A DNA stretch of 63,648 nt, filler included. It is 8 parts of 8 records of this genome, joined end to end, with 100 filler letters (N's around TTAATTAATTAA, not from the genome) between each part and the next. Parts side by side here need not be neighbours in the genome. Positions count along the whole stretch, not along the records: positions 31,023 to 43,199 come from SRR31156797_68654; 7 more parts are not named here. One strand, given 5' to 3'. A model generated the notes under the pieces. That model worked only from the letters and a program-made list of their open reading frames with translations, was not told the DNA's origin and ran no database searches. This document shows, one piece after another, positions 1 through 63,648 of the stretch (positions are counted from its first letter, which is position 1; each line of letters begins with the position of its first letter). The position numbers were made by a program, and so were the translations under genes.

Positions 1-2
1 CA

Positions 3-3000
3 AGTAATAATGGCACAGCCAAAAAAACGGTGAAAGTAAAGGTGTTGAGTGCGCCTGAAATCCTTCCCGCGGGCTCATTCGGCAGCAATTATCAGGAATT
101 GGTTCCTGAAGATGCCACACTTGAGGCCTATGATACCCGCAGGTTCGCCTTAATGACAGGACTGGTAACGGATACTGATGGGGCTGTGCTCCAAGGGGTA
201 TCTGTTATGGTTAAAGATCATCCGGAATACGGCACCGCAGAGACAGACAGTGAGGGGCAGTTTTCCATTCCTGTGGAAGGTGGTGGGCATCTGACCCTGA
301 TCTATGAAAAGCAAAACATGATTACTGTTCACAGAAAGGCCTACGTACCATGGAACGATTATGTTGTTCTTGATACGGTGCAGATGACTGCTGAAGATAC
401 CGCCTGCACAACAATTGCATTTGACGGAAATCCCTCCACTGTGTTTACCCATCAATCAACCCCTGTTGAAGGGGAGGAGGGTACCCGCTTCGTAACAATG
501 GTTATGACGGGAGATAATCTGGCCTATCTGATTGATGAAAACGGTAACGATATACAGGCACTTTCTACCATCACCACCAGGGCCACTGAATTCATCACAC
601 CTAAATCCATGCCGGCAGTATTGCCGCCCACTTCTGCCTTTACTTACTGCTCAGAACTAAGTGTTGATGGTGCCCAGAGAGTCCGATTTGAAAAACCGGT
701 GATCACCTGGATAGATAACTTTCTGGGCTTTGATGTGGGGGAACCTGTTCCGGTCGGCTACTATGACCGTGATAAAGGTGTCTGGGTGCCATCTGATAAC
801 GGCACTGTCGTTATGCTTTTAGATACTGATGGTGATGGGATCACTGATGCCTTGGACGCTGACGGTGATAACCAGCCTGATGATCTCAATGGTAACGGTT
901 CATTCACCGACGAGGTGACCGGCCTGGAGGACCCCACCATATACATACCCGGCACAACCTTCTGGCGGGTTGCCGTTTCTCATTTTACCCCCTGGGACTG
1001 CAACTGGCCCTGGGGTCCGCCACAGGATGCCATAGAGCCAAATCCTAAAAGAAGGCCTGATGCAAATCAGGATGAACTGCCCTGTTTCATAAAAGGGACC
1101 CTGGTGAAAACCGGCAACGGATTACAACCGATTGAGACAATAGTAAAAGGAGACTTTGTGTTTTCAAGGGATGAAAACACAAATCAGACACTTTTACGCA
1201 AAGTAACCAACACTTTTATCACTCAGGATCAAATTGTTTATGAACTGAAATTTACTAATCCGGACGGCACTACAGAGACCATAGGCGCAACGCCTCGGCA
1301 CCCATTCTGGGTAAAAGGCAAAGGCTGGATTGAAGTTCAGGAGTTAAGTTTAGGTGATGGTGTTTATCGACTTGATGATAAATGGATGCTTTTGGCTTCA
1401 ATTAGGCCATTATCTGATAGGCAAACCGTTTATAATTTAGAAGTTGAGAATTTTCATACATACTTTATCGGCAGGAACAGCATCTGGGTACACAATGCCT
1501 GTTCAAACAGTATACATCCCAAAAAAAGAACGATTGATTATGATATTCCCGTCCCCGGAACCGGTATAACCTTTCATTACGCCAGCAGTCGGGTTGAAGG
1601 TTATAAAAATGTGATTACTATTCCTGCCAGCGGAGATACCGTTCCTGGAAGCCTAAAACGAATTATTGTCAGAATGAAAATTGCAGGTAGGAGTTTTGAA
1701 ACAACTTTTGATCCTCTGCCCAACCTGAGGGCAGAATTTGTATGGGATGGGCTCGATCATATCGGCACTCGGGTGAGCGCCTCGACCAATGCGCATATCA
1801 GCATTGGGTTTGAATATGACATAGTCTATTACCGTGCATCATCAGATGCTGAGCAGGCATTTGGCCAGTTTGGGGACACAGCCTCTTTAATTCGTGGCCG
1901 GGAAAAGATGGTTTCATGGAAACGATCTGTTTTGACCATAACGCCAAGCGCGAATACTCTTGCTGAAAGCGGAGGGCTACTTGCACACGGGTGGACATTC
2001 TCCCCTCATCATTTCATACATCCCGCAGCACCTTCAATAATTCAAAAGGGGAACGGAGCAACAAGTGGAAAATTCAACGGTATAATTACCACTGTTGCTG
2101 GTAATGGCAGAAAGGGGTCTATCTACAACGTTGGTGATGGGGACCCTGCTAGTCAGGTTTCTTTAACCTCCCCTTGTGGTATTAGTGTGGATGCTATAGG
2201 GAATTTATATATTGCCGATACAAAACAAGCTCGTATCCGTAAAGTGGATACCAATGGTATCATTACAACCATAGCCGGTCGTGGCGTCGGGGGTAGTAGT
2301 GCTGATAAGCTAAACTTCCCTTACGATATTTGTCTGGATTCATCAGGCAGCCTTTACATAAACGACCTTGGAAATAATCGAATTCGCAAGGTAGATACCA
2401 ACGGTATTATCACCACCGTGGTCGGCGGGAATGGTTATGGCTACAGTGGTGACGGCGGGCCGGCTATATTAGCTAAGATATATCAACCTCATGGTATTTG
2501 CCTGGATTCAGCTGGTAACCTTTATATTGCGGACTCTTGGAACCATCGCATTCGTAAAATAGATACCAACGGTATTATCACCACTGTGGCTGGAACCGGA
2601 GATACCGCAAACGAGGACGGGGAAACTGCGTTTGGAGGCTATAGCGGCGACGGAGGGCCTGCGGTACTGTCCGAACTTAATAATCCAATGAATATGTGTA
2701 TGGATTCAGCAGACAATTTATATTTTGTAGACGCCAACAATAATTGTATTCGCAAAATAGATACAAGTGGGATTATCACCACTGTAGCAGGCAGTGGAAG
2801 TCTTGGCTATGATGGCGATATGGGGCTTGCAACACAAGCAACGTTTAGGTACCCTTCAGATGTTTTTGTGGATCCAACAGGAAATCTTTATATTGCAGAC
2901 TCAGGAAATGATTGCGTTCGCAAGGTGGATCAAGATGGTATTATCACAACAGTAGTCGGAAATGGAAACAAAGGTTATAGTGGTGACAGCGGGCCTGCAA

Positions 3001-6000
3001 TATTATCGGAACTTCTCAACCCCCAAAGCATATATATGAATTCGGAAGGCAGCCTCTATATTACAGACTTCAATAATTATTGTGTCAGAAAGGTTGATTA
3101 TATTTATAATTCTAGTGTGTTAAATGGAATCAGTTTCCCTGAAAAAATCGGTATAGAGCATGTTATGTCCAATCTCGGTCAACATGAGATCACCGTTGAC
3201 CTTGCTACGGGGATTACCTTGCGTGAATTCGGTTATGATGAAATTAATAATCTGACAACCATAACGGATCAATTTGGCAACCAGATTTTAATTCACAGGG
3301 ATATGAACGGAACGCCAATCTCTATTACCTCGCCTGACGGAATAGTGACAACTCTGACCATAGATGCTGATAATAACCTTACGCAAATCACCTACGAAGA
3401 CGGCAGCACCTATGATTTTGAATACACGCCTGAGGGCCTTATGACCAAGGTAATCGAACCTAACGGAAACCGATATGAACATGTTTTTGATCAAAATGGC
3501 AGATTAACGGATTTCCTGGATCAGGAAGGAGGTGACTGGAATTACACCCGGACCTATCAGGAAGGGGATATTCTTTCCGAAATTCGCACTGCCGAAGGTA
3601 ATCTGACCAGTTACCTGGATCAAAATTATTCCACAGGCGCTTATGACTCCGTAGTCACCGATCCGTCAGGCTCCCAAACCCTGTTTTCCAAATCCTCTGA
3701 CGGTCTTACAATGGATAAATCAAGCTCCTGCGGTAAAAATGTAGAGTTTAAATACGATTTGGATCCGGAATACAAGTTTCAGTATATTAAGCAAATAACG
3801 ACGTCAACGTCCTCGGGTTTGCTTAAAACGACTGTTAAAGATAAAACCTACCAGGACACCGACTCAGATGAAGTACCCGATCTCATTATTGGTACCATGA
3901 CCGTTAACGGTAAAACTTCAATTATTGAACATAATACGCTTTTATCTCAAAAAATATTCATATCTCCTGAGGGACGAACCACAAACGTGAAGTATGATCC
4001 CGTAAACCTATTGGCAAATTCCGTTAGTGTACCCGGGCTTTTTGATACGGAATACAGCTATGATTCAAAAGGACGCTTGAACTCTACAACCATCAACGCA
4101 AGAAATATGTTCTTTTCTTATAATTCCCAGGGATTTATCGACTCAATAACAAATCCTGAAGGTCATATCACAAGCTATGATTACGACCTGGTGGGTAGGG
4201 TGACCGGAGTTGTCAGACCTGACGGAACCTCGTTGGCCTTTACCTATGACGGTAACGGAAATATGACCGCCTTTACCAATCCGACATCCGTAAGTCATAC
4301 ATTCAGCGCCAACAGTGTGAATCGGCCCGGTTCCTACACAACCCCCTTAAGCGGTTCTTACAGCTATTCTTACGATAAAGACCGTCAACTCATACAGATC
4401 GGATTTCCTTCGGGGGAGAATATTTTCAATGCCTATGAAAATACCAACCTGATCCGGACAGTGACTCCTGAAGGAGATATTGATTACACATATATTTGCG
4501 GATCTAAAATAGAATCCGCTGAAAAAGACGGAGAAAGCATCACCTGGGGCTATGATGCCAACCTTGTTACATCAGAAAGCATGACAGGCACTCTAAACCA
4601 GGAACTGACCTATACCTACAACAATGATTTCAATGTGGAATCTTTTAATTATGCCGGAGTAGCCTTATCATTTGCCTATGATAACGATGGGCTTTTAACC
4701 GGTTCTGGCAATTTCACCATTGCCCGAAATACAGACAACGGTCTGCCGGTAGCCGTTTCAGGCAATGGATTTTTTGAATCCCGCTCTTTTAACGGGTATG
4801 GCGAACTTGAATCTAAAGAAAGCAAGGTAAACTCAAAGTCGGTTTTCTCCTGGAATACCGTCCGCGATAATAATGGCCGCATCATTTCCAAAACCGAGAC
4901 CATCCAGAGTCAATCAACCCAGTTCTCCTATGAATACGATGAAATGGGACGCCTTGTGGCTGTCAGCAAGGATGGAGAGGTTGTTGAGTCATACACTTAC
5001 AATACAAACGGTTCCCGCATATATGAAACCAATACCTTAAGGAATATAACCGGCCGGGCAGCGGATTACTCTGACGAGGACCACTTGTTGCTCTCCGGTT
5101 CAATCACCTATAATTATAATTTTGACGGCTTTTTGACCGCCCAAAAAAATGGTGCGGAGCAGACCTCTTATACCTATTCCTTACGGGGAGAATTGTTACG
5201 CGCAATCCTGCCCGACGGCAAGCGAATCGAATATATACACGACCCCCTTGGCCGGAGAATTGCGAAGAAAATCAACGGCGGGATCACGGAAAAATACCTC
5301 TGGCAGGGCCGGACCCGTCTGCTTGCCGTATATGACGGCAACAACAGCCTGCTGATGAGATTTGAATATGCAGACGCGCGTATGCCGGTTTCTATGACAA
5401 AGGGGGGGAGCATATATTACCTGGCTTATGATCAGGTGGGTTCCCTTAGAGCCGTTACAGATGTGTTCGGCAATGTGATAAAGAAAATTGAACATGATTC
5501 CTTTGGGAATGTTATCAATGATACTGATCCTGGCTTTGAGGTCCCCTTTGGTTTTGCAGGCGGGTTGTATGATACGGATACCGGCCTGATCCGGTTCGGA
5601 CACAGGGATTATGATCCTGATACCGGCCGGTGGACTGCTAAAGATCCTATTTTCTTTGCTGGTGGGGATACTGATCTTTATGGGTATTCCCTCAATGATC
5701 CTGTTAATTTGATTGACCCTCTTGGATTATGGGGGGTTGATATTGGTGGGACACTTATGGGTGCGGATTTTTCAACAACTATTTATGATTCAAATAAAGG
5801 TTGGTTCCCAAGCACTAAAACTAATATTGGGGCTTCAACTACTGCCTTTGGCAGTGGTATCAAATTCACCTTTGATGATCCTTGCGGGTCAGCAAAGAAC
5901 AATGATAGCGACCTAATGGTAAGCTGGGGCCTTAGCAAATACTTGGGGCTTTCTTATAGTCCTGATTTTTTTCGTAAAAGTATTAATTTAGGATTAGGTT

Positions 6001-6089
6001 TGGGCCTCCCTGTTTCATTCAGTTCTTCTGTCGAAAATTTTGCTAAAGGTATTGGCAAAGGGGCTGAAAAAATATTTAACGCAAAATAA
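3..6089 (+). CDS. Teneurin-like RHS/YD-repeat protein, 5'-truncated: carboxypeptidase-regulatory-like N-region, DxDxDG Ca-binding loops, internal Hint domain, NHL propeller, YD shell, RHS core, variable C-terminal tip
   Basis: Frame is open from the window edge (SNNGTAKKTVKVKV), so the GTG at 30 is probably not the start. About 6 NHL repeats (GIITTVAG..GDGG..GNLYIAD..IRKVD), many YD repeats, and RHS core PFGFAGGLYD..RDYDPDTGRWTAKDPI..DPVNLIDPLGL. Confidence 0.93.
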   Translation, partial: SNNGTAKKTVKVKVLSAPEILPAGSFGSNYQELVPEDATLEAYDTRRFALMTGLVTDTDGAVLQGVSVMVKDHPEYGTAETDSEGQFSIPVEGGGHLTLIYEKQNMITVHRKAYVPWNDYVVLDTVQMTAEDTACTTIAFDGNPSTVFTHQSTPVEGEEGTRFVTMVMTGDNLAYLIDENGNDIQALSTITTRATEFITPKSMPAVLPPTSAFTYCSELSVDGAQRVRFEKPVITWIDNFLGFDVGEPVPVGYYDRDKGVWVPSDNGTVVMLLDTDGDGITDALDADGDNQPDDLNGNGSFTDEVTGLEDPTIYIPGTTFWRVAVSHFTPWDCNWPWGPPQDAIEPNPKRRPDANQDELPCFIKGTLVKTGNGLQPIETIVKGDFVFSRDENTNQTLLRKVTNTFITQDQIVYELKFTNPDGTTETIGATPRHPFWVKGKGWIEVQELSLGDGVYRLDDKWMLLASIRPLSDRQTVYNLEVENFHTYFIGRNSIWVHNACSNSIHPKKRTIDYDIPVPGTGITFHYASSRVEGYKNVITIPASGDTVPGSLKRIIVRMKIAGRSFETTFDPLPNLRAEFVWDGLDHIGTRVSASTNAHISIGFEYDIVYYRASSDAEQAFGQFGDTASLIRGREKMVSWKRSVLTITPSANTLAESGGLLAHGWTFSPHHFIHPAAPSIIQKGNGATSGKFNGIITTVAGNGRKGSIYNVGDGDPASQVSLTSPCGISVDAIGNLYIADTKQARIRKVDTNGIITTIAGRGVGGSSADKLNFPYDICLDSSGSLYINDLGNNRIRKVDTNGIITTVVGGNGYGYSGDGGPAILAKIYQPHGICLDSAGNLYIADSWNHRIRKIDTNGIITTVAGTGDTANEDGETAFGGYSGDGGPAVLSELNNPMNMCMDSADNLYFVDANNNCIRKIDTSGIITTVAGSGSLGYDGDMGLATQATFRYPSDVFVDPTGNLYIADSGNDCVRKVDQDGIITTVVGNGNKGYSGDSGPAILSELLNPQSIYMNSEGSLYITDFNNYCVRKVDYIYNSSVLNGISFPEKIGIEHVMSNLGQHEITVDLATGITLREFGYDEINNLTTITDQFGNQILIHRDMNGTPISITSPDGIVTTLTIDADNNLTQITYEDGSTYDFEYTPEGLMTKVIEPNGNRYEHVFDQNGRLTDFLDQEGGDWNYTRTYQEGDILSEIRTAEGNLTSYLDQNYSTGAYDSVVTDPSGSQTLFSKSSDGLTMDKSSSCGKNVEFKYDLDPEYKFQYIKQITTSTSSGLLKTTVKDKTYQDTDSDEVPDLIIGTMTVNGKTSIIEHNTLLSQKIFISPEGRTTNVKYDPVNLLANSVSVPGLFDTEYSYDSKGRLNSTTINARNMFFSYNSQGFIDSITNPEGHITSYDYDLVGRVTGVVRPDGTSLAFTYDGNGNMTAFTNPTSVSHTFSANSVNRPGSYTTPLSGSYSYSYDKDRQLIQIGFPSGENIFNAYENTNLIRTVTPEGDIDYTYICGSKIESAEKDGESITWGYDANLVTSESMTGTLNQELTYTYNNDFNVESFNYAGVALSFAYDNDGLLTGSGNFTIARNTDNGLPVAVSGNGFFESRSFNGYGELESKESKVNSKSVFSWNTVRDNNGRIISKTETIQSQSTQFSYEYDEMGRLVAVSKDGEVVESYTYNTNGSRIYETNTLRNITGRAADYSDEDHLLLSGSITYNYNFDGFLTAQKNGAEQTSYTYSLRGELLRAILPDGKRIEYIHDPLGRRIAKKINGGITEKYLWQGRTRLLAVYDGNNSLLMRFEYADARMPVSMTKGGSIYYLAYDQVGSLRAVTDVFGNVIKKIEHDSFGNVINDTDPGFEVPFGFAGGLYDTDTGLIRFGHRDYDPDTGRWTAKDPIFFAGGDTDLYGYSLNDPVNLIDPLGLWGVDIGGTLMGADFSTTIYDSNKGWFPSTKTNIGASTTAFGSGIKFTFDDPCGSAKNNDSDLMVSWGLSKYLGLSYSPDFFRKSINLGLGLGLPVSFSSSVENFAKGIGKGAEKIFNAK
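1083..1496 (+). other. Hint domain (pretoxin-HINT / A-type BIL-like, 138 aa) inside the RHS protein
   Basis: Starts CFIKGTLV, block B TPRHPFW (TxxH), block F VYNLEV..HTYF, ends WVHN; the next residue is Ala. Confidence 0.9.
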
Positions 6090-6107
6090 ATTAATGGAGC
6101 ATTTCGA

Positions 6108-6326
6108 TTGCACTTATATGAAATATTTTTTTGGGCTGGGCTAATATTTTTAGTTTTATGTTGTTGTTGCATTGCTGTAATCGGTATAAAAAACAGTGTG
6201 TTTGGCGGGACTTATAGTTCGCCTATGAATGAGTTACCACCTTTTGATGTAAAACTATTGAAACTTGCGGGAATTTTATTTCTTATAAGCATATTATTTT
6301 TTATAATTGGTTTCTTTTTACAGTAG
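6108..6326 (+). CDS. Small 2-TM membrane protein, putative cognate immunity protein
   Basis: Starts 18 nt after the RHS stop, GGAG upstream, two hydrophobic helices, AT-rich. Confidence 0.7.
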   Translation: MHLYEIFFWAGLIFLVLCCCCIAVIGIKNSVFGGTYSSPMNELPPFDVKLLKLAGILFLISILFFIIGFFLQ

Positions 6327-6671
6327 CGAGCCACAAATAGGCCTTTTTAAGCCACATTGGTAAAAATTTTTCGTGACTTCGATCAAACCTTGATTTTTGC
6401 CCTTAAGCCTTCAAAGTGGCCAGTCAATTTATACTTCAGGATCTACTATTATAAATGCAGTAAATGGTAATCATGCCGTCGGAGCTCAAGGATTTTTCAG
6501 TGGGGGATTCGGGGTCGATTCTACATGTAAATAGCGGTCAACTGATTGTTTTTCGTTTGATTTATAAAAATCCGGATCAAACCCGGATGAATTTTTAATC
6601 TTTGTTATGGGCAAACCTGGATGAAACGCCAGGTCTGCCCATGGCAGTTATTAGAACTGTGAAGGATTTAA

Positions 6672-6872
6672 ATGCTTGACATCATTTTTCCAATTTCATT
6701 TGTTTTATTCGCAATCTTTTTTTTAATTCTTTCGAACAGTAAAAAAAATTATCGAAAATTAGTCGAAAACAACAATGAAGAATTTGCTAAAAAGGTGAAC
6801 AAGGGCCTTAAAATATGCGCATCCCTATTGTTGATTTGTTCATTTCTTTGGGTGATAATCACTTTTATATAG
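6672..6872 (+). CDS. Small 2-TM membrane protein, putative orphan immunity protein
   Basis: AAGGA RBS; two hydrophobic segments around a charged loop; lies downstream of the RHS locus. Confidence 0.6.
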   Translation: MLDIIFPISFVLFAIFFLILSNSKKNYRKLVENNNEEFAKKVNKGLKICASLLLICSFLWVIITFI

Positions 6873-7145
6873 CAACTCTAAATCAGATAGAAAATAAGAG
6901 GAGCTTTGGACTATTATCTGATTGGTAGTTTTTCAACCTTTTTGGATAATTGTTCCAGTTGCTGGCATCCCTCAAGATGGGGACTATAAAGCGCTTACGC
7001 TTCTATGGCAAAAACGACCTTAGGAATGAGCACGAAATAAGATGCCCAATTAGAATTTTCAAACGTACGGCCTACAGTGGTCACCTGTTTTGAAATAAGC
7101 AAGTTATTTAAGACTCATTCCTTAGCGCTAAAGATAATCCTGGAA

Positions 7146-7178
7146 AAAAGGGGATAATCAATAGATTATCCCCCTTTT
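7146..7178. terminator. Probable intrinsic terminator
   Basis: Inverted repeat aaaaggggataatc / gattatccccctttt with A and T tails. Confidence 0.65.
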
Positions 7179-7254
7179 ATTTTATATATGCCGCGAAGAA
7201 TGGCGCTTCCCGGCTTAGCACTTATTTAATTATACAGCGGTTATCCCTTGAAGG

Positions 7255-7354
7255 NNNNNNNNNNNNNNNNNNNNNNNNNNNNNNNNNNNNNNNNNNNNTT
7301 AATTAATTAANNNNNNNNNNNNNNNNNNNNNNNNNNNNNNNNNNNNNNNNNNNN
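7255..7354. other. Artificial contig linker
   Basis: 44 N + TTAATTAATTAA + 44 N. Confidence 0.98.
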
Positions 7355-7454
7355 GAATTGCCCTTGGGACTGTGCAAAGCTCTCCCATTGTCGCCTTCGG
7401 CGAAGGGGCATAAAAGATATTCGGATGGGCTCGGTTTTCCTTTGGGAACCGAGC

Positions 7455-9179
7455 CTATTTGTTTGCTTTGATGGCGAGGATGGATACGCCCTCATAATCA
7501 AGAACCACACTGCTGGCGCTGTGCTTGCCGCTGATGCCCAGCCGCTCAATGTTCATGACGCTGTTAGTGGAGTTCAAAGTGCCGCCATACGCTGAGAATG
7601 TGGCTGTGACACCTGTTTCCTCCAACCCTTTAAGGGCTTCTGCTGAAATGTGCTGTCTTCTCCCAAAAGGAAAGGAAAAGAAGGGAATGGGATCTCCCGT
7701 GATTTCCTGCAACCGCTTACGGGAGAGTGTGCACTCTTCTTTGATGGCCCCCACGTCGGTAGCCCCGAGATTGACGTGGTTCACAGTATGAGCGGCAATG
7801 GTGTGTCCCCGCTCATGGGCGCCCCGCACATCCTCTTCGGTCATGTTCTCAAAGGTCACCGGGTACTGTTCATCATGCAAAAACTCCCTGTCCTTGCCGA
7901 TGAATCCCGTGGAAACAAAAAGAGCACCCTTGATGCCGAGTTGGTCAAGAACGGGCAGCGCCAAGTCATGCACGGATTTATAGCAATCATCAAAGGTTAT
8001 ACAAAAGCAATCGCTGCCCATGCGGCTTTTGTCTTTCGCGATTTCATAGCTCTGCTCAAGGGTAATGGGAGTATAGCTTTTTTTGAGTATCAGCATATGT
8101 CTGATGAACTGCAATAAATCAATGGACAGGTTGTCCTTATGCGAATCAATGCGGTGATACAGCAGGATGACGCCGCGCGGCTTGCCGTTTTTCTGGCGCA
8201 TACGTCTCAGGATATTCGGAATCCCCAAGCGGAACAAAACAAAAGTATAGAACCCTCTCAACACCTGAAAAAGAAGTGAGCGAACGGCTGCCTGCTGCCC
8301 GGTGAAACCGACCGCTTCCCTCTTTATCGCCAGCGTGGGCGTGGTGCGTGCAGGCACGGTTTTGTTCCCTTGCTTCTTGGGCGAAGCAGTGCCTGAAACA
8401 ATGGCGGAAAGCGTTTCCTTGACCGCGACAATACTGCTGGCGTCCAGCTTGCGTTGCACCGACGATAAGGTCTCCTTTGGATGGATATCTACGGCTCTGG
8501 TTGCATGAACATCGCCCGTATCCAGACCGGCCTCAACTTTGTGGATGGTGACGGATGCGGTCAGAGCCTTGTCGTACAGTTCCCAGAAGCCGCTCGGCAT
8601 GCCCCGGTACTCCGGCACCTTCCCCTTGTGGATATTGATGCTGCCGAGCCGGGGCGCGTCAAAGGCGTACTTTTTCAAAATGCCGGTACCAAGCACTACG
8701 CCCAGATCATAGCTGCCGGATGTCAGAATACCAATGGCCTCTTCGCCATTCATTGAATCCACGTACCGGACCGGGATGTCATGCAATCTGCTGAAATCAT
8801 CCAGCGTAAACGGCTTGTCCGGGAAAGCGCGCCGCGCTAAGTCCAGAACGGACTTCTTGGAGACAACGTTGTCGTTGAGTGATTCCAGCTTCCTGCTGAT
8901 GCCGGTCAGCAAACGATACGGCAGGTAGCCCACGCCGTTCTTTTCCGTATTATTGACAAGATTTCGCACACGACGCTTCAACGGTACACGCGGGGACTCA
9001 CTGAGGATCATGGCAATCTCGATCCCTTGGACAGCCATTACCTCGGCAATGAGATCCACTGTTGCCTGCCGTCCGGGGCCGACCATAAAAACAAGTGACA
9101 GTTTCTTTTTCATATGGATAGTCCGAGTTGTTAGACCGTTGCCGCGCAAGCGAGTTGTAAAGAAATCAGGCATCAGCAT
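7455..9179 (-). CDS. Formyltransferase / polysaccharide deacetylase (NodB-like) fusion; start may be the ATG at 9113
   Basis: Formyl_trans_N motifs INIHKGKVPEYRG and TIHKVEAGLDTG; C-terminal CE4-like motifs ITFDDCY, HTVNH and FSFPFG. Confidence 0.85.
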   Translation of the reverse strand: MLMPDFFTTRLRGNGLTTRTIHMKKKLSLVFMVGPGRQATVDLIAEVMAVQGIEIAMILSESPRVPLKRRVRNLVNNTEKNGVGYLPYRLLTGISRKLESLNDNVVSKKSVLDLARRAFPDKPFTLDDFSRLHDIPVRYVDSMNGEEAIGILTSGSYDLGVVLGTGILKKYAFDAPRLGSINIHKGKVPEYRGMPSGFWELYDKALTASVTIHKVEAGLDTGDVHATRAVDIHPKETLSSVQRKLDASSIVAVKETLSAIVSGTASPKKQGNKTVPARTTPTLAIKREAVGFTGQQAAVRSLLFQVLRGFYTFVLFRLGIPNILRRMRQKNGKPRGVILLYHRIDSHKDNLSIDLLQFIRHMLILKKSYTPITLEQSYEIAKDKSRMGSDCFCITFDDCYKSVHDLALPVLDQLGIKGALFVSTGFIGKDREFLHDEQYPVTFENMTEEDVRGAHERGHTIAAHTVNHVNLGATDVGAIKEECTLSRKRLQEITGDPIPFFSFPFGRRQHISAEALKGLEETGVTATFSAYGGTLNSTNSVMNIERLGISGKHSASSVVLDYEGVSILAIKANK

Positions 9180-9315
9180 TTAGCATAATAGAGATATAAT
9201 GCCAAACACTCCTGCAAATGCAAGCTCTCTCCCATCCATTAAAAGGATAGGAACTTCCTTTTTTTCTGGCAATGTATAGCAAATCATAAAAATATTATCA
9301 AGGGCCTGGAATATG

Positions 9316-10884
9316 CCCAAAATCCGTGATTGAATAACACTGCTCTTGAGCTACTGTCCCAAATGACATTTTTGGAGTGCATGCAATCTGCTCAAATCAC
9401 ATGGGCACCTATAAGTTGGCTACACTTCGATCATGAGGACAGGTTTTCTTCTCAACTGATACCATTTGGGCGCACTTAGCCCTACATGGTTTCTATATCC
9501 AAAAAAAAATGTTTTTTTACATCACCATCACCTCATAATTTCTGGTTCGAATTTTAGCAAGAAGGTCATGGGAAAACTTACTGACCTTCAGGCAAAGCGC
9601 TCCGGCATGCCTTACAATTTTGCCGGCTGTCTGATACAAAATCCACCGGACTGTTTGTACCTGATGTCTGTTCATCGATGACGGCAAAGCCAGCAATTTG
9701 AAGAGTACAAACAAATTGTAAGCAAGAACACCTACTTTAAAGAACATGCTATTGGCATCAAAGGTGCCGCAGGGCATTCGTTCCATTCCAAATCCATTTT
9801 TTAAATCCTTGATCCGGTTCTCACCGGTGTCACCTCTTTTATTGTACCATTTGATTATATCTTTTATCGTTCCTGTTTTGTTGGTGGCAATGACAGTATG
9901 GCGGACACGTTCAGGTTTCTGTTCATTGGCAAAAACTGTTTGCTGCACAGGCCTTTTGATTACAATCAACCGAAACGCCTTATTTGTTTTTTCCATGGAG
10001 TGGACAGTTTCGCAAACTTGCCTGTCACCGTATGCTTCCCAGTGCTCATCATTTATCTGGTTGATTGCCGACATTGTTGCAGTATCCAGCCTGCCACCTA
10101 TGGCAAACTCAATTTGATTGTGATCGCACCAGTTGAACACCTCGGCCTGGTAGGTCGCACTATCCGCCCGAAGTGATGTTATTTTTTTGTTCTTTGGCAT
10201 CTTGTGACAACAATGCTTGATGAACTCAATATTCCGGGTAGCTGGCGGGACATTGCCTTCACGGAACTCGTCACCGATTACCAGGCCATTCTCGCCAAGA
10301 TGGCCTACCATGGGCATATAACCTTTTTCACCCTTGTAAGTGATAAACGCTTCCTGTTTTTCAGCAACAATTTGCGTTGCGTCAATATCAAGAGTGAACT
10401 CAGATTTACTGTCACAGTTTAAGGCTCTACGGATATAGGCCGTATTAACTTTTTCCAGTCCATCATTCCCATGCGACGCAGCCAGGCTCCTGTAGCGTCA
10501 GGGCTGGGGATGCCATCAATGCCAAGTAGATCTTGAAAACCTGAGTCATTTTTTATTTGCCGAATATCCTTAAGACTACGCCCGCCGCCATGCAGCATAA
10601 GAACAAGTGGCTGGATGAAATTGAAAGGGGAATATCCGCGAGGGCTTCCAGGTTTTGGTAGTTTATCGCGAATAAGCAGGGGAAGCCCCATTGGGTGGAT
10701 AAACTCGCCGAATATGATAAGGCCGGCATGAGGGGGGATGGTGTCGTTGGTACACTCCAGCTTGAAAGGAAGTATTCTTGATTTTAACCTCTTCGGTTAT
10801 GAGTTTTGTGGGCTTAGACAACCTTATTATCTCATAACTTAAGGGGTTTTTTATTATTTCTTTTTTTTAATCACCGATTCGGGG
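9316..10884 (-). mobile_element. IS1380-family insertion sequence (about 1.57 kb)
   Basis: Imperfect terminal IRs cccaaaatccgtgattgaa (9316-9334) and ccccgaatcggtgattaaa (reverse complement of 10866-10884) match at 15/19 and enclose the transposase. Confidence 0.75.
9517..10785 (-). pseudogene. IS1380-family DDE transposase, frameshifted near 10468
   Basis: N-part ILPFKLE..HAGL..GEF..LVLMLHGGG; the second frame continues GNDGLEKVN..TLDIDAT..YKGEKGYMPMVG..LRADSA..YNKRGDTGENRIKDLK. No clear start codon. Confidence 0.85.
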
Positions 10885-12864
10885 TCAGTTAGTGGCGTTT
10901 ATCGATTTTCCCCTTTCGTTTTCTTTGATTATTTTTTGAATGTCTTTAAGCCGGCCAAAGCATTCTTCCATTCCACACCTCATGAGCGGCAGCCCCTTGT
11001 GAAAATCATCCCAGGCATAGTCTTTAACATCCGGATAAAGAACAAGATCTGCACTTTTTACAAAATTGCCGGTTGCACGCCCGTGAACAATACTGATGGT
11101 CTGAGATACGATTTGTTTGATTCCCGGTGCCTTCCGGCTTTTTGAGGAGCCTCCTGTCCTGGGCTCAATGCTTACGGCAATAGCCATATCCGCCCCTTTT
11201 CTAAACAGCACATCCACGGGAACCGGATTCAAAAGCCCTCCGTCAACCATCCATCGGCCATGATGCTGATATGGGTTAAATACCGCAGGAATGGCAATAC
11301 TGGATCGTATGGCACCTGTGACATCACCGGTTTCAAAAATAATTTCCTCTCCCTTTAAGATATCTACACTCACAATGTATGTCGGGATTTTTAAATCGAG
11401 AAAATCTGCATTGTTCACTGCTGTTCTTACAAGGTTTTCAGCTTTTTTTCCTTTCAGAATCCCTTTTTGGGGAAGGGTGTAATCAAATATTTTTTTCCTG
11501 GCATCCGCCCGGGTGGAAAACAGATCTATTGTATTTTTTTTCAACTCATTTACAGATGCAGAGGCTGCATAGATCCCCCCCACCAGGGCTCCCATACTGG
11601 CACCCGATATCATGTCAATGTGAATACCGGCATCCTCAAGCACTTTCAGGACCCCAATATGTGCCCATCCCCTGGCAGCACCGGCACCCAAAGCCAGCCC
11701 CAGCCGTATACCTGCGATATCCCTGGCCACAGCCCTGGATCCCCTGACAGGAAAGCACTTTTTTGTATCGATTTGATCATTAAATGCCCGACTGGACCTG
11801 TCTACCCAGATGTTAGGTGTCTCAGAAAGATTTAACTTTTCCTTTAAGACCTGCCGGACGATTCCTTTTTCACCGTATAAATGGCTTACACCAACCCGTA
11901 TTCTGCCTAAAAATGCACTTGCACCACAAATTTCCTCTAATTGTGAAAGTCGCTTTTGGACCTTTTCAAATTTTTCCAGGGTATTGTGTATCAGCAAAAG
12001 GGTACGATCACACAACCGTACAAACAAGCGCTCCATGTCATTCAGATGGTGGGTGAGATTGAAAAAAACCACATCATAGCTTTCCTGGATGCCGGACATC
12101 AGGACCGGCATTATTTCCGACAGCCTGTCAGAAAAACCTGTCTTCAGCTGGAGAACATGAAATCCGGAATCGTGTGAAAACCAATGGATGTCATTCGGCT
12201 GATAACTGCCTGCAGGCAATATTTGAAACAGTCCCGGATCAGGGCAGTCGATCCGGGTTAATTCATATTTCTGCATGATTCTGGCCGTACTCAGATGCGG
12301 TTCAATGACAAGCACTCTTTTAGTTGACTCATCAGAAACATGAAAGGATACCGAATACAGAAAATGAGATACACCAAGATCCGGACCGGAAGAAGAGACG
12401 GCATAGAATTTGGGCGCCTTTTTTTGATTGATGCTGTCATGAAGATCAACTGTCATGCGTTTGGCATAATGACGGCTTAGATATAATCCAATGCTTTTAT
12501 CTTTCTTTAATAAAGACTCAAAATGCTCCCTGGTTAAACAGAACAGATCTGCATCTAATGAGGCGATGGCTGTGGCATTGCGCGGTTCCTCAGATAAAAG
12601 GGAAATTTCTCCAAAAAAATCCCCTCTCTTCAAGTCAGCCACAAAATGTTCCTGACGTCCAATTGTTTTATAAAGCGATACGATTCCGGACCGGATTACA
12701 TACATTGAATCGCCGGGCTCACCCTGCGTACAAACCACGTCCCCTTTTTTTACCTCCTTTTTTTCAAATAAACCTGCAAGCTCTTTCACCTGCTGATCCG
12801 GCACGGAGGAAAATAAAGGCGCGCTTGATAAAAAATCAATAAGATCCGGTATATGGTTTTTCAT
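10885..12864 (-). CDS. Cyclic-nucleotide-binding patatin-like phospholipase (NTE/RssA-like)
   Basis: N-terminal cNMP domain (FFGEISLL..PRNAT); patatin motifs GAGAARG, GASMG and DGG. Confidence 0.9.
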   Translation of the reverse strand: MKNHIPDLIDFLSSAPLFSSVPDQQVKELAGLFEKKEVKKGDVVCTQGEPGDSMYVIRSGIVSLYKTIGRQEHFVADLKRGDFFGEISLLSEEPRNATAIASLDADLFCLTREHFESLLKKDKSIGLYLSRHYAKRMTVDLHDSINQKKAPKFYAVSSSGPDLGVSHFLYSVSFHVSDESTKRVLVIEPHLSTARIMQKYELTRIDCPDPGLFQILPAGSYQPNDIHWFSHDSGFHVLQLKTGFSDRLSEIMPVLMSGIQESYDVVFFNLTHHLNDMERLFVRLCDRTLLLIHNTLEKFEKVQKRLSQLEEICGASAFLGRIRVGVSHLYGEKGIVRQVLKEKLNLSETPNIWVDRSSRAFNDQIDTKKCFPVRGSRAVARDIAGIRLGLALGAGAARGWAHIGVLKVLEDAGIHIDMISGASMGALVGGIYAASASVNELKKNTIDLFSTRADARKKIFDYTLPQKGILKGKKAENLVRTAVNNADFLDLKIPTYIVSVDILKGEEIIFETGDVTGAIRSSIAIPAVFNPYQHHGRWMVDGGLLNPVPVDVLFRKGADMAIAVSIEPRTGGSSKSRKAPGIKQIVSQTISIVHGRATGNFVKSADLVLYPDVKDYAWDDFHKGLPLMRCGMEECFGRLKDIQKIIKENERGKSINATN

Positions 12865-12867
12865 TTT

Positions 12868-14688
12868 TTAATACCGTTTTTCCACAAGGTCAATGACAAG
12901 GGACGCGGTGATTAATTTGCCGATCCAATGCATGGTCATCGTCTCTGCGGCGTTTCCCTTGAGGATCTCGTGGACAAACGCCGGTTGGATATACTGGGCA
13001 AGCGGTGTTTTTTCAAATCCGCTTTCCAATTGCGGCACAAAAGCGTTTTTCACCCATGTGCCCCAATCTTCCAGGGGAACTTTTGAAGCCCGTCGTCCAA
13101 AAAGCCGGCCCGCCAGTTTAGCCGGTCCTTTGTGAAGGATTTTTCCGGTATAGTAACCGAACTTGTTACCAGAAGCCCAATACTTGGGCGGCATCCCATC
13201 CACATTCAGGTGTTTCAGCCGGCCATGTGCCAGGATATATCCCAGCATGGCTTTAGATTCCCAAGGCAGTGCAGGACGATCAAGGAAAAGAGAATTGTGT
13301 AAGGTGCTGAGCGGTATCTCATATGAAAGCGCCCTGATTTGTCCATCCCAGAAAGGGGAACGCATGTGACCAAAGCTCTCGGCAAAGGCCAATTCACCAC
13401 CAAAATATTTGGGAGCCTGTTCATAGTGCATAAAGCTCATATGCCGTTCTTCAACAGCCATGTCATTCCATCCAAGCTCCTCCTTGAGATAAATCTGCTT
13501 GGCTCTGAACGACTCCCTTAGTGCCTGACTGTCATTGAAAATGGTATCATAAAAACCGTCCGGCTGCCAGTCGGGATTCCGGATGAGCTTCACAGTGGCA
13601 GCCGAAAGTACCTGGGGGGAGGAAAAGACCCCGCGGAAAAAATGTCCGCTGGAGACACCGGTCAAAATAATGCCGAGACCGGCGCCGGTCAGGTGCCGGT
13701 AGACCATAGCCAATGTCGCGCGCAACGCATTAAGGGTGCCACCGGAATAAAAAACAGTATCACGGGCAAGCTCCCGTAATTTGGAACTGCTCATGTCGTC
13801 AAATGGAAAAGCGTGATGTTCCAGCCCCAGCCGCTCAGCCACAAGCCGCCCATTTACCATGTCTGAGCAGCCTTTGTTGCCGTAGGTGTAGAGCTGGCTC
13901 TTAGTTCTCTCAGGCATGTACGAAGCAACAATACGCGCATCAAAGCCGCCTGTCACGCCGACACCGCAGCCACCTGGTGATATATTGTCATAATAACTGG
14001 GGAACCGTTTGTTGAAAATATCCAGGGCAAGAGCCTGGGCTTCCCGCATGGAAAGCGATGTTTCTTTCTTTTTCAGTTGAGGGGCGTACCGCCGCTCCTC
14101 TCTTTTACCCGACCGTAAATCAAATTTAACAATCAGGCCCGGTCCGATCCGCTCCACACCCCGTATCTGTGTCGTGGAAGCCAGCGGGTAGTTATACAGG
14201 AAAAAATCGTGGAGCCATGCAGGATCAACCTTTGGGTTTTCTAAAACATGAATAAACGTATGCAGGGTGGTGGAGACAAGAAGCTGTCCATCGAAAAATC
14301 CTGCATACAGGGAATACTGGCCGAATTTATCCGTCACCAGGTAGGCGGTATGTTCCGGTTTGGAATAAACAATGATCGCGTGGCAGGCCTCCAACGTGTT
14401 AAAGACAGCGTCCCTGCCGTTTTCAAGTCCGTCAATAATTTCAGGCCAGGGAATTGTTGACTGGTCGATCAAGGCCCCTGCATAACAGCCGATGTACTTG
14501 TCATTTTCATATATCCTGTCCTTGCCCAGCAAACATTTGTCTCCGTATGAGGCATGGGCTGTCCAGTTGTTTCCTGACGCCGCCGAAACAAGCAACCGGC
14601 CTGAGGCATTAGCTGCCTTGGCGGCAAGTTCAGTAACCGACCCATCTAGTGGTGCGGCATTCATATCGATAATAAGCGAAGCAGGCAT
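12868..14688 (-). CDS. Asparagine synthase-related protein (amidotransferase-like, glycan locus)
   Basis: TDKFGQYSLY, GVTGGFDAR (SGGxDS-like), RSPFWD; lacks the N-terminal catalytic Cys. Confidence 0.75.
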   Translation of the reverse strand: MPASLIIDMNAAPLDGSVTELAAKAANASGRLLVSAASGNNWTAHASYGDKCLLGKDRIYENDKYIGCYAGALIDQSTIPWPEIIDGLENGRDAVFNTLEACHAIIVYSKPEHTAYLVTDKFGQYSLYAGFFDGQLLVSTTLHTFIHVLENPKVDPAWLHDFFLYNYPLASTTQIRGVERIGPGLIVKFDLRSGKREERRYAPQLKKKETSLSMREAQALALDIFNKRFPSYYDNISPGGCGVGVTGGFDARIVASYMPERTKSQLYTYGNKGCSDMVNGRLVAERLGLEHHAFPFDDMSSSKLRELARDTVFYSGGTLNALRATLAMVYRHLTGAGLGIILTGVSSGHFFRGVFSSPQVLSAATVKLIRNPDWQPDGFYDTIFNDSQALRESFRAKQIYLKEELGWNDMAVEERHMSFMHYEQAPKYFGGELAFAESFGHMRSPFWDGQIRALSYEIPLSTLHNSLFLDRPALPWESKAMLGYILAHGRLKHLNVDGMPPKYWASGNKFGYYTGKILHKGPAKLAGRLFGRRASKVPLEDWGTWVKNAFVPQLESGFEKTPLAQYIQPAFVHEILKGNAAETMTMHWIGKLITASLVIDLVEKRY

Positions 14689-14749
14689 AAAATTTCCTGG
14701 AACAGGTTATTGGTACGGTTTAGTTTTTATATCCATAGATGCTTTGGAG

Positions 14750-14923
14750 TTATCTACATTTTTGCCTCACTTTTTTCAATGCAGCATACAGACCAGGTGC
14801 TTTTTTCAGTAAAGGCCGGGGATTGAGTGCTTTTTTCAGGTAAAAGCTCAACCTGCCAAACAGCGGCACCCGATGTGCCATACCTGACTTCATAGCGTCC
14901 TGGCATGGGTTGCATGTGCCGCA
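14750..14923 (-). CDS. Partial CDS (3' end) with CGTCNPC motif, possibly QueC/PP-loop-like
   Basis: Open frame from the contig edge: CGTCNPCQDAMKSGMAHRVP...QKCR*; same strand as the downstream genes. Confidence 0.4.
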   Translation of the reverse strand, partial: CGTCNPCQDAMKSGMAHRVPLFGRLSFYLKKALNPRPLLKKAPGLYAALKKVRQKCR

Positions 14924-14924
14924 T

Positions 14925-15024
14925 NNNNNNNNNNNNNNNNNNNNNNNNNNNNNNNNNNNNNNNNNNNNTTAATTAATTAANNNNNNNNNNNNNNNNNNNN
15001 NNNNNNNNNNNNNNNNNNNNNNNN
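14925..15024. other. Artificial contig linker
   Basis: 44 N + TTAATTAATTAA + 44 N. Confidence 0.98.
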
Positions 15025-15163
15025 AGTGCTTGCCTCAGGAAAATTTGAACTTTTATTGGAGCTTTTTGGGGTTTAAACGCCTGGCCCCTCCGCTCCCCGT
15101 TAAAAAAGATTGTTTTGTAAAGGACTCTTTTTAGCGAAAGCTGACATATAACAAACGAATGAG

Positions 15164-18100
15164 ATGAATCAAACAATGAATTTCAGCTACAATTTTATTG
15201 AACTCAACAGATCGTTCCATGAATTGTCAAAAAAGGGTATCGAGAGTGATGACTCAGATATCCGCCAGTTGTTAGGTACAGGAGTGCGTCTTAGTTGGCA
15301 TGATCTTATTAAAGAGTACCGTCTAATAATTTTGTCGGAAGCGGGTTCTGGCAAAACCTTTGAAATTCAAAATGTTGCTCTTATGCTTAGAGAGCAGGGG
15401 AAAAATGCTTTCTTTCTTCGATTAGAACATATCCCTTTAGATTTTGAAGAAGCCTTTGAAGTAGGAACCTACGAGGATTTTGATAACTGGTTAACTTCAG
15501 GTGAGGAAGGATGGCTTTTGTTAGACTCGATAGATGAAGCCCGTCTTCGAAATCCTCGTGACTTTGAACTTGCAATTCGAAAATTGTCCAGAAGAATTAG
15601 TAAAGTTAAAGACTGGACCCATATTGTTATAACTGGTCGCACAACAGCATGGCGGCCACTATCGGATCTTACGATTTGTACATCCCAATTACCTTATACC
15701 GCAAACTCCTCCTCTGATAATGTTCTTTTGGATGATTCTGATCCTGAGGGAAGATTGCAGGCTCAAACTACAACGAAAAGTAGAGATGAAACAGCATTTA
15801 AAATAGTTGCATTTGACGATTTAAATTCTGAGCAAATTGAAGTATTTGTCAAGGATAGAGGAATTAAGGACAGCAAATCTTTTCTTGAGGCTGTAGAAAG
15901 GGCTGACGCATGGTCTTTTACATCACGTCCCCAAGATTTAGAAGAACTTACTGAATATTGGATAGATAAAGGTAGAATCGGAAGCCGGTTAGAACTCATG
16001 CGAAACAGCATTGATCGGAGGATTATTGAGCGTGATCAAGACCGAGCAGAAGCCTTCCCCCTTTCAGCAGAACGAGCCCGTGAAGGGTTTAGACTTTTAT
16101 CAGCAGCTACAACACTGGTTCAAAATCAAACAATTAGGATTCCTGACGGGTCAAAAAATTCTGAGGGAATAGCCGTTCAATCTGTGCTTCCAGATTGGGA
16201 TGACCAAGAACAAACAATTTTACTATCCCGGCCGATACTTGACGAAGAAATTTATGGAACAGTTCGTTTCCACCATCGATCAGTAAGAGAGTATCTAACA
16301 GCTGAATGGTTCTCCAAATTACTTGAAAGAGAGACATCACGACGCACTATCGAAAAATTATTATTTCGAAATCAATATGGCTTGGAAATTGTTGTTCCGA
16401 CATTACGTCCAATTTTACCTTGGTTGGTAATTTTGGATGATAAAATTAGGGAACGAGTTCGTAAAGTGGCACCCGAAATTATTTTTGAAGGTGGCGACCC
16501 TAGTCAACTACCTTTAGAAGTGCGTCAATATATTTTACGCGAAGTTTGTGAACAAATGGTGAAAGGAACTACTGGCCGCTCGATGCATGATTTTGCTGCT
16601 GTTCTACGTTTTGCGAATCATGATTTAACTGATGACATACGCACACTGATCAAACGATATGAGAACAATGAAAAATTGGTTGCATTCCTTCTACGCATGG
16701 TATGGCTTGGGCAGCTTACACGGGCTTTACCGGAAGTTATGAAATTTTCGCTAATGCCGACTGTTGAAAAGTATACTCGCATAACAGCATTTAGAGCTGT
16801 CATAGCAATAGGAGCTGACGAGGATATTGAAAATGTTCGCCAGAGTTTTTTGATGGAATCTTCTGAACTGAAGCGAGAATGGCTTGCCGAACTTCTTGAA
16901 GGAATTCAACTGACAACAAAAACGTTGACTTGGCTCTTAAAGTGCCTGGAAAAGGTTGAGCCCAAAAGACGTTATAGTGTTGATCTTTTAACAGAAAAAA
17001 TGTCAGAACTTGTGAGTACCTCTAAAATTGAACTTCTTCCACAGCTTGTCTCCGGTTTTAACAGTTTACTTAGTCTTCAGCCGATGATTGATCGTCCGTA
17101 TTGCGAAGTTTCAGAAAAATTCAAATGGTTGATGTTACCTGTATGTCAAGCTGTAGAACGATTGATCTTGATTAATCACCCTGCGTCGCTTGAAATATAC
17201 TGCCTTGCAATTCTACACAAAGTCACAACTCTACCTGATTATGGGAGCAATGACCTAAACAAAATTAAAGTTGATTTCTCACAGCTTGTCCCCTCCTGGC
17301 AAGAACTGAATTGGTGTTTGTTCTGGTATGAGGTAAAAAAAACGAGAGAACGGGTTGTAAAAAAGCATGGAGAAAGATTGACAGATTTTTGGCGGGTATC
17401 CATTTTCGGGGCTATTTGGCATTTTCAATCTAATGATTTTGAGATTGTGGCTGAAGAGATTAGGCAACAAGCATTTCTTGACAACAAATTAATGGCTTTA
17501 TCAATAGCCTTTCGCCTTTATAGAGAAAATAATAGACCCCGGCCTTGGCGTATGAAACTAAAAAAACTTGTCGCTGATAATGATGAGTTGTCGGAACGCT
17601 TGAATTCATACTTGAGACCTCCTCCTAAAAGCAAAGAGGAACTTCGCTGGAAAAAACAGGAAGCCAAATGGAAAAAAGAGGCTGAAGCACGTAAAAGAAA
17701 AACAAAAAAACATCATGCAGATTGGAAAAAATTTCTAAACAAAAATTTTCATAAAAATAAAGCAGACCTCAAAAACAAACCTGGAACTCTCACAAACCCT
17801 TTAGTCTATTTATTTGAGCAAACTCGAAATAAGAAAGGTTCCTCATCTAAGTGGACTGAGTACAATTGGAAAACATTGATTCCAGAGTATGGTGAGAAAA
17901 TTTCGCAATTTTATAGGGATGGTACCGTTTCTTTTTGGAGGAATTATGAACCAAAATTGCGGTCACAGGGTGCCCCTTTTAATCAAACACCTTATGCTGT
18001 CATCATAGGTCTTACAGGTCTCGAAATTGAGGCTTATGAAATCGAGGGTTGGCCGGGTAATCTGAAGAATAGAGAAATTGAATTAGCGTGCAAGTATGCA

Positions 18101-19486
18101 TCTTTTGAACTAAACGGATTTCCGACATGGTTTTCTAAACTATTTGATATGTACCCTGATATTGTATGTAAATTTTTTATCCAAGAAATTAAATATGAGT
18201 TATCAATAAAAAAACAAAAGGAAAACATCCATTATATAATAGACGATTTGAGTTGGTCAGGACAATGGGCTTGGAATAAACTTGCGAACCATATCTATGA
18301 TATTTTGAAGAAAGAACCCAAAAATCTATCTAATTTGGACGCCCTATTAAAAATAATTCAGGGTTCAGCCTTGTCGGATAAACTAATTGAAAAGCTTGCG
18401 TCGAGAAAATGTCGCAGTTTAAAAAAAATGGAGCATTTGGCTCGATGGTTTGCTGTTTGGATAGGTGTTGCGCCTAATGTCGCCATTGCATTATTAAAGA
18501 AGCAACTGCGACAGATACTTGAACCTAAAATACAAACGAAGTTTGCGATGGTTTTCATTACTCAACTTTTAGGTAGTCGTAGGGGTAGTGGATCTAATGT
18601 GCGAGAAAAGTATAAAACACCTGAGCATTTGAAATCTTTATACCTGCTTATGCACAAATATATTCGGAGAGACGAAGACATTAATCGTGTTGGGGGTGGA
18701 GCTTATTCACCTGGGTTGAGAGATAACGCACAAGATGCTCGTAGCACCCTTTTTAATTTGTTGAACCAGATTCCAGGCAAGGCGTCGTTCTTGGCACTTT
18801 GCGACATTGCTAATTTACATCCAGACGAAGAAGCTCGATCATGGATATTATTAAGTGCAAAGAAAAAAGCCGAACAAGATGGAGATATAAAACCTTGGCC
18901 TGTTTCTGAGATCAGAGAATTCTACGACAAACTGGAACGCACTCCCATCAATCATAGGGAGTTGGCTGAGCTGGCAACTTTTCGAATTCTTGATCTCAAA
19001 GATGATTTAGAACACGGGGATAGCAGCATTGCAAATATTTTAAAAACTGTAAAGCTGGAAACTGATATGCGTAAGTTTATCGGTAAAGAACTTAGAGAGA
19101 AAGCATTCGGGCGTTATTCCATTCCTCAGGAAGAGGAGTTGGCAGATGCTAAAAAGCCGGACTTAAGATTCCATGGGACAGGTTTTGATCAACCTGTTCC
19201 TACAGAATTAAAGCTCGCAGACAAATGGAGTGGACCGAGTTTGTTTGAACGTCTCGAAAATCAACTTTGCGGTGATTACTTGAGAGATAATCGTTCGAAT
19301 ATAGGTATATTTGTCCTCGTGTATCAGGGAAAAAAGACCCATTGGGAAATATCCAGTAGTGATAGTGTGAATTTTGAGGAACTAACTATGGCTCTTCAGA
19401 AGCATTGGAGACAAATTTCCGAAGATTATCCTAATATAGATGATATTGAGGTGATCGGTATAGATCTGACTAAGAGATCGAGTTGA
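15164..19486 (+). CDS. NACHT/STAND-type NTPase with long helical region and C-terminal PD-(D/E)xK-like nuclease; candidate anti-phage protein
   Basis: Walker A SEAGSGKT, Walker B LLLDSIDE, sensor ITGR, winged-helix FHHRSVREYLTA; C-terminal E..KKPDLRF..PTELKLAD..ENQLCGDYL. Confidence 0.75.
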   Translation: MNQTMNFSYNFIELNRSFHELSKKGIESDDSDIRQLLGTGVRLSWHDLIKEYRLIILSEAGSGKTFEIQNVALMLREQGKNAFFLRLEHIPLDFEEAFEVGTYEDFDNWLTSGEEGWLLLDSIDEARLRNPRDFELAIRKLSRRISKVKDWTHIVITGRTTAWRPLSDLTICTSQLPYTANSSSDNVLLDDSDPEGRLQAQTTTKSRDETAFKIVAFDDLNSEQIEVFVKDRGIKDSKSFLEAVERADAWSFTSRPQDLEELTEYWIDKGRIGSRLELMRNSIDRRIIERDQDRAEAFPLSAERAREGFRLLSAATTLVQNQTIRIPDGSKNSEGIAVQSVLPDWDDQEQTILLSRPILDEEIYGTVRFHHRSVREYLTAEWFSKLLERETSRRTIEKLLFRNQYGLEIVVPTLRPILPWLVILDDKIRERVRKVAPEIIFEGGDPSQLPLEVRQYILREVCEQMVKGTTGRSMHDFAAVLRFANHDLTDDIRTLIKRYENNEKLVAFLLRMVWLGQLTRALPEVMKFSLMPTVEKYTRITAFRAVIAIGADEDIENVRQSFLMESSELKREWLAELLEGIQLTTKTLTWLLKCLEKVEPKRRYSVDLLTEKMSELVSTSKIELLPQLVSGFNSLLSLQPMIDRPYCEVSEKFKWLMLPVCQAVERLILINHPASLEIYCLAILHKVTTLPDYGSNDLNKIKVDFSQLVPSWQELNWCLFWYEVKKTRERVVKKHGERLTDFWRVSIFGAIWHFQSNDFEIVAEEIRQQAFLDNKLMALSIAFRLYRENNRPRPWRMKLKKLVADNDELSERLNSYLRPPPKSKEELRWKKQEAKWKKEAEARKRKTKKHHADWKKFLNKNFHKNKADLKNKPGTLTNPLVYLFEQTRNKKGSSSKWTEYNWKTLIPEYGEKISQFYRDGTVSFWRNYEPKLRSQGAPFNQTPYAVIIGLTGLEIEAYEIEGWPGNLKNREIELACKYASFELNGFPTWFSKLFDMYPDIVCKFFIQEIKYELSIKKQKENIHYIIDDLSWSGQWAWNKLANHIYDILKKEPKNLSNLDALLKIIQGSALSDKLIEKLASRKCRSLKKMEHLARWFAVWIGVAPNVAIALLKKQLRQILEPKIQTKFAMVFITQLLGSRRGSGSNVREKYKTPEHLKSLYLLMHKYIRRDEDINRVGGGAYSPGLRDNAQDARSTLFNLLNQIPGKASFLALCDIANLHPDEEARSWILLSAKKKAEQDGDIKPWPVSEIREFYDKLERTPINHRELAELATFRILDLKDDLEHGDSSIANILKTVKLETDMRKFIGKELREKAFGRYSIPQEEELADAKKPDLRFHGTGFDQPVPTELKLADKWSGPSLFERLENQLCGDYLRDNRSNIGIFVLVYQGKKTHWEISSSDSVNFEELTMALQKHWRQISEDYPNIDDIEVIGIDLTKRSS

Positions 19487-19510
19487 TTTGTATAGAGTTT
19501 GTTTTTTATA

Positions 19511-19560
19511 TTTCAACAACAAAAATAAACCGGGCAAGCCGGTTAATTTTCGTGTTAGGC
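19511..19560 (+). mobile_element. Short or degenerate integron attC-like site
   Basis: AAC, then AATAAACCGG / CCGGTTAATT inverted repeat, then a GTTAGGC (GTTRRRY) core site 12 nt before the next gene. Confidence 0.5.
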
Positions 19561-19572
19561 GTCATAAATATT

Positions 19573-19962
19573 GTGAAAAAAATTCTTTCAAAATACGGTA
19601 TTAGTGGAGTTATACTCCTTTTAACCATTGTTCTTATTATCTTTTCTTTACCTTTCAAAGAAAAAATTAAGGTTTCAAATATTACTTGGGAAATAGTCAA
19701 TGGAGAATATTTAGTATCATTCGATATAAAAAACAAAACACAGAAGAAGCTTGAAACTAATATGGCTATAACGGTTCAGGCTAGAAAATATGCTGGTGGT
19801 TCTCCAAAGGCTGAAATTATTGAGGTACTTGGAGCTAAAAAACTCTTTGCAACTCTTAATCCCTCTCAGTCCAGAGAATTTAATGAAATCGTAAAACCTA
19901 AAACTATTGCTTTCCCGGCTGATTTTGTAACGGTAACCACTTGGGAGGCACAGGCAAATTGA
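19573..19962 (+). CDS. Integron cassette gene: membrane-anchored Ig-like hypothetical protein (129 aa)
   Basis: GTG start just after GTTAGGC; N-terminal TM helix; stop overlaps the downstream attC. The ORF-track start at 19483 would run through the attC-like site. Confidence 0.65.
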   Translation: MKKILSKYGISGVILLLTIVLIIFSLPFKEKIKVSNITWEIVNGEYLVSFDIKNKTQKKLETNMAITVQARKYAGGSPKAEIIEVLGAKKLFATLNPSQSREFNEIVKPKTIAFPADFVTVTTWEAQAN

Positions 19963-20046
19963 TAACCCATCACTGGACGGGACCGCGAGCAACCCAGCCG
20001 CCCTTTTTAAGCGCTTTGGCGTGGCCCGTCAGTTCAACCGTTATAA
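19960..20046 (+). mobile_element. Integron attC recombination site (87 bp)
   Basis: R'' TGATAAC; L'' ACTGGACGGG pairs with L' CCCGTCAGT with one extrahelical G; R' GTTATAA; then GAGGA and ATG (20057) of a truncated next cassette. Confidence 0.8.
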
Positions 20047-20067
20047 GGCGAGGATAATGCAAGAATT

Positions 20068-20167
20068 NNNNNNNNNNNNNNNNNNNNNNNNNNNNNNNNN
20101 NNNNNNNNNNNTTAATTAATTAANNNNNNNNNNNNNNNNNNNNNNNNNNNNNNNNNNNNNNNNNNNN
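20068..20167. other. Artificial contig linker
   Basis: 44 N + TTAATTAATTAA + 44 N. Confidence 0.98.
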
Positions 20168-20233
20168 TGATCGTGCGCAGAGGTAAGCGCAGACTCCAGG
20201 TAAGAGCAGACTCCGTGGGGTGCTGCTATACAG

Positions 20234-20479
20234 TTACGGTTTACGAACAAAATCAGACAGCTTAGGAGGGGTAACACAAAAGCCGCTCATGCAGTCACCA
20301 ATGGAATTTATCTCGGCATCTTCCAGATCTACCAGCGCCAGCACCACCGCTTCCAGGGTAGCTCCCGCAAATTCACCCTCTCGAGAAAACCAACCTTGAT
20401 TGTCGGTATAAGCAAAGTGCTGTTCGACGTATGCCTGCTGTTCTTCGTGTGTTTTATCAATAAACTTACCGGAGTACAT
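20234..20479 (-). CDS. Hypothetical protein (81 aa)
   Basis: AAGGTG upstream of ATG; plausible protein composition. Confidence 0.5.
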   Translation of the reverse strand: MYSGKFIDKTHEEQQAYVEQHFAYTDNQGWFSREGEFAGATLEAVVLALVDLEDAEINSIGDCMSGFCVTPPKLSDFVRKP

Positions 20480-20675
20480 GAAACACCTTTCAGCATAGGA
20501 AAAATTAACAGTAAATCATTATCGCATTCGACATTGTATTGCCCATCAGGTTCTGTGCAACATTACTATTCCAGGAACCGCCGCAGATTCCCGGAATAAT
20601 AGGTAGTTTTTTACAGCTTCCCCGGCTTGCTTGTCCCGACAAACCATATCTCAGGTAGGCCCACCAATAACAGCC

Positions 20676-22046
20676 TCAGGACTGTAAACGATAGCAGGGT
20701 GAATAAGAGGTCGTTGCCAGCTTCATCCTTCCGGCATCAATAAAATCGGAAAGCAATTGATCCAGGGGATCCATGATCTCGCAATCCCCCTGCAACTCAA
20801 ATAATCCCTTTTCCTCAATGGACCTGATTCCTGCATCTTTCACATTTCCGGCCACAATCCCCGAAAAAGCCTTTCTTAAATTAACAGCCAACTGATATTT
20901 CTTCTGATCCATGGAAAGGTTGAGTCGGCTCATGCTTTCATGGGTAGGCACAAATGGGCTTTGGAAATTGTGATCAATATGCAGTAACCAATTGTAATAG
21001 TAGGCGTCATCATTGAGTTTACGAAATTGGCGTACCCGCTCAATTCCATCTTTCACACTAAGGGCAACCTTTTCCGGATCATCAATGATTATTGTATATC
21101 TTTCCTGAGCCTCTGGTCCCAGAGTGGCCCCAATAAATGCATCAATCTGTTCAAAATATGGAGCAGCACTTTCTGGTCCAGAGAAAATAACAGGAAACGG
21201 TAGATGCATATTCTGCGGTGCCATCAGAATACCTAAGAGGTACAAAATTTCTTCTGCAGTACCAACACCTCCGGGAAAAACAATTATCGCATGCCCAGTG
21301 CGTACAAATGCCTCCAGCCGTTTTTCGATATCCGGCATAATCACAAGTGCGTTCACAATGGGGTTAGGTGATTCAGCGGCAATAATGCCGGGTTCGGTAA
21401 TACCGAGATACTGTCCAGTGTAATTGCGCTGTTTTGCATGGCCGATTGCAGCTCCCTTCATCGGCCCTTTCATTGCCCCTGGTCCGCATCCGGTACAAAT
21501 ATCCATACCACGGAGGCCCAGTTGATACCCTACTTCCTTGGTGTAATCATATTCATTTTCAGGGATGGAGTGACCACCCCAGCAGACAACAAGACGCGGA
21601 TTGGTGCGCGGCCGCATAATATTAGCGTTTCTAAGAATATGAAAAACGGCATTGGTAATATCGCCGGAAGCATTGAGATCAAACTTAGGATTGGTGTTGA
21701 TCTCATCATCTACATAGATAATGTCGCGGAGCACGGCAAACAGATGCTCTCTAATGCCTCTGATCAACTCACCGTCTACAAATGCATTTTCGGGTGCATT
21801 GAGCAGGTTAAGCTTTATGCCCCGTTCTTCCTGGATAACACTGATGTCAAAACTGCTGAAGCGCTCAAGCAGCTCTTTCCCATCATCAAGATATTCACCG
21901 TAATTCAGTACAGCTAGCGAACAACTACGAAAAAGAGGGTAAAGGTCCCCCCTGCTGGTATCGAGCAGTTTACTGATTTCTAACCGCGATAATACATCCA
22001 GATGCCCGTTTGGGGAAATGCAGGCATCCATTACAGACTGACTCAT
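20676..22046 (-). CDS. ppnN: Nucleotide 5'-monophosphate nucleosidase PpnN (YgdH, LOG family)
   Basis: ISPNGHLDVLS..LFRSCSLAVLN N-terminus, VVCWGGHSI, TGCGPGAMKGPMKGA, PGGVGTAEE; 456 aa. Confidence 0.93.
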   Translation of the reverse strand: MSQSVMDACISPNGHLDVLSRLEISKLLDTSRGDLYPLFRSCSLAVLNYGEYLDDGKELLERFSSFDISVIQEERGIKLNLLNAPENAFVDGELIRGIREHLFAVLRDIIYVDDEINTNPKFDLNASGDITNAVFHILRNANIMRPRTNPRLVVCWGGHSIPENEYDYTKEVGYQLGLRGMDICTGCGPGAMKGPMKGAAIGHAKQRNYTGQYLGITEPGIIAAESPNPIVNALVIMPDIEKRLEAFVRTGHAIIVFPGGVGTAEEILYLLGILMAPQNMHLPFPVIFSGPESAAPYFEQIDAFIGATLGPEAQERYTIIIDDPEKVALSVKDGIERVRQFRKLNDDAYYYNWLLHIDHNFQSPFVPTHESMSRLNLSMDQKKYQLAVNLRKAFSGIVAGNVKDAGIRSIEEKGLFELQGDCEIMDPLDQLLSDFIDAGRMKLATTSYSPCYRLQS

Positions 22047-22689
22047 AAATTTTCCTACTTAATAAATTTGGTGTGTCTAAAAGCAACAATGCTCTTTTGG
22101 GGAATTTCCTTTCCATCAGTGTCAACAGAACCTCGAAGTTCATCTTATCACAAAGATTTGAAGGAAAAAGAAATTTTCCAGCAAATGCCTCATCCTGGCT
22201 CCAATATTCTTGATCCTGGAGCTATTGCATAGCATACCGTGACCCGGTTGTTGTCACCTTACAAAAGCTCTATTTTCATATCAAAAAAATCCAATGAGGC
22301 TTTGGTTAGGGTGTTCGCTTCCTCTAGGTGCAATGGCACTCTGTTCTTGTTGTCACAGTTTGTCCATTTTCTGAACACCTAAGCCAAAAAACAAAACCGA
22401 CTAAAATTTTTAATTGTTGGGACACAAGGGGTTTCTGAGAGTTACAAAAAACACCTTGATTATGGGAGTTTCAATGTTGTAATTGATTACTAGTACATAA
22501 AAAAAATGCAACCAACCCAATACCAACAGAAACAAACCGAAAATAACCACAAAGAACATCTCAGACAAAAAGAAAGACTCAATTTCAAACGGCTCTCTGA
22601 GCTGAAGCGTTGCTTCTTAACCTGACATTTCTGTCCATTCATGAATGTGGATTTGTACAGCCCACATCAATCGTAAGAGGATTTTCTGC

Positions 22690-24942
22690 ATGAAAGAACT
22701 CGTTACTTGTTCCAAAATAGCTCCTTATCAAGCGTCTCTCTTCGTAGCTATGGTATTGGCCGTCACCAGCTTCACCGACCGTGCAGTAGCAGTAAATTAT
22801 GAATACGATGCTCAACATCAGTTAGTACGAGTCATCTATGACAATGGTGCGTACCTAAATTACACATATGACCTCAATGGTAACCGTGTACAAATGATCA
22901 CCAGTGGCGCTGTTCGTGCAACCTATGAAAACGGGGAACACATGACCACCAAGGGCTGGGACATTTATGACAAAGATCCTGTCGGGGCTTCCATAGCCAA
23001 CATATTTGATGAGGAGAGTGGCAGCAGAGTCATTGAGTTTACAGGCAATACAACTAAGAATGGATATAGACTCAGAAAGGCAGACAGCACTAACTGGAAT
23101 GAGCAAAACTTTAAAGTGCTTGAGTGGAACATACGATATTCGGAAAACTTTATTATCTACATTGCAGTACAGACCACCGACGGCTTTCGTTACCTTTACT
23201 ATACCACTGCTGAAGAAGATAAACTTGGAGAGAGCACCTATATCCATCACGGACTTGGCCCTTCCTTCAAAGACGATAACTGGCACTCTGTTATCCGTCA
23301 CCTTGAGTATGATCTAAAAGAGGCTCAACCAGATAATACCCTCATATCCATTGACGCTTTTCTTATACGCGGCAGCGGCAGAGTCGATGATATCAAAGCA
23401 CACAATTTTATTCCAGAATCCCTGGACTCTGACCAAGATGGTATCTCTGATCTGGAAGAAATTAACACCTACACTACGCATCCCTACCATGCCGACTCAG
23501 ATAATGACGGCCTCACTGATTTTGAAGAACTCACCTACTGGGGAATCAACTGGAACAGCGATCCGGATGGCGATTCATTAAGCAACCTCCTCGATCCTGA
23601 TGCTGATAACGATGGAGTTAAAGACAGTTTTGAAGTGCAGGCAGGAACTGACCCTGCTGACAGAGAATCACTTCCCCAGGCAATTACCCTTGAAGATGCT
23701 GAAGACCACAATGCCATGGGTTGGCAGATTTATGATGACACCCCTATCGGCGCTCTTATCAACAATGTATTTGATGAACAAAAAGAAAGCCAGGTCATTG
23801 AATGCATTGGCAGCCAAACAAAAAATGGCTACCGACTGAGAAATCAAGACGGCAGCGATTGGGATATTAATTACTTCAAGGTGCTTGAGTGGAGCATGCG
23901 ATATACTGAAAACTTTATCATCTACGTTGCAGCTCAGACCACCGGGGGCTTTCGCTACCTCTACTACACTACGTCAGATGAGGATAAACTGGGAGACGGG
24001 ACCTACGTTCATCACGGGCTGGGTAAATCCTTCAAAGATGGTAATTGGCAGACCGTTATCCGAGATCTGGAGTTTGACCTAAAAGAAGCGCAGCCAGACA
24101 ATGAACTCATCGCCATAGACGCTTTTCTCATTCGCGGAAGCGGCAGAGTTGATGATATAAAAGCATACCATTCCATTCCAGCTCTCCAGGATTCAGACCA
24201 TGACGGGATTTCAGACCAGGATGAAATTACCACATACACAACTCACCCCTACCATAACGATTCAGACAATGACGGCCTTACAGACTCTGAAGAACTTACC
24301 TACTGGGGAACTAACTGGAACGATGATCACGACGGAGACTTCCTGATAAACATTCTCGACCCAGATGCTGATAACGATGGAATTAGCGACTATTTTGAAG
24401 TGCAAGCTGGAACTGATCCGGCTGATGCAGAGTCAAGTCCACAAGCTATTACCTTTGAGGATGGCGAAGACACAGATCTCAAAGGCTGGCAGGTTTATGA
24501 CAACAATCCTGAAGGTGCTGCCATCACCAATGTATTTGACGAACAAAAAGAAAGCCAAGTCATTGAGTTTAACAGTAATGGAACAAAAAATGGGTTCCGG
24601 CTCAAAAATGAAAACGACAACTACTGGGACAATCAGAGCTTCCCTGTACTTGAATGGAAAATGCGCTACACCGAAAATTTCGTCATCTACTTTGCCGCCC
24701 AAACTACTTATGGATTCAGATATCTTTACTACACTCCTGCTACGGAAGATAAACTGGGGGACACTACCTATATCCATCATGGGTTGGGTAGTTCCATACT
24801 TGACGGTAACTGGCACACGGTGAACCGCGATCTGGAATATGACCTGAAAGAGGCACAACCCGACAATGATCTTCTCTCCATTGATGCCTTTCTCATCCGT
24901 GGCAGCGGCAGGATCGATGACATCAAGGCATATCGTAAGTGA
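22690..24942 (+). CDS. Secreted protein: short YD repeat, three copies of a ~165-aa beta-rich domain, and two TSP3-like DxDxDG Ca-binding linkers
   Basis: AAGAGG RBS before ATG 22690; signal peptide ..DRAVA; YEYDAQHQLVRVIYDNGAYLNYTYDLNGNR; internal repeats. Confidence 0.85.
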   Translation: MKELVTCSKIAPYQASLFVAMVLAVTSFTDRAVAVNYEYDAQHQLVRVIYDNGAYLNYTYDLNGNRVQMITSGAVRATYENGEHMTTKGWDIYDKDPVGASIANIFDEESGSRVIEFTGNTTKNGYRLRKADSTNWNEQNFKVLEWNIRYSENFIIYIAVQTTDGFRYLYYTTAEEDKLGESTYIHHGLGPSFKDDNWHSVIRHLEYDLKEAQPDNTLISIDAFLIRGSGRVDDIKAHNFIPESLDSDQDGISDLEEINTYTTHPYHADSDNDGLTDFEELTYWGINWNSDPDGDSLSNLLDPDADNDGVKDSFEVQAGTDPADRESLPQAITLEDAEDHNAMGWQIYDDTPIGALINNVFDEQKESQVIECIGSQTKNGYRLRNQDGSDWDINYFKVLEWSMRYTENFIIYVAAQTTGGFRYLYYTTSDEDKLGDGTYVHHGLGKSFKDGNWQTVIRDLEFDLKEAQPDNELIAIDAFLIRGSGRVDDIKAYHSIPALQDSDHDGISDQDEITTYTTHPYHNDSDNDGLTDSEELTYWGTNWNDDHDGDFLINILDPDADNDGISDYFEVQAGTDPADAESSPQAITFEDGEDTDLKGWQVYDNNPEGAAITNVFDEQKESQVIEFNSNGTKNGFRLKNENDNYWDNQSFPVLEWKMRYTENFVIYFAAQTTYGFRYLYYTPATEDKLGDTTYIHHGLGSSILDGNWHTVNRDLEYDLKEAQPDNDLLSIDAFLIRGSGRIDDIKAYRK
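22920..24939 (+). repeat. Intragenic tandem repeat, period 765 nt (255 aa), about 2.6 copies
   Basis: GSGR(V/I)DDIKA codons at 23371, 24136 and 24901. Confidence 0.9.
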
Positions 24943-25038
24943 AGACTCGATGTTACGTATCTTTGATTCAGATACATCCCTTTCATCCGACAAAAAGCTT
25001 ATCAGCGCCCATCGGTAACTTTAACACACTTAACCAGC

Positions 25039-25707
25039 ATGAATAAACATATAATGACGTCCATCAAAACCTTGACAATCACAGGCATGCTTATCCTAAC
25101 CACTCTCACACAAAATACTTACGCCGATTGCAGTTGTACCATTGGGAGCAATTACATTTCCGTGATTGGCATGGAGTTCTCAGCAGTATCATGCCCACCG
25201 GAAGGTTTATCCCATACAAACACGACCACAAGTATCAGGTACCTGAGTGATCCTATCAAATGCGCTGGTTCTTCTCCCTATAAAATTACTTCATACGGTG
25301 ACACTGACCTGCCCCCAGCCCTCATAATCAGCTATTACCAAGGGCAAGGCTACAAGATACTCACTAATCCAAGCGGGACGCATATAATCGCTGTGCATAA
25401 AAATTTCAGAGGAAAAATGGCGGGGAAAGCTGTAACCGCTATTTCCCTAGACAAGGCGTATGTCAGTGAGGATCTCAATCAATACTGTACCAGTCCCAAC
25501 CAGTTAGCAGACGCAGACAGCGATGGGTTTCCCGACTGCCTGGACTGTTCTGCGGATGATCCTGAACAATCTATCAACTGCCCGACCTGTACCGCAGAGC
25601 ATGCTGCATTGATAAAAACATGTGCAGGTGAAGACAAAATAGCTGCATTTGATAACGACGCCTGCAGCGGCTACTGCAAAAGCAACGGCGCTCCTGTCTG
25701 TCGTTAG
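25039..25707 (+). CDS. Secreted cysteine-rich protein (222 aa)
   Basis: Signal peptide ..QNTYA; about 13 Cys; DADSDGFPDC motif; ends KSNGAPVCR. Confidence 0.75.
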   Translation: MNKHIMTSIKTLTITGMLILTTLTQNTYADCSCTIGSNYISVIGMEFSAVSCPPEGLSHTNTTTSIRYLSDPIKCAGSSPYKITSYGDTDLPPALIISYYQGQGYKILTNPSGTHIIAVHKNFRGKMAGKAVTAISLDKAYVSEDLNQYCTSPNQLADADSDGFPDCLDCSADDPEQSINCPTCTAEHAALIKTCAGEDKIAAFDNDACSGYCKSNGAPVCR

Positions 25708-25769
25708 CCAGCTGTTACACCTTAGGCTGTAGATTATGTAACCAAAACCTCAACATCCTACAACTGACT

Positions 25770-28700
25770 ATGAATACATTGGCTACTGTAAAAAACTGTT
25801 GCCCCGCTCTTCTCTTAGCTGTACTGAGCCTCTTCTCTGCGCTGCCTGCAAGCGGATCCCCCCTGCCGTATCTTTTCACTCACCAAGTCAACTTTGGCAC
25901 CGGAAACAAATACCATCAGGAACGTGACATAACGCTCACAGGACCGGGGCTTCCCCTTTCCTTTAAACGTACCTATAACAGCCAGAGCACTGAAGATTCT
26001 GCCATGGGGTATGGTTGGTCTGCCAATATTACAGAACAACTCATTATTACAGCTGAGACCATACACCTCCTTCAAGCTGACGGGCGGATGGTATTTTTCA
26101 CGGACCTGGGAGAAACAAAATGGGTATCGGTAAACGGTAAAGAACGAATAATAACCAAGAAAAACGATGGCTACCAGTTGCAGGAGCCAAATGGCTACCT
26201 GAAAAATTATAACAACAGTGGTCATTTGACGAGCGTCACCGATACCAATAATAACACTTTAACCAACTCCTATTCCGACAGTAAGTTGGTCTCAATAACC
26301 ACCAATTACGGACAAACCCTTTCCTTTACCTATACAGGAGAAAAACTGAGTTCAGTTCTGGCTCCTACCGGTACGTTTTCCTACACCTACGATGCCAACG
26401 ACAATCTCATAGCAGTTTCAAAGCCTGATGGATCGTCCATCCACTACATCTACGACGATCCCAATGATGTACACAACCTGACAGGCCGATTAGATGAAGA
26501 AGGCAGACGCAATATCACTGTATCGTATGATGCAGAGGACAGAGTGGTAAATGCTGCTCTCATGGGTGGGCTCAAGTCGGTAAGTATTCATTACAACACT
26601 CCTTGGGAAAGAACGGTAACAGACAGCCTGGGCAACCTTACCACCTACGCATTAAAAGCTCATAACGGCGAGGTCATAATTGATCATTTCACTGGTCCCG
26701 GCTGTTCATCATGCGGTTCATCCGCCGATACAGCTTATACCTTTAACAATCGCCTCCAGGTCAGTACCGCAACTGACGCAAATGGCGTCAGTACAGGGTA
26801 CTCATATGATGAACAAGGAAATATACTTACAAAAACTGTCGCCCAGGGTACTCAGGTAGAAAGAAAAACAACCCGAACCTATACTGTTGCTAACAAGATC
26901 AACAGCATTTCTGAACCTTCAATTGCCAATCCCGGCGCACAAAAAACGACCACATTTATTTATGATCCCCAGCAGAACCTAACGAGCAAAACAGAAAGCG
27001 GCTACTCCGGCTTAAATCCGATTTCCAAGACCACCACCTTTTCTTATAACAACTATGGCCAGCTCATTGCTGTTGATGGGCCAAGAACCGATACCAATGA
27101 TACGATCACCTCAAGTTACTACCCGAATGAGCAAGAACAGGGTAACAACCGAGGAGAATTGCACACTCTAACCAATAGCCAGGGCCATACCATTACCTAT
27201 GGTGACTACACCGTATTTGGTACTCCAGCGACGATCACCGACGCTAACGGGATCGTTACCACCCGCACCTACGACATAAACAATCGCCTTCTTGAAATTA
27301 CCACCAATGGGCGAACTACCAGCTACAACTACAATGCAGCAGGTGATATCACCATCATTGATCTCCCAGGAAACCACACCATTACCTACTCTTATGCCCC
27401 AACAGGGTTACTCGAAAAAATCACCGACCAAGGCGGCAACAGCATCCGTTACACCTACAATAGCGAAGGGAAAAAAATTGGGGAACAGATACATGACCTG
27501 GACGGGAATGTAACCAAATACTCAGCATTCGAGTACAACGACGCTGGAAAACTCAGCAAAATACTCCTCCCCGGACCTGCTGAACAATCAGCGGCCTATG
27601 ACATAGCGGGAAATATGGTGGAAACCATAAATGCCACTGGGCTCCATACTACAATGGAATACGATCCACTTAACAGGCTAATGAGCGTGGCTAAAGCCGG
27701 AGCAAACGCTGGTTATATATACGATCAAGCTGACAATCTCACTCAATTCACCGACCCCAAAGGCCACATCACAACCTTTACCTATGACGATTTTGGCAGA
27801 AAAATAAGCCGCACAACTCCTGACACTGGAATTATATATTATAGCTATGACAATGCTGACAACCTCACCAATTCGATTGATGCGCTGGGAAGATCCATTG
27901 ACTACAGTTATGATAGCTTTAACAGACCAACCCAAAGAATATATGACAGCATTCTTGAAACATACACTTACGATACAGCCACAAACGGCATTGGTCACCT
28001 TGCAGCAATAACAGATGAACACGGTACCCGATCCCTGCAGTACAACAGCTCAGGTCAACACACCACAGATTCCCGCTCAATCAACGGTACATCATTCACC
28101 ACCTCATACCATTGGAATAATGAAACAGGTGAACTCAGTGCCCTCACCTATCCCAGTGGTATGGTAGTGGAATACAATAGAAATGATAAAGGCCAGGTAG
28201 AATCTCTTACTGTCGATGGCCATACCATTGTAGACGCTGTAACACATATGCCATTCGGGCCACTGAAAAGTGCTACCTTGGGATCGACAAATCTTGATCG
28301 AAACTTTGACCAACGCTACAACATGACTTCCATCACAGCCGGTTTAATGCAATACACCTATATCCGCGACGCAGAAGGGCACATTATAGGTATAGATAAT
28401 GTGCCAACGCCTACAGTTCCATCAGATTCCACAACCTACAACTATAAGGAAGGAACAAATCAAGTTAACAGCCAAACAGGCAACTCACCCAAAACCTATA
28501 TTCATGATTCGGTCGGCAATATTATTTCAGATGGCACCTTCGACTTTACCTTTGACGCCCTCAACAGACTAACCGAGGTAAAACAAGGAGAAACCATCAT
28601 TGCCAGGTATGGGTATGACACAGAAAATAGAAGAATCTATAAAACAGCGGTTAGTGAAACTATACTTTACCACTACGACATAAACGGCCTGCTTATAGCT

Positions 28701-29423
28701 GAAACAGGTTCGGATGGGACTCCGTTACGAGAATACATCTACCTCGACAATGAGCCTATTGCACTCAACGAGTATGAAAATAATCCTGGCACCTATTACT
28801 ATCTCAACGATCACCTTGGAACTCCCCAGCAATTGATAAATGATACGGGTTCTGTTATGTGGCAGGCAAAGTACCTACCGTTTGGAAAAGCTCAGGTCAG
28901 CATAGAGTCTATTACCAACAATATCCGTTTTCCGGGCCAATATTACGATAGTGAGACAGGGTTGCATTATAACTGGAATCGGTACTATGATCCGAGTACC
29001 GGAAGGTATATCTCAGCTGATCCGGTTGGAATACTTCCTCATGGACCGGAAGGAGGACTGAATCACTTGTATACTTATGTCGGTGGCGATCCTATCAATT
29101 GGTATGACCCCGAAGGACTTTGGAAGTGGGGCTTTGGAGGAGTGTTCGGTCCTGCTAATGTTGGTTGGCATTCAGATGAACCGACTATGACTCAGTTCTC
29201 ATTTTTGACTGATCTTGAAATCGGAGGAGGATTTTTCATATGTTTTGATAATCCGTTCTTAGATGAGTGTGAAGATCCAAAGAGAATGCCATTTGATATT
29301 AATATCGGAACGGGCCAATACACCGGTATTTCGTCAGATGGACAGACAATGTGTGTCAAGATAGGCCTGTCGGCTGGATTCACTCCAATTGATATATCTT
29401 CTAAGCCAATGCCAAGGAATTAA
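25770..29423 (+). CDS. RHS repeat protein with signal peptide, DUF6531-like N-domain, RHS core and 100-aa C-terminal tip
   Basis: Hydrophobic leader; VNFGTGNKY..LSFKRTYNS..GYGWS; YD repeats; [40 protein letters not shown]. Confidence 0.93.
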   Translation: MNTLATVKNCCPALLLAVLSLFSALPASGSPLPYLFTHQVNFGTGNKYHQERDITLTGPGLPLSFKRTYNSQSTEDSAMGYGWSANITEQLIITAETIHLLQADGRMVFFTDLGETKWVSVNGKERIITKKNDGYQLQEPNGYLKNYNNSGHLTSVTDTNNNTLTNSYSDSKLVSITTNYGQTLSFTYTGEKLSSVLAPTGTFSYTYDANDNLIAVSKPDGSSIHYIYDDPNDVHNLTGRLDEEGRRNITVSYDAEDRVVNAALMGGLKSVSIHYNTPWERTVTDSLGNLTTYALKAHNGEVIIDHFTGPGCSSCGSSADTAYTFNNRLQVSTATDANGVSTGYSYDEQGNILTKTVAQGTQVERKTTRTYTVANKINSISEPSIANPGAQKTTTFIYDPQQNLTSKTESGYSGLNPISKTTTFSYNNYGQLIAVDGPRTDTNDTITSSYYPNEQEQGNNRGELHTLTNSQGHTITYGDYTVFGTPATITDANGIVTTRTYDINNRLLEITTNGRTTSYNYNAAGDITIIDLPGNHTITYSYAPTGLLEKITDQGGNSIRYTYNSEGKKIGEQIHDLDGNVTKYSAFEYNDAGKLSKILLPGPAEQSAAYDIAGNMVETINATGLHTTMEYDPLNRLMSVAKAGANAGYIYDQADNLTQFTDPKGHITTFTYDDFGRKISRTTPDTGIIYYSYDNADNLTNSIDALGRSIDYSYDSFNRPTQRIYDSILETYTYDTATNGIGHLAAITDEHGTRSLQYNSSGQHTTDSRSINGTSFTTSYHWNNETGELSALTYPSGMVVEYNRNDKGQVESLTVDGHTIVDAVTHMPFGPLKSATLGSTNLDRNFDQRYNMTSITAGLMQYTYIRDAEGHIIGIDNVPTPTVPSDSTTYNYKEGTNQVNSQTGNSPKTYIHDSVGNIISDGTFDFTFDALNRLTEVKQGETIIARYGYDTENRRIYKTAVSETILYHYDINGLLIAETGSDGTPLREYIYLDNEPIALNEYENNPGTYYYLNDHLGTPQQLINDTGSVMWQAKYLPFGKAQVSIESITNNIRFPGQYYDSETGLHYNWNRYYDPSTGRYISADPVGILPHGPEGGLNHLYTYVGGDPINWYDPEGLWKWGFGGVFGPANVGWHSDEPTMTQFSFLTDLEIGGGFFICFDNPFLDECEDPKRMPFDINIGTGQYTGISSDGQTMCVKIGLSAGFTPIDISSKPMPRN

Positions 29424-29425
29424 GA

Positions 29426-29629
29426 ATGAATGAACTGTTTGCTGTTATCTCAGGCATAATTTCTGGTGGTTGTTTATTCATAATCGCCGTACGATCAGGG
29501 ATGCCATTGTTTGGGTCAGTTATTTCAAAGGAAGCAAAGAAGAAACTAGACCCACTAGATAAAATACTAGCTTTAGTAGCACTGGTATTCTTTTGTATTT
29601 GCATGATGCTAGTCGTAATGACGTACTAG
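29426..29629 (+). CDS. Small 2-TM protein, putative cognate immunity protein
   Basis: Starts 2 nt after the RHS stop; two hydrophobic helices. Confidence 0.7.
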   Translation: MNELFAVISGIISGGCLFIIAVRSGMPLFGSVISKEAKKKLDPLDKILALVALVFFCICMMLVVMTY

Positions 29630-29745
29630 TTGCTATCGCTAATGATGTCGCGTAATCTCCGGTCTGGAATATCTAAGCAGGAGAGTGTTCTTTGACATAA
29701 CCTCCTCTTGAAGAAAAACAGCTCTTTAGGGGGAGAAGGCGTATC

Positions 29746-30390
29746 GTGATATTGCCGGGCCAATATTACGATAGTGAGACTGGGTTGCATTACAACTGGC
29801 ATCGCTACTACGACCCGAACACTGGAAGATATATAAGCGCTGACCCAATAGGACTTCAAGGTAGAATGAATTTGTATGCTTATGTAGGTGGTAACCCAAT
29901 TAACAGAATCGATCCAATGGGACTTATGTATTATCCAGATGTGGTTGGTGATACAAATATTGGTTTCGCTCAAGATTACATTGATGGAAGTACTATCGGC
30001 GGCGGTGTCGGTGGTGGGGTGCATTTATGGGGAGCAGGTGTGTATGGACACCAGCATGTCCAATGTGGTGCTGGAGGGTGTTACTCAGTAACTACTGTCT
30101 GCGGAAGAATCGGACCAGGAATGTATATTGGTGGTGGGACTGAAGGCGCTGGAACCATAGGCCCACAATCAGATGATATTAATCAAGAATGCGAAGAGAA
30201 ATCTTGTACTGAAACTTGGTCAGTTGGGCTTGGTGGAGATATCGCTGTCGGTAACGAAGGTGGAGGTGTTTCCGGCGGGGTTGGGCCTTCTGGATTATCT
30301 GCTGGAGGAAGTTTCAGATCGCCTGTAAGTGCTGGGTTCGGAGCTTCTGCTGGTGTAGATGTATGTTATATCAAATCTTGTCCACTATAA
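29746..30390 (+). CDS. Orphan RHS cassette: core fragment plus Gly/Cys-rich alternative C-terminal tip
   Basis: [32 protein letters not shown] then 154 aa; 26 nt (29755-29780) identical to 28932-28957 of the main RHS gene. Confidence 0.85.
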
Positions 30391-30404
30391 CTGGAAGCAA
30401 GTAA

Positions 30405-30680
30405 ATGAAAGAAAAAAAGATATGTAGCTTTTTAGAAGGGAAAGCGCTTTGGCTTGTTTTGTTTGGTGTTTTTATTCTATTCGTTTTGATAAAGGCACCT
30501 TCAATATGGATTGCATTAAGTATACTGGCACACTTAGTACTATATGGAGCGCTAGTTATTTGCAGATTGCTTGGGCATGCAACAACTAATATGAGACAGA
30601 GCTTTAATATTTTTTCTTTAGTGGCCGTTGTATTTGGGATTATCGTGATAGGTAATTTCATCATCCGACATTCTAATTAA
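30405..30680 (+). CDS. Small 3-TM protein, putative immunity protein for the orphan tip
   Basis: Starts 14 nt after the orphan stop; highly hydrophobic. Confidence 0.7.
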   Translation: MKEKKICSFLEGKALWLVLFGVFILFVLIKAPSIWIALSILAHLVLYGALVICRLLGHATTNMRQSFNIFSLVAVVFGIIVIGNFIIRHSN

Positions 30681-30845
30681 TTAGAATTTCAGTTTTTTTT
30701 TAATAACGACAATAATCTATGCAATGCACCGGCTTACACCACCATGAACGAACCATCAGTAAAATTACACGACTATGTCCGTTGTAGTACAGGTAAATGA
30801 AATTGGACCAACCAGGCAGCTTTGACCAATTCGAAAATCATACTG

Positions 30846-30876
30846 TTTCAAGGGCTGTGCTAAACAGCCCTTGAAA
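30846..30876. terminator. Hairpin, probable terminator
   Basis: tttcaagggctgt / acagcccttgaaa, a perfect 13-bp inverted repeat. Confidence 0.55.
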
Positions 30877-30922
30877 TAATCACAATTGTTTCCGGTTCAT
30901 CCGGTAAACGCGTACTTTTCAG

Positions 30923-31022
30923 NNNNNNNNNNNNNNNNNNNNNNNNNNNNNNNNNNNNNNNNNNNNTTAATTAATTAANNNNNNNNNNNNNNNNNNNNNN
31001 NNNNNNNNNNNNNNNNNNNNNN
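30923..31022. other. Artificial contig linker
   Basis: 44 N + TTAATTAATTAA + 44 N. Confidence 0.98.
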
Positions 31023-31187
31023 TCTTTCTGTTTTAACAACTCCCACCTGAATAAAAGCAGCCCGGCTGGGTATCATATTGAAAAATTCAGGCATAAAAAG
31101 ATAAGGAATAATTTCATGTCACCTTCCCCAAAGGCCCCAGGGAACCTGACGGTTTTGTTTCGATCTTTAAAATTTAAACAAACATGA

Positions 31188-32012
31188 TCAGTCAAACGAT
31201 CCTAGCCGGTTCAGGGCTTCACTGGCGGCGTTTCTAACGCGTTCATCATTATCGGCCAGACATCCGGTCAAAGCATGTATAACGTTATCACCACCCATTT
31301 TACAAAGAGCATCCACAGCGGTTTTGATGACAAGATCGTTGTCATCCTGTAGTGCATTGATCAAAGGAATCAGCGCCCTTTCATCGCCTGTTGCTGATAA
31401 TTTTTGAACCGCCCTGATTTTCTGGTGATCTTCTCCCGTGGTCACAAGCTGGTTCAGGTGAGGCAAATCGACCTTTTCCGTTGTTTCTGTTGTGGTTTCA
31501 ACCGACGCACTCAAACGCCCACTCCCCTGATTCAAAGTACGACCGGCCCCTTCCAAACGTTTATTTTCTCCCGTTCGCTTCATGGAAATATCGACAGATT
31601 CGGCAGGGCCCGCCAGCTTTTTACGGTTCGCATTCCGATCAAATGTTTCAAAGATCATAACTTCTTTGATTTTCGCCACATTTTCTTTTCTGGTGTCATA
31701 GATAAATACGGTACTGTAATCCCGGGTCAAACATCTCAATCCTTTTTCCAAAGGAAGGTTTGAAAATCGGGCACATGCCAGAGATTCGCCATTGGAATGC
31801 AGGAAAATCCGAATGGATGCCTGTTCGGCAATTTTACTCATCAGTTTTTTAAAAGGGTAATTCCGTATGTTCACGGAGAGCAAACCATCAGTTACCATGA
31901 CAAAGGAAGGAGATGGCTCTTTTCCCATCACGCCGCTTGCGGCATGGATCACCAAATCGGGAAAAAGAGTTACGCCCACGAAGAATAGAAGCAAACAGCC
32001 ATTTTTGGGCAT
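31188..32012 (-). CDS. Exported protein with STN/secretin-N-like domain and C-terminal HEAT repeats
   Basis: Signal peptide; LSVNIRNYPFKKLMSKIAEQASI..FSNLPLEKGL; HEAT repeats ALIPLINALQD..VRNAASEAL. Confidence 0.75.
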   Translation of the reverse strand: MPKNGCLLLFFVGVTLFPDLVIHAASGVMGKEPSPSFVMVTDGLLSVNIRNYPFKKLMSKIAEQASIRIFLHSNGESLACARFSNLPLEKGLRCLTRDYSTVFIYDTRKENVAKIKEVMIFETFDRNANRKKLAGPAESVDISMKRTGENKRLEGAGRTLNQGSGRLSASVETTTETTEKVDLPHLNQLVTTGEDHQKIRAVQKLSATGDERALIPLINALQDDNDLVIKTAVDALCKMGGDNVIHALTGCLADNDERVRNAASEALNRLGSFD

Positions 32013-32017
32013 TGCCT

Positions 32018-32848
32018 CTACCTCCCTCTTTCTTCTATTCCATCGCTGTCAGCAACTGCCCGGCCCATTGCCGCTTTTCCATGAAAGCCAATCTTATTTT
32101 CTTTCCCACCATTTCCCTTCGTGCTCCCTTTTTCCGGTTGGGATTTCTGATCCGTCCGGATATAACCAAGCAGGGGAATGAGAATCTCCTGCTTTTGCGG
32201 ATAATTCGTTTTCAGGGTAATTTTTCCACTGTACTTGGAGTCAGAGGGAGAGATATTCGTCAGAACAAGCCTGAAAAGCTTTCCGGGTTCAACGGTTTCA
32301 AGTTCATATGCCACTTTATCGGAAAGGGTATTCTCACTGGGCTCCAAAATCAGGGGAAGTTTTTCATGGGCTTTGATTGTTACAATCTTTTGAATAACTT
32401 CCCCGGGATGGCCGCTGAGCATGACCCCTCTTGGAAAAACAGTTATCGGAACTTGTACAAATGCACGTACTTCGATCCTGGTTGATTTTTTGTATTTATC
32501 ATTGGAATGAACAACCGCTGATTTTCGAATTTTTCCCTGAAATTGGGCTGTTTTGAGGGAAACAACTATCTGCCCCGCCCCACCGGGGAGGATGGCGCGG
32601 TCAAAATGCGCCACAGTGCACCCTCAAGAGGGTTTCACGCTGGTAATTTCAAGAAGGGCATCCCCTTTATTGAGCACCTGGAATGCATGTACGAGTTGCT
32701 CCCCGCCTTTGATCACCTTGAAATCATGGACCGGCTCCCTGATCTCCAGAACCGGCCCGGAAGCCCGGCCCTCAACTAAAAAGGGAAAAATGAGGCAAAC
32801 GATAAAAACAGCCGTGACCATCAGTTTTCTGTTGAAGTACTGATTCAT
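32018..32848 (-). CDS. DUF1573-domain exported protein with in-frame UGA (probable selenocysteine) at codon 75
   Basis: ORFs 32624-32848 and 32018-32614 are in the same frame and read LEITSVKPS-UGA-GCTVAHFDRAILPGG, where the family has C-G-C; hairpin directly downstream. Confidence 0.75.
32585..32623 (-). promoter_or_regulatory. Putative bacterial SECIS hairpin
   Basis: After UGA: GGGUGCACU-GUGGCGC-AUUUUGACC-GCGCCAU-CCUCCCC; 7-bp upper stem, loop starts 17 nt after the UGA. Confidence 0.55.
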
Positions 32849-32961
32849 AGCTATCAATTCCTTATAAAGGGAACGAACGCATCCTCCCCAGTTCAGAATC
32901 CATCTTCCATCAAGGCAGGACAGACTCTGAACCGGGGAAATAGAGTAGCAATTACCAGAAG

Positions 32962-33570
32962 CTAGTATTTCCTTCGTCTCAAAGACGCAAGCCCTATCAG
33001 GCCAGACCCCAAGAGCCATGCGGCACCGGGAAGCGGTACGTTATTTACTGATCCCAGATAGACACCACCCTCAAATTGGCCATCAAGGTTATCTCCAAGC
33101 AATGCTACAACGTCAGCGCTTACACCGCCCTTGTCCCTATCCCATAGAAAGAGATCATTTGGGCCTGGTCCGGTGCATTTCAATTCAACAGAAAAAAGCA
33201 AGAGATTGTCCCCCTCAACGCCAGTTCCAAAAAGAGGCAACCCTTCAATTTTCAGGTCTGGCGTCAACACGTCCTGTGATAAAACAAGCGGCCATAACTG
33301 CATATTACGGATGGCGCTCACTGCGGTCAAATTATCACCATAGTCGAGAGAAAAAGCCCATCCGGCAAGCCCATTACCTGCTTCGTTCAAACCTGAAACA
33401 TAAATATCGGCAAAAATACTATCGCCCGGATCCAGAAGGATTGTAGATCCGGTTTCATAGCTTCCATCCTGACCAAAATCGATATAAAAAGAAAGCGCAG
33501 GTGCAGAATTGGATACAGATGCAATTCCCATTACCAACAACAATGCAATCAAAGCAGATATTTTTTTCAT
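32962..33570 (-). CDS. VPLPA-CTERM (PEP-CTERM-like) sorting-domain protein with cohesin-like passenger
   Basis: AAGGAG RBS, signal peptide MKKISALIALLL.., C-terminus VPLPGAAWLLGSGLIGLASLRRRKY. Confidence 0.88.
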   Translation of the reverse strand: MKKISALIALLLVMGIASVSNSAPALSFYIDFGQDGSYETGSTILLDPGDSIFADIYVSGLNEAGNGLAGWAFSLDYGDNLTAVSAIRNMQLWPLVLSQDVLTPDLKIEGLPLFGTGVEGDNLLLFSVELKCTGPGPNDLFLWDRDKGGVSADVVALLGDNLDGQFEGGVYLGSVNNVPLPGAAWLLGSGLIGLASLRRRKY

Positions 33571-33612
33571 TTCTATATTCTCCTTACTTGTCTTATTTGT
33601 GTACACAATTCG

Positions 33613-34030
33613 TTAATTAATCTTGTTGAGACCCGAGCGTCCTCGGCGTAAAGCCCCGATTACTCCCGCCATCCCGGTTCCCAGGAGGAGTAATAATGAG
33701 GGAACCGGTGTAGACTTGAGTCTCAAATGCCATATCTTTTCCAGGGAGGGACGGACGTTCTTGCTGAAACATCCTGGTAAAAAGTAATATTGAATCCTTT
33801 CAAGATACCGGGGGGATTTAACAATGGGTCGCCCCATCCGTCGCTATGACGATAAGGATAGTAATTCCCCGGGCCGATTGTAGAGTCCCAGAAAGATCCC
33901 CACCAAATTATCCCGACTACAGGCTCTGCGGCGTTACCCAGAAAATCATCGGCAACCTGGGAAGACACCTGGTTTTCGAGGGAAATGCATTCCCGTTTCC
34001 TGGAACCATGCTGGGGTCTTATGCCCATGC
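33613..34030 (-). pseudogene. Degenerate PEP-CTERM-type protein gene
   Basis: Passenger fragment QVADDF..IIWWGSFW..GFNITFYQD in one frame; sorting tail TPVPSLLLLLGTGMAGVIGALRR in another. Confidence 0.55.
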
Positions 34031-34725
34031 CACACTGGATGCCTTGGCAACTCCGACAGGCAATGAAAGGATAAAAAGTAACAGGGTTTAAAGTTTTCCT
34101 TTCAATTCCGTTCCACCTTCTATTCTGTAATTTAGTAGAAACTCGGGTAAAGAATGTTAACCGTATTGTTCTTTGATAGGTATCACCTCCTTTAATAAAG
34201 CAATCGGGCTGTCTCGATTGGTTCACCCCGCAGAGGACGCAAGAAGCCAGTTGAAATTTATCCATTCTTCGCAAATAGTAATTTCATCGAATACGCCCCT
34301 GGCCTCAGCCAGAATCACCATTTATATGTATCTGACACTTGGTTTCCCAAATAAAGAATCATTGAAGATTCGCAATTTCGCTTGATTCGGATAATAACAG
34401 AATAGCAATCAAAACACGCTACGTTTATGCAAAATACAATCCGCTATCTTCTCGATAAACGACGTTTACCAAAGTTAACCAGCAGTCATAATGAAACAAA
34501 AGCTTTGCTCCATCTCTTGAACAAAATTTAGACGTTAAAGAGTTATTACCTTCTCAACCCATTACAATTTCATTTTTTACCCAATAGAGAAACAAATGTG
34601 ACGAATTCGGCGACAATAAAATAAGGAAAGATATGGAAGGGAGGCACCGCCCCGGAGCGCCGATATAATGCGGAGAAATCCCCTCGGTCAGGACCTGTCA
34701 AGGGGATTTTACAGAAGGGGTGTGG

Positions 34726-35241
34726 TCAGATCGCTCCCTCATCGACACCATGGAAAGTGAGGGAGATATTCCGCCGGTCAAGAAAGGCCTTGAACTCCCG
34801 GATAAAAACGCCCTGGCCGTTGACCAGCTTGAGATTGTCGATCTGGGGGGCGAGGGTCTCCATGGAGCTGATCTCACCGCCGTGGAACCCGGTGCAGGTC
34901 TGGTTGACGCCGCAGCTGGGACTGCCGTCCACCCCGATGACGCAGATGATCTCGTAACCTGCCCTATGGAACGCCTGGATCTCATCCAGGGAGGGTTCCA
35001 GTATCCTGCGGCAATGGTTCACATACCCGGGATTGTCGTACTGCTCCACGGTCATGCCCCAGCGGTTCATGCCAAGATAGGAGGTTTCGGGACAGGGCAG
35101 CTGGACGATTCCCGCCCCCTGCTTGAGGTAGGGAAGAATGACCTCCTCCTTGATGCCGGCATAATTGGCAAGGGGGTGGATCTTTGCGTTTGCGTTCAAA
35201 AGACAGTGGCACACGACGATGATCTGCCTGCTTCGTTTCAT
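34726..35241 (-). CDS. TudS/DUF523-related putative [4Fe-4S] desulfidase (CD3072-like)
   Basis: VCHCLLNAN, QLPCPE and GVDGSPSCG motifs. Confidence 0.8.
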   Translation of the reverse strand: MKRSRQIIVVCHCLLNANAKIHPLANYAGIKEEVILPYLKQGAGIVQLPCPETSYLGMNRWGMTVEQYDNPGYVNHCRRILEPSLDEIQAFHRAGYEIICVIGVDGSPSCGVNQTCTGFHGGEISSMETLAPQIDNLKLVNGQGVFIREFKAFLDRRNISLTFHGVDEGAI

Positions 35242-36086
35242 GGGGTTCTCCTTATTTCAATGGGGTTGGCCGGGCGGCGGGCTTGCAGGGATTGGAGCTG
35301 TTCCAGCAGTTGCGCCTCTTTCCAGGGGGTGGGGACAAGGCCCAGTTTCTCTCCGAGCTGCCACACCTGGGGAGGAACAATACCTCCCCGGGCCAGGAGG
35401 TCCGGACTTTGAAACAGCTGGTCACAGGGGCCGTCCATGACAAGGCGTCCCTTTTCCAGCACAATCATTCTCTCAAAAATATCGGCACAGAAGTCCATGT
35501 CGTGGGTGACGGCGACAACGGTTTTTCCCGCCTGTTTCAGTTCATGGATGACGGACGAGATCCGCTGCTTGCCCCCAAGGTCCTGGCCCATGGTGGGCTC
35601 GTCCAGGACCAGAAGATCGGTGTCCATGGCAAGCACCGAGGCAAGGCAAAGCATCTTTTTTTGGGCAAGGGAGAGATCCAGGGGATTGACCCGTTCCATG
35701 CCCCGGAGCCCCGTGGCGGCCATGGCGTTTTCCATAAGGGTGTTGATCCTGTGGGTGGGGTATCCAATATGCCTGGGGCCCCAGGCAATTTCTTGGGCCA
35801 CCGACCGGCAGAAGATCTGGTCGTCCGGGTTCTGGAACACGAATCCGGCCTTCCGGGAAAGGCCGGCCACGGAAACCTTGGTGATGTCGAGGCCCCAGGT
35901 CACCACCCTTCCCCGGTGGGGACGCAACAGGCCGTTCATGTGCTTTACCAGGGTGGTCTTACCGGCCCCGTTCCGGCCCAAGATGGCCACGGTCTCACCC
36001 GGCTGGATGGACAGGGTGACATCTTCGAGGGCGGTTTGTCCGGAGAAACTATGGGAAAGGGAGGTGATCTCAACCGAGGGGGGCAT
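35238..36086 (-). CDS. ECF transporter ATPase subunit
   Basis: GRNGAGKTT, FQNPDDQIF, LSLAQ, LDEPT, VTHD. Confidence 0.9.
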   Translation of the reverse strand: MPPSVEITSLSHSFSGQTALEDVTLSIQPGETVAILGRNGAGKTTLVKHMNGLLRPHRGRVVTWGLDITKVSVAGLSRKAGFVFQNPDDQIFCRSVAQEIAWGPRHIGYPTHRINTLMENAMAATGLRGMERVNPLDLSLAQKKMLCLASVLAMDTDLLVLDEPTMGQDLGGKQRISSVIHELKQAGKTVVAVTHDMDFCADIFERMIVLEKGRLVMDGPCDQLFQSPDLLARGGIVPPQVWQLGEKLGLVPTPWKEAQLLEQLQSLQARRPANPIEIRRTP

Positions 36087-36897
36087 TCAGAAATCCTTTT
36101 TCAACATTTTCGAGGGAGATGGGCAGGGTATCGCCGTGGAAGAGGCCCATGGCGCGGGCCTTTCTTGCAATGGTGGTGACCCTCGGCACCTCCACCCCGT
36201 GGCCGGGCATTTCCGGGGAAGTGAGGACGGCCTGGGGTGAACCTGTGGCGACGATTTTTCCCCGGGAAAGGACCACAACGGTGTCGGCCAGATCCGTAAG
36301 ATGAGCCATGGTCTGCACGGCCATGACAATGGTGACGCCCCGGCGGTTCACCTTTTTGATGAGCTGGAGAATCTCCCGGGTGCCGGCCGGATCGAGCTGG
36401 GACGTGGGGTCATCCAGGACAAGGAGTTCGGGCTCCATGACCAGGATGGAGGCAAGGGCGACCCGCTGGGCCTGGCCCCCGGACAGGGTGGAGGGGTCCC
36501 TGTCCTTGATATCCGTGATGTCCACCAGGGCCATCACCTCGTCGATCCTTGCTTCCATGGTCCGGCGGTCGATGCCCAGGTTCTCCATGCCAAAGGCCAG
36601 CTCCTCGGCCACAGTGAACTTTGCGCCGGAGAACTGGTTGAAGGGATTGTCAAACACAAAGCCGGGCCTTGTGCGATCCTGGCCGGAGCAAATCCTTACC
36701 CGGCCGGTCAAGTCACCGCCGAACACCCGGAGAATCAGGCCGGCGATCACACGGCAGAGGGTGCTTCTGCCGGCGCCGTCACTGCCCATGATCACCGTGA
36801 ATTCGCCCTGGCCGATCCTGAGATCAATACCGTCAAGGGCGGGGTTCTCCCCCAGGGGGTAGGTGTAGGAGAGGTTCTCTATCTCAAGGAAAGCCAT
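36070..36897 (-). CDS. ECF transporter ATPase subunit with degenerate catalytic motifs
   Basis: Start MAFLEIENLSYTY at 36897; GSDGAGRST, LSGGQ, LDDPT, AVQ. Confidence 0.85.
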   Translation of the reverse strand: MAFLEIENLSYTYPLGENPALDGIDLRIGQGEFTVIMGSDGAGRSTLCRVIAGLILRVFGGDLTGRVRICSGQDRTRPGFVFDNPFNQFSGAKFTVAEELAFGMENLGIDRRTMEARIDEVMALVDITDIKDRDPSTLSGGQAQRVALASILVMEPELLVLDDPTSQLDPAGTREILQLIKKVNRRGVTIVMAVQTMAHLTDLADTVVVLSRGKIVATGSPQAVLTSPEMPGHGVEVPRVTTIARKARAMGLFHGDTLPISLENVEKGFLNAPLG

Positions 36898-37676
36898 AAC
36901 CGCCCTCCTGCCGCCGCTGCAACCATCACCCCACAGATCCTGCGAACCAGGGGTTCCGCCCTGCCCTCTTGCTGAAGGATGAACCGACTCCTGGCGCCGG
37001 CTGTGTTGAACGCCCTGACATCGAGGGCTGCGGCCCGCATCTCCGCATCCGCCAGGGTGGCGTAGAGAAGGGGGATCAACAAGGGAAAAAGGGCCCTGAT
37101 CCGGACCCGGAGGCTCCCTTGGGTTTCGAGGCCCCTGGAGCGCTGGGCATCTAGGATGGACGCGGCCCGCTGCCTCAGCCGGGGAATGAGGGTCAAGGCG
37201 GCAAGAATCATGTAACAAAGATAGGGATGGACCCCGTTATGGGCCAGATCTTCCATGAGCCGGGACGGTGGGGTGGTCATAAGGAGGAGTGCCAGGGAAG
37301 ACACCATCACGAGGACCCGGGTGCCGATCGCCCATGCCGTCAGGAGGCCGTCACCATTGACCGGAACGGAAAGGAAGAGACTCTCACTGCCGGGTGGAGC
37401 GGGCATGAGAAATCCGTAGATGCCGGACAGGAACAGGAGAAAGGGCGCCATGCCCTTCAACAGGAACAGGCAAAGGTCGTTCAAGACCTTTGCCAATGCC
37501 GCCATGGGAACCACAAGGCAGAGAAAAATGCAGGAGGGCGCAGCCGGCCCCGGCAGAAGGAATGCCAGGGCGATGGGGGTGGCTGCGCCCACAAGCTTGG
37601 TAAAGGGAGTGACCCGGTCGTGGAGAAGGCTTCTCCTTGACCGGTACAACGGCTGAACCGGAGACGCTGCCATCAA
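36879..37676 (-). CDS. ECF transporter T component (EcfT/CbiQ family)
   Basis: TM helices; ILDAQRSRG and LDVRAF coupling motifs. Confidence 0.88.
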   Translation of the reverse strand: MMAASPVQPLYRSRRSLLHDRVTPFTKLVGAATPIALAFLLPGPAAPSCIFLCLVVPMAALAKVLNDLCLFLLKGMAPFLLFLSGIYGFLMPAPPGSESLFLSVPVNGDGLLTAWAIGTRVLVMVSSLALLLMTTPPSRLMEDLAHNGVHPYLCYMILAALTLIPRLRQRAASILDAQRSRGLETQGSLRVRIRALFPLLIPLLYATLADAEMRAAALDVRAFNTAGARSRFILQQEGRAEPLVRRICGVMVAAAAGGRLWLSLR

Positions 37677-38248
37677 CGGGCGATCCTGGCGGCCATGGGA
37701 AACTTTGCAAGATAGCGTTGGGACATGCCCCGCACCACGGCAAAGGCGATCAACACTGTGGGGATCTTGTCCACCGGCTCCACCATGAGGTTCTTGTAAA
37801 AGGCGGCCGAACTGATCTTGACACCGGATTTAACGAGGATGGCCGTGATGAGTGAAGCGCCGCTGCCCTCGACACCGCCGTAGACATAGACCACGATGGG
37901 GGTGGCGACAAAAGGGGTGGTGACGGCCACTACGAGGCCCGCGATACAGGCCTTCCACCAGGTGGATAAAAGACCGTACCGGGCGCACAAGCCCGCCACC
38001 AGTCCGATCCAGGCCGCCACAGGGATAAAGGGAAGGGCCGAGGGAGAAAAAAGCCCCCACACCAGGTTGGAAAGGGCCCCGGTGAGGGCCCCGGCCCAGG
38101 GGCCGCAGGTGATGGCCACAAGGACCGTCCCCATGCAGTCCATGTACACGGGAAGCTTCAGCACACTGACCAGCTGGCCGACGGCGATGTTAAGGGCGAT
38201 GGCCACCGGAATCAACGCGATCGTTATCAGGCCGAACTCTTTTTTCAT
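37673..38248 (-). CDS. ECF transporter S component (CD3073-like)
   Basis: AAGGAG RBS; IALIPVAIALNIAVG..LKLPVYMDCMGT..GPWAGALTG. Confidence 0.85.
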   Translation of the reverse strand: MKKEFGLITIALIPVAIALNIAVGQLVSVLKLPVYMDCMGTVLVAITCGPWAGALTGALSNLVWGLFSPSALPFIPVAAWIGLVAGLCARYGLLSTWWKACIAGLVVAVTTPFVATPIVVYVYGGVEGSGASLITAILVKSGVKISSAAFYKNLMVEPVDKIPTVLIAFAVVRGMSQRYLAKFPMAARIAR

Positions 38249-38394
38249 GGCTTCATCTCCTTTATCTGTTGAGGATGCTGTCAAAAAAGTAATTGAGTCC
38301 TATCGAAATCATCACCAACGGTCAAAACGATAATTCCGATGCACTTTTGAAACTTTATTGAGCGTCTCTATTCAACGGATCAGGAGAGAGGGGC

Positions 38395-38979
38395 TCACTT
38401 CTCCGGGATGCCCCCTTGGGTGAACCTGGCAAGATAGCGGGTGGACATCCGCTTTACCGCGGCAAAGGCGATCATTGCGGCCAAGGCCTTGTCAGCCGCC
38501 TCCACCAGCAGGTTCTGGGCGAATGACTGGGAGGCCATGCCGGCAAGGGAGGTTGACAGGATCTCCCGGATCAGGGCAACGCCCGTGGCATTGATATTGC
38601 CGTAGACATAGGCGGCAATGGGTACGTTGAAAAAGGGGATGGTGAGGCCCACCAGGAGGCCTGCCATGGCAGCCCGGTACCAGGTTCTCAACCCGTTGCG
38701 GCGGGCCATGAGCCCAAAGGCGAATCCCAGCCACGCGGCCACGGGAATAAACTGGCCGGCATAGGGGGAGAACATGCCCCAGACAAGGGTGGAGACGATC
38801 CCGGTAAGGGCGCCGGCCCAGGGCCCACAAAGCAGGGCAACCAGGATGGTGCCGATGGAATCCAGGTAAACGGGCAGGCCCAGGAAAGCAGCGGCCTGTC
38901 CGGCGGCAATATTGACAACCAGGGCAACCGGGATCAACGCGATTGCAACGGCGGTGAAATTTTCTTTAATTGTGTCCAT
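38395..38979 (-). CDS. Second, paralogous ECF transporter S component
   Basis: IALIPVALVVNIAAG..LPVYLDSIGT..GPWAGALTG; same ..MSxRYLAxF end as the neighbour. Confidence 0.85.
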   Translation of the reverse strand: MDTIKENFTAVAIALIPVALVVNIAAGQAAAFLGLPVYLDSIGTILVALLCGPWAGALTGIVSTLVWGMFSPYAGQFIPVAAWLGFAFGLMARRNGLRTWYRAAMAGLLVGLTIPFFNVPIAAYVYGNINATGVALIREILSTSLAGMASQSFAQNLLVEAADKALAAMIAFAAVKRMSTRYLARFTQGGIPEK

Positions 38980-39123
38980 ACTCTTCTCTTGCTCCTATAT
39001 AACGGTTATACGGAGCAGAAGAGTAACGGGAAGCTGGGTTTGCGTCAACAGGATTTCCGGCAAATCCGACTGAAACATTTAAATTGCGTTAAAAAATTCA
39101 TGAACCGATCCAATGAACCGGCC

Positions 39124-39543
39124 TTAGGCGACGCTTGGATAAACAGAGACCAGGCGGTCTCCCAGCATCCCTGCGACCCTCTTGAAAAAAAGCGCCTCGC
39201 TCTCGGGAACCTTTGCAAGCTCCGCAAGAAAACTATCTTTCCCAACCTTTACCATCTTTGTCGGTTCGACACAGGTTGCCGTGGCCGAATAGAGATCCCT
39301 GCCGAGCAGGGTGGACCAGCCAATCACCTGGCCGGGCTCCTTTGCAATGTAGACGGTGGGTCCCTCGTCTCCGATGGAGAGTTTGATCCGCCCTTTGATC
39401 AGGATATAAAAATAATCTGCGGATTCTCCTGTCTCAAAGAGGACAGCCCCCTCGTCAAAATCTTTTTTCTCAGTTTCATCCATGACCTGTTTAACAAAAT
39501 TACTATCCATACCCCAGAAAAGGTCTCCCTGTTTTAATTGCAT
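39124..39543 (-). CDS. Stand-alone cyclic nucleotide-binding (CAP_ED) domain protein
   Basis: LFETGESADYFYILIKGRIKL..PGQVIGWSTLL..YSATA; no HTH. Confidence 0.85.
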   Translation of the reverse strand: MQLKQGDLFWGMDSNFVKQVMDETEKKDFDEGAVLFETGESADYFYILIKGRIKLSIGDEGPTVYIAKEPGQVIGWSTLLGRDLYSATATCVEPTKMVKVGKDSFLAELAKVPESEALFFKRVAGMLGDRLVSVYPSVA

Positions 39544-39872
39544 GATATCCCCCTTCTCAGTCTGGATCTGCCGGATGGTGAAAACGCTCTATGAGATTGA
39601 AAGGCAAGAATGGAGGGCTTGAACACGTCTGACTTGATTGCGCCTCCTTGGATTTCATTATAGAGAATCGACTTTTTATGTCAAGTGATAATAGCGTGTT
39701 CGCAATGGACCGTGGGCTTCGCGAATCCGCCCATCTTCCCGGGTACCCGCAAAAAAGACTTGCAAAAAATGGTGAATCAACGGAAACATAGGAGGTTCGA
39801 TAACATGGTAACATGGCAAAGATTAAATATTGTACGACACCCAAAACCCTTTAGCACATAAAGAAATCAAAG

Positions 39873-42542
39873 ATGAAACAACAGATATACCTTATAGATG
39901 GGAGCGCCTACCTATACCGCGCTTTCCACGCCATCCGAAGCCTGTCCACATCAGCGGGAATCCCCACCAATGCGACCTTTGGCTTTACCCGGATCATCCT
40001 GAAACTGATCAAGGAGAAACAGCCCGAGAATGTGGCCGTATTCTTTGATGTCAAAGGCCCCACCTTCCGCCACGACATGTACGAAGAATACAAGGCCAAC
40101 CGGCCGCCCATGCCGGAGGAGCTGGGCCAGCAGATCCCCTACATCAAGGAGGTGGTCAAGGCCCTCAACATCCCCATCGTGGAAAAAACGGGGTTTGAGG
40201 CGGACGACCTCATCGGCACCTATGCCCGGATTGCGGAGGAGAAGGGGTTTGAGGTGGTCATGGTGACCGGAGACAAGGATTTCATGCAGCTTGTCACGGA
40301 CAATGCCGTAATCTGGGACCCCATGAAGGAGGAGGTGATCGACAAGGACGCGGTTTTCAATAAACTCGGCCTCACCCCGATCCAGGTGATCGACATGCTG
40401 GGCCTTGCCGGAGACACCGCCGACAACATCCCGGGCGTTCCCGGGGTCGGGCCCAAGACGGCCCAGAAGCTCCTCGCCGAGCACGGAAACGTGGAGGGGA
40501 TCTACGAAAACCTTGAATCCCTCCGCTCAAAAAAAGCCCTCTACGCAAAACTGTCCGACAACCGGGAACAGGCGTTCCTGAGCCGGGATCTTGTGGCCAT
40601 TGACAGGAACGTTGAAGTGGACACCTCCCTGGAGGAGTTCAAGATCTCCCCCTTTGACGATGAGCGCCTGGCGGAAATCTTCAAGGAGCTCGAGTTCACC
40701 AAGCTCTACCAGGAGTTCAGGAAAAAACAGGAACCCGTGGAAAAAGAATATGTCCTGGTGACGGAGATGGACAAGCTGAAAGCCCTTGTAAAAGACCTTG
40801 AAAAGGCGGGCATCTTCAGCATCGACACCGAGACCACCTCAAAGCACCCCATGCACGCAAAACTTGTGGGCATCTCGGTGGCGTACAAGGAACACCAGGC
40901 GTTTTACATTCCCGTGGGCCACACCAGCTGTCCGGACCAGCCCGATTGCGCGGAGGTGCTTGAAACAATGAAGCCCCTCCTGACAAACCCGGAGATCAAA
41001 AAGATAGGCCAGAACATCAAATACGACTACATCGTATTGGCAAGGCACGGCGTTGAGATGCAGGGGCTCTGGTTCGACACCATGATCGCCTCCCACCTGC
41101 TGAATCCCGCCCAGCGGGGCCACAGCCTGGATAAAATCGCCATGGATCTTCTGGACCACAAGACCATCAAGTACGAAGACGTAACCGGCAAGGGAAAGGC
41201 CCAGATCGGGTTTGAAGCGGTGGAGATGGACAAGGCCCTGGACTATGCGGCAGAGGATGCCGACATCACCTTCCTGTGCTACACCATCCTGGAAAAACGG
41301 CTTGAAGAAGCCGAGCTTCTCTCCCTGATGAACGATGTTGAGATGCCCCTTGTACGGGTGCTTGCGACCATGGAGATGAACGGGATCAAGGTGGATACCG
41401 ACGAGCTGATCGCCCTGTCAAAGGAGTTCGATCAGGAGCTCAGCACCCTTGAGACCGATATCCATGCCCTGGCGGGAGAGGAGTTCAACATCAACTCCTC
41501 AAAGCAGCTCGGCACCATCCTGTTTGAGAAACTGCTGCTGCCGGTAAAGAAAAAAACCAAGAAAAAGACAGGGTACTCCACGGATGTGGAGGTGCTCACC
41601 CAGCTTGCGGAGCACCATGAGCTGCCGGAAAAGGTATTGCGGTACAGGTCCGTCGGAAAGCTCAAGTCCACCTATTCAGACGCCCTCCAGGAGCTTGTCC
41701 ACCCGGAGACAGGCAGAATCCACACCTCCTTCAACCAGGCGATCACCGCCACGGGAAGACTATCCAGCTCAGATCCCAACCTCCAGAACATCCCCATCAG
41801 AACGGAAGAGGGAAAACGGATCAGGGAGACGTTTGTACCCAGGGAAGGACATACCCTGATTGCGGCGGACTACTCCCAGATCGAGCTGAGGCTCCTTGCC
41901 CACCTGGCCGACGACGAAATTCTTATCGAGGCATTCAACAATGACGAGGATATCCATACAAGAACCGCCGAAGAGGTGTTCCAGGCACTCCCGGGATTCA
42001 TCACCCCGGATCTGCGGCGCCAGGCAAAGGCCATCAACTTCGGCATCGTGTACGGCATGGGCGCCTTCAAGCTTGCCAAAGACCTGGACATCTCAAGAAA
42101 GATGGCGCAGACCTATATCGACTCCTACTTTGCACGGTATGCTGGGGTAAAAAAGTTCATTGACACGACCATCGAGAAGGCAAGGGAGACCGGAGAGGTG
42201 ACCACCCTGCTGGGAAGGAAGCGGCGGTTGAACGATATCAACGCATCCAACGGAAACCTGAGGAAATTTGCGGAGCGGGCCGCCACGAACACACCGGTCC
42301 AGGGCAGTGCCGCCGACCTGATCAAACTTGCCATGATCAACATGGACAGGCTCCTGACCGAGAAGAAGCTCAAGTCAAAGATGCTCCTCTCCGTCCATGA
42401 CGAGATCATATTTGAGACCCCCCTGGAAGAGAAGGAGGAGATCATGGCCCTTGCCAAGGCAAGCATGGAGAGCGTGTTTGACCTGAAGGTCCCACTGAAG
42501 GTTAACATCGACGCTGGTGACAACTGGGCCGAAGCCCATTAG
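39873..42542 (+). CDS. polA: DNA polymerase I
   Basis: YLIDGSAYLYRAFHA 5'-3' exonuclease, DTETT 3'-5' exonuclease, ADYSQIELR, KAINFGIVYG, VHDE. Confidence 0.98.
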   Translation: MKQQIYLIDGSAYLYRAFHAIRSLSTSAGIPTNATFGFTRIILKLIKEKQPENVAVFFDVKGPTFRHDMYEEYKANRPPMPEELGQQIPYIKEVVKALNIPIVEKTGFEADDLIGTYARIAEEKGFEVVMVTGDKDFMQLVTDNAVIWDPMKEEVIDKDAVFNKLGLTPIQVIDMLGLAGDTADNIPGVPGVGPKTAQKLLAEHGNVEGIYENLESLRSKKALYAKLSDNREQAFLSRDLVAIDRNVEVDTSLEEFKISPFDDERLAEIFKELEFTKLYQEFRKKQEPVEKEYVLVTEMDKLKALVKDLEKAGIFSIDTETTSKHPMHAKLVGISVAYKEHQAFYIPVGHTSCPDQPDCAEVLETMKPLLTNPEIKKIGQNIKYDYIVLARHGVEMQGLWFDTMIASHLLNPAQRGHSLDKIAMDLLDHKTIKYEDVTGKGKAQIGFEAVEMDKALDYAAEDADITFLCYTILEKRLEEAELLSLMNDVEMPLVRVLATMEMNGIKVDTDELIALSKEFDQELSTLETDIHALAGEEFNINSSKQLGTILFEKLLLPVKKKTKKKTGYSTDVEVLTQLAEHHELPEKVLRYRSVGKLKSTYSDALQELVHPETGRIHTSFNQAITATGRLSSSDPNLQNIPIRTEEGKRIRETFVPREGHTLIAADYSQIELRLLAHLADDEILIEAFNNDEDIHTRTAEEVFQALPGFITPDLRRQAKAINFGIVYGMGAFKLAKDLDISRKMAQTYIDSYFARYAGVKKFIDTTIEKARETGEVTTLLGRKRRLNDINASNGNLRKFAERAATNTPVQGSAADLIKLAMINMDRLLTEKKLKSKMLLSVHDEIIFETPLEEKEEIMALAKASMESVFDLKVPLKVNIDAGDNWAEAH

Positions 42543-42549
42543 CGGCCGG

Positions 42550-42723
42550 TTACTCTTCCTTGGCCGAGGCTTTTTCCACGCTGTTTTGGACCGTCTCTGA
42601 AATGGTTGCGTGTACATCCCTGAAGGATTCATGCACGCTTGCAGGAGAAAGCCTCCCCATCTCAATAAACTTCACCACTATCTCTTTAGTCGCCCGTAGT
42701 ATTTGTTCATCCATTGATTTCAT
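42550..42723 (-). CDS. Small conserved hypothetical protein
   Basis: MDEQILRATKEIVVKFIEMGRLSP, recalled as a small-protein type seen in Desulfobacterota. Confidence 0.65.
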   Translation of the reverse strand: MKSMDEQILRATKEIVVKFIEMGRLSPASVHESFRDVHATISETVQNSVEKASAKEE

Positions 42724-42863
42724 GGGTGAGGAGATATCACACAAGGGTTGACAAGGTCAATGGCTGTCCATTATTTTGTTGCCATGTTTATTAAGATGAT
42801 TATTATATTCGGATTCTTGCTAAACCAACCAATAACCCCTAACGTCGTAAGGACAAATCCTGC

Positions 42864-43199
42864 ATGGATACAATAGAAGCCACAAATTCCGAGGTGATCG
42901 ACCACATCTCCTGCAACGGAAAAGAGATAACTTTAATCAGCACGGCCCATGTCTCCAAGGAGAGTGCCAAGCTTGTCACCGATGTGATCGAGAGCGAACG
43001 CCCGGATACGGTATGCGTGGAACTCTGCCCGACCCGGCTTCGCTCCATCAGGAACAAGGAAGAGTGGCGCAACATGGACATCGTCAAGGTGATCCGGGAG
43101 AAAAAGGCCCTGCTGCTGCTCATGAACCTCATGCTTGCCTCGTTCCAGAAACGGATCGCAACCAAGTTCGATATCAAACCGGGCCAGGAAATGATCAAT
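42864..43199 (+). CDS. TraB/GumN (PrgY) family protein, 3'-truncated
   Basis: LISTAHVSKES..PDTVCVELC..KPGQEM. Confidence 0.85.
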
Positions 43200-43299
43200 N
43201 NNNNNNNNNNNNNNNNNNNNNNNNNNNNNNNNNNNNNNNNNNNTTAATTAATTAANNNNNNNNNNNNNNNNNNNNNNNNNNNNNNNNNNNNNNNNNNNN
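43200..43299. other. Artificial contig linker
   Basis: 44 N + TTAATTAATTAA + 44 N. Confidence 0.98.
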
Positions 43300-43301
43300 C
43301 A

Positions 43302-46300
43302 ATTACCTATTCAGTTGGGGGTGGAGGAAGTGGTGCCGGTGTTAGCGGACTTCCTGCCGGGCTAAGTGCTTTTTATTCAGGTGGTACGTATACCATTAGT
43401 GGTACTCCAACCGAATACGGAATTTTTAACTATACAGTTACAACTACCGGTAACCTTTGTACTCCGGCAACAGCTAACGGACAAATCGAGGTTGGCACAC
43501 AAATAACACATTCTGCATCAGTTACTGTTCCTATCGATTGTTATGGTTCAACAGCCACCGTTGAAATAAGTGCTGCCGGAGGTATTGGAGCGCATTCTTT
43601 TACTTTTAACGGAGAAACAAATTCTACCGGAATATTTACCGGAGTATATGCCGGAACCAATCTTCAGTATGAAATAACTGATGGCAATAGTTGTGGCCCT
43701 GTTTACGGTACCATTACCGTTGATGATGCTCCGGTTTTAAGCGCAACAACCACGGCAAGCCAAATGCTTTGTAACGGAGGTACGCCTAGCGGAGAGATTG
43801 AGGTTTCGAACCCGGTTGGAGGAAGCGGAGACTATGAAGTTTCTGTTGATGGCAGTAACTGGTATTCTGTTTCTACTGCTTCGCCTTATTCCTTCACCGG
43901 ACTGGCTGCCGGAAACTATTTTGTTGAAATCCGTGATCCAAATGCCAGCGGAACCTGTGTTGTTTCCTTGTCGGGCGTAAGCATTACCGAACCACCTGTT
44001 TTAAATACCGGAATAACCGCCACAGCTATTTTATGTTATAACGGAACTTCTGACGTTCAGATTAGTGCTTCAGGCGGAACGCCCGGGTATACCTACACTT
44101 TTGATGGTAGCCCCGATCCGGGAAACGACGGATTGCTTACAACTACTGCCGGAGTTTACCAATGGAAAGTGACCGATAGTAACGGTTGTGCCGATAGTAG
44201 TACGATTAGCATTACACAACCTACAGAGATAGCGGATTTAACCTTAAGCCCTGATACCGCAGTCTGCGAGGGGGGTACGGTTAATTTGCGTGCCTCAACA
44301 AGTGGAGGTACGGCACCCTTAACTTACAATTGGACCGGACCAAATGGTTATGCTGCAAATAATACACAAAATCCGGTTATACCTAATTTTAGTGACATAG
44401 GCGATTATGTCGTTACAGTGCTCGATGACAATGGTTGTAGTATAAGGGATTCGGTTGAGGTTATTATCAATCCATCACCGGATGTTATTGTTGTTAATAA
44501 TAATTCGGAATTCTGTTCAGGTGGAGATACCGATATTCAACTTTCAAGTTCTGTAACAGGTACTACCTTTACCTGGACGATTGATAGTACTGGTGTTTCC
44601 GGAGCTGTCGTATCAGCTACACCCTCAAATACAATAAGTCAGACTTTAACTGCTACCGGCGATGAACCGGGAACAGTTACTTATACTATAACACCAAGGG
44701 CAAACGGATGTGATGGAGAATCAGAAGAGGTTATAGTTACGGTTAACCCTGAAGTTGAACTAACAGTTACAAATAATGTGCCTGTAATTTGTACGAATGG
44801 ATATTGGGATTTCGTAGGAGGATGGGGTGGTGGTTGGGTTTGGATTGTTACTGGAACATCTGCAGATGTAAATATCAACCTGAACAGCAATGTTGCAGGA
44901 ACAACATTTCATTGGGACTACGCTGATGGAACTACTGGTTCAGGAAATAGCATTACGGAATACATTGAGAGTACTCACATTTACACTATATATGCAGAAG
45001 CTAATGGATGTTATAGTGATACATTTGAAACAAGGGTTGAAGTAATAGAAGAAAATATTGATTTGGAGGTTCATATTTCGGGCTCTTATGATACAACTTT
45101 TTGCCCTGGTGGGAACTTTTTAGTTAATTTTTACGGTGGTGAGTCGGGTAGTTGGAGTGATGGATGGGGGAGTTTTGTGACGTATTATGAATGGGAAACA
45201 AAGTTTCTATATACGGTAAGTAATCCGAATATTGTAGTTTCAGTTGATACTGATTCAATTGACGATGGAACTTCAGGTTCTCCAGCTAGCCTAAATATTC
45301 CATTAATTAACACTACCAATGAAGTCCAAACAGCGATAGTTAGTATTGTCCCATGGGCGTATTTAAGGAGTCAAGAGTGTAGGCGGTCCGGTGGATGGGG
45401 AGGATCTTGGAATTGCGGTGATTGGACGGAATGGGAAAAACTTTGTGCCGGTAATCCTTATGAAATTGAAATAACTGTTCAGCCATATACTCTTGTTTGT
45501 GGAGATGATACAACAATTTATTCGCCTGTTGACGATTGTGAAGCAAATTTCTTTAAAGACAATACTTATGATTTAGTAACCACATGTGCTTCTTCTGCTA
45601 CAACCATTAATTGGGATTTAGCTGGTGCTACCTCAACGGGTTCAACCCAGAGTGGAGATATCAATACGGATTTTAACTTCGGACAAACCACTATATCTCT
45701 AACCTCAAACGATCCCAATAATTCAGGAGATTCAATAAGAACCTGCTCTTTCGACGTAACAGTGCTCGATACGGTAAGCCCAACCATTAATTGCCCGGCC
45801 GGCGATACTACCATTTACGCAACAGCCGGTCTTTGTGGTGCTAATTATAATTTCGATCATATTCAAGCCAATGATAATTGCTCGGTGAATAGTTTTAGTC
45901 AAATCCAGGGACCGGGAAGCGGAACACTTTTCCCCATAGGAACAACTACTTTAAGTTTTTATGCCGATGATGCCGCCGGAAATAGCACCACATGTAGTTA
46001 CGATGTAATTGTTCTCGATACCATTTCGCCAACAATAACCTGCATTGGCGATACTACGGTTTGTGCCGAAGCAGGTATGGATTATACCAATGTGGGCGCA
46101 GGATGGGATGCAAGTGTCTCGGATAACTGCACAGGCGAAACAGTTGCCTATGTGGTTGATGGAACTCCTGTTGGATCTACCTTAAACAACGTGGTATTTA
46201 GTTTAACTGGTTCGCCTCATACGGTTGTGGCAACTGCTACCGATGCCAATACAAATACAAGCTCGTGTCAATTCCAGGTTACAGTTAACGAAAAACCTGC

Positions 46301-49013
46301 TATTACAAGTAATCCCGTTGGAGGAGATGTTTGTTTTGGAGCATCGCATACTTTTACCGCTGCTGCCAGCGGAACACCTGCCCCCACATTTCAATGGCGA
46401 AAAGATGGTGCAAACTTAAGCGATGATACCAATCATTCGGGATCGGCAACTGCATCGTTAACAATTGTAAATCTTGATGCTTCGCACATTGGCGACTACG
46501 ATGTGGTAGTAAGCAACGATTGTGGTTCTTCCACTTCTTTACCTGCAGCATTAAGTGTTTCAACCGAGCCTTATATTACACAACAACCGGTTAATCAAAG
46601 CAATTGTACGGGCGAAGATGTAATATTCTCTGTTGTGGCCAGTGGTGGTGTTACCACTTCCGACTATACCTATCAATGGGAAATTTGGAATTCGGGAAAC
46701 AGCGATTGGGATGTAACGGGAACCAATAGTAATACCTTATCAGTTACCAATATTGCTACTGTTGATAACGGAAACCAATATCGCGTTCGAATTGAAGATG
46801 ATTGCGGGAACCGCGATACCTCCGGTGTGGCAACATTAACCGTAAACGAAATGGATAATTCTGCCGGAATGGTTACGGTTAGTTTATGCGAAGGCGAATC
46901 AACAACATTTACAGCAGCTACTGCAGGTTCAACACCCGACTCATATGAATGGCAAAAAGACGGGGTTGTTATCAGCGGCGAAACAGCGCAAACCCTGGTG
47001 TTAAGCAATGTTACACTGGCAGATAGCGGAGTATATGCTGCCAGTGCCATTTTTACCATAAATGCAGGATCGACCTGCCAAACCGATACCGTAAATGTTG
47101 GGCGACTAATTATGGACGATGGGCCTGAGATTGTTGCATCTCCTGCTGCTCAGGAAGTGTGTTCCGATGCCTCTTTTTCCATCAACCTGTCAAATACTGA
47201 AGATCCTGGCAATCTAAATACTACTTACACATGGACACGTTCAAATAATCCTGAGCTTTCGGGAATGTTATTAAGCGGTAGTGGCGAAACTATTTCGGGG
47301 ACATTTACAAGCAGTGATCCTTCGGGCATGTATACTATTGAGTTTTATGTTACCGCAACAGCCAATGGTTGCGAATCGCTCGATACCGTAACTGTAAGTG
47401 TTGGCGATACCCTTGCTCCGGTAATAAGTAGTGTTTGTCCGGCAGATATTTCAATATCAACCAGTCTTTCCAATTGTAATTCTGTAGTAACTTATGTTAC
47501 TCCTGTTTATAGTGACAACTGTGATTCAGGAGTATTACCCGGAACCTTGGTTGAAGGGTATGCATCGGGGGCAACTTTCCCCTTTGGTCTTACTACCGTA
47601 AAATATATTTATGAAGATGCTGCCGGAAATGTTTCCGACACTTGTTCATTTACGGTTACTATCAACGATAATATTGCTCCAAATCCGGCATGTGCCGATA
47701 TAAGTGTTCAGCTGGATGAGTTTGGCCTGGCCGGAATTTTGGTTTCAGATATCGATAACGGATCTTCTGATGCTTGTGGAATTGACACCATGTTCCTGGA
47801 CAGTACCAGCTTTGATTGTTCAGAAATTGGTGCAAACACGGTCACCCTTACTGTCCGCGATTTATATGGAAACGATTCAACTTGTACCGCAACCGTTACT
47901 GTTGCCGATACGGTAAAACCGGAAGCCCTGTGCCAAAATACGACCTTATATATTAATGCAGGAGGTACTGCCTCAATTACAAGCGCTGACATTGATGATG
48001 GCAGTTCCGATGCCTGTGGTATTGCGTCATTAACTCTTTCAGAAACGAATTTTGATTGCACAAATATTGGTTCAAATACGGTTACACTAACAGTTACTGA
48101 TAATAATTCCAATGTTGAAACTTGCCAGAGTGTAGTAGCAGTATTGGATACTACCGGGCCACAAGTCAACTGTAACGATATTACGGTCTATTTAGATGCT
48201 TCCGGAAGTGCAAATATTACTGCGGCTGATATTGATAATAGCAGCTCAGATATTTGTGGATTAGATACCATGTTGCTTGATATTTATTCGTTTTCGTGCA
48301 GCAACCTTGGGGATAATACCGTGGAACTTACCGTTGAAGATGCCAACAGTAATTCGGCAGTTTGTTCAGCTAGTGTTGAAGTGCTGGATACCATATCTCC
48401 GATAGCATCCTGTAAGGATACAACCATACAACTCGATGCTTCCGGGAATGCCACGATTACAGCTAACCAATTGGATGCCGGAAGCTCCGACAACTGCGGA
48501 ATAGCTTCAATCGTAATTGATTCAACTGATTTTGATTGCACAGAATTGGGGGTTAATACGGTAACATTAACAGTTACGGATAACCAGGGTAATAGCTCAA
48601 CTTGTACATCTTTGGTAACGATTGCCGACGATGATAATGAAGTGGATATTACGGTGAGCGATGTGTCGCATTCCACAATTGATTGTTTTGGAGATTCGGC
48701 TACGGTTACCATAACAAGCTCAGGAGGCGTTGGTACTTTAATTTATACTTTGGGCACCTTCTCAAATAATACAGGTGTTTTCAATAATATCCCGGCACAA
48801 AATGGCTATGCATGGACTGTTTCTGATGCATTAGCTTGCAGTTCTCAGTCGGGAACAATTGATGTGGTGCAACCGGGAGAACTTACGGCAAACATTGCCT
48901 TAACCGATGTTACCTGCTCTTCGGGTAACGATGGTATCATTACTGTAATTGGTTCTTCCGGTGGATCAGGTGATTATGAATATCAGTTGTTAAGTACTGT
49001 AGAAAACCGTACA
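43302..49013 (+). CDS. Fragment (open at both ends) of a giant Bacteroidota-type surface adhesin with SprB, PKD-like, HYR and Ig repeats
   Basis: One frame spans the whole contig; SprB-like C.G..G.I..SGG..Y.Y; HYR DT.SP.I.CP..GT.FP.GTT; Ig TFQWRKDG; tandem LDASG.A.I..IDNGSSD.CG repeats. Confidence 0.9.
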
Positions 49014-49113
49014 NNNNNNNNNNNNNNNNNNNNNNNNNNNNNNNNNNNNNNNNNNNNTTAATTAATTAANNNNNNNNNNNNNNNNNNNNNNNNNNNNNNN
49101 NNNNNNNNNNNNN
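49014..49113. other. Artificial contig linker
   Basis: 44 N + TTAATTAATTAA + 44 N. Confidence 0.98.
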
Positions 49114-49961
49114 TTCATGGGGGTGCGGATTTCGTGGCTCATGGCAGCCAGAAATTGAGATTTAGCCCGGGTTCCTTTAGCTGCTTCTACGGCCATGGCC
49201 TCTGATTTGGCAATGGCCTTGACCAGTTTATGGTTGGCACTTTCAAGTTCGTGGGTCCGCTCCTGAACATTGACCTCAAGGTTTTTATAGAGGCTTTCCA
49301 GATTGCGGCTCATGTGGTTGAAGTTAAGGGCCAGAATTCCGATTTCATCCATGCGTGAACCAACATTCACGGTAACAAATTTACGGCGGGCAATCTTTCT
49401 GGTGTTATTTGCCAGCATCCGTAGCGGGGAGATCAGGATTCGCTGAAAAAAGGCGTCCAGCGCAATAATGGTGCAGAGCATACAGGCTGTGAAGAGGATA
49501 GTCAGGCTGATTGTGTTCTCGCGGATTTCATTCCTGACTTGATCCAGTTTCATGCCGATTTCAACTCTTCCTATATGTTCTTGTCCGTTGATGATCGGCT
49601 TGGATACAATTAGTACGTCTGCTCCGTATGAAGGTTTGTTTTTAGAAATATGGGATTTGGATACGATATTTCCCGACTGCAGGATGGGGTTTCCCTCGCG
49701 GTTGTAAATTTCGCAGAAGGCCACTTGCGGGGACTGTTCTATGGAAAGGGCAAGGTCTTCGATAAGGAAGAAACTGAAACGGGGCAGGTATTCCGCACAT
49801 GAGCGTGCAGCAAGGGATGCTATTCGGTTGCCGTGCTCATAGAGACTGTCTTCAAGCAGTCTCTTTTGAGAATCGACAATATAATATCCCAGCATGAAAA
49901 AGAAGAGCAGCAGGATCAGGCCGGTGCCTATAGATATCTTAAAACGTAAGCTGTCCTTCAT
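49114..49961 (-). CDS. Membrane sensor histidine kinase (HAMP, HisKA), 3'-truncated
   Basis: Two TM helices, HAMP DEIGILALNFNHM, H-box FLAAMSHEIRTPM. Confidence 0.9.
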
Positions 49962-50012
49962 TCCAGTACAATAACCATTTTTGAATTTTCCTTGGGGCGG
50001 TCCGCAGGTATT

Positions 50013-51002
50013 TTATTTGGGATCTTCCCGGTATTGGACCTTGATTTTGCCGTTTATTATTTTGTTTCTGATATCGTCTACTTTTTTCAGCACACCAGCA
50101 GGAATCTTGTCTCGAGTGTACTTCATTTCACTCAAACCAACGCCGTTTTGCTTTAAACCATAGCTGGTGGGGCCGGATTTGAATTCTCCCTGCATAACGG
50201 CTTTCAGCTCATTGTAAGCCGCCACATCCAGTTTTTTGATCATGCTGGTCAAGACAAAGCCTTTGGCCAGTGAGTCCTGATCTGAATCAACACCGATAGC
50301 GTATTTGCCGCTGCGTCTGGCTGCTTCAATTACACCGTTACCGGTAAGGCCTGCAACGGTGAAAATAATATCCGCTCCTTCTTTGTATTGACCCATGGCT
50401 ACATTGTAACCCTTAGCAGGGGCATTGAATCCGGAAAAGTCACCCAGCGGGGTCAGATAGGATACTTCGACTTTAATTTCAGGAACAGCATATTTTGCAC
50501 CGTCAACATAGCCTTGTTCGAATTTACGGACCGGTGGAACAGGGGTCGCGCCGATGAAACCTATCTTTCCGGTCTTGCTGGTCAGTGCGGCTAGTGCTCC
50601 GGCTAGAAAGGAGCCTTCTCCCTGTTCAAAAAAGACCGAAGATACATTTTCCATTCCTTCCAATGGGACTTCGCTGATGATGAATTTTTTGTTTGGATAT
50701 TTCGGAGCGGTGTCTCTTACCAGTTCCGCATGTTGGGCACCTACAAGAATAAGTATATCTGACTGTCTAATGAGGTTGGTAAAATCATCTAGCCTGGACT
50801 CGCCGTCTATTTCCGGCTCAAGGATGATCAATTTGAAATTGAATTCCTGTTGCGCCCTGCGGATTCCGCCATAAGACATGTCATTAAAGGAGAGATCTCC
50901 AAGGCCTGAGGCTCCGGTAACAAAGCCGACTACAGGCTGGTCCGCCCAAGTGGTTCCCATTGTAGTAAATAAGAATAAAATTGCGACAAAGACTTTTTTC
51001 AT
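50013..51002 (-). CDS. BMP-family (PnrA/Med-like) substrate-binding protein
   Basis: GLGDLSFNDM, EGSFLAGALAAL, AIGVDSDQ, LTSMIKKLD. Confidence 0.9.
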   Translation of the reverse strand: MKKVFVAILFLFTTMGTTWADQPVVGFVTGASGLGDLSFNDMSYGGIRRAQQEFNFKLIILEPEIDGESRLDDFTNLIRQSDILILVGAQHAELVRDTAPKYPNKKFIISEVPLEGMENVSSVFFEQGEGSFLAGALAALTSKTGKIGFIGATPVPPVRKFEQGYVDGAKYAVPEIKVEVSYLTPLGDFSGFNAPAKGYNVAMGQYKEGADIIFTVAGLTGNGVIEAARRSGKYAIGVDSDQDSLAKGFVLTSMIKKLDVAAYNELKAVMQGEFKSGPTSYGLKQNGVGLSEMKYTRDKIPAGVLKKVDDIRNKIINGKIKVQYREDPK

Positions 51003-51165
51003 AATAACCCCGGATTAATGAAAACTGTGCTGGTCGGCAATGAACATGCCTTTAAGAACTGTCTCTTTTGTTAGAAGTATCGTCTATAGAGCCTAACTTA
51101 ATATAAAAGTTTAATTTATAAAAGGTTATTTCCACAAGCTTTGTATATGTCTTTTCAGCGAAGAA

Positions 51166-51194
51166 ATCCCGGCAAAATGAATTTTTGCCGGGAT
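51166..51194 (-). terminator. Probable terminator after the EamA gene
   Basis: atcccggcaaaa / ttttgccgggat inverted repeat. Confidence 0.6.
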
Positions 51195-51219
51195 CGAGAA
51201 GTAATTGCGGATAATAATA

Positions 51220-52167
51220 TTAGTTTTTTTGCTTTAACAGTGAACCGGGTGGGAAAACGAGAAGGGATTTCCAGTTAATCTTCCCACCAATCTGGGCCAA
51301 ACCGACTCCAGCGAAGATGACTGCTGAGGCCAGCAGTTGTGAAAAATTAAGGGTTTCACCCAACAGGAACCAGCCGAAAAAAGCTGCAATGGCCGGGACG
51401 AGGTTGATGAAGGCCGAGGCTTTGCCTGCGGGCAGGCGGCTCATGCCGACGTTGTAAAGTCCAAATGCACCGAGGGTAACGAAGGCTCCGAGATATCCAG
51501 CCACTATGATGACGTGCAGCGGGTCCGGGCCGAGACCGTCCCGGACGAGCAGATACATTCCTGGAAGGAAAAATATGCAGCCGGCACTGTTCTGGACTGC
51601 GGTTAGAGTCCATGGTCCGTAGCTGGCGGAGAGTCTTTTGACCAGCAGCATATATCCGGCAGCGCAGATCATGGCGAGAAGTTCCAGCATATTGCCTAGT
51701 GCCGGGTTTGAGCCGTTGCCGGACGGATTGCCGCTTAAGGTTAGGACTGCAACTCCGAGCATGGAGAGAGCCAGCCCAATCCATCCGGAGAGGGTTGTTT
51801 TTTCTTTGAAAAAGAATCCTGCTCCGGCTGAGACCATCAGTGGCAGGGAGGCGGAGATCAGTCCAGCTTGTGTGGCGGTGGTGAATGTTAGGGCATAGGA
51901 TTCTGAGAGAAAGTAAAGGCAGGGCATAAACAAAGCCATGACGGCAAGTGCGAATCGATCCTTTCCTTTTTTAATCGGACCAGCCAGACGCGGAATGAAG
52001 GGGGTGAGTATGAGGGTGGCTATTCCCGTGCGCATCCACATGACGGCCCATGGATTCAAGTCTCCTACAAGATGTTTCATTGCAGCGAAAGAGCTGCCCC
52101 AGAGCAGGACCGCTGCCAGTATAGAAAATACAGGAATTATAGTTGTGTTCGGTTTGGTCGCGTTCAT
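51220..52167 (-). CDS. DMT/EamA family transporter
   Basis: LLWGSSFAAMK, about 10 TM helices, FINLVP..LLGE. Confidence 0.9.
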   Translation of the reverse strand: MNATKPNTTIIPVFSILAAVLLWGSSFAAMKHLVGDLNPWAVMWMRTGIATLILTPFIPRLAGPIKKGKDRFALAVMALFMPCLYFLSESYALTFTTATQAGLISASLPLMVSAGAGFFFKEKTTLSGWIGLALSMLGVAVLTLSGNPSGNGSNPALGNMLELLAMICAAGYMLLVKRLSASYGPWTLTAVQNSAGCIFFLPGMYLLVRDGLGPDPLHVIIVAGYLGAFVTLGAFGLYNVGMSRLPAGKASAFINLVPAIAAFFGWFLLGETLNFSQLLASAVIFAGVGLAQIGGKINWKSLLVFPPGSLLKQKN

Positions 52168-52310
52168 AATTTTCTCCTTAAAAAGAAAAGTATCCGCTTA
52201 CTTAATCACGGTCTTGGAAAATATTGCTCTTGGATGATGGTGAAAAAAATAATGGAAATGATGATTTGAATATGTAGGTGTTTTCTTGTAGCGAAAAGGA
52301 GGCAGTGCAT

Positions 52311-52703
52311 ATGGTGTTTGTTGAATGGAAAGATAAATATAGTCTTGAAAATGAGCTGGTAGATAACCAACATAAAATATTAATTAAAATGCTTAATGAC
52401 CTGGCTGCAGCCGGCCCTGGAGATAAAGAGAGTGTAGCTTGTACCTGCTTGAGTCGTATGGAAAAATATGCGCAGGAGCATTTTCGAGATGAAGAGAAAC
52501 TTATGCGCGATAACGGTTACCTTTATCTTGCTGAGCATATTAAAGAACATGAAGGATTTATCCGGCAGGTTGAAGATTATAAAGATGCTGTTTTTACTAA
52601 GTATGTTCCTTTTCAAGATATGCTGGAATATTTGAATAACTGGTTGGTTGAGCACATCATTAAAAGTGATCGTAAATATGCGCGCTTTATGGGCGGTAAT
52701 TAA
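52311..52703 (+). CDS. Bacteriohemerythrin
   Basis: AGGAGG RBS; W..Y, DNQH, HFRDEE, HIKEH, WLVEHIIKSD. Confidence 0.9.
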   Translation: MVFVEWKDKYSLENELVDNQHKILIKMLNDLAAAGPGDKESVACTCLSRMEKYAQEHFRDEEKLMRDNGYLYLAEHIKEHEGFIRQVEDYKDAVFTKYVPFQDMLEYLNNWLVEHIIKSDRKYARFMGGN

Positions 52704-53524
52704 ATATTTGTGTATTGCGAGGGGGTAGCACCTGTATAGCGCCGGAAGGTGTTGGTGAAGTGGCTCTGGTCTGAGAAGCCACTTTGCAGGGCTGTTTCGG
52801 CAAAGGACATGCCGGAGCGCAGTAGCCTTTTGGCGTGCTCAATGCGCTGCTGCAAGTGGTAACTGTGGGGCGGAAGTCCGGTGGCTTTTCTGAAAACTCG
52901 CAGCAGATGGTAGCGGGAAAGTCCGGTGGCTTGCGAAAGTTCTTCAAGGGAAACCTTTTCGGACAGGTTCTCGTTGAGATATTCGCGGGCTTTTTTTACT
53001 GCCAACGGTTCCTCGGTGTGCGGTACTTTGGATTGGGCTTCGCAATGGCGGGTCAAAAGGGCCGCTGCAGCACGGGCAAGGGCGGTATCCAGGGCCAGCC
53101 TGCTTTTTACCGTTGAGGCGGCGTAATTGAGTTCAGTCAGGGTTCCGGTAGTCAGCTTGTCTTCGGTTACAACGGACCTGAATTCCGGCAACCCATCCGC
53201 TTCATTTAAGTCGCGCAGGGCTTTTTCAAATAACTGGTTGTCAAAACTGAAAACCCGGTAGGTGAGCCGGGTATCGGAGTCGGTAATAACTCCGGAATGG
53301 ACAAGTCCGGGATTAAATAGGGCAATTTCCCCGCCACGCACAAAAGAGCTGCCTGCACCGGGTTGACGGCAATAGCAGCCGCCCGCTTCCATGACCCCTA
53401 CGGAATGAAATCCGTGGGTATGGTTCGGGAAGGAATGGTTGGAATTGATGACTTCCTGAATTTCGAGGCCCTCGATGGATTCGGGGCGCAGGTATCTGAT
53501 TGTTCCTTTATTCATAGGCCTCAC
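52700..53524 (-). CDS. AraC family transcriptional regulator
   Basis: Cupin FPNHTH; HTH LSRYHLLRVF..GFSDQSHFTNTFRR..TP. Confidence 0.92.
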   Translation of the reverse strand: MRPMNKGTIRYLRPESIEGLEIQEVINSNHSFPNHTHGFHSVGVMEAGGCYCRQPGAGSSFVRGGEIALFNPGLVHSGVITDSDTRLTYRVFSFDNQLFEKALRDLNEADGLPEFRSVVTEDKLTTGTLTELNYAASTVKSRLALDTALARAAAALLTRHCEAQSKVPHTEEPLAVKKAREYLNENLSEKVSLEELSQATGLSRYHLLRVFRKATGLPPHSYHLQQRIEHAKRLLRSGMSFAETALQSGFSDQSHFTNTFRRYTGATPSQYTNI

Positions 53525-53613
53525 CGCTTGACCGGAAGAGTTGCATAAACGTTTATGGAAAACAAGCTAATCAGCGTATAGCCGGCGGTCTTGTAGAATA
53601 TTGCTTTCCGTGA

Positions 53614-54639
53614 TTACTTATTGTTTTTTCTTTGAACTCCATGTTTTTTCATGGCCCGGACGATATCATCGAATTGTTCGAGTCCATTAGCCATGATCTT
53701 GATTTCATTGCCATTTCTGGGCTGGATGCGTATGCCCCATTCTTCATTCTGGCGGAGCATCAGCCCTGTGGCTACGGCCTGCATGTTGGTCCCGAAAATC
53801 AGCAACAGGGTTGATAGTCTACCACTAAGTTTAGTCCGGTAATTTTTGAAGTACTCAATCTCATCCCATTGGATGAATTCATCCTTTCCCCTTTTGATAA
53901 TATGGAGTCCTTGAGCACTGAGTTTATAGCAGAGGTCGCTGTATTTCAGTGCGATAAGCAGGAGCGCGGACCAGACGGCGGCCATCAGCCACATGGCTCC
54001 GGTCAGCCAAATCCAGCCCTTGGAGATGTTCAGGATACTTCCTCCGGCATCCATTTCCCAGACAATGGGAAAGGGCAGCAGGAAGAATATTGGGGTGAGG
54101 ATCAAGCCCATCATATCAGGTCCGATTACTGTTGCCCCACGTGGATAATGTATTTCGTCAGCACCATATCTGCGCCGGGGAATGAAGAAGTAGATGGCGA
54201 AGCCGAGCATTATGACTCCCGGGCTATGGTAAAAATACGGATGCTTGAACTGGGCCGGCAGGCTGTAGATATCCCCGGCATGGCTGGCGTATATGCGCAG
54301 CCATTTTTGCCCGGTGTCTATGGAGACAAAAACAGCTTGTTCGGGGTAATGGGATATTTCGCTAAATGGTGGTTCGTCAGGTTTGAATATATATCTTTTG
54401 TGTTTATAGCCGTATGATCTGCTTTCCAGTTCAGGGACATCTTCGGGATTAGTCATGGCTGCTGCCAGTTCAAACCAAACCGGGTCGGTGACAATGATTT
54501 TCCGGCCCTCAATTCTGGAGCCTTCATACGGACTGACAATTAGCAATTGTCCTCCGGGCCAGAGCATGAGGTAGCCGCCAAGGCAGATCAGGAAAAGTGC
54601 GGCAGCTCTTCTGAAAATTTCAATCATGAATAAACTCAT
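53614..54639 (-). CDS. Hypothetical membrane protein
   Basis: Long ORF with 4-5 TM segments. Confidence 0.7.
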   Translation of the reverse strand: MSLFMIEIFRRAAALFLICLGGYLMLWPGGQLLIVSPYEGSRIEGRKIIVTDPVWFELAAAMTNPEDVPELESRSYGYKHKRYIFKPDEPPFSEISHYPEQAVFVSIDTGQKWLRIYASHAGDIYSLPAQFKHPYFYHSPGVIMLGFAIYFFIPRRRYGADEIHYPRGATVIGPDMMGLILTPIFFLLPFPIVWEMDAGGSILNISKGWIWLTGAMWLMAAVWSALLLIALKYSDLCYKLSAQGLHIIKRGKDEFIQWDEIEYFKNYRTKLSGRLSTLLLIFGTNMQAVATGLMLRQNEEWGIRIQPRNGNEIKIMANGLEQFDDIVRAMKKHGVQRKNNK

Positions 54640-54733
54640 GTTTTGTTAAATGGTTTCATCTGAAAAATTATAACATGTACATCTTGCATGGAAAATACAT
54701 TTTGTATCTAATTGAAGTCTAAAGGTAGCCAAC

Positions 54734-55069
54734 ATGGGCAGGACTGTATTTACTGAAAAGGCGATTGAGGTCATTAAGGCTATTCCGGAGGGTAAGGTCT
54801 GTTCATACGGCAAGGTTGCTGCTCTGGCTGGAAATCCCCGTGCAGCGCGGCAGGTTGTGCGTATCTTGCACAGCAGCGGAAAAAAGGAAAATCTGCCATG
54901 GCAGCGGGTGGTAAATCGTGAAGGCCGTATTTCCCTCAAAAAGGGGCAGGGCTATGAAAGGCAGCGTGAATTGTTGGAGCGCGAAGGTATTGAGTTCAGC
55001 CTTGATGATCAGATTGATTTTGAAATTTATCTCTGGATACCTAAGTCTTTAACTGGCTGGGATGAATAA
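54734..55069 (+). CDS. Alkyltransferase-like (ATL/YbaZ, MGMT family) protein
   Basis: IPEGKVCSYG..ARQV..LPWQRVVN (Trp at the catalytic Cys position). Confidence 0.88.
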   Translation: MGRTVFTEKAIEVIKAIPEGKVCSYGKVAALAGNPRAARQVVRILHSSGKKENLPWQRVVNREGRISLKKGQGYERQRELLEREGIEFSLDDQIDFEIYLWIPKSLTGWDE

Positions 55070-55087
55070 TAAAAGCTGGAGAAATTT

Positions 55088-55933
55088 ATGAGTAATATTT
55101 TTGTGCCTGAATTGAAGATGAATGACGGTAATTCGATTCCCGCACTGGGATTCGGTACATACAAGCTCAATGGCTCTGCCGGGGTGGAGACCATGGTCAA
55201 TGCCATCCGTAGCGGATACCGTTTGCTCGATTCCGCTTTCAAGTATGAGAATGAGGGCGCTGTGGGCGAGGCCATCCGCCGTAGCGGGGTTCCACGCGAA
55301 GAGTTGCTGGTCACTTCCAAGGTGCCCGGTCTGCGTCATCGCTACAACGAAGCCCTTTATTCCGTAGAGGAGTCTCTGTATCGGGCCGGACTGGATTATT
55401 ATGATTTTTACCTAATTCACTGGCCCAACCCCAGTCAGGATTTGTTTGTGGAAGCATGGCAGGCCCTGATTGAGGTCCGCAAAAGGGGACTGGTTCGTTC
55501 TATCGGCTGCAGCAATTTTCTGCCAGAACATATGCAGCGGCTTATGGATGAAACCGGGGTGGTTCCGGCAGTGAATCAAGTTGAGCTATATCCCTACTTT
55601 ATCCAGCAGGAACAGCGTGGCTGGCATGCGCAGCACGGGATCATTACCCAGTCATGGAGTCCGCTGGGACGTGACAGTTCAGCCATGCAGGAAACGGAAA
55701 TTAAAGCCATTGGTGATAAGTATGGGAAGAGCGCGGCGCAGGTAATTTTGCGCTGGCATGTGCAAATAGGAGCGGTACCCATTCCCAAGGCAACATCCCC
55801 GGCACGGCAGTTGGAAAATATTAATATCTTTGATTTCGAATTGTCAGCTGACGATATGGCAGCTATCAGTGCATTGGATAAGCCTGACGGCAGACGCAAG
55901 GACCAGCATCCCGCTTATTATGAAGAATATTAA
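55088..55933 (+). CDS. Aldo/keto reductase (2,5-DKG reductase-like)
   Basis: IPALGFGTY, DSAFKYENE, LIHWP, SWSPLG, IPKA. Confidence 0.93.
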   Translation: MSNIFVPELKMNDGNSIPALGFGTYKLNGSAGVETMVNAIRSGYRLLDSAFKYENEGAVGEAIRRSGVPREELLVTSKVPGLRHRYNEALYSVEESLYRAGLDYYDFYLIHWPNPSQDLFVEAWQALIEVRKRGLVRSIGCSNFLPEHMQRLMDETGVVPAVNQVELYPYFIQQEQRGWHAQHGIITQSWSPLGRDSSAMQETEIKAIGDKYGKSAAQVILRWHVQIGAVPIPKATSPARQLENINIFDFELSADDMAAISALDKPDGRRKDQHPAYYEEY

Positions 55934-55939
55934 ATGATA

Positions 55940-55968
55940 AAGGCCCGGAACGAAACGTTCCGGGCCTT
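55940..55968. terminator. Bidirectional terminator between convergent genes
   Basis: aaggcccggaac / gttccgggcctt inverted repeat. Confidence 0.7.
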
Positions 55969-55992
55969 GCTTTTGGGTTTTTCTATAGGTTT

Positions 55993-56431
55993 TTATTCCG
56001 CTTTCAAATCTTCCACGATCTTCTGCATCTCAGATACCTGCACGGCAAGGGATTCAAGGGCTGTGCTGAATTCCCGAGCGCTGTCGGTTGTTTCAGTGGT
56101 GATGCGGCTGATCTCTTCAACCGATCCGTTGATTTCTTCGGATGTGGCGGACTGTTCTTCGGCTGCGGTGGCAATGGACTGGATCTGGACCGCGCTTTCC
56201 TCGGCTCCGCTTACGATTTCTTTTAGCATTGAGCCGGAGCTTTCCGAGAAATCATTGGCTTCCTCAATGCGGGCGTAGACGGTTTCCATGGAGCGGATAT
56301 TTTCTCCGGCTACACGCTGGATTGCACCGATGGAATTGGAGACCTCTCCGGTGGCAGTCATTGTTTTTTCGGCCAGTTTGCGGACTTCATCGGCAACAAC
56401 AGCGAATCCGCGTCCGGCTTCACCTGCACGG
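55993..56431 (-). CDS. Methyl-accepting chemotaxis protein, C-terminal fragment
   Basis: RAGEAGRGFAVVADEVRKLAEKT..IATAAEEQSATSEEI. Confidence 0.92.
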
Positions 56432-56531
56432 NNNNNNNNNNNNNNNNNNNNNNNNNNNNNNNNNNNNNNNNNNNNTTAATTAATTAANNNNNNNNNNNNN
56501 NNNNNNNNNNNNNNNNNNNNNNNNNNNNNNN
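56432..56531. other. Artificial contig linker
   Basis: 44 N + TTAATTAATTAA + 44 N. Confidence 0.98.
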
Positions 56532-56942
56532 GATCTTGCCCACGGTGGCCGTGGTGGCGGCGCTGGAGCCGGACACGGCGGCGAACAGGGAGCAGGCAAA
56601 CACGTTGATGTGGAGAAGCCTGCCCGGCACCTTGGCCAGCCAGGGCAACAGCCCGTTCAACAGCTTGGTGGAGATGGCCGTCCGGTAGAGGATCTCCCCC
56701 ATGAGGATGAACAGGGGCAGGGCCGTCAAGGACCAGGAGTTGGTGCTGTTGTAAATGGAGTTGGACAACAGCCCCCCGATCTTGTCCCACACCGATATCA
56801 CCGGGGGCAGGTTGAGGTCAAAGACCAGCATGCCGAAGATTCCCGTCCCCAGCAGGGAAAACCCGATCCACAGTCCGGAAAACAGGCATAGAAACATGAA
56901 GCCGAATAATACAAGGGACATTAGTAAGGGATCGGAAATCAT
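56532..56942 (-). CDS. TRAP transporter large permease (DctM), 3'-truncated
   Basis: LTALPLFILMGE..FAAVSGSSAAT. Confidence 0.9.
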
Positions 56943-57415
56943 AATAGCCTCTTTAAAAAACGCGCCGCAAGCTGCAAGTCAAACATGAAAAGGCCCGCGG
57001 GAATGACTACCTGGGAAAGGTAGATGGGTGTTTCACTGATGGTGTCCGCCCTCATGCCCAGCTCCCACGACTCATAGACCATGAGGGAGGTGTGGTACAG
57101 GGCAAAGGTGGTGATGGCCATGGCCGCAAGGGTGGCGACCATGTCCAGCACGCCCCTGCCCTTCTTGCCGAGGAGGGAGGTCAGCAGGGTGATCCGGATG
57201 TGGGCGTCCTCTTTCAGGGTGAAGGCAAGACCCAGGAGGACTACCCCCACAAAGAAGTAGGCGCTGTACTCGTCCGCGATGAGGGTCGAGGTGTTGAACA
57301 CCGAACGCAGCACGATCTCAACGGCGATGAGCAGCACGATCAGGACCATGAAAACGGCCGACAACGAGGCTCCCCACAGGGAGAGCCTCTCTATGAAGGT
57401 GACGGCCCTTTTCAT
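56939..57415 (-). CDS. TRAP transporter small permease (DctQ)
   Basis: 4 TM helices, ADEYSAY..HIRIT. Confidence 0.88.
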   Translation of the reverse strand: MKRAVTFIERLSLWGASLSAVFMVLIVLLIAVEIVLRSVFNTSTLIADEYSAYFFVGVVLLGLAFTLKEDAHIRITLLTSLLGKKGRGVLDMVATLAAMAITTFALYHTSLMVYESWELGMRADTISETPIYLSQVVIPAGLFMFDLQLAARFLKRLL

Positions 57416-58395
57416 TTGGCGTATTTGTCCAGGACGGATTTGGTCTTTTTGTCGGCCTTGGCGGCAAAGGTCTCTACGATCTTGGCCGCAGCCTTGTCCA
57501 TCTCTGTGGAAAGGGTGTCAGAGGGATTCGCAATGGTGAACCCCTTTTCTTTGATGATGGCAAGGGCCTCCAGGGTTTTGGCCTCGGACCGGTCCCACTG
57601 GTTCTTTTCCGTATCCGCCGCGGCCTTGAGCAGGGCGTTCTGCTGGGCCTTTGTCATGGCTCCCCAGTAGTCCAGGTTGACGGTGACCATGTTCAAGGGA
57701 AAGGCGTAGTTGATGTTGGTGAAGTTGCCCAGTACTTCCCAGAACTTGCCGTTCTTGGTGGATTCGGCCGAGGTGAGCACCGAGTCGATCATGCCGGTTC
57801 TCAGGGATGAGTAAACTTCGCCCCAGGGAAGGGAGAGGGGCGCGCCGCCCAGTTCCCTCAGGAAGTTGGCGCCGTTCTTGTCATAGGTCCGGGTCTTGAG
57901 GCCCTTGATGTCGGCGGCGGTGTTTACCGCTTTCTTGGTGACAAGTCCGCTGGGGGGCCAGGGCGCGGCATAGAGAAGTTTCTGGTTCCATTTTTTGGCG
58001 GCCTTTTCATACAGGGGCTTGCAGTCGGTGTAGAGGGCCTTTGCTTCGTCAAAGGAGGCGGCAAGCCGGGGCAGGGAGCTTAAGCCGAATACATGCTCAC
58101 TGCCGGCAACAACCCCCATGAGGATGTCACTCATGGGCAGCTGGGCGTCTTTCACGGATTTTAACAACTCGGGTCCCTTGAATCCAAGGCTGCCGCCCGG
58201 ATGAACGGTGATGTCGATGTCGCCGTTTGAATACTCCTTTGCAAGCTTGGCAAAATCCATGGCGCCAACGGTATGAAAGCTGGTCGCGCCGTAGACGGCG
58301 TTGAGGTCGAGCTTCATGGGTTTGCCGGCCCAGGCAAAGGTTGCAGAAAAGAGAACAAGTGTCATGATGACCACGATTTTTTTGAATGTGTCCAT
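57412..58395 (-). CDS. TRAP transporter substrate-binding protein (DctP)
   Basis: Signal peptide; HPGGSLG, GLKTRT, PWGEVYSSL. Confidence 0.92.
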   Translation of the reverse strand: MDTFKKIVVIMTLVLFSATFAWAGKPMKLDLNAVYGATSFHTVGAMDFAKLAKEYSNGDIDITVHPGGSLGFKGPELLKSVKDAQLPMSDILMGVVAGSEHVFGLSSLPRLAASFDEAKALYTDCKPLYEKAAKKWNQKLLYAAPWPPSGLVTKKAVNTAADIKGLKTRTYDKNGANFLRELGGAPLSLPWGEVYSSLRTGMIDSVLTSAESTKNGKFWEVLGNFTNINYAFPLNMVTVNLDYWGAMTKAQQNALLKAAADTEKNQWDRSEAKTLEALAIIKEKGFTIANPSDTLSTEMDKAAAKIVETFAAKADKKTKSVLDKYAK

Positions 58396-58456
58396 TCTTT
58401 ACTCCTCTTGAAAAACGTTGTTGTCATTATCTAAAGATGCGGACCTTCCGCATCGG

Positions 58457-59461
58457 TCAAATTTGAATCAGGTGCCGCGTCAGGCGCTGGCTGAGCCCTG
58501 CCGGGTCCTCCCCGGGGGCCGCAAGATCCATGGCCCCAAGGGCCTTGAAAAAGGCGGCCCTCTTCCGGTAGGCCCTGTGGGCATCGTCCAGGGTGATCCG
58601 AACAAAGCGAACCGTGTCCCCGGGCACGGCCTGGGCCAGCCGGGCCAGATCCGTTGAGATCACGGTGGCGATCTTTGTGTATCCTCCCACGGTCTGCTCG
58701 GCCAGGAGCACGATGGGCTGTCCGTCCGGGGGCACCTGGACCCCGCCGGGAAGGCTGGGTTCCGAGATGATGCTTGCGGGCATGTAGGACCGCTGGGCAA
58801 TTACGGGCCCGGTCAGGCGGTATCCCATGCGGTTGGCCTGGTGGGAGACGGTGAAGCCGGCGCTGAAAAAGCGTTCCAGGCCCTGGTCAAAATAGTCGTC
58901 CTGGGGGCCGGGGATCGCCCTGAGCCGGATCTCGTGGCCGTAGTCGGGCACAAACGCTTCGGGCAGCTGCCGTGGCTTGTCCAGGGGCGGGGCGTCGAAC
59001 CGCTCGATGATGTCGTCCGCCTTGAGGGCACGGCCCTCCAGCCCGCCGATACGGGCGCCGATGTAGCAGGAGCGGCTGCCCATCACTTCCGGCACATTGA
59101 TGCCGCCGGTGACGGCCAGATAGCTTCTGCACCCGGTGACCGCCTGGTTAAAGACCAGAAGATCGCCCTTTTTCACCCGAAGGGAACGCCAGTTGCCGGC
59201 GGGGCGGCCATTGACGGTCAGTTTCATGTCGGCCCCTGCCACGGCGATGTCGGTGTCACAGCGCACCTCCAGGGTCGGTCCCATGAAGGTGAGCTCCAGG
59301 ACCGCCTGGTTGCCCGTGTTGCCCGCCAAAAGGTTGGCGATCCGTCCTGCGTCCTTGTCCAGCATGCCGCAGGCGGGCACCCCGAACTGCTGGTACCCGA
59401 ACCGGCCCAGGTCCTGGACCAGGGTGTGGGCGCCGGGTTCAATGGTTTTAAAGAGTTGCAT
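58457..59461 (-). CDS. pxpC: 5-oxoprolinase subunit C (KipA/AHS2)
   Basis: VQDLGRFG, NRMGYRL, QVPPDGQPIVL..TVGGY. Confidence 0.9.
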   Translation of the reverse strand: MQLFKTIEPGAHTLVQDLGRFGYQQFGVPACGMLDKDAGRIANLLAGNTGNQAVLELTFMGPTLEVRCDTDIAVAGADMKLTVNGRPAGNWRSLRVKKGDLLVFNQAVTGCRSYLAVTGGINVPEVMGSRSCYIGARIGGLEGRALKADDIIERFDAPPLDKPRQLPEAFVPDYGHEIRLRAIPGPQDDYFDQGLERFFSAGFTVSHQANRMGYRLTGPVIAQRSYMPASIISEPSLPGGVQVPPDGQPIVLLAEQTVGGYTKIATVISTDLARLAQAVPGDTVRFVRITLDDAHRAYRKRAAFFKALGAMDLAAPGEDPAGLSQRLTRHLIQI

Positions 59462-60165
59462 TACCCTTGCCTCCCTTTGATCTCGTGGTACGCGTCAAGA
59501 TCGATGGCCCGGAACTTCAACAGGTTCCCCGCCTTGAGCAGGATGGGATCCTTCCGTGCCGGATCAAACAGCTTGACGGGGCAGCGGCCGATGAGCTGCC
59601 AGCCCCCGGGGCTCTCGATGGGATAGATGCCGGTCTGGTTGTTGGCGATGCCCACGGACCCCCAGGGCACCCGTTTCCGGGGGGAGTCCAGCCGGGGGGT
59701 GTGCAGTTGTTCCGACAGCCCGCCCAGGTAGGGAAAGCCCGGGGTGAACCCGATCATGTAGATGGGGTAGCGGGGCCGGGTGTGGATCTCGATCACCGCT
59801 TCGGGGGTGAGGCCGTGGATTTTGGCCACGGATTCCAGGTCCGGTCCCAGGGTGGGGTGGTAGCACACGGGCAGCTCAACCGTGTCCGGCTCGGCAAGGG
59901 CCGTGTCCCCAAGGTTCTTGTTCATCCGGTTAAGGAGGGGCTTGAGGGTGGCCGGCGTTGTCACGCAGGGGTCGTAGATCACGATCACCGAACAGTAGGT
60001 GGGGATCACCTCCGTGATGCCGGGAACGGGATCGGCCTCGAGCAGGCCTGCCATGGCGCGAATCCGCTGGTTGATGCCGGGATCGATGGCGTCCCCGAAC
60101 TCCATGAGCAGCCCGCAGTCCCCGGCCGTGCGGAAGTAGGGGGTATGGTAGCGTCCCTTAGCCAT
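59461..60165 (-). CDS. pxpB: 5-oxoprolinase subunit B (KipI/AHS1)
   Basis: GFTPGFPYL, QTGIYP.ESPGGWQLIG; likely start ATG 60165. Confidence 0.9.
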   Translation of the reverse strand: MAKGRYHTPYFRTAGDCGLLMEFGDAIDPGINQRIRAMAGLLEADPVPGITEVIPTYCSVIVIYDPCVTTPATLKPLLNRMNKNLGDTALAEPDTVELPVCYHPTLGPDLESVAKIHGLTPEAVIEIHTRPRYPIYMIGFTPGFPYLGGLSEQLHTPRLDSPRKRVPWGSVGIANNQTGIYPIESPGGWQLIGRCPVKLFDPARKDPILLKAGNLLKFRAIDLDAYHEIKGRQG

Positions 60166-60952
60166 TGTGCTGTCCAACCGTGGCATCGATGGCCGGCGCC
60201 AGGGTGACCCCGTTGGCCGCCATCAGGTTGCGGATGGTTTTCACCAGGTCCACGGCCGTGGGGTTGTCCCCGTGGATGCAGAGGGTCTGGGCCTTGAGCT
60301 TTATCCTGCTGCCGTCGGTGGCGATCACCTGGCCTTGGGTGGCCATCATCAACGCCCGCTCCGCCACTTCCGACGGATTGCTGATCACGGCCCCGGGCAG
60401 TTTTCGCGGGGCCAGGGTGCCTTCCGGGGTGTAGGCCCGGTCGGGAAAGGCCTCGAAGATCACCTTCAGGCCCATGGTGCGGGACAGTTCCGCCATGGGC
60501 TCACCCTTTTTGCCGGCCAGGGCCACGTAGGCCATGTCTGGATCCACGTCCATGATGGCCCGGGCGATGGTGGCGGCGGTTTCCGGGTCCTCCACGGCCT
60601 TGAGGTAGAGGCTGCCGTGGGGCTTGACATGGGTGACCCGGGTGTTGTGGGCCCGGGCAAAGGCCTGGAGGGCGCCGATCTGGTAGATGATGGCGCTCCT
60701 GAGCTCCCGGGGGGTCAGGTCCATGTGCCGCCTGCCGAAGCCGGCAATGTCGGGGTAGCCCGGGTGGGCGCCGATGTTGACCCCGTTCTTTCTGGCCAGA
60801 CCGATGGTTTTGTCCATCACCATGGGGTCGCCGGCGTGGTAGCCGCAGGCGATGTTCGCCGAGGTGATCAGCGGCATCACTGCCTCGTCCATGCCAAGGG
60901 TATACGCCCCGAAACTCTCTCCCATATCGCAGTTCAGATCAATGGTCGTCAC
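60158..60952 (-). CDS. pxpA: 5-oxoprolinase subunit A (LamB/YcsF)
   Basis: IDLNCDMGESFG, NIACGYHAGDP, HVKPHG, LCIHGD. Confidence 0.92.
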   Translation of the reverse strand: MTTIDLNCDMGESFGAYTLGMDEAVMPLITSANIACGYHAGDPMVMDKTIGLARKNGVNIGAHPGYPDIAGFGRRHMDLTPRELRSAIIYQIGALQAFARAHNTRVTHVKPHGSLYLKAVEDPETAATIARAIMDVDPDMAYVALAGKKGEPMAELSRTMGLKVIFEAFPDRAYTPEGTLAPRKLPGAVISNPSEVAERALMMATQGQVIATDGSRIKLKAQTLCIHGDNPTAVDLVKTIRNLMAANGVTLAPAIDATVGQHNG

Positions 60953-62562
60953 GATTTCCTTCCTTTGATGTTGTCGGGCCGGAGCGCGCCGTAGCCGCCC
61001 CCGCCCGGGGTCTCTAACCGCAGGATTTCATTGGTTTTCATCTGGGTGTGGAACTTGCCGGGCATGGGTTCCGCCCGGCCGTTCCGCAGAATCTTGTTGG
61101 CCCCCGGCTTGCCGGGATTTCCCCCCGCCACCCCGTAGGGCCGGGTCCTGCGCCGCTCGGAGATCACGGTCACCTCGGCGTCGGACAACAGCTTCATCTC
61201 CCGGACAAGGCCGCTGCCCCCGGAGAAGCGGCCCCGGCCCCCCGAGTGCTTGCGGATGGCGTACCGGGTCACCAGAAAGGGGTAGCTGTACTCCAGGGCT
61301 TCCACCGGGGTGTTGAGGGTGTTGGTCATGTGGGAATGGACCGCGCTCTCCCCGTGGGACGTGGCCGTTGCGCCCATGCCCCCGGCCAGGGTCTCGTAGT
61401 AGGCAAAGGGGTGGCCGGTCCGGCCGTCGATGCCGCCGATGGTGATGTTGTTCATGGTGCCCTGGCTGGCCGCGGGCATCTGGCCGGGCAGCGCCTTGTT
61501 CAGCGCGCCCATGACCGTGTCCACCACCCGCTGGGAGGTCTCCACGTTGCCCCCCGCCACCGGGGCGGGAAAGGTGGCGTCCACGATGGTGCCCTTCCGG
61601 GTCTTGACGGTGATGGGCCGGAAGCTGCCGGCGTTAAAGGGAATCTCCTCCCGGATCAGGGTCCTGAACACATAGATCACGGCGGAAAGGGTGATGGAGA
61701 ACACCGCGTTGACGCTGCCCGGCACCTGGTCGGCGGATTCGGTGAAGTCCAGGAAGGCCTGGTCCTTGTCGATGGTGAGGGTCACCCGGATGGCGATCTC
61801 CTCCGTGTCCAGGCCGTCGTCGTCCAGCCGGTCCTCAAAGGTGTAGCTGCCGTCCGGGATGGTGGCGATCTGTTGCCGGGTGACGGCCTCGGAATAGTCC
61901 ATGAGGGCCCTGGCATGGAAGAGCACCTTGTCCAGGCTTTGGGCGGCGATCAGCTCCTTCATCCGCTTGATGCCCGTGGTGTTGGCCATGATTTGGGCCT
62001 CGAAATCCCCCTCCCGCTCGTGGGGGGTCCGGACGTTGCTGAGAAACAGGGTCATGAGATCCCGGTCCCGTTCCCCCTGCTTCACGATCTTCAGGGGCGG
62101 GATGATGATGCCTTCCTGGAACAGCGAGGTGGAAAGCGGCATGGAGCCCGAGGTCATGCCCCCCACATCCGCGTGGTGGGCCCGGTTGGCCACGAAAAAC
62201 AGGGGCTTGGGACCGCTGCCGAACACCGGGGCCACCAGGGTGATGTCCGGCAGGTGGCTGCCGCCCCGGTAGGGATCGTTGAGCATCACCATGTCGCCCT
62301 CGTGGAAATCCACGCTCTCGATGGCGGTTTTCACGGACATGGGCATGGAACCCAGGTGGACCGGGATGTGGGCGGCCTGGGCGATCATCTCCCCAGCGCC
62401 GTCAAACAGGGCGCAGGAGAAGTCGCGGCGCTCCTTGATGTTGGGGGAGAAGGCGGTGCGGTTCAGGGTCACCCCCATCTCTTCGCAGATGGAGGAGAAC
62501 CGGTTCTTGAACACCTCCATCAGGACCGGGCTGGGTTTGTCGGTTTTTGCGGGTTGGGTCAT
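60949..62562 (-). CDS. Hydantoinase B / oxoprolinase family subunit
   Basis: TAFSPNIKERRDFSCA, NDPYRGGSHLPD, ETPGGGGYG. Confidence 0.93.
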   Translation of the reverse strand: MTQPAKTDKPSPVLMEVFKNRFSSICEEMGVTLNRTAFSPNIKERRDFSCALFDGAGEMIAQAAHIPVHLGSMPMSVKTAIESVDFHEGDMVMLNDPYRGGSHLPDITLVAPVFGSGPKPLFFVANRAHHADVGGMTSGSMPLSTSLFQEGIIIPPLKIVKQGERDRDLMTLFLSNVRTPHEREGDFEAQIMANTTGIKRMKELIAAQSLDKVLFHARALMDYSEAVTRQQIATIPDGSYTFEDRLDDDGLDTEEIAIRVTLTIDKDQAFLDFTESADQVPGSVNAVFSITLSAVIYVFRTLIREEIPFNAGSFRPITVKTRKGTIVDATFPAPVAGGNVETSQRVVDTVMGALNKALPGQMPAASQGTMNNITIGGIDGRTGHPFAYYETLAGGMGATATSHGESAVHSHMTNTLNTPVEALEYSYPFLVTRYAIRKHSGGRGRFSGGSGLVREMKLLSDAEVTVISERRRTRPYGVAGGNPGKPGANKILRNGRAEPMPGKFHTQMKTNEILRLETPGGGGYGALRPDNIKGRKS

Positions 62563-63648
62563 CGGGCGGCCTCCTCGCTGTGGCAGGTGATGATGAGGTT
62601 GCCGAAGCGGTCCACCTCACCCTGGGCACCGGGGGGGATCACCACGGTGGCGGAGTATTCCAGGACAATGGCCGGTCCGGGGATGCGGTTGCCGTGTCGC
62701 AATTTGTTCCTGGGGACCAGGTCGGCCTCCCGGGGGGTGCCGTCGAAGATCACCCGCCGCTTGCCGGCAAAGGCGTCGGGATCGGGAACTTCGCTGTGGA
62801 AGGGTTCGGGCGCGAAACCGGGCTTTTCGGAAACGCCCCGGGCCCGGGTGCGGATGTTGACGATCTCCACGGCCTTGTTGCGGCTGGCGTAGCCGTAGCT
62901 TTTCTCGTGGAGCCGGTGGAAGCGCTCTTCATAGTCCGTATCAAAGGGAACCATGAGTTCAAAGGACTGGCCCTTGTACCGCATGTCCAGGTACTTTTCG
63001 GTGATGACGCTCTCCGGTTCAAATCCCTCGGCCCCAAGCTCTTTGATGCCGGTGGCCGTGAGCGGGGCAAAGCACTGGTCGATCCGGTGATAGAGCCCCG
63101 GTTCCTGCCGGAGCATCACCGTGAGGGAGTAGTCCTTGATCACGTCGGCCATGAGCATGCCCAGGGCGGACAGGGTGCCCGGGTGTTTCGGGATCATGAC
63201 CGTGGGGATGTTCATGAGCCGGGCCAGGTCCACGGCATGGAGGCCGCCGGCCCCGCCAAAGGAGAACAGGGTAAACTCGGACGGGTCGAACCCCCGCTCC
63301 ACCGAGATCACCCGGATCGCCTTTTCCATGACGGCGTTGGCCACGTCGATCACCCCCTGGGCAAGTTCCATGGGGGTGAGGCCGGTCTGTTGGGCCGTGG
63401 CTTCAAAGAAGCGGTTGAGCCGTTCAAAATCAAGTTCCATGGTGCCCCCCAGGAAATGATCGGGTACCAGGCGGCCCAGGAAGAGGTTGGCGTCGGTGAC
63501 CGTGATCCGTTCCCCGGTGCCGTAGCAGATGGGGCCGGGGGATGCGCCCGCGCTTTCCGGGCCCACCTTGAGGGCGCCTTGATTGTTGATGGCGAGCATT
63601 GACCCGCCGCCGGCCCCCACGGTGTGGATGTCGATCATGGGCACCTTG
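62559..63648 (-). CDS. Hydantoinase A / oxoprolinase family subunit, 5'-truncated
   Basis: IHTVGAGGGS, GPESAGA.PGP, FGGAGGLH, DMRYKGQ. Confidence 0.92.
   Translation of the reverse strand, partial: KVPMIDIHTVGAGGGSMLAINNQGALKVGPESAGASPGPICYGTGERITVTDANLFLGRLVPDHFLGGTMELDFERLNRFFEATAQQTGLTPMELAQGVIDVANAVMEKAIRVISVERGFDPSEFTLFSFGGAGGLHAVDLARLMNIPTVMIPKHPGTLSALGMLMADVIKDYSLTVMLRQEPGLYHRIDQCFAPLTATGIKELGAEGFEPESVITEKYLDMRYKGQSFELMVPFDTDYEERFHRLHEKSYGYASRNKAVEIVNIRTRARGVSEKPGFAPEPFHSEVPDPDAFAGKRRVIFDGTPREADLVPRNKLRHGNRIPGPAIVLEYSATVVIPPGAQGEVDRFGNLIITCHSEEAAR

Follow-up and report, generated by a model that had tools for sequence, protein, structure and literature searches.

Two contigs of a binned draft genome each carry an RHS protein that ends in a short glycine-rich domain, followed by the gene of a small membrane protein. 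We asked whether these two pairs belong to one family and what such a domain could do to a target cell. The stretch analysed here (the window, 63,648 nucleotides) consists of eight contigs joined with N spacers. As a sequence-only reading had noted, the two cassettes lie on separate contigs, the first at 1-7254 (GC 0.432) and the second at 20168-30922 (GC 0.444). Both come from a single bin, which does not guarantee a single source organism.

In the first cassette, a teneurin-like RHS/YD-shell protein identified with Pfam (3..5714, + strand, its 5' end cut by the window) comprises TTR_TEN1-4, PT-HINT, FN-plug, TEN_NHL, TEN_YD-shell and RHS_repeat domains. A homologue whose tip is 90% identical (G001) has 2428 aa, a signal-peptide-like N-terminus and Ig, PKD and PASTA domains. 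The RHS core, read from the sequence, ends at the autoproteolysis motif DPLGL (5715..5729, +), directly followed by tip 1, a Gly/Ser-rich putative toxin domain of 119 aa plus stop (5730..6089, +). Downstream lies the gene of a 72-aa protein with two transmembrane (TM) segments, Imm1, the probable cognate immunity protein (6108..6326, +), which begins with a TTG codon 8 nt after a GGAG at 6096-6099. In the second cassette, the carrier is a DUF6531-RHS protein with a signal-peptide-like N-terminus (25770..29105, +), so that the two carriers are as unlike as the earlier reading had them. Its core ends with DPEGL (29106..29120, +), followed by the 100-aa tip 2 (29121..29423, +), a divergent member of the tip 1 family whose closest relative (P0010) is 91% identical. 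The gene of the 67-aa 2-TM protein Imm2, a divergent relative of Imm1, begins 2 nt past the tip 2 stop (29426..29629, +). The cassette coordinates given before our analysis proved exact.

The proposed homology of the two tips was then evaluated. Compared as a pair alone, their similarity is weak (BLASTP, 19.2 bits, E 0.008, 24 of 87 positions identical). When tip 2 was left out of the family HMM, the model still gave it 39.1 bits (E 3.1e-14 for a single sequence), while 1000 shuffles scored -2.8 bits on average and 6.7 at most, more than chance would give. A comparison of the tip-1 family with tip 2 using hhalign gave a probability of 39.8% (E 3e-4), and the two tips are joined by intermediates (P0050 and P0073-75), P0050 matching tip 2 with 41.6 bits. 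All the ordered motifs from which the relationship had been proposed are present, and BLASTP, hhalign and MAFFT align them in the same pairing. By these profile scores, the domain at 5730-6089 is a distant homologue of that at 29121-29423.

The downstream genes had also been proposed to match. Alone, Imm1 and Imm2 fall below significance (E 0.41). An HMM of the Imm1 family gave Imm2 18.4 bits, a score above the maxima of 1000 whole shuffles (8.8) and of 1000 segment-preserving shuffles (13.6). The immunity protein of another locus, L026, bridges the two, scoring 42.5 bits when compared with Imm2 and 23.0 bits with the Imm1 HMM, and the pair at this locus is intermediate for both toxin and immunity. 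By these scores Imm1 and Imm2 are related, which bears out the proposal.

A survey of loci extended this picture. In a first set of 16, an Imm1 relative lies downstream of the tip in 12 and another 2-TM family in two, while two loci end too early; in nine more loci, from Desulfobacterales, a membrane protein of 55-109 aa from one of several sequence families follows an intact tip. A small membrane protein is thus found downstream of the tip in all loci that extend far enough. The database holds 39 relatives of Imm1, and Pfam assigns no family to any of them. The subtype of the membrane protein shifts with that of the tip, which fits direct recognition of the toxin. This locus survey, the HMM score and the L026 intermediate agree with the earlier suggestion of a ~70-aa 2-TM partner that diverges together with the tip, and from its context the downstream protein is probably the immunity partner. 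Its positive charges are concentrated between the two TM segments (mean K+R of 5.36 in the loop, 0.46 and 0.49 in the termini), and the positive-inside rule predicts that the conserved loop faces the cytoplasm. This would leave the protein with hardly any periplasmic surface, a difficulty if it is to protect against a toxin coming from outside.

How widespread is the tip domain? Among 1.84e9 representative proteins, a tip-1 profile retrieved 71 clusters (50% identity) at E<=1e-3 and 39 at E<=1e-10. In each of 79 family sequences the domain is C-terminal, with a median of 4 residues after it. A DPxGL-like motif precedes it by no more than 45 aa in 54 of the 79, the others being N-truncated (13) or of another kind (12). 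Carriers are of at least four kinds: teneurin-like, DUF6531-RHS, SpvB/TcdB-mid/FG-GAP-RHS and Peptidase_C39-RHS. Together with the profile clusters and the 39.1-bit score, this carrier survey agrees with the view that a single mobile family of putative toxin domains is carried by unrelated RHS proteins. That this C-terminal segment serves the shell as a structural plug or in adhesion, with an unrelated small ORF behind it, is highly improbable: it sits after DPxGL, where RHS toxins sit, it is swapped among carriers, orphan cassettes of tip plus membrane protein follow it in arrays, and the small gene keeps its position while diverging in sequence together with the tip.

The two tips match no family model at E<=1, and searches of Pfam, NCBIfam and PDB sequences gave no match to the tip family. 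When 54 members were searched against Pfam and NCBIfam, RHS-core families were recovered and no toxin family. A language model proposed Ntox25 for the tips (0.83), a lead from that model only. No description of the family was found in the literature searched. The blank searches place the tips outside characterised families, as had been anticipated, and the family is real, unannotated and previously undescribed on the strength of these sequence and literature searches.

Residue conservation points in the same direction as the annotation searches. The columns conserved in at least 80% of the sequences are G41, G43, G67, G88 and P94; His, Cys, Glu and Arg are absent from the conserved columns, as is any other catalytic-type residue. 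Nuclease, deaminase and ART signatures are absent by Pfam, by HMM search of the members and by conserved columns, in line with what had been seen by eye.

AlphaFold2 (AF2), run on tip 1 with an alignment of 54 sequences, predicted eight strands and a helix (pLDDT 85.8, pTM 0.70). A first run with eight sequences gave a pLDDT of 32.7, so the fold rests on a single deep-alignment prediction. The monomer is modelled as a closed eight-stranded barrel with its hydrophobic face inward and a small, polar exterior. Along the strands hydrophobic residues alternate with Gly, Ser, Thr or Asn, and this pattern and the model together would place the hydrophobic residues on the face buried by the closed barrel. 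The amphipathic C-terminal helix predicted at 101-118 of tip 1 is missing in about half of the members. The alternation and the eight modelled strands fit the amphipathic beta-strand build that had been suggested from sequence.

With this fold at hand, it appears quite improbable that the tip is a cryptic enzyme whose site of action is the cytoplasm or the inner leaflet and whose inhibitor is the cytoplasmic loop of the immunity protein. Many RHS tips are cytoplasmic enzymes, the conserved immunity loop is K/R-rich and predicted to be cytoplasmic, and D13, K70 and N86, conserved at 70-75%, could support an activity so far unrecognised. However, His, Cys, Glu and Arg are never conserved, the searches of Pfam and NCBIfam were blank, fold searches show no enzyme fold, and a filled barrel of ~100 aa would leave scant space for an active site.

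A possible pore-forming action had also been suggested. The predicted barrel does not span a membrane, so pore formation would need refolding or oligomerisation: after release, the amphipathic hairpins would invert and several copies would assemble into a spanning barrel whose lumen is lined by the Gly/Ser/Thr/Asn face. In its favour, every one of the eight strands shows strict alternation of hydrophobic with small polar residues, two of them are 10 residues long, and the tip presumably leaves the RHS shell unfolded, so that an alternative fold is conceivable. Against this stand the confidently predicted closed monomer, the length of most strands (5-9 residues, short for spanning a bilayer) and the comparison with outer-membrane protein (OMP) barrels of the OmpA/OmpX type, which match the predicted tip model with a Z of just 3.0 for OprF and 2.9 for OmpA. 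We regard a beta pore-former as unlikely.

Alternatively, the barrel could depend on a receptor, which it would bind, jam or sequester, be it an inner-membrane protein or a lipid-linked cell-wall precursor, with the 2-TM protein joining or shielding the complex. A conserved small-residue surface, a closed barrel and the lack of catalytic residues fit a binding module, and the immunity proteins are membrane-embedded; VapB-type barrels have been likened to avidin and proposed as binders (PMC4089522). Yet the cassettes are not accompanied by any candidate receptor gene, and the immunity sequences differ by tip subtype, as expected for recognition of the toxin and less so for shielding of a conserved receptor. 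This leaves receptor dependence as a minority possibility.

Our preferred reading, to which we give about an even chance, is that both regions are toxin-immunity cassettes of one family whose toxin would be non-enzymatic, directed at the membrane and neutralised within it. Carriers would be exported by Sec rather than as T6SS cargo. The toxin domain of ~100 aa follows the DPxGL self-cleavage site, a position which suggests that it is packed inside, then released from, the RHS/YD shell. Once folded, it would form a small closed eight-stranded beta-barrel with an alternating-hydrophobic core and a conserved Gly/Ser/Thr/Asn exterior, dock on the cytoplasmic membrane of the target and disturb its barrier function; the target cell would then lose its membrane potential or proton gradient. 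Protection of the producer would come from an inner-membrane protein of 67-72 aa that recognises its own toxin subtype in or at the membrane. In this scheme the fold comes from prediction, and genomic context is our basis for inferring that the domain is toxic, that it targets the membrane and that immunity works by direct recognition. The polar exterior of the barrel makes a breach of the bilayer hard to explain.

The best fold matches come from Rhodococcus (Prescottella) equi, whose Vap barrels rank first in two independent searches, Foldseek and VIA-align. VapG aligns over 90 residues (Z 5.6, rmsd 3.4 A) and VapB over 88 (Z 5.2, rmsd 3.2 A), and Vaps fill the top four Foldseek rows, yet no Foldseek match reaches E<=0.001. 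The fold match is weak (Z 5.2-5.6, TM 0.34-0.44), is made from a predicted model, and at Z<8 may mean no more than a common arrangement. Vaps, and by prediction the tips, are closed eight-stranded barrels of ~100 aa with conserved Gly-rich strands. Comparison of the tip family with six Vaps of pVAPA1037 by hhalign gave probabilities of 2.9% (A2) and 0.13% (A1), with no sequence-profile similarity, and the Vap Pfam family (PF05526) was matched by 0 of 54 members at E<=0.01. In Vaps a Gly-rich C-terminal strand is followed by a conserved Trp (PMC4118825); this feature is absent from the tips, where G88, G90 and G92 are followed by P94 and another strand. Furthermore, Vaps are secreted by an animal pathogen as free-standing virulence proteins, whereas the tips are RHS cargo with immunity genes.

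What is reported of two Vaps is nevertheless suggestive: octyl-glucoside binds to a glycine-rich "bald" surface of VapD (PMC4118825), and VapA is membrane-active and neutralises the pH of the vacuole (PMC10100859). One could speculate, with considerable doubt, that Vap-type Gly-rich barrels are an ancient membrane-perturbing class first used between bacteria, and that the RHS tip makes the cytoplasmic membrane of the target leak protons without a classical pore, an action like that proposed for VapA in phagosomes. If so, the co-evolving 2-TM immunity proteins would reveal which face of the barrel meets the membrane, and the unexplained mechanism of Vaps would gain a genetically tractable bacterial model. 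More generally, action of the tip on membranes would mean a new physical solution for breaching the bacterial membrane, and a real likeness to Vaps would make the tip a simple model in which to study the working of such barrels.

The arrangement itself recalls known RHS/YD cassettes, with a tip after DPxGL, exchange of carriers and a small gene directly downstream. Such a small gene reportedly follows nearly every bacterial teneurin-like gene, and in the same study one teneurin-like C-terminal domain permeabilised E. coli only if a signal peptide sent it to the periplasm (PMC13018210, Raoelijaona et al., Nat Commun 2026). A motif search for GVSTT and KYLG did not find them in the tips of its alignment supplements, where alignment gaps may hide them. 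The "OMP-like" class of the same work (D. oleivorans, P. oryzisoli) differs from the tips both in sequence and in its immunity genes, and it showed no toxicity in the cytoplasm of E. coli.

Hydrophobic TM helices with GxxxG zippers, as in Tse5-CT, EsxX and CdzC-like toxins, were not predicted in the tip, for which AF2 gave one amphipathic helix only. The pore-forming toxin Tse5 of Pseudomonas aeruginosa is a T6SS effector and its C-terminal fragment (Tse5-CT) is helical. The Tse5 RHS shell delivers this encapsulated fragment to the target membrane, where it depolarises the cell (PMC10684867), and the logic of delivery and target equals the one proposed here. Unlike Tse5, the present carriers bear putative Sec signal peptides and lack PAAR and VgrG. 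The tip is predicted to be all-beta without a long hydrophobic segment, in contrast to EsxX, a helical glycine-zipper membrane toxin (PMC12744356). No sequence or fold relation of the tips to CDI ionophoric toxins or pore-forming colicins was found; these are hydrophobic and helical, while the tip is predicted to be a polar-surfaced beta-barrel. Pore-forming colicins have membrane-embedded immunity proteins. CDI ionophoric toxins are likewise paired with a small integral-membrane immunity protein (PMC11630599).

RHS/teneurin-like toxins and membrane-targeting tips with membrane immunity proteins are kinds already known. What sets this tip family apart is that it is unannotated, moderately widespread (71 clusters) and predicted to be a polar-surfaced beta-barrel rather than hydrophobic helices. 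Two diverged pairs in one bin and the natural intermediate at L026 provide a ready-made specificity experiment.

Two glycine-rich C-terminal tips of RHS proteins in the window, and the small membrane proteins encoded after them, are best read as distant homologues that diverged together, with a strong case for the tips. Tip 1 (119 aa, 5730-6089) lies on contig 1 (1-7254, GC 0.432) directly after DPLGL (5715-5729, read from the sequence), the RHS core end of carrier 1, a teneurin-like RHS protein whose 5'-truncated frame of more than 2019 aa ends at 6089 and matches TTR, PT-HINT, FN-plug, NHL and YD-shell in Pfam. Its probable immunity partner Imm1 (72 aa, two hydrophobic segments, 6108-6326) has a TTG start behind GGAG, 18 bases past the tip. 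On contig 4 (20168-30922, GC 0.444), carrier 2 (1217 aa) combines a signal-peptide-like N-terminus, DUF6531 and RHS repeats with DPEGL and then tip 2 (100 aa, 29121-29423); the two-segment Imm2 (67 aa, 29426-29629) starts 2 nt past the tip 2 stop. All the tip and small-gene motifs quoted in the sequence-only reading were found in the window sequence. The eight contigs are separated by N runs that flank a ttaattaattaa spacer (7255-7354, 14925-15024, 20068-20167, 30923-31022, 43200-43299, 49014-49113 and 56432-56531), and their GC content ranges from 0.387 to 0.628, so that the bin may be mixed. In a binned draft such as this, the two tip-carrying contigs may come from different cells.

Compared as a pair, the tips give thin evidence (BLASTP 19.2 bits, E 0.008, 24/87 identical), and it is the family information that settles their homology. 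A search with tip 1 recovered 7 RHS proteins among 268 candidates (E 2.5e-50 to 3.6e-32) and one with tip 2 a single relative, P0010 (91% identical), among 71 candidates, while hhalign of eight tip-1-type tips (alignment A1) against tip 2 alone reached a probability of 39.8% (E 3e-4). The 54-row tip-family alignment (A2) was trimmed to tip columns, and an HMM was made from it with tip 2 left out and the remaining 53 rows kept. Tip 2 scored 39.1 bits against it, with an E-value of 3.1e-14 for one sequence (∼6e-5 at whole-library size, by arithmetic), and 1000 shuffles of tip 2 averaged -2.8 bits and never exceeded 6.7, which upholds the homology proposed by the sequence-only reading. The database protein P0050 links the tips (E 1.9e-10 with the tip-1 profile and 41.6 bits with tip 2), and the WKWG-type start of tip 2 is common to P0073-75.

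For the small membrane proteins, sequence comparison makes a good case for homology that is less secure than that for the tips, since short length and compositional bias are typical of such proteins. Imm1 and Imm2 as a pair give a BLASTP E-value of 0.41, and hhalign alone is weak (probability 20.4%, E 1.1e-3). A profile of ten downstream genes (A3) retrieved 39 relatives of 57-78 aa among 2079 candidates, and these 39 match no Pfam family. Imm2 scores 18.4 bits against the Imm1-family HMM, a value reached by none of 1000 whole shuffles (maximum 8.8) and by none of 1000 shuffles in which loop and hydrophobic segments, two in number, were kept separate (maximum 13.6). A natural intermediate occurs at L026, a Desulfobacterales locus with a tip-2-like tip; the protein encoded downstream (69 aa) reaches 42.5 bits with Imm2 and 23.0 bits with the Imm1 HMM. 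The earlier proposal that the two downstream genes are related thus stands as well.

The A1 profile was searched against 1.84 billion representatives and matched 71 clusters at E≤1e-3, of which 39 pass E≤1e-10 and 11 pass E≤1e-30; one of the 71, P0065, looks spurious (a repeat protein, 5 stretches, E 0.3 against tip 1). The tip domain was C-terminal in all 79 sequences (median of 4 residues after it, maximum 45), with a DPxGL-type motif at most 45 aa upstream in 54/79; of the rest, 13 records are cut short at the N-terminus and 12 show a longer or different linker. Judged by their domains, the tip moves between carriers, and every typable carrier is an RHS/YD shell: teneurin-like, DUF6531-RHS, SpvB/TcdB-mid/FG-GAP-RHS fusion or Peptidase_C39-RHS. 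Within the order of the Desulfobacula metagenome-assembled genome G001, 10 of 401 sampled genomes had tip matches at E≤1e-3, the other 391 counting as not found rather than as absence. The homologue in G001 itself, with a 90%-identical tip, is 2428 aa long and places Ig, cadherin, PKD and PASTA domains behind a signal-peptide-like N-terminus and ahead of the teneurin-like part. Although the T6SS sheath protein TssC is encoded in 3 of 4 checked tip-carrying genomes, we do not assign delivery to the T6SS, since the carriers have signal peptides and lack PAAR and VgrG, features of which neither carrier 1 nor carrier 2 shows any. Delivery is therefore probably Sec-dependent and extracellular, as PMC13018210 proposes for bacterial teneurin-like proteins.

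In a first set of 16 loci, 12 (some duplicating one another) encode an Imm1 relative of 69-77 aa directly after the tip. L015 and L016, with tips 44-46% identical, carry a different two-segment protein of 81-83 aa, and L006 and L008 end before there is room for a gene. Among ten further loci, L019 (48.4 bits) and L026 (23.0 bits) encode Imm1/Imm2 relatives, L020 a weak match (8.2 bits), and L021 and L022 a separate 76-aa two-segment family. After a divergent tip, L024 (1835-2152) and L025 (1836-2153) encode a 105-aa membrane protein with Cys-x2-Cys pairs, and L028 (1863-2192, reverse strand) a protein of 109 aa that has hydrophobic segments and an N-terminal Cys-x2-Cys; the paired Cys-x2-Cys of these proteins is zinc-ribbon-like, and they stand in place of the plain 2-TM protein. 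The sequence of L023 runs out, and L027 is a broken copy. By gene content, a membrane protein follows the tip wherever this is visible, and its family shifts with tip subtype; that the tip is not a toxin at all seems to us very improbable. On average, the loop joining the hydrophobic segments holds 5.36 lysines and arginines, against 0.46 for the N-terminus and 0.49 for the C-terminus (39 sequences), from which the positive-inside rule would place the loop in the cytoplasm.

The cassette is a known kind, that of RHS toxin and immunity; its novelty lies in the toxin family and in the all-beta build of that family. The tips matched nothing in Pfam, NCBIfam or PDB sequences: a PDB sequence search with the tip-only A1 profile gave nothing better than E 0.39, and with the A2 profile the matches fell on the RHS-core flank only (RHS, teneurin and Tc structures). 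The ESM Atlas returned unnamed clusters together with Met_gamma_lyase (0.91) and Ntox25 (0.83), treated as noise or leads only. No description of the tip family was found in the searched literature. A 2026 paper on bacterial teneurin-like proteins lists an 'outer-membrane-protein-like' C-terminal domain class (PMC13018210). Its two tested examples, from D. oleivorans and P. oryzisoli, differ from the tip family in sequence and immunity genes, and their growth equals that of the empty vector (Fig. 3b source data, PMC13018210). A motif search of its readable supplements, in which alignment gaps could hide motifs, did not find the tip-family signatures.

AlphaFold2 gave tip 1 a pLDDT of 32.7 with eight close homologues and of 85.8 (pTM 0.70) with the 54-row alignment, the five models ranging from 74.8 to 85.8. 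The fold predicted, in this one prediction, is a closed eight-stranded barrel (strands 2-9, 12-20, 31-36, 40-49, 63-69, 72-76, 82-91 and 95-100) followed by a helix (101-118) present in only about half of family members. The tip-family alignment conserves G41, G43, G67, G88 and P94 at ≥80%, and columns at 60-80% include D13, Y19, G24, S36, T37, T38, K70, Y71, L72, G73, S84, N86, G90, G92 and S98. It holds no conserved His, Cys, Glu or Arg, and we regard a cryptic enzyme as improbable. Along each of the eight strands, hydrophobic positions alternate with Gly, Ser, Thr, Asn or Asp; that the tip is a beta pore-former acting by refolding is nonetheless quite unlikely in our judgement.

Foldseek of the tip 1 model against the PDB gave no match at E≤0.001, and its first four rows were VapB, VapD and VapG of R. 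equi (E 0.076-0.15, TM 0.34-0.44). VIA-align, independent of Foldseek and run on 48,161 representative chains, returned three chains at Z≥5, in a range (Z<8) that can mean a common arrangement only: VapG (Z 5.6, rmsd 3.4 Å, 90 aligned), VapB (Z 5.2, 3.2 Å, 88) and a COG5400 barrel from Brucella (Z 5.0); the membrane barrels OprF and OmpA reached just 3.0 and 2.9. The tip resembles Vaps in size, strand number and glycine-rich strands. No sequence relation emerged from hhalign against the six Vaps of pVAPA1037 (probability 2.9% with A2, 0.13% with A1), and no family member matched a Vap Pfam model. We therefore do not file the tip as a Vap family member, and the modelled resemblance is suggestive. 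The glycine-rich 'bald' surface of VapD binds octyl-glucoside (PMC4118825), and VapA acts on membranes and neutralises the pH of vacuoles (PMC10100859). A local likeness between the Vap C-terminus and the N-terminal half of the tip was not significant (hhalign of the Vap alignment A4 against A2, probability 2.9%). This alignment sets Vap 'NFFDS.G..LG…GGVST..GIGGG' beside tip 1 residues 3-43, 'IYDSNKGWFP…IGVSTTLIGGG', pairing FFDS..G with YDS..GW and GVST.GIGGG with GVSTTLIGGG, a possible circular permutation.

We give about an even chance to a non-enzymatic toxin that is aimed at the membrane and neutralised there. In RHS proteins, the tip is cut after DPxGL and carried inside the shell. With this motif seen here, the tip would likewise be cleaved and carried, would be released at the target and may then fold into the predicted closed barrel. 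Its bare Gly/Ser/Thr/Asn surface and, where present, the amphipathic helix would dock on the cytoplasmic membrane, and the docked barrel would dissipate an ion or proton gradient. What suggests such docking and gradient loss is that the tip lacks catalytic residues, pairs with membrane proteins and resembles Vaps, together with two precedents: Tse5, a membrane-acting RHS tip (PMC10684867), and a B. inaquosorum teneurin-like C-terminal domain (PMC13018210). From the co-variation of tip and membrane protein, we infer that the 2-TM protein would recognize its own toxin subtype. Two predictions weaken the membrane reading: a polar exterior for the barrel, and a cytoplasmic position for the loop of the immunity protein. 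A toxin that binds a receptor or precursor is an unlikely alternative.

Both loci have further genes nearby. Upstream of carrier 2, 22645-24942 encodes 765 aa with one RHS repeat, three glucuronyl-epimerase-type beta-sandwich repeats and bacterial TSP3 repeats, and 25039-25707 a Cys-rich protein of 222 aa that starts with a signal-peptide-like stretch and matches nothing in Pfam; both are possible accessory components of the RHS system. About 350 bp past Imm1, a 66-aa two-segment membrane ORF (6672-6872) matches DUF4064 weakly, below the threshold, and is a candidate orphan immunity gene; scoring 2.9 bits against the Imm1 HMM, it was rejected as a relative of Imm1. Right after tip 2 and Imm2, 29746-30390 encodes an orphan RHS core end (…DPMGL) and a third, Cys-containing tip of 154 aa and 26% glycine, followed by a 91-aa membrane protein (30405-30680). 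Neither joined the families: the tip scored -0.9 bits, inside the shuffle range, and the membrane protein -2.5 bits against the Imm1 HMM. Orphan Gly-rich tips also follow family members in L015, L016 and L021, and the third tip shows no similarity to them; arrays that string together unrelated Gly-rich tips and their membrane partners seem to form a pattern.

Follow-up and report, generated by a model that had tools for sequence, protein, structure and literature searches.

The window analysed here, a stretch of 63,648 nucleotides of DNA, contains on its minus strand a gene for a protein of 276 residues that is very probably a genuine selenoprotein gene, as judged from sequence comparison. In the reading that best explains the data, to which we assign a probability of about 0.87, this is a DUF1573 / OS_HP2 selenoprotein gene in a Desulfobacteraceae bacterium. 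Under this reading, the UGA at codon 75 would be translated as selenocysteine (Sec), the hairpin at 32614..32592 would recruit SelB carrying Sec-tRNA(Sec) by the standard bacterial mechanism, and the product would begin with a signal or anchor segment, followed by two Ig-like beta-sandwich domains and, at the C-terminus, a disordered tail. Outside the cytoplasm, the U75/C77 selenol/thiol pair might cycle through a selenenylsulfide in thiol/sulfur redox exchange, a redox reading of the U-G-C site to which we give even odds. The features discussed below are the following.

32018..32848, minus strand: probable selenoprotein gene, with ATG at 32848, Sec-UGA at codon 75 and TAG at 32020..32018; 276 residues
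32765..32848, minus strand: basic and hydrophobic N-terminus (residues 1-28), candidate signal peptide or membrane anchor
32456..32746, minus strand: DUF1573 / HYDIN-VesB-like Ig domain (residues 35-131), carrying U75-G76-C77
32624..32626, minus strand: in-frame TGA, probably read as Sec (U75), first position of the U-G-C motif
32592..32614, minus strand: hairpin 1, probable bacterial SECIS, with a 7-bp stem (GUGGCGC/GCGCCAU) and a 9-nt loop, AUUUUGACC
32570..32590, minus strand: hairpin 2 over the P-G-G-A-G codons (CUCCCCG / GUGGGG / CGGGG.AG)
32144..32452, minus strand: second Ig-like beta-sandwich domain (residues 133-235), from the predicted model, pLDDT above 90
32021..32143, minus strand: C-terminal tail (residues 236-276), of low complexity, pLDDT 43-68, unmatched in relatives
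31188..32012, minus strand: HEAT-repeat gene, 5 nt past the selenoprotein stop; product exported-looking, with C-terminal HEAT repeats
32962..33606, minus strand: gene for a VPLPA-CTERM (PEP-CTERM type) sorting-signal protein, upstream
7255-7354, 14925-15024, 20068-20167, 30923-31022, 43200-43299, 49014-49113 and 56432-56531: artificial spacers

Translation of 32848..32018 with TGA taken as U yields the 276 residues with one recoded codon only, and an AAGGA lies ~8 nt 5' of the ATG. The Sec codon is embedded in the context ...EITSVKPS-U-GCTVAHFDRAILPGGAG..., that is, the motif VKPS-U-GCTVA. The initial annotation had aligned the TGA with the first Cys in the motif of DUF1573, with the frame going on for about 200 aa beyond it, and had anticipated that gene callers would split the gene in two. 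All of this holds: 15 of the 17 protein-database homologues carry Cys at the aligned column, 201 further codons run from the TGA to the TAG stop, and in the standard ORF list two pieces take the place of the gene, one of 131 aa at 32624..33019 and one of 198 aa at 32018..32614. A scan of the window for TGA-bridged frames detects no second selenoprotein gene and otherwise returns only gene-boundary artefacts.

The kind of protein is already known, down to the motif, as far as the published listings go. OS_HP2 has been reported as a new selenoprotein family from the symbionts of Olavius algarvensis (Zhang & Gladyshev, NAR 2007, PMC1976440, Table 2), the GOS analysis lists it as 'pfam07610 UxC' (PLoS Genet 2008, PMC2398784), and reviews of 2022 and 2026 (PMC9312934, PMC13188914) list DUF1573, PF07610, with the motif UGC; DUF1573 / OS_HP2 with UGC has been in print since 2007. 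The window protein displays what these entries catalogue for DUF1573 selenoproteins, namely a PF07610 match above the gathering score and U-G-C at the position of the C-G-C motif. Its sole match in NCBIfam is NF041425 'OS_HP2 family (seleno)protein', with 95.6 bits (E 1.8e-27, Sec read as Cys), which misses the cut-off of 100 by 4.4; by the rule of the model, the protein is not a called member, although the homology is unambiguous. With this model, the relatives score 112.5 (L134), 100.3 (L145), 120-136 (L135-L144) and 111.4 (P0002), and the more distant Cys forms score 73.7-103.5. The identity of the window protein to anything found is 53% or less, and this copy is apparently a new, somewhat divergent, accessory two-domain member of a curated family. 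General knowledge of selenoproteins is unchanged by this gene.

The window was put together from separate contigs, with seven 100-nt artificial spacers (44 N + TTAATTAATTAA + 44 N) at the joins, and gene neighbourhood is therefore meaningful inside one contig only; the ends of spacer-crossing ORFs (e.g. 43764..49061) are artefacts. The contig with the selenoprotein gene extends over 31023..43199 of the window and also carries polA (39873..42542). Compared with the PolA of four Desulfobacteraceae/Desulfobacterium metagenome-assembled genomes (G001-G004), the encoded PolA shows 96, 91, 90 and 79% identity, and accordingly, the source is taken to be a Desulfobacteraceae bacterium. In all four of these nearest genomes, selA, selB, selD and tRNA-Sec score over the curated cut-offs, and selD itself contains an in-frame TGA; by extension from these relatives, the organism from which the window comes would be expected to possess the Sec machinery. 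A tRNA scan of the window finds no tRNA. The selD gene of the genome with 79% PolA identity (G003:C1:300806-301728) is broken, besides its Sec TGA, into four pieces in different frames, which look like long-read assembly indel errors or a broken gene. Other contigs of the window encode large RHS/teneurin-like YD-repeat proteins, of which one includes a pretoxin-HINT domain, as well as an RHS-associated core fragment that stands apart (3-6089, 25770-29423 and 29746-30390, all on the plus strand).

Comparison with relatives indicates that the TGA is a stable character of this branch of the family. Of the two homologues in the protein database that lack Cys at the aligned column, P0002, although the closest of all (47% identity), has Ile, and P0003 begins just past the motif, as expected of a fragment cut at a TGA. 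Among metagenome contigs, scanned with a 4-row alignment and two peptide patterns that leave out the Sec codon, TGA occupies the aligned codon in each of the 80 best relatives (37-53% identity). The closest copies in 401 genomes of the order are L134 (42% identity), L145 and L135-L144, with TGA in all 11 loci examined; these are 11 of the 12 closest loci retrieved, the twelfth, L140, having been dropped for an N gap, with TGA there too. Two of these closest copies, L134 and L145, have the two-domain architecture, and L135-L144 are three-domain proteins of ~340 residues. The initial annotation had named TGA versus Cys codons in homologues as the comparison to make at this position, and had regarded a TGA unique to one assembly, or TAA or TAG in homologues, as evidence against Sec. 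The TGA recurs in 80 of 80 metagenome relatives, Cys occupies the column in 15 of 17 database homologues, and neither TAA nor TAG is found there among the homologues examined.

A more distant, core OS_HP2 gene (motif K-V-[KE]-T-G-U-G-C-T-A-V) is present in each of the four nearest genomes. NF041425 matches 190 of the 201 sampled genomes of the order, 180 of these over the cut-off, which makes OS_HP2 near-universal in the sampled Desulfobacterales. A TGA is present in 132 of the 150 NF041425 matches listed and absent from the other 18. The core-gene loci examined number 34 (L083-L086, L088-L117), and 33 of these have the Sec form, with TGA at the motif; the single exception, L108, has the Cys form only. 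At L099 (G106:C57, ~798-860 and 1618-1680), Sec-form and Cys-form OS_HP2 genes stand in tandem, and in the motif P-P-G-G-E-G the Cys copy has GAA in place of the GAG of all Sec forms, with the loss of one pair of hairpin 2. The non-Sec genome copies comprise 20 Cys forms and one Ser form. Neither Sec nor Cys occupies the first motif position in P0002 (Ile-G-C) and in the Ser form, L123 (G107:C178, Ser-G-C), which still folds a hairpin of -4.8 kcal/mol; given these Ile and Ser variants, the first motif residue is, on the alignment, dispensable in some members.

The RNA downstream of the UGA can be folded into two hairpins. Hairpin 1 is separated from the UGA by 9 nt and has a folding energy of -11.1 kcal/mol in a 27-nt frame, and the stem-loop that had been proposed from the sequence at the outset is indeed located at SECIS distance. 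Hairpin 2 may be stacked on hairpin 1 or may be, in part, a by-product of the CCN/GGN codons. Taken alone, the window hairpin is modestly unusual and only weakly significant: the 91-nt fold has z = -1.60, with 12 of 200 dinucleotide shuffles equally stable, and among 3000 synonymous recodings, the fraction that is as stable amounts to 3.0% for hairpin 1, 2.8% for hairpin 2 and 7.6% for the whole 63 nt. What gives the hairpin its evidential weight is its distribution among relatives. When all are folded in this 27-nt frame, 31 of the 33 Sec forms reach an energy of -6 kcal/mol or below, compared with 3 of the 21 non-Sec forms (20 Cys, 1 Ser), with median energies of -7.7 and -0.1, respectively (Mann-Whitney p = 1.8e-8, which is indicative only because the sequences are related). 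The presence of the hairpin in TGA forms and its absence from most Cys forms provide a reusable signal for the DUF1573 / OS_HP2 family.

The pairing itself is conserved. The helix columns pair in 86.4% of the cells in an alignment of 28 sequences (A2) and in 89.3% in an alignment of 72 sequences (A5), the second structure tested being the fold of the window itself, which somewhat favours its pairing score; shifting the partner by 1-3 columns lowers pairing to 31-55%. Changes on both sides are seen in 3 of the 7 pairs of hairpin 1 in the smaller alignment and in 4 of the 7 in the larger one. The stems of the core family vary with the pairs kept (CUGUCUC/GAGACAG, UGUUUCG/CGAAACA, GCCGC/GCGGC), and in the subfamily to which the window gene belongs, the stem is GUGGCCC/GGGCCAU, with a compensatory G-C in the window where the others have C-G. 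A search of the window against Rfam at gathering thresholds yields no family, and the Rfam SECIS families give no match over 32450-32700 at E up to 10, where the search returns two chance-level matches to unrelated families. Bacterial SECIS elements typically have a G in the loop, which is missing from the apical loop in many relatives.

The predicted fold of the protein runs across the TGA. Pfam DUF1573 (PF07610) matches residues 35-131, with the TGA inside the match, at E 3.4e-20 and 72.3 bits, compared with a gathering score of 26.1. The AlphaFold2 model built from a 28-row alignment has a mean pLDDT of 86.4 and consists of two beta-sandwich domains (~31-132 and 133-235, both with pLDDT above 90) followed by the disordered tail (236-276), and the halves that flank the TGA form one confident domain. 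In the first domain of this model, U75 occupies a strand-loop-strand junction, between the strands 66-73 and 77-82. The top Foldseek matches are HYDIN/ASH-type Ig domains and 2qsv from Porphyromonas gingivalis (E 1.7e-9); a sequence search of the PDB produces nothing meaningful, with the best E at 0.94. The N-terminus, MNQYFNRKLMVTAVFIVCLIFPFLVEG-RASGP, is basic at first and then hydrophobic, with a modelled helix at residues 3-24 and a possible V-E-G/R cleavage site read by eye, and the relatives have clearer signal peptides of the A-x-A type. From this N-terminus and the signal peptides of the relatives, we infer that the window protein is exported.

Gene neighbourhoods offer some leads to function. 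The HEAT-repeat protein encoded next downstream of the selenoprotein gene combines a hydrophobic N-terminus, a conserved domain of ~90 residues (residues ~38-125) without a Pfam match, and the C-terminal HEAT repeats. At L150 (2541-3488), a homologue of this protein follows a DUF1573 Sec gene (35% identity over 272 residues, E 2e-48); at L148, the ORF that comes next after the gene, considered as another counterpart, was rejected because it is not a homologue. Downstream of the core OS_HP2 genes, 23 of 27 loci have a HAD hydrolase gene, and upstream lie PriA or PabB-type genes, neighbourhoods in which no lead to function is apparent, and for the three-domain forms the next gene downstream encodes a formyltransferase in 6 of 9 loci. 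The flanks of 54 metagenome loci (122 ORFs; non-duplicate loci up to L218) include RNase H (12), rhodanese (7), Rex-like repressor (6), MauE/DoxX (3), DsbD_TM (1) and HEAT (1), and at the genomic loci of 11 relatives MauE, DsbD_TM, CcmF and Metal_resist are found once each, the redox-type neighbours being MauE/DoxX at L141 and DsbD_TM at L145. In several relatives among the metagenome loci (L159, L173, L187, L170, L190 and L196), the DUF1573 Sec gene is followed by a gene for a rhodanese-domain protein and then, in three of them, by one for a MauE/DoxX membrane protein; these genes may form an operon.

Neighbours of the rhodanese, MauE/DoxX and DsbD types incline the interpretation towards thiol/sulfur redox chemistry outside the cytoplasm, but the neighbourhoods are heterogeneous (RNase H, Rex-like, formyltransferase, HAD hydrolase), and this makes the redox inference weak. 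A more specific proposal, which we regard as a long shot, is that the two-domain copy in the window and its closest relatives represent a separate accessory extracytoplasmic selenoprotein module, in which the U-G-C protein would act with a co-transcribed exported HEAT-repeat protein or, elsewhere, with rhodanese and a MauE/DoxX or DsbD-type membrane protein, in a selenium-based sulfur/thiol relay. If true, this would be a function undescribed for the DUF1573 / OS_HP2 family. Both sets of neighbours, the rhodanese/MauE/DsbD types and the conserved HEAT-repeat partner, offer leads that can be tested.

In the main alternative chemistry, the exported Ig-like protein would use its U-G-C pair to bind a soft metal or metalloid (Cu(I), Hg, Cd, As). 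Soft metals are bound well by vicinal Cys/Sec pairs, and two loci fit this alternative: the relative at L138 is followed by a Metal_resist (PF13801) gene, and at L196 a cation-efflux gene is located two genes downstream. Such metal-related neighbours are, however, rare among the 54 metagenome and 11 genomic loci scanned, and the contig 31023-43199 carries no metal-handling gene, the ECF/CbiQ transporter genes at 35238-38979 being generic. On balance, a metal site seems doubtful, and redox exchange is the preferred, if uncertain, chemistry.

The setting of the gene in its genome bears on the question of whether it is functional at all. DNA synteny with G001, G002 and G004 (85-92% identity) extends from polA back to approximately position 34,680 of the window and then breaks. 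The remaining 3.65 kb (31023-34680), which include the HEAT-repeat gene, the selenoprotein gene, the VPLPA-CTERM gene and a DUF7901 gene, have no DNA match in the four nearest genomes, of which G001 is uninformative at this place since its contig stops 112 nt beyond the synteny break; at the protein level, these four genomes encode no close orthologue of the window selenoprotein (identity 33% or less). The segment looks like an accessory cell-surface gene island. In such a setting, the gene could be a decaying accessory copy, in which a Cys codon (TGC or TGT) has mutated to TGA and only a 74-residue fragment is made. The lack of a DNA match to the segment in the nearest genomes, the score just under the NCBIfam cut-off, and the absence of the third domain of many relatives, with an unmatched disordered tail, are all compatible with decay. 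Nevertheless, a pseudogene is very improbable, given that the TGA is ancestral to the whole branch (80 of the 80 best metagenome loci and 11 of the 12 closest genomic loci), that the 201 codons after it are intact and encode a confidently predicted fold, that the subfamily-specific hairpin is retained with a compensatory G-C pair, and that two-domain Sec forms are known elsewhere (L134, L145).

Even less credible is the presence of two genes, one for a small exported peptide that ends at the TGA and the other for a second protein that starts at GTG 32614. This arrangement matches the standard ORF list, and the P0003 entry in the database starts right past the motif, but a single Pfam domain and a single predicted beta-sandwich bridge the TGA, the second piece would have neither a signal peptide nor half of its domain, and the Cys-form homologues are single proteins. 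A gene that NF041425 misses by 4.4 bits and that ORF callers split exemplifies the copies that stay hidden as fragments.

The letters of the codon themselves appear secure. A search of sequencing runs finds the sequence in one sample only, the probable source, with no RNA run among the holders, and a second run of the same sample contains next to none of the sequence words. Over 31900-33000, the sequence agrees letter for letter with a 20.9-kb Logan contig, assembled independently from the probable source sample and with a word depth of ~93, so that an assembly error is unlikely; the TGC or TGT that would have told against a Sec codon is not seen in this second assembly, which has the same letters in its contigs. 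Although the sequence comes from a single sample and the comparison is at the contig level, the chance that the TGA is a sequencing or assembly error is negligible, with the second assembler's contig identical, ~93x word depth, no variant listed, and TGA at this codon in all close relatives.

The textbook mechanism to which the proposed recoding corresponds is that of the Escherichia coli fdhF SECIS and SelB. The SelB/SECIS recoding mechanism is summarised in the introduction of PMC1976440. As in fdhF, the stem-loop of the window gene is directly 3' of the UGA and within the coding sequence, but it differs from the fdhF SECIS in having no sequence similarity to it, no Rfam SECIS match and other loop features. 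The Cys-form DUF1573 proteins (e.g. P0004-P0018 and PDB 2qsv) share the fold of the window protein but have the C-G-C motif, with Cys for Sec, and the downstream hairpin is mostly absent where the DNA was examined.

The closest parallels are within the OS_HP2 family. With the OS_HP2 selenoproteins, so far as their published description extends, the window protein shares the Pfam domain, the U-G-C column, a hairpin right after the UGA, a signal-like N-terminus and a Desulfobacterota host, but the register and arm sequences of its hairpin are its own, and a HEAT-repeat gene lies next to it in place of the usual neighbours. The core Desulfobacterales OS_HP2 gene (L083-L086, and in most of 201 genomes) has in common with it the two Ig-like domains, the length of ~250 residues, the Sec column and the place of the hairpin; the two proteins are, however, only ~30-33% identical, and the core stem, CUGUCUC/GAGACAG, is in a register 1-5 nt off from that of the window. 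The three-domain Sec subfamily (L135-L144, L150; ~340 residues), with the motif K-P-G-U-G-C-S-V-A-R-F-D-R-T-I-P-P-G-G-E-G, resembles the window gene in its 35-53% identity, the same hairpin register and the outer stem GUGG/CCAU, and differs from it in a third Ig-like domain, in place of which the window protein has its disordered tail.
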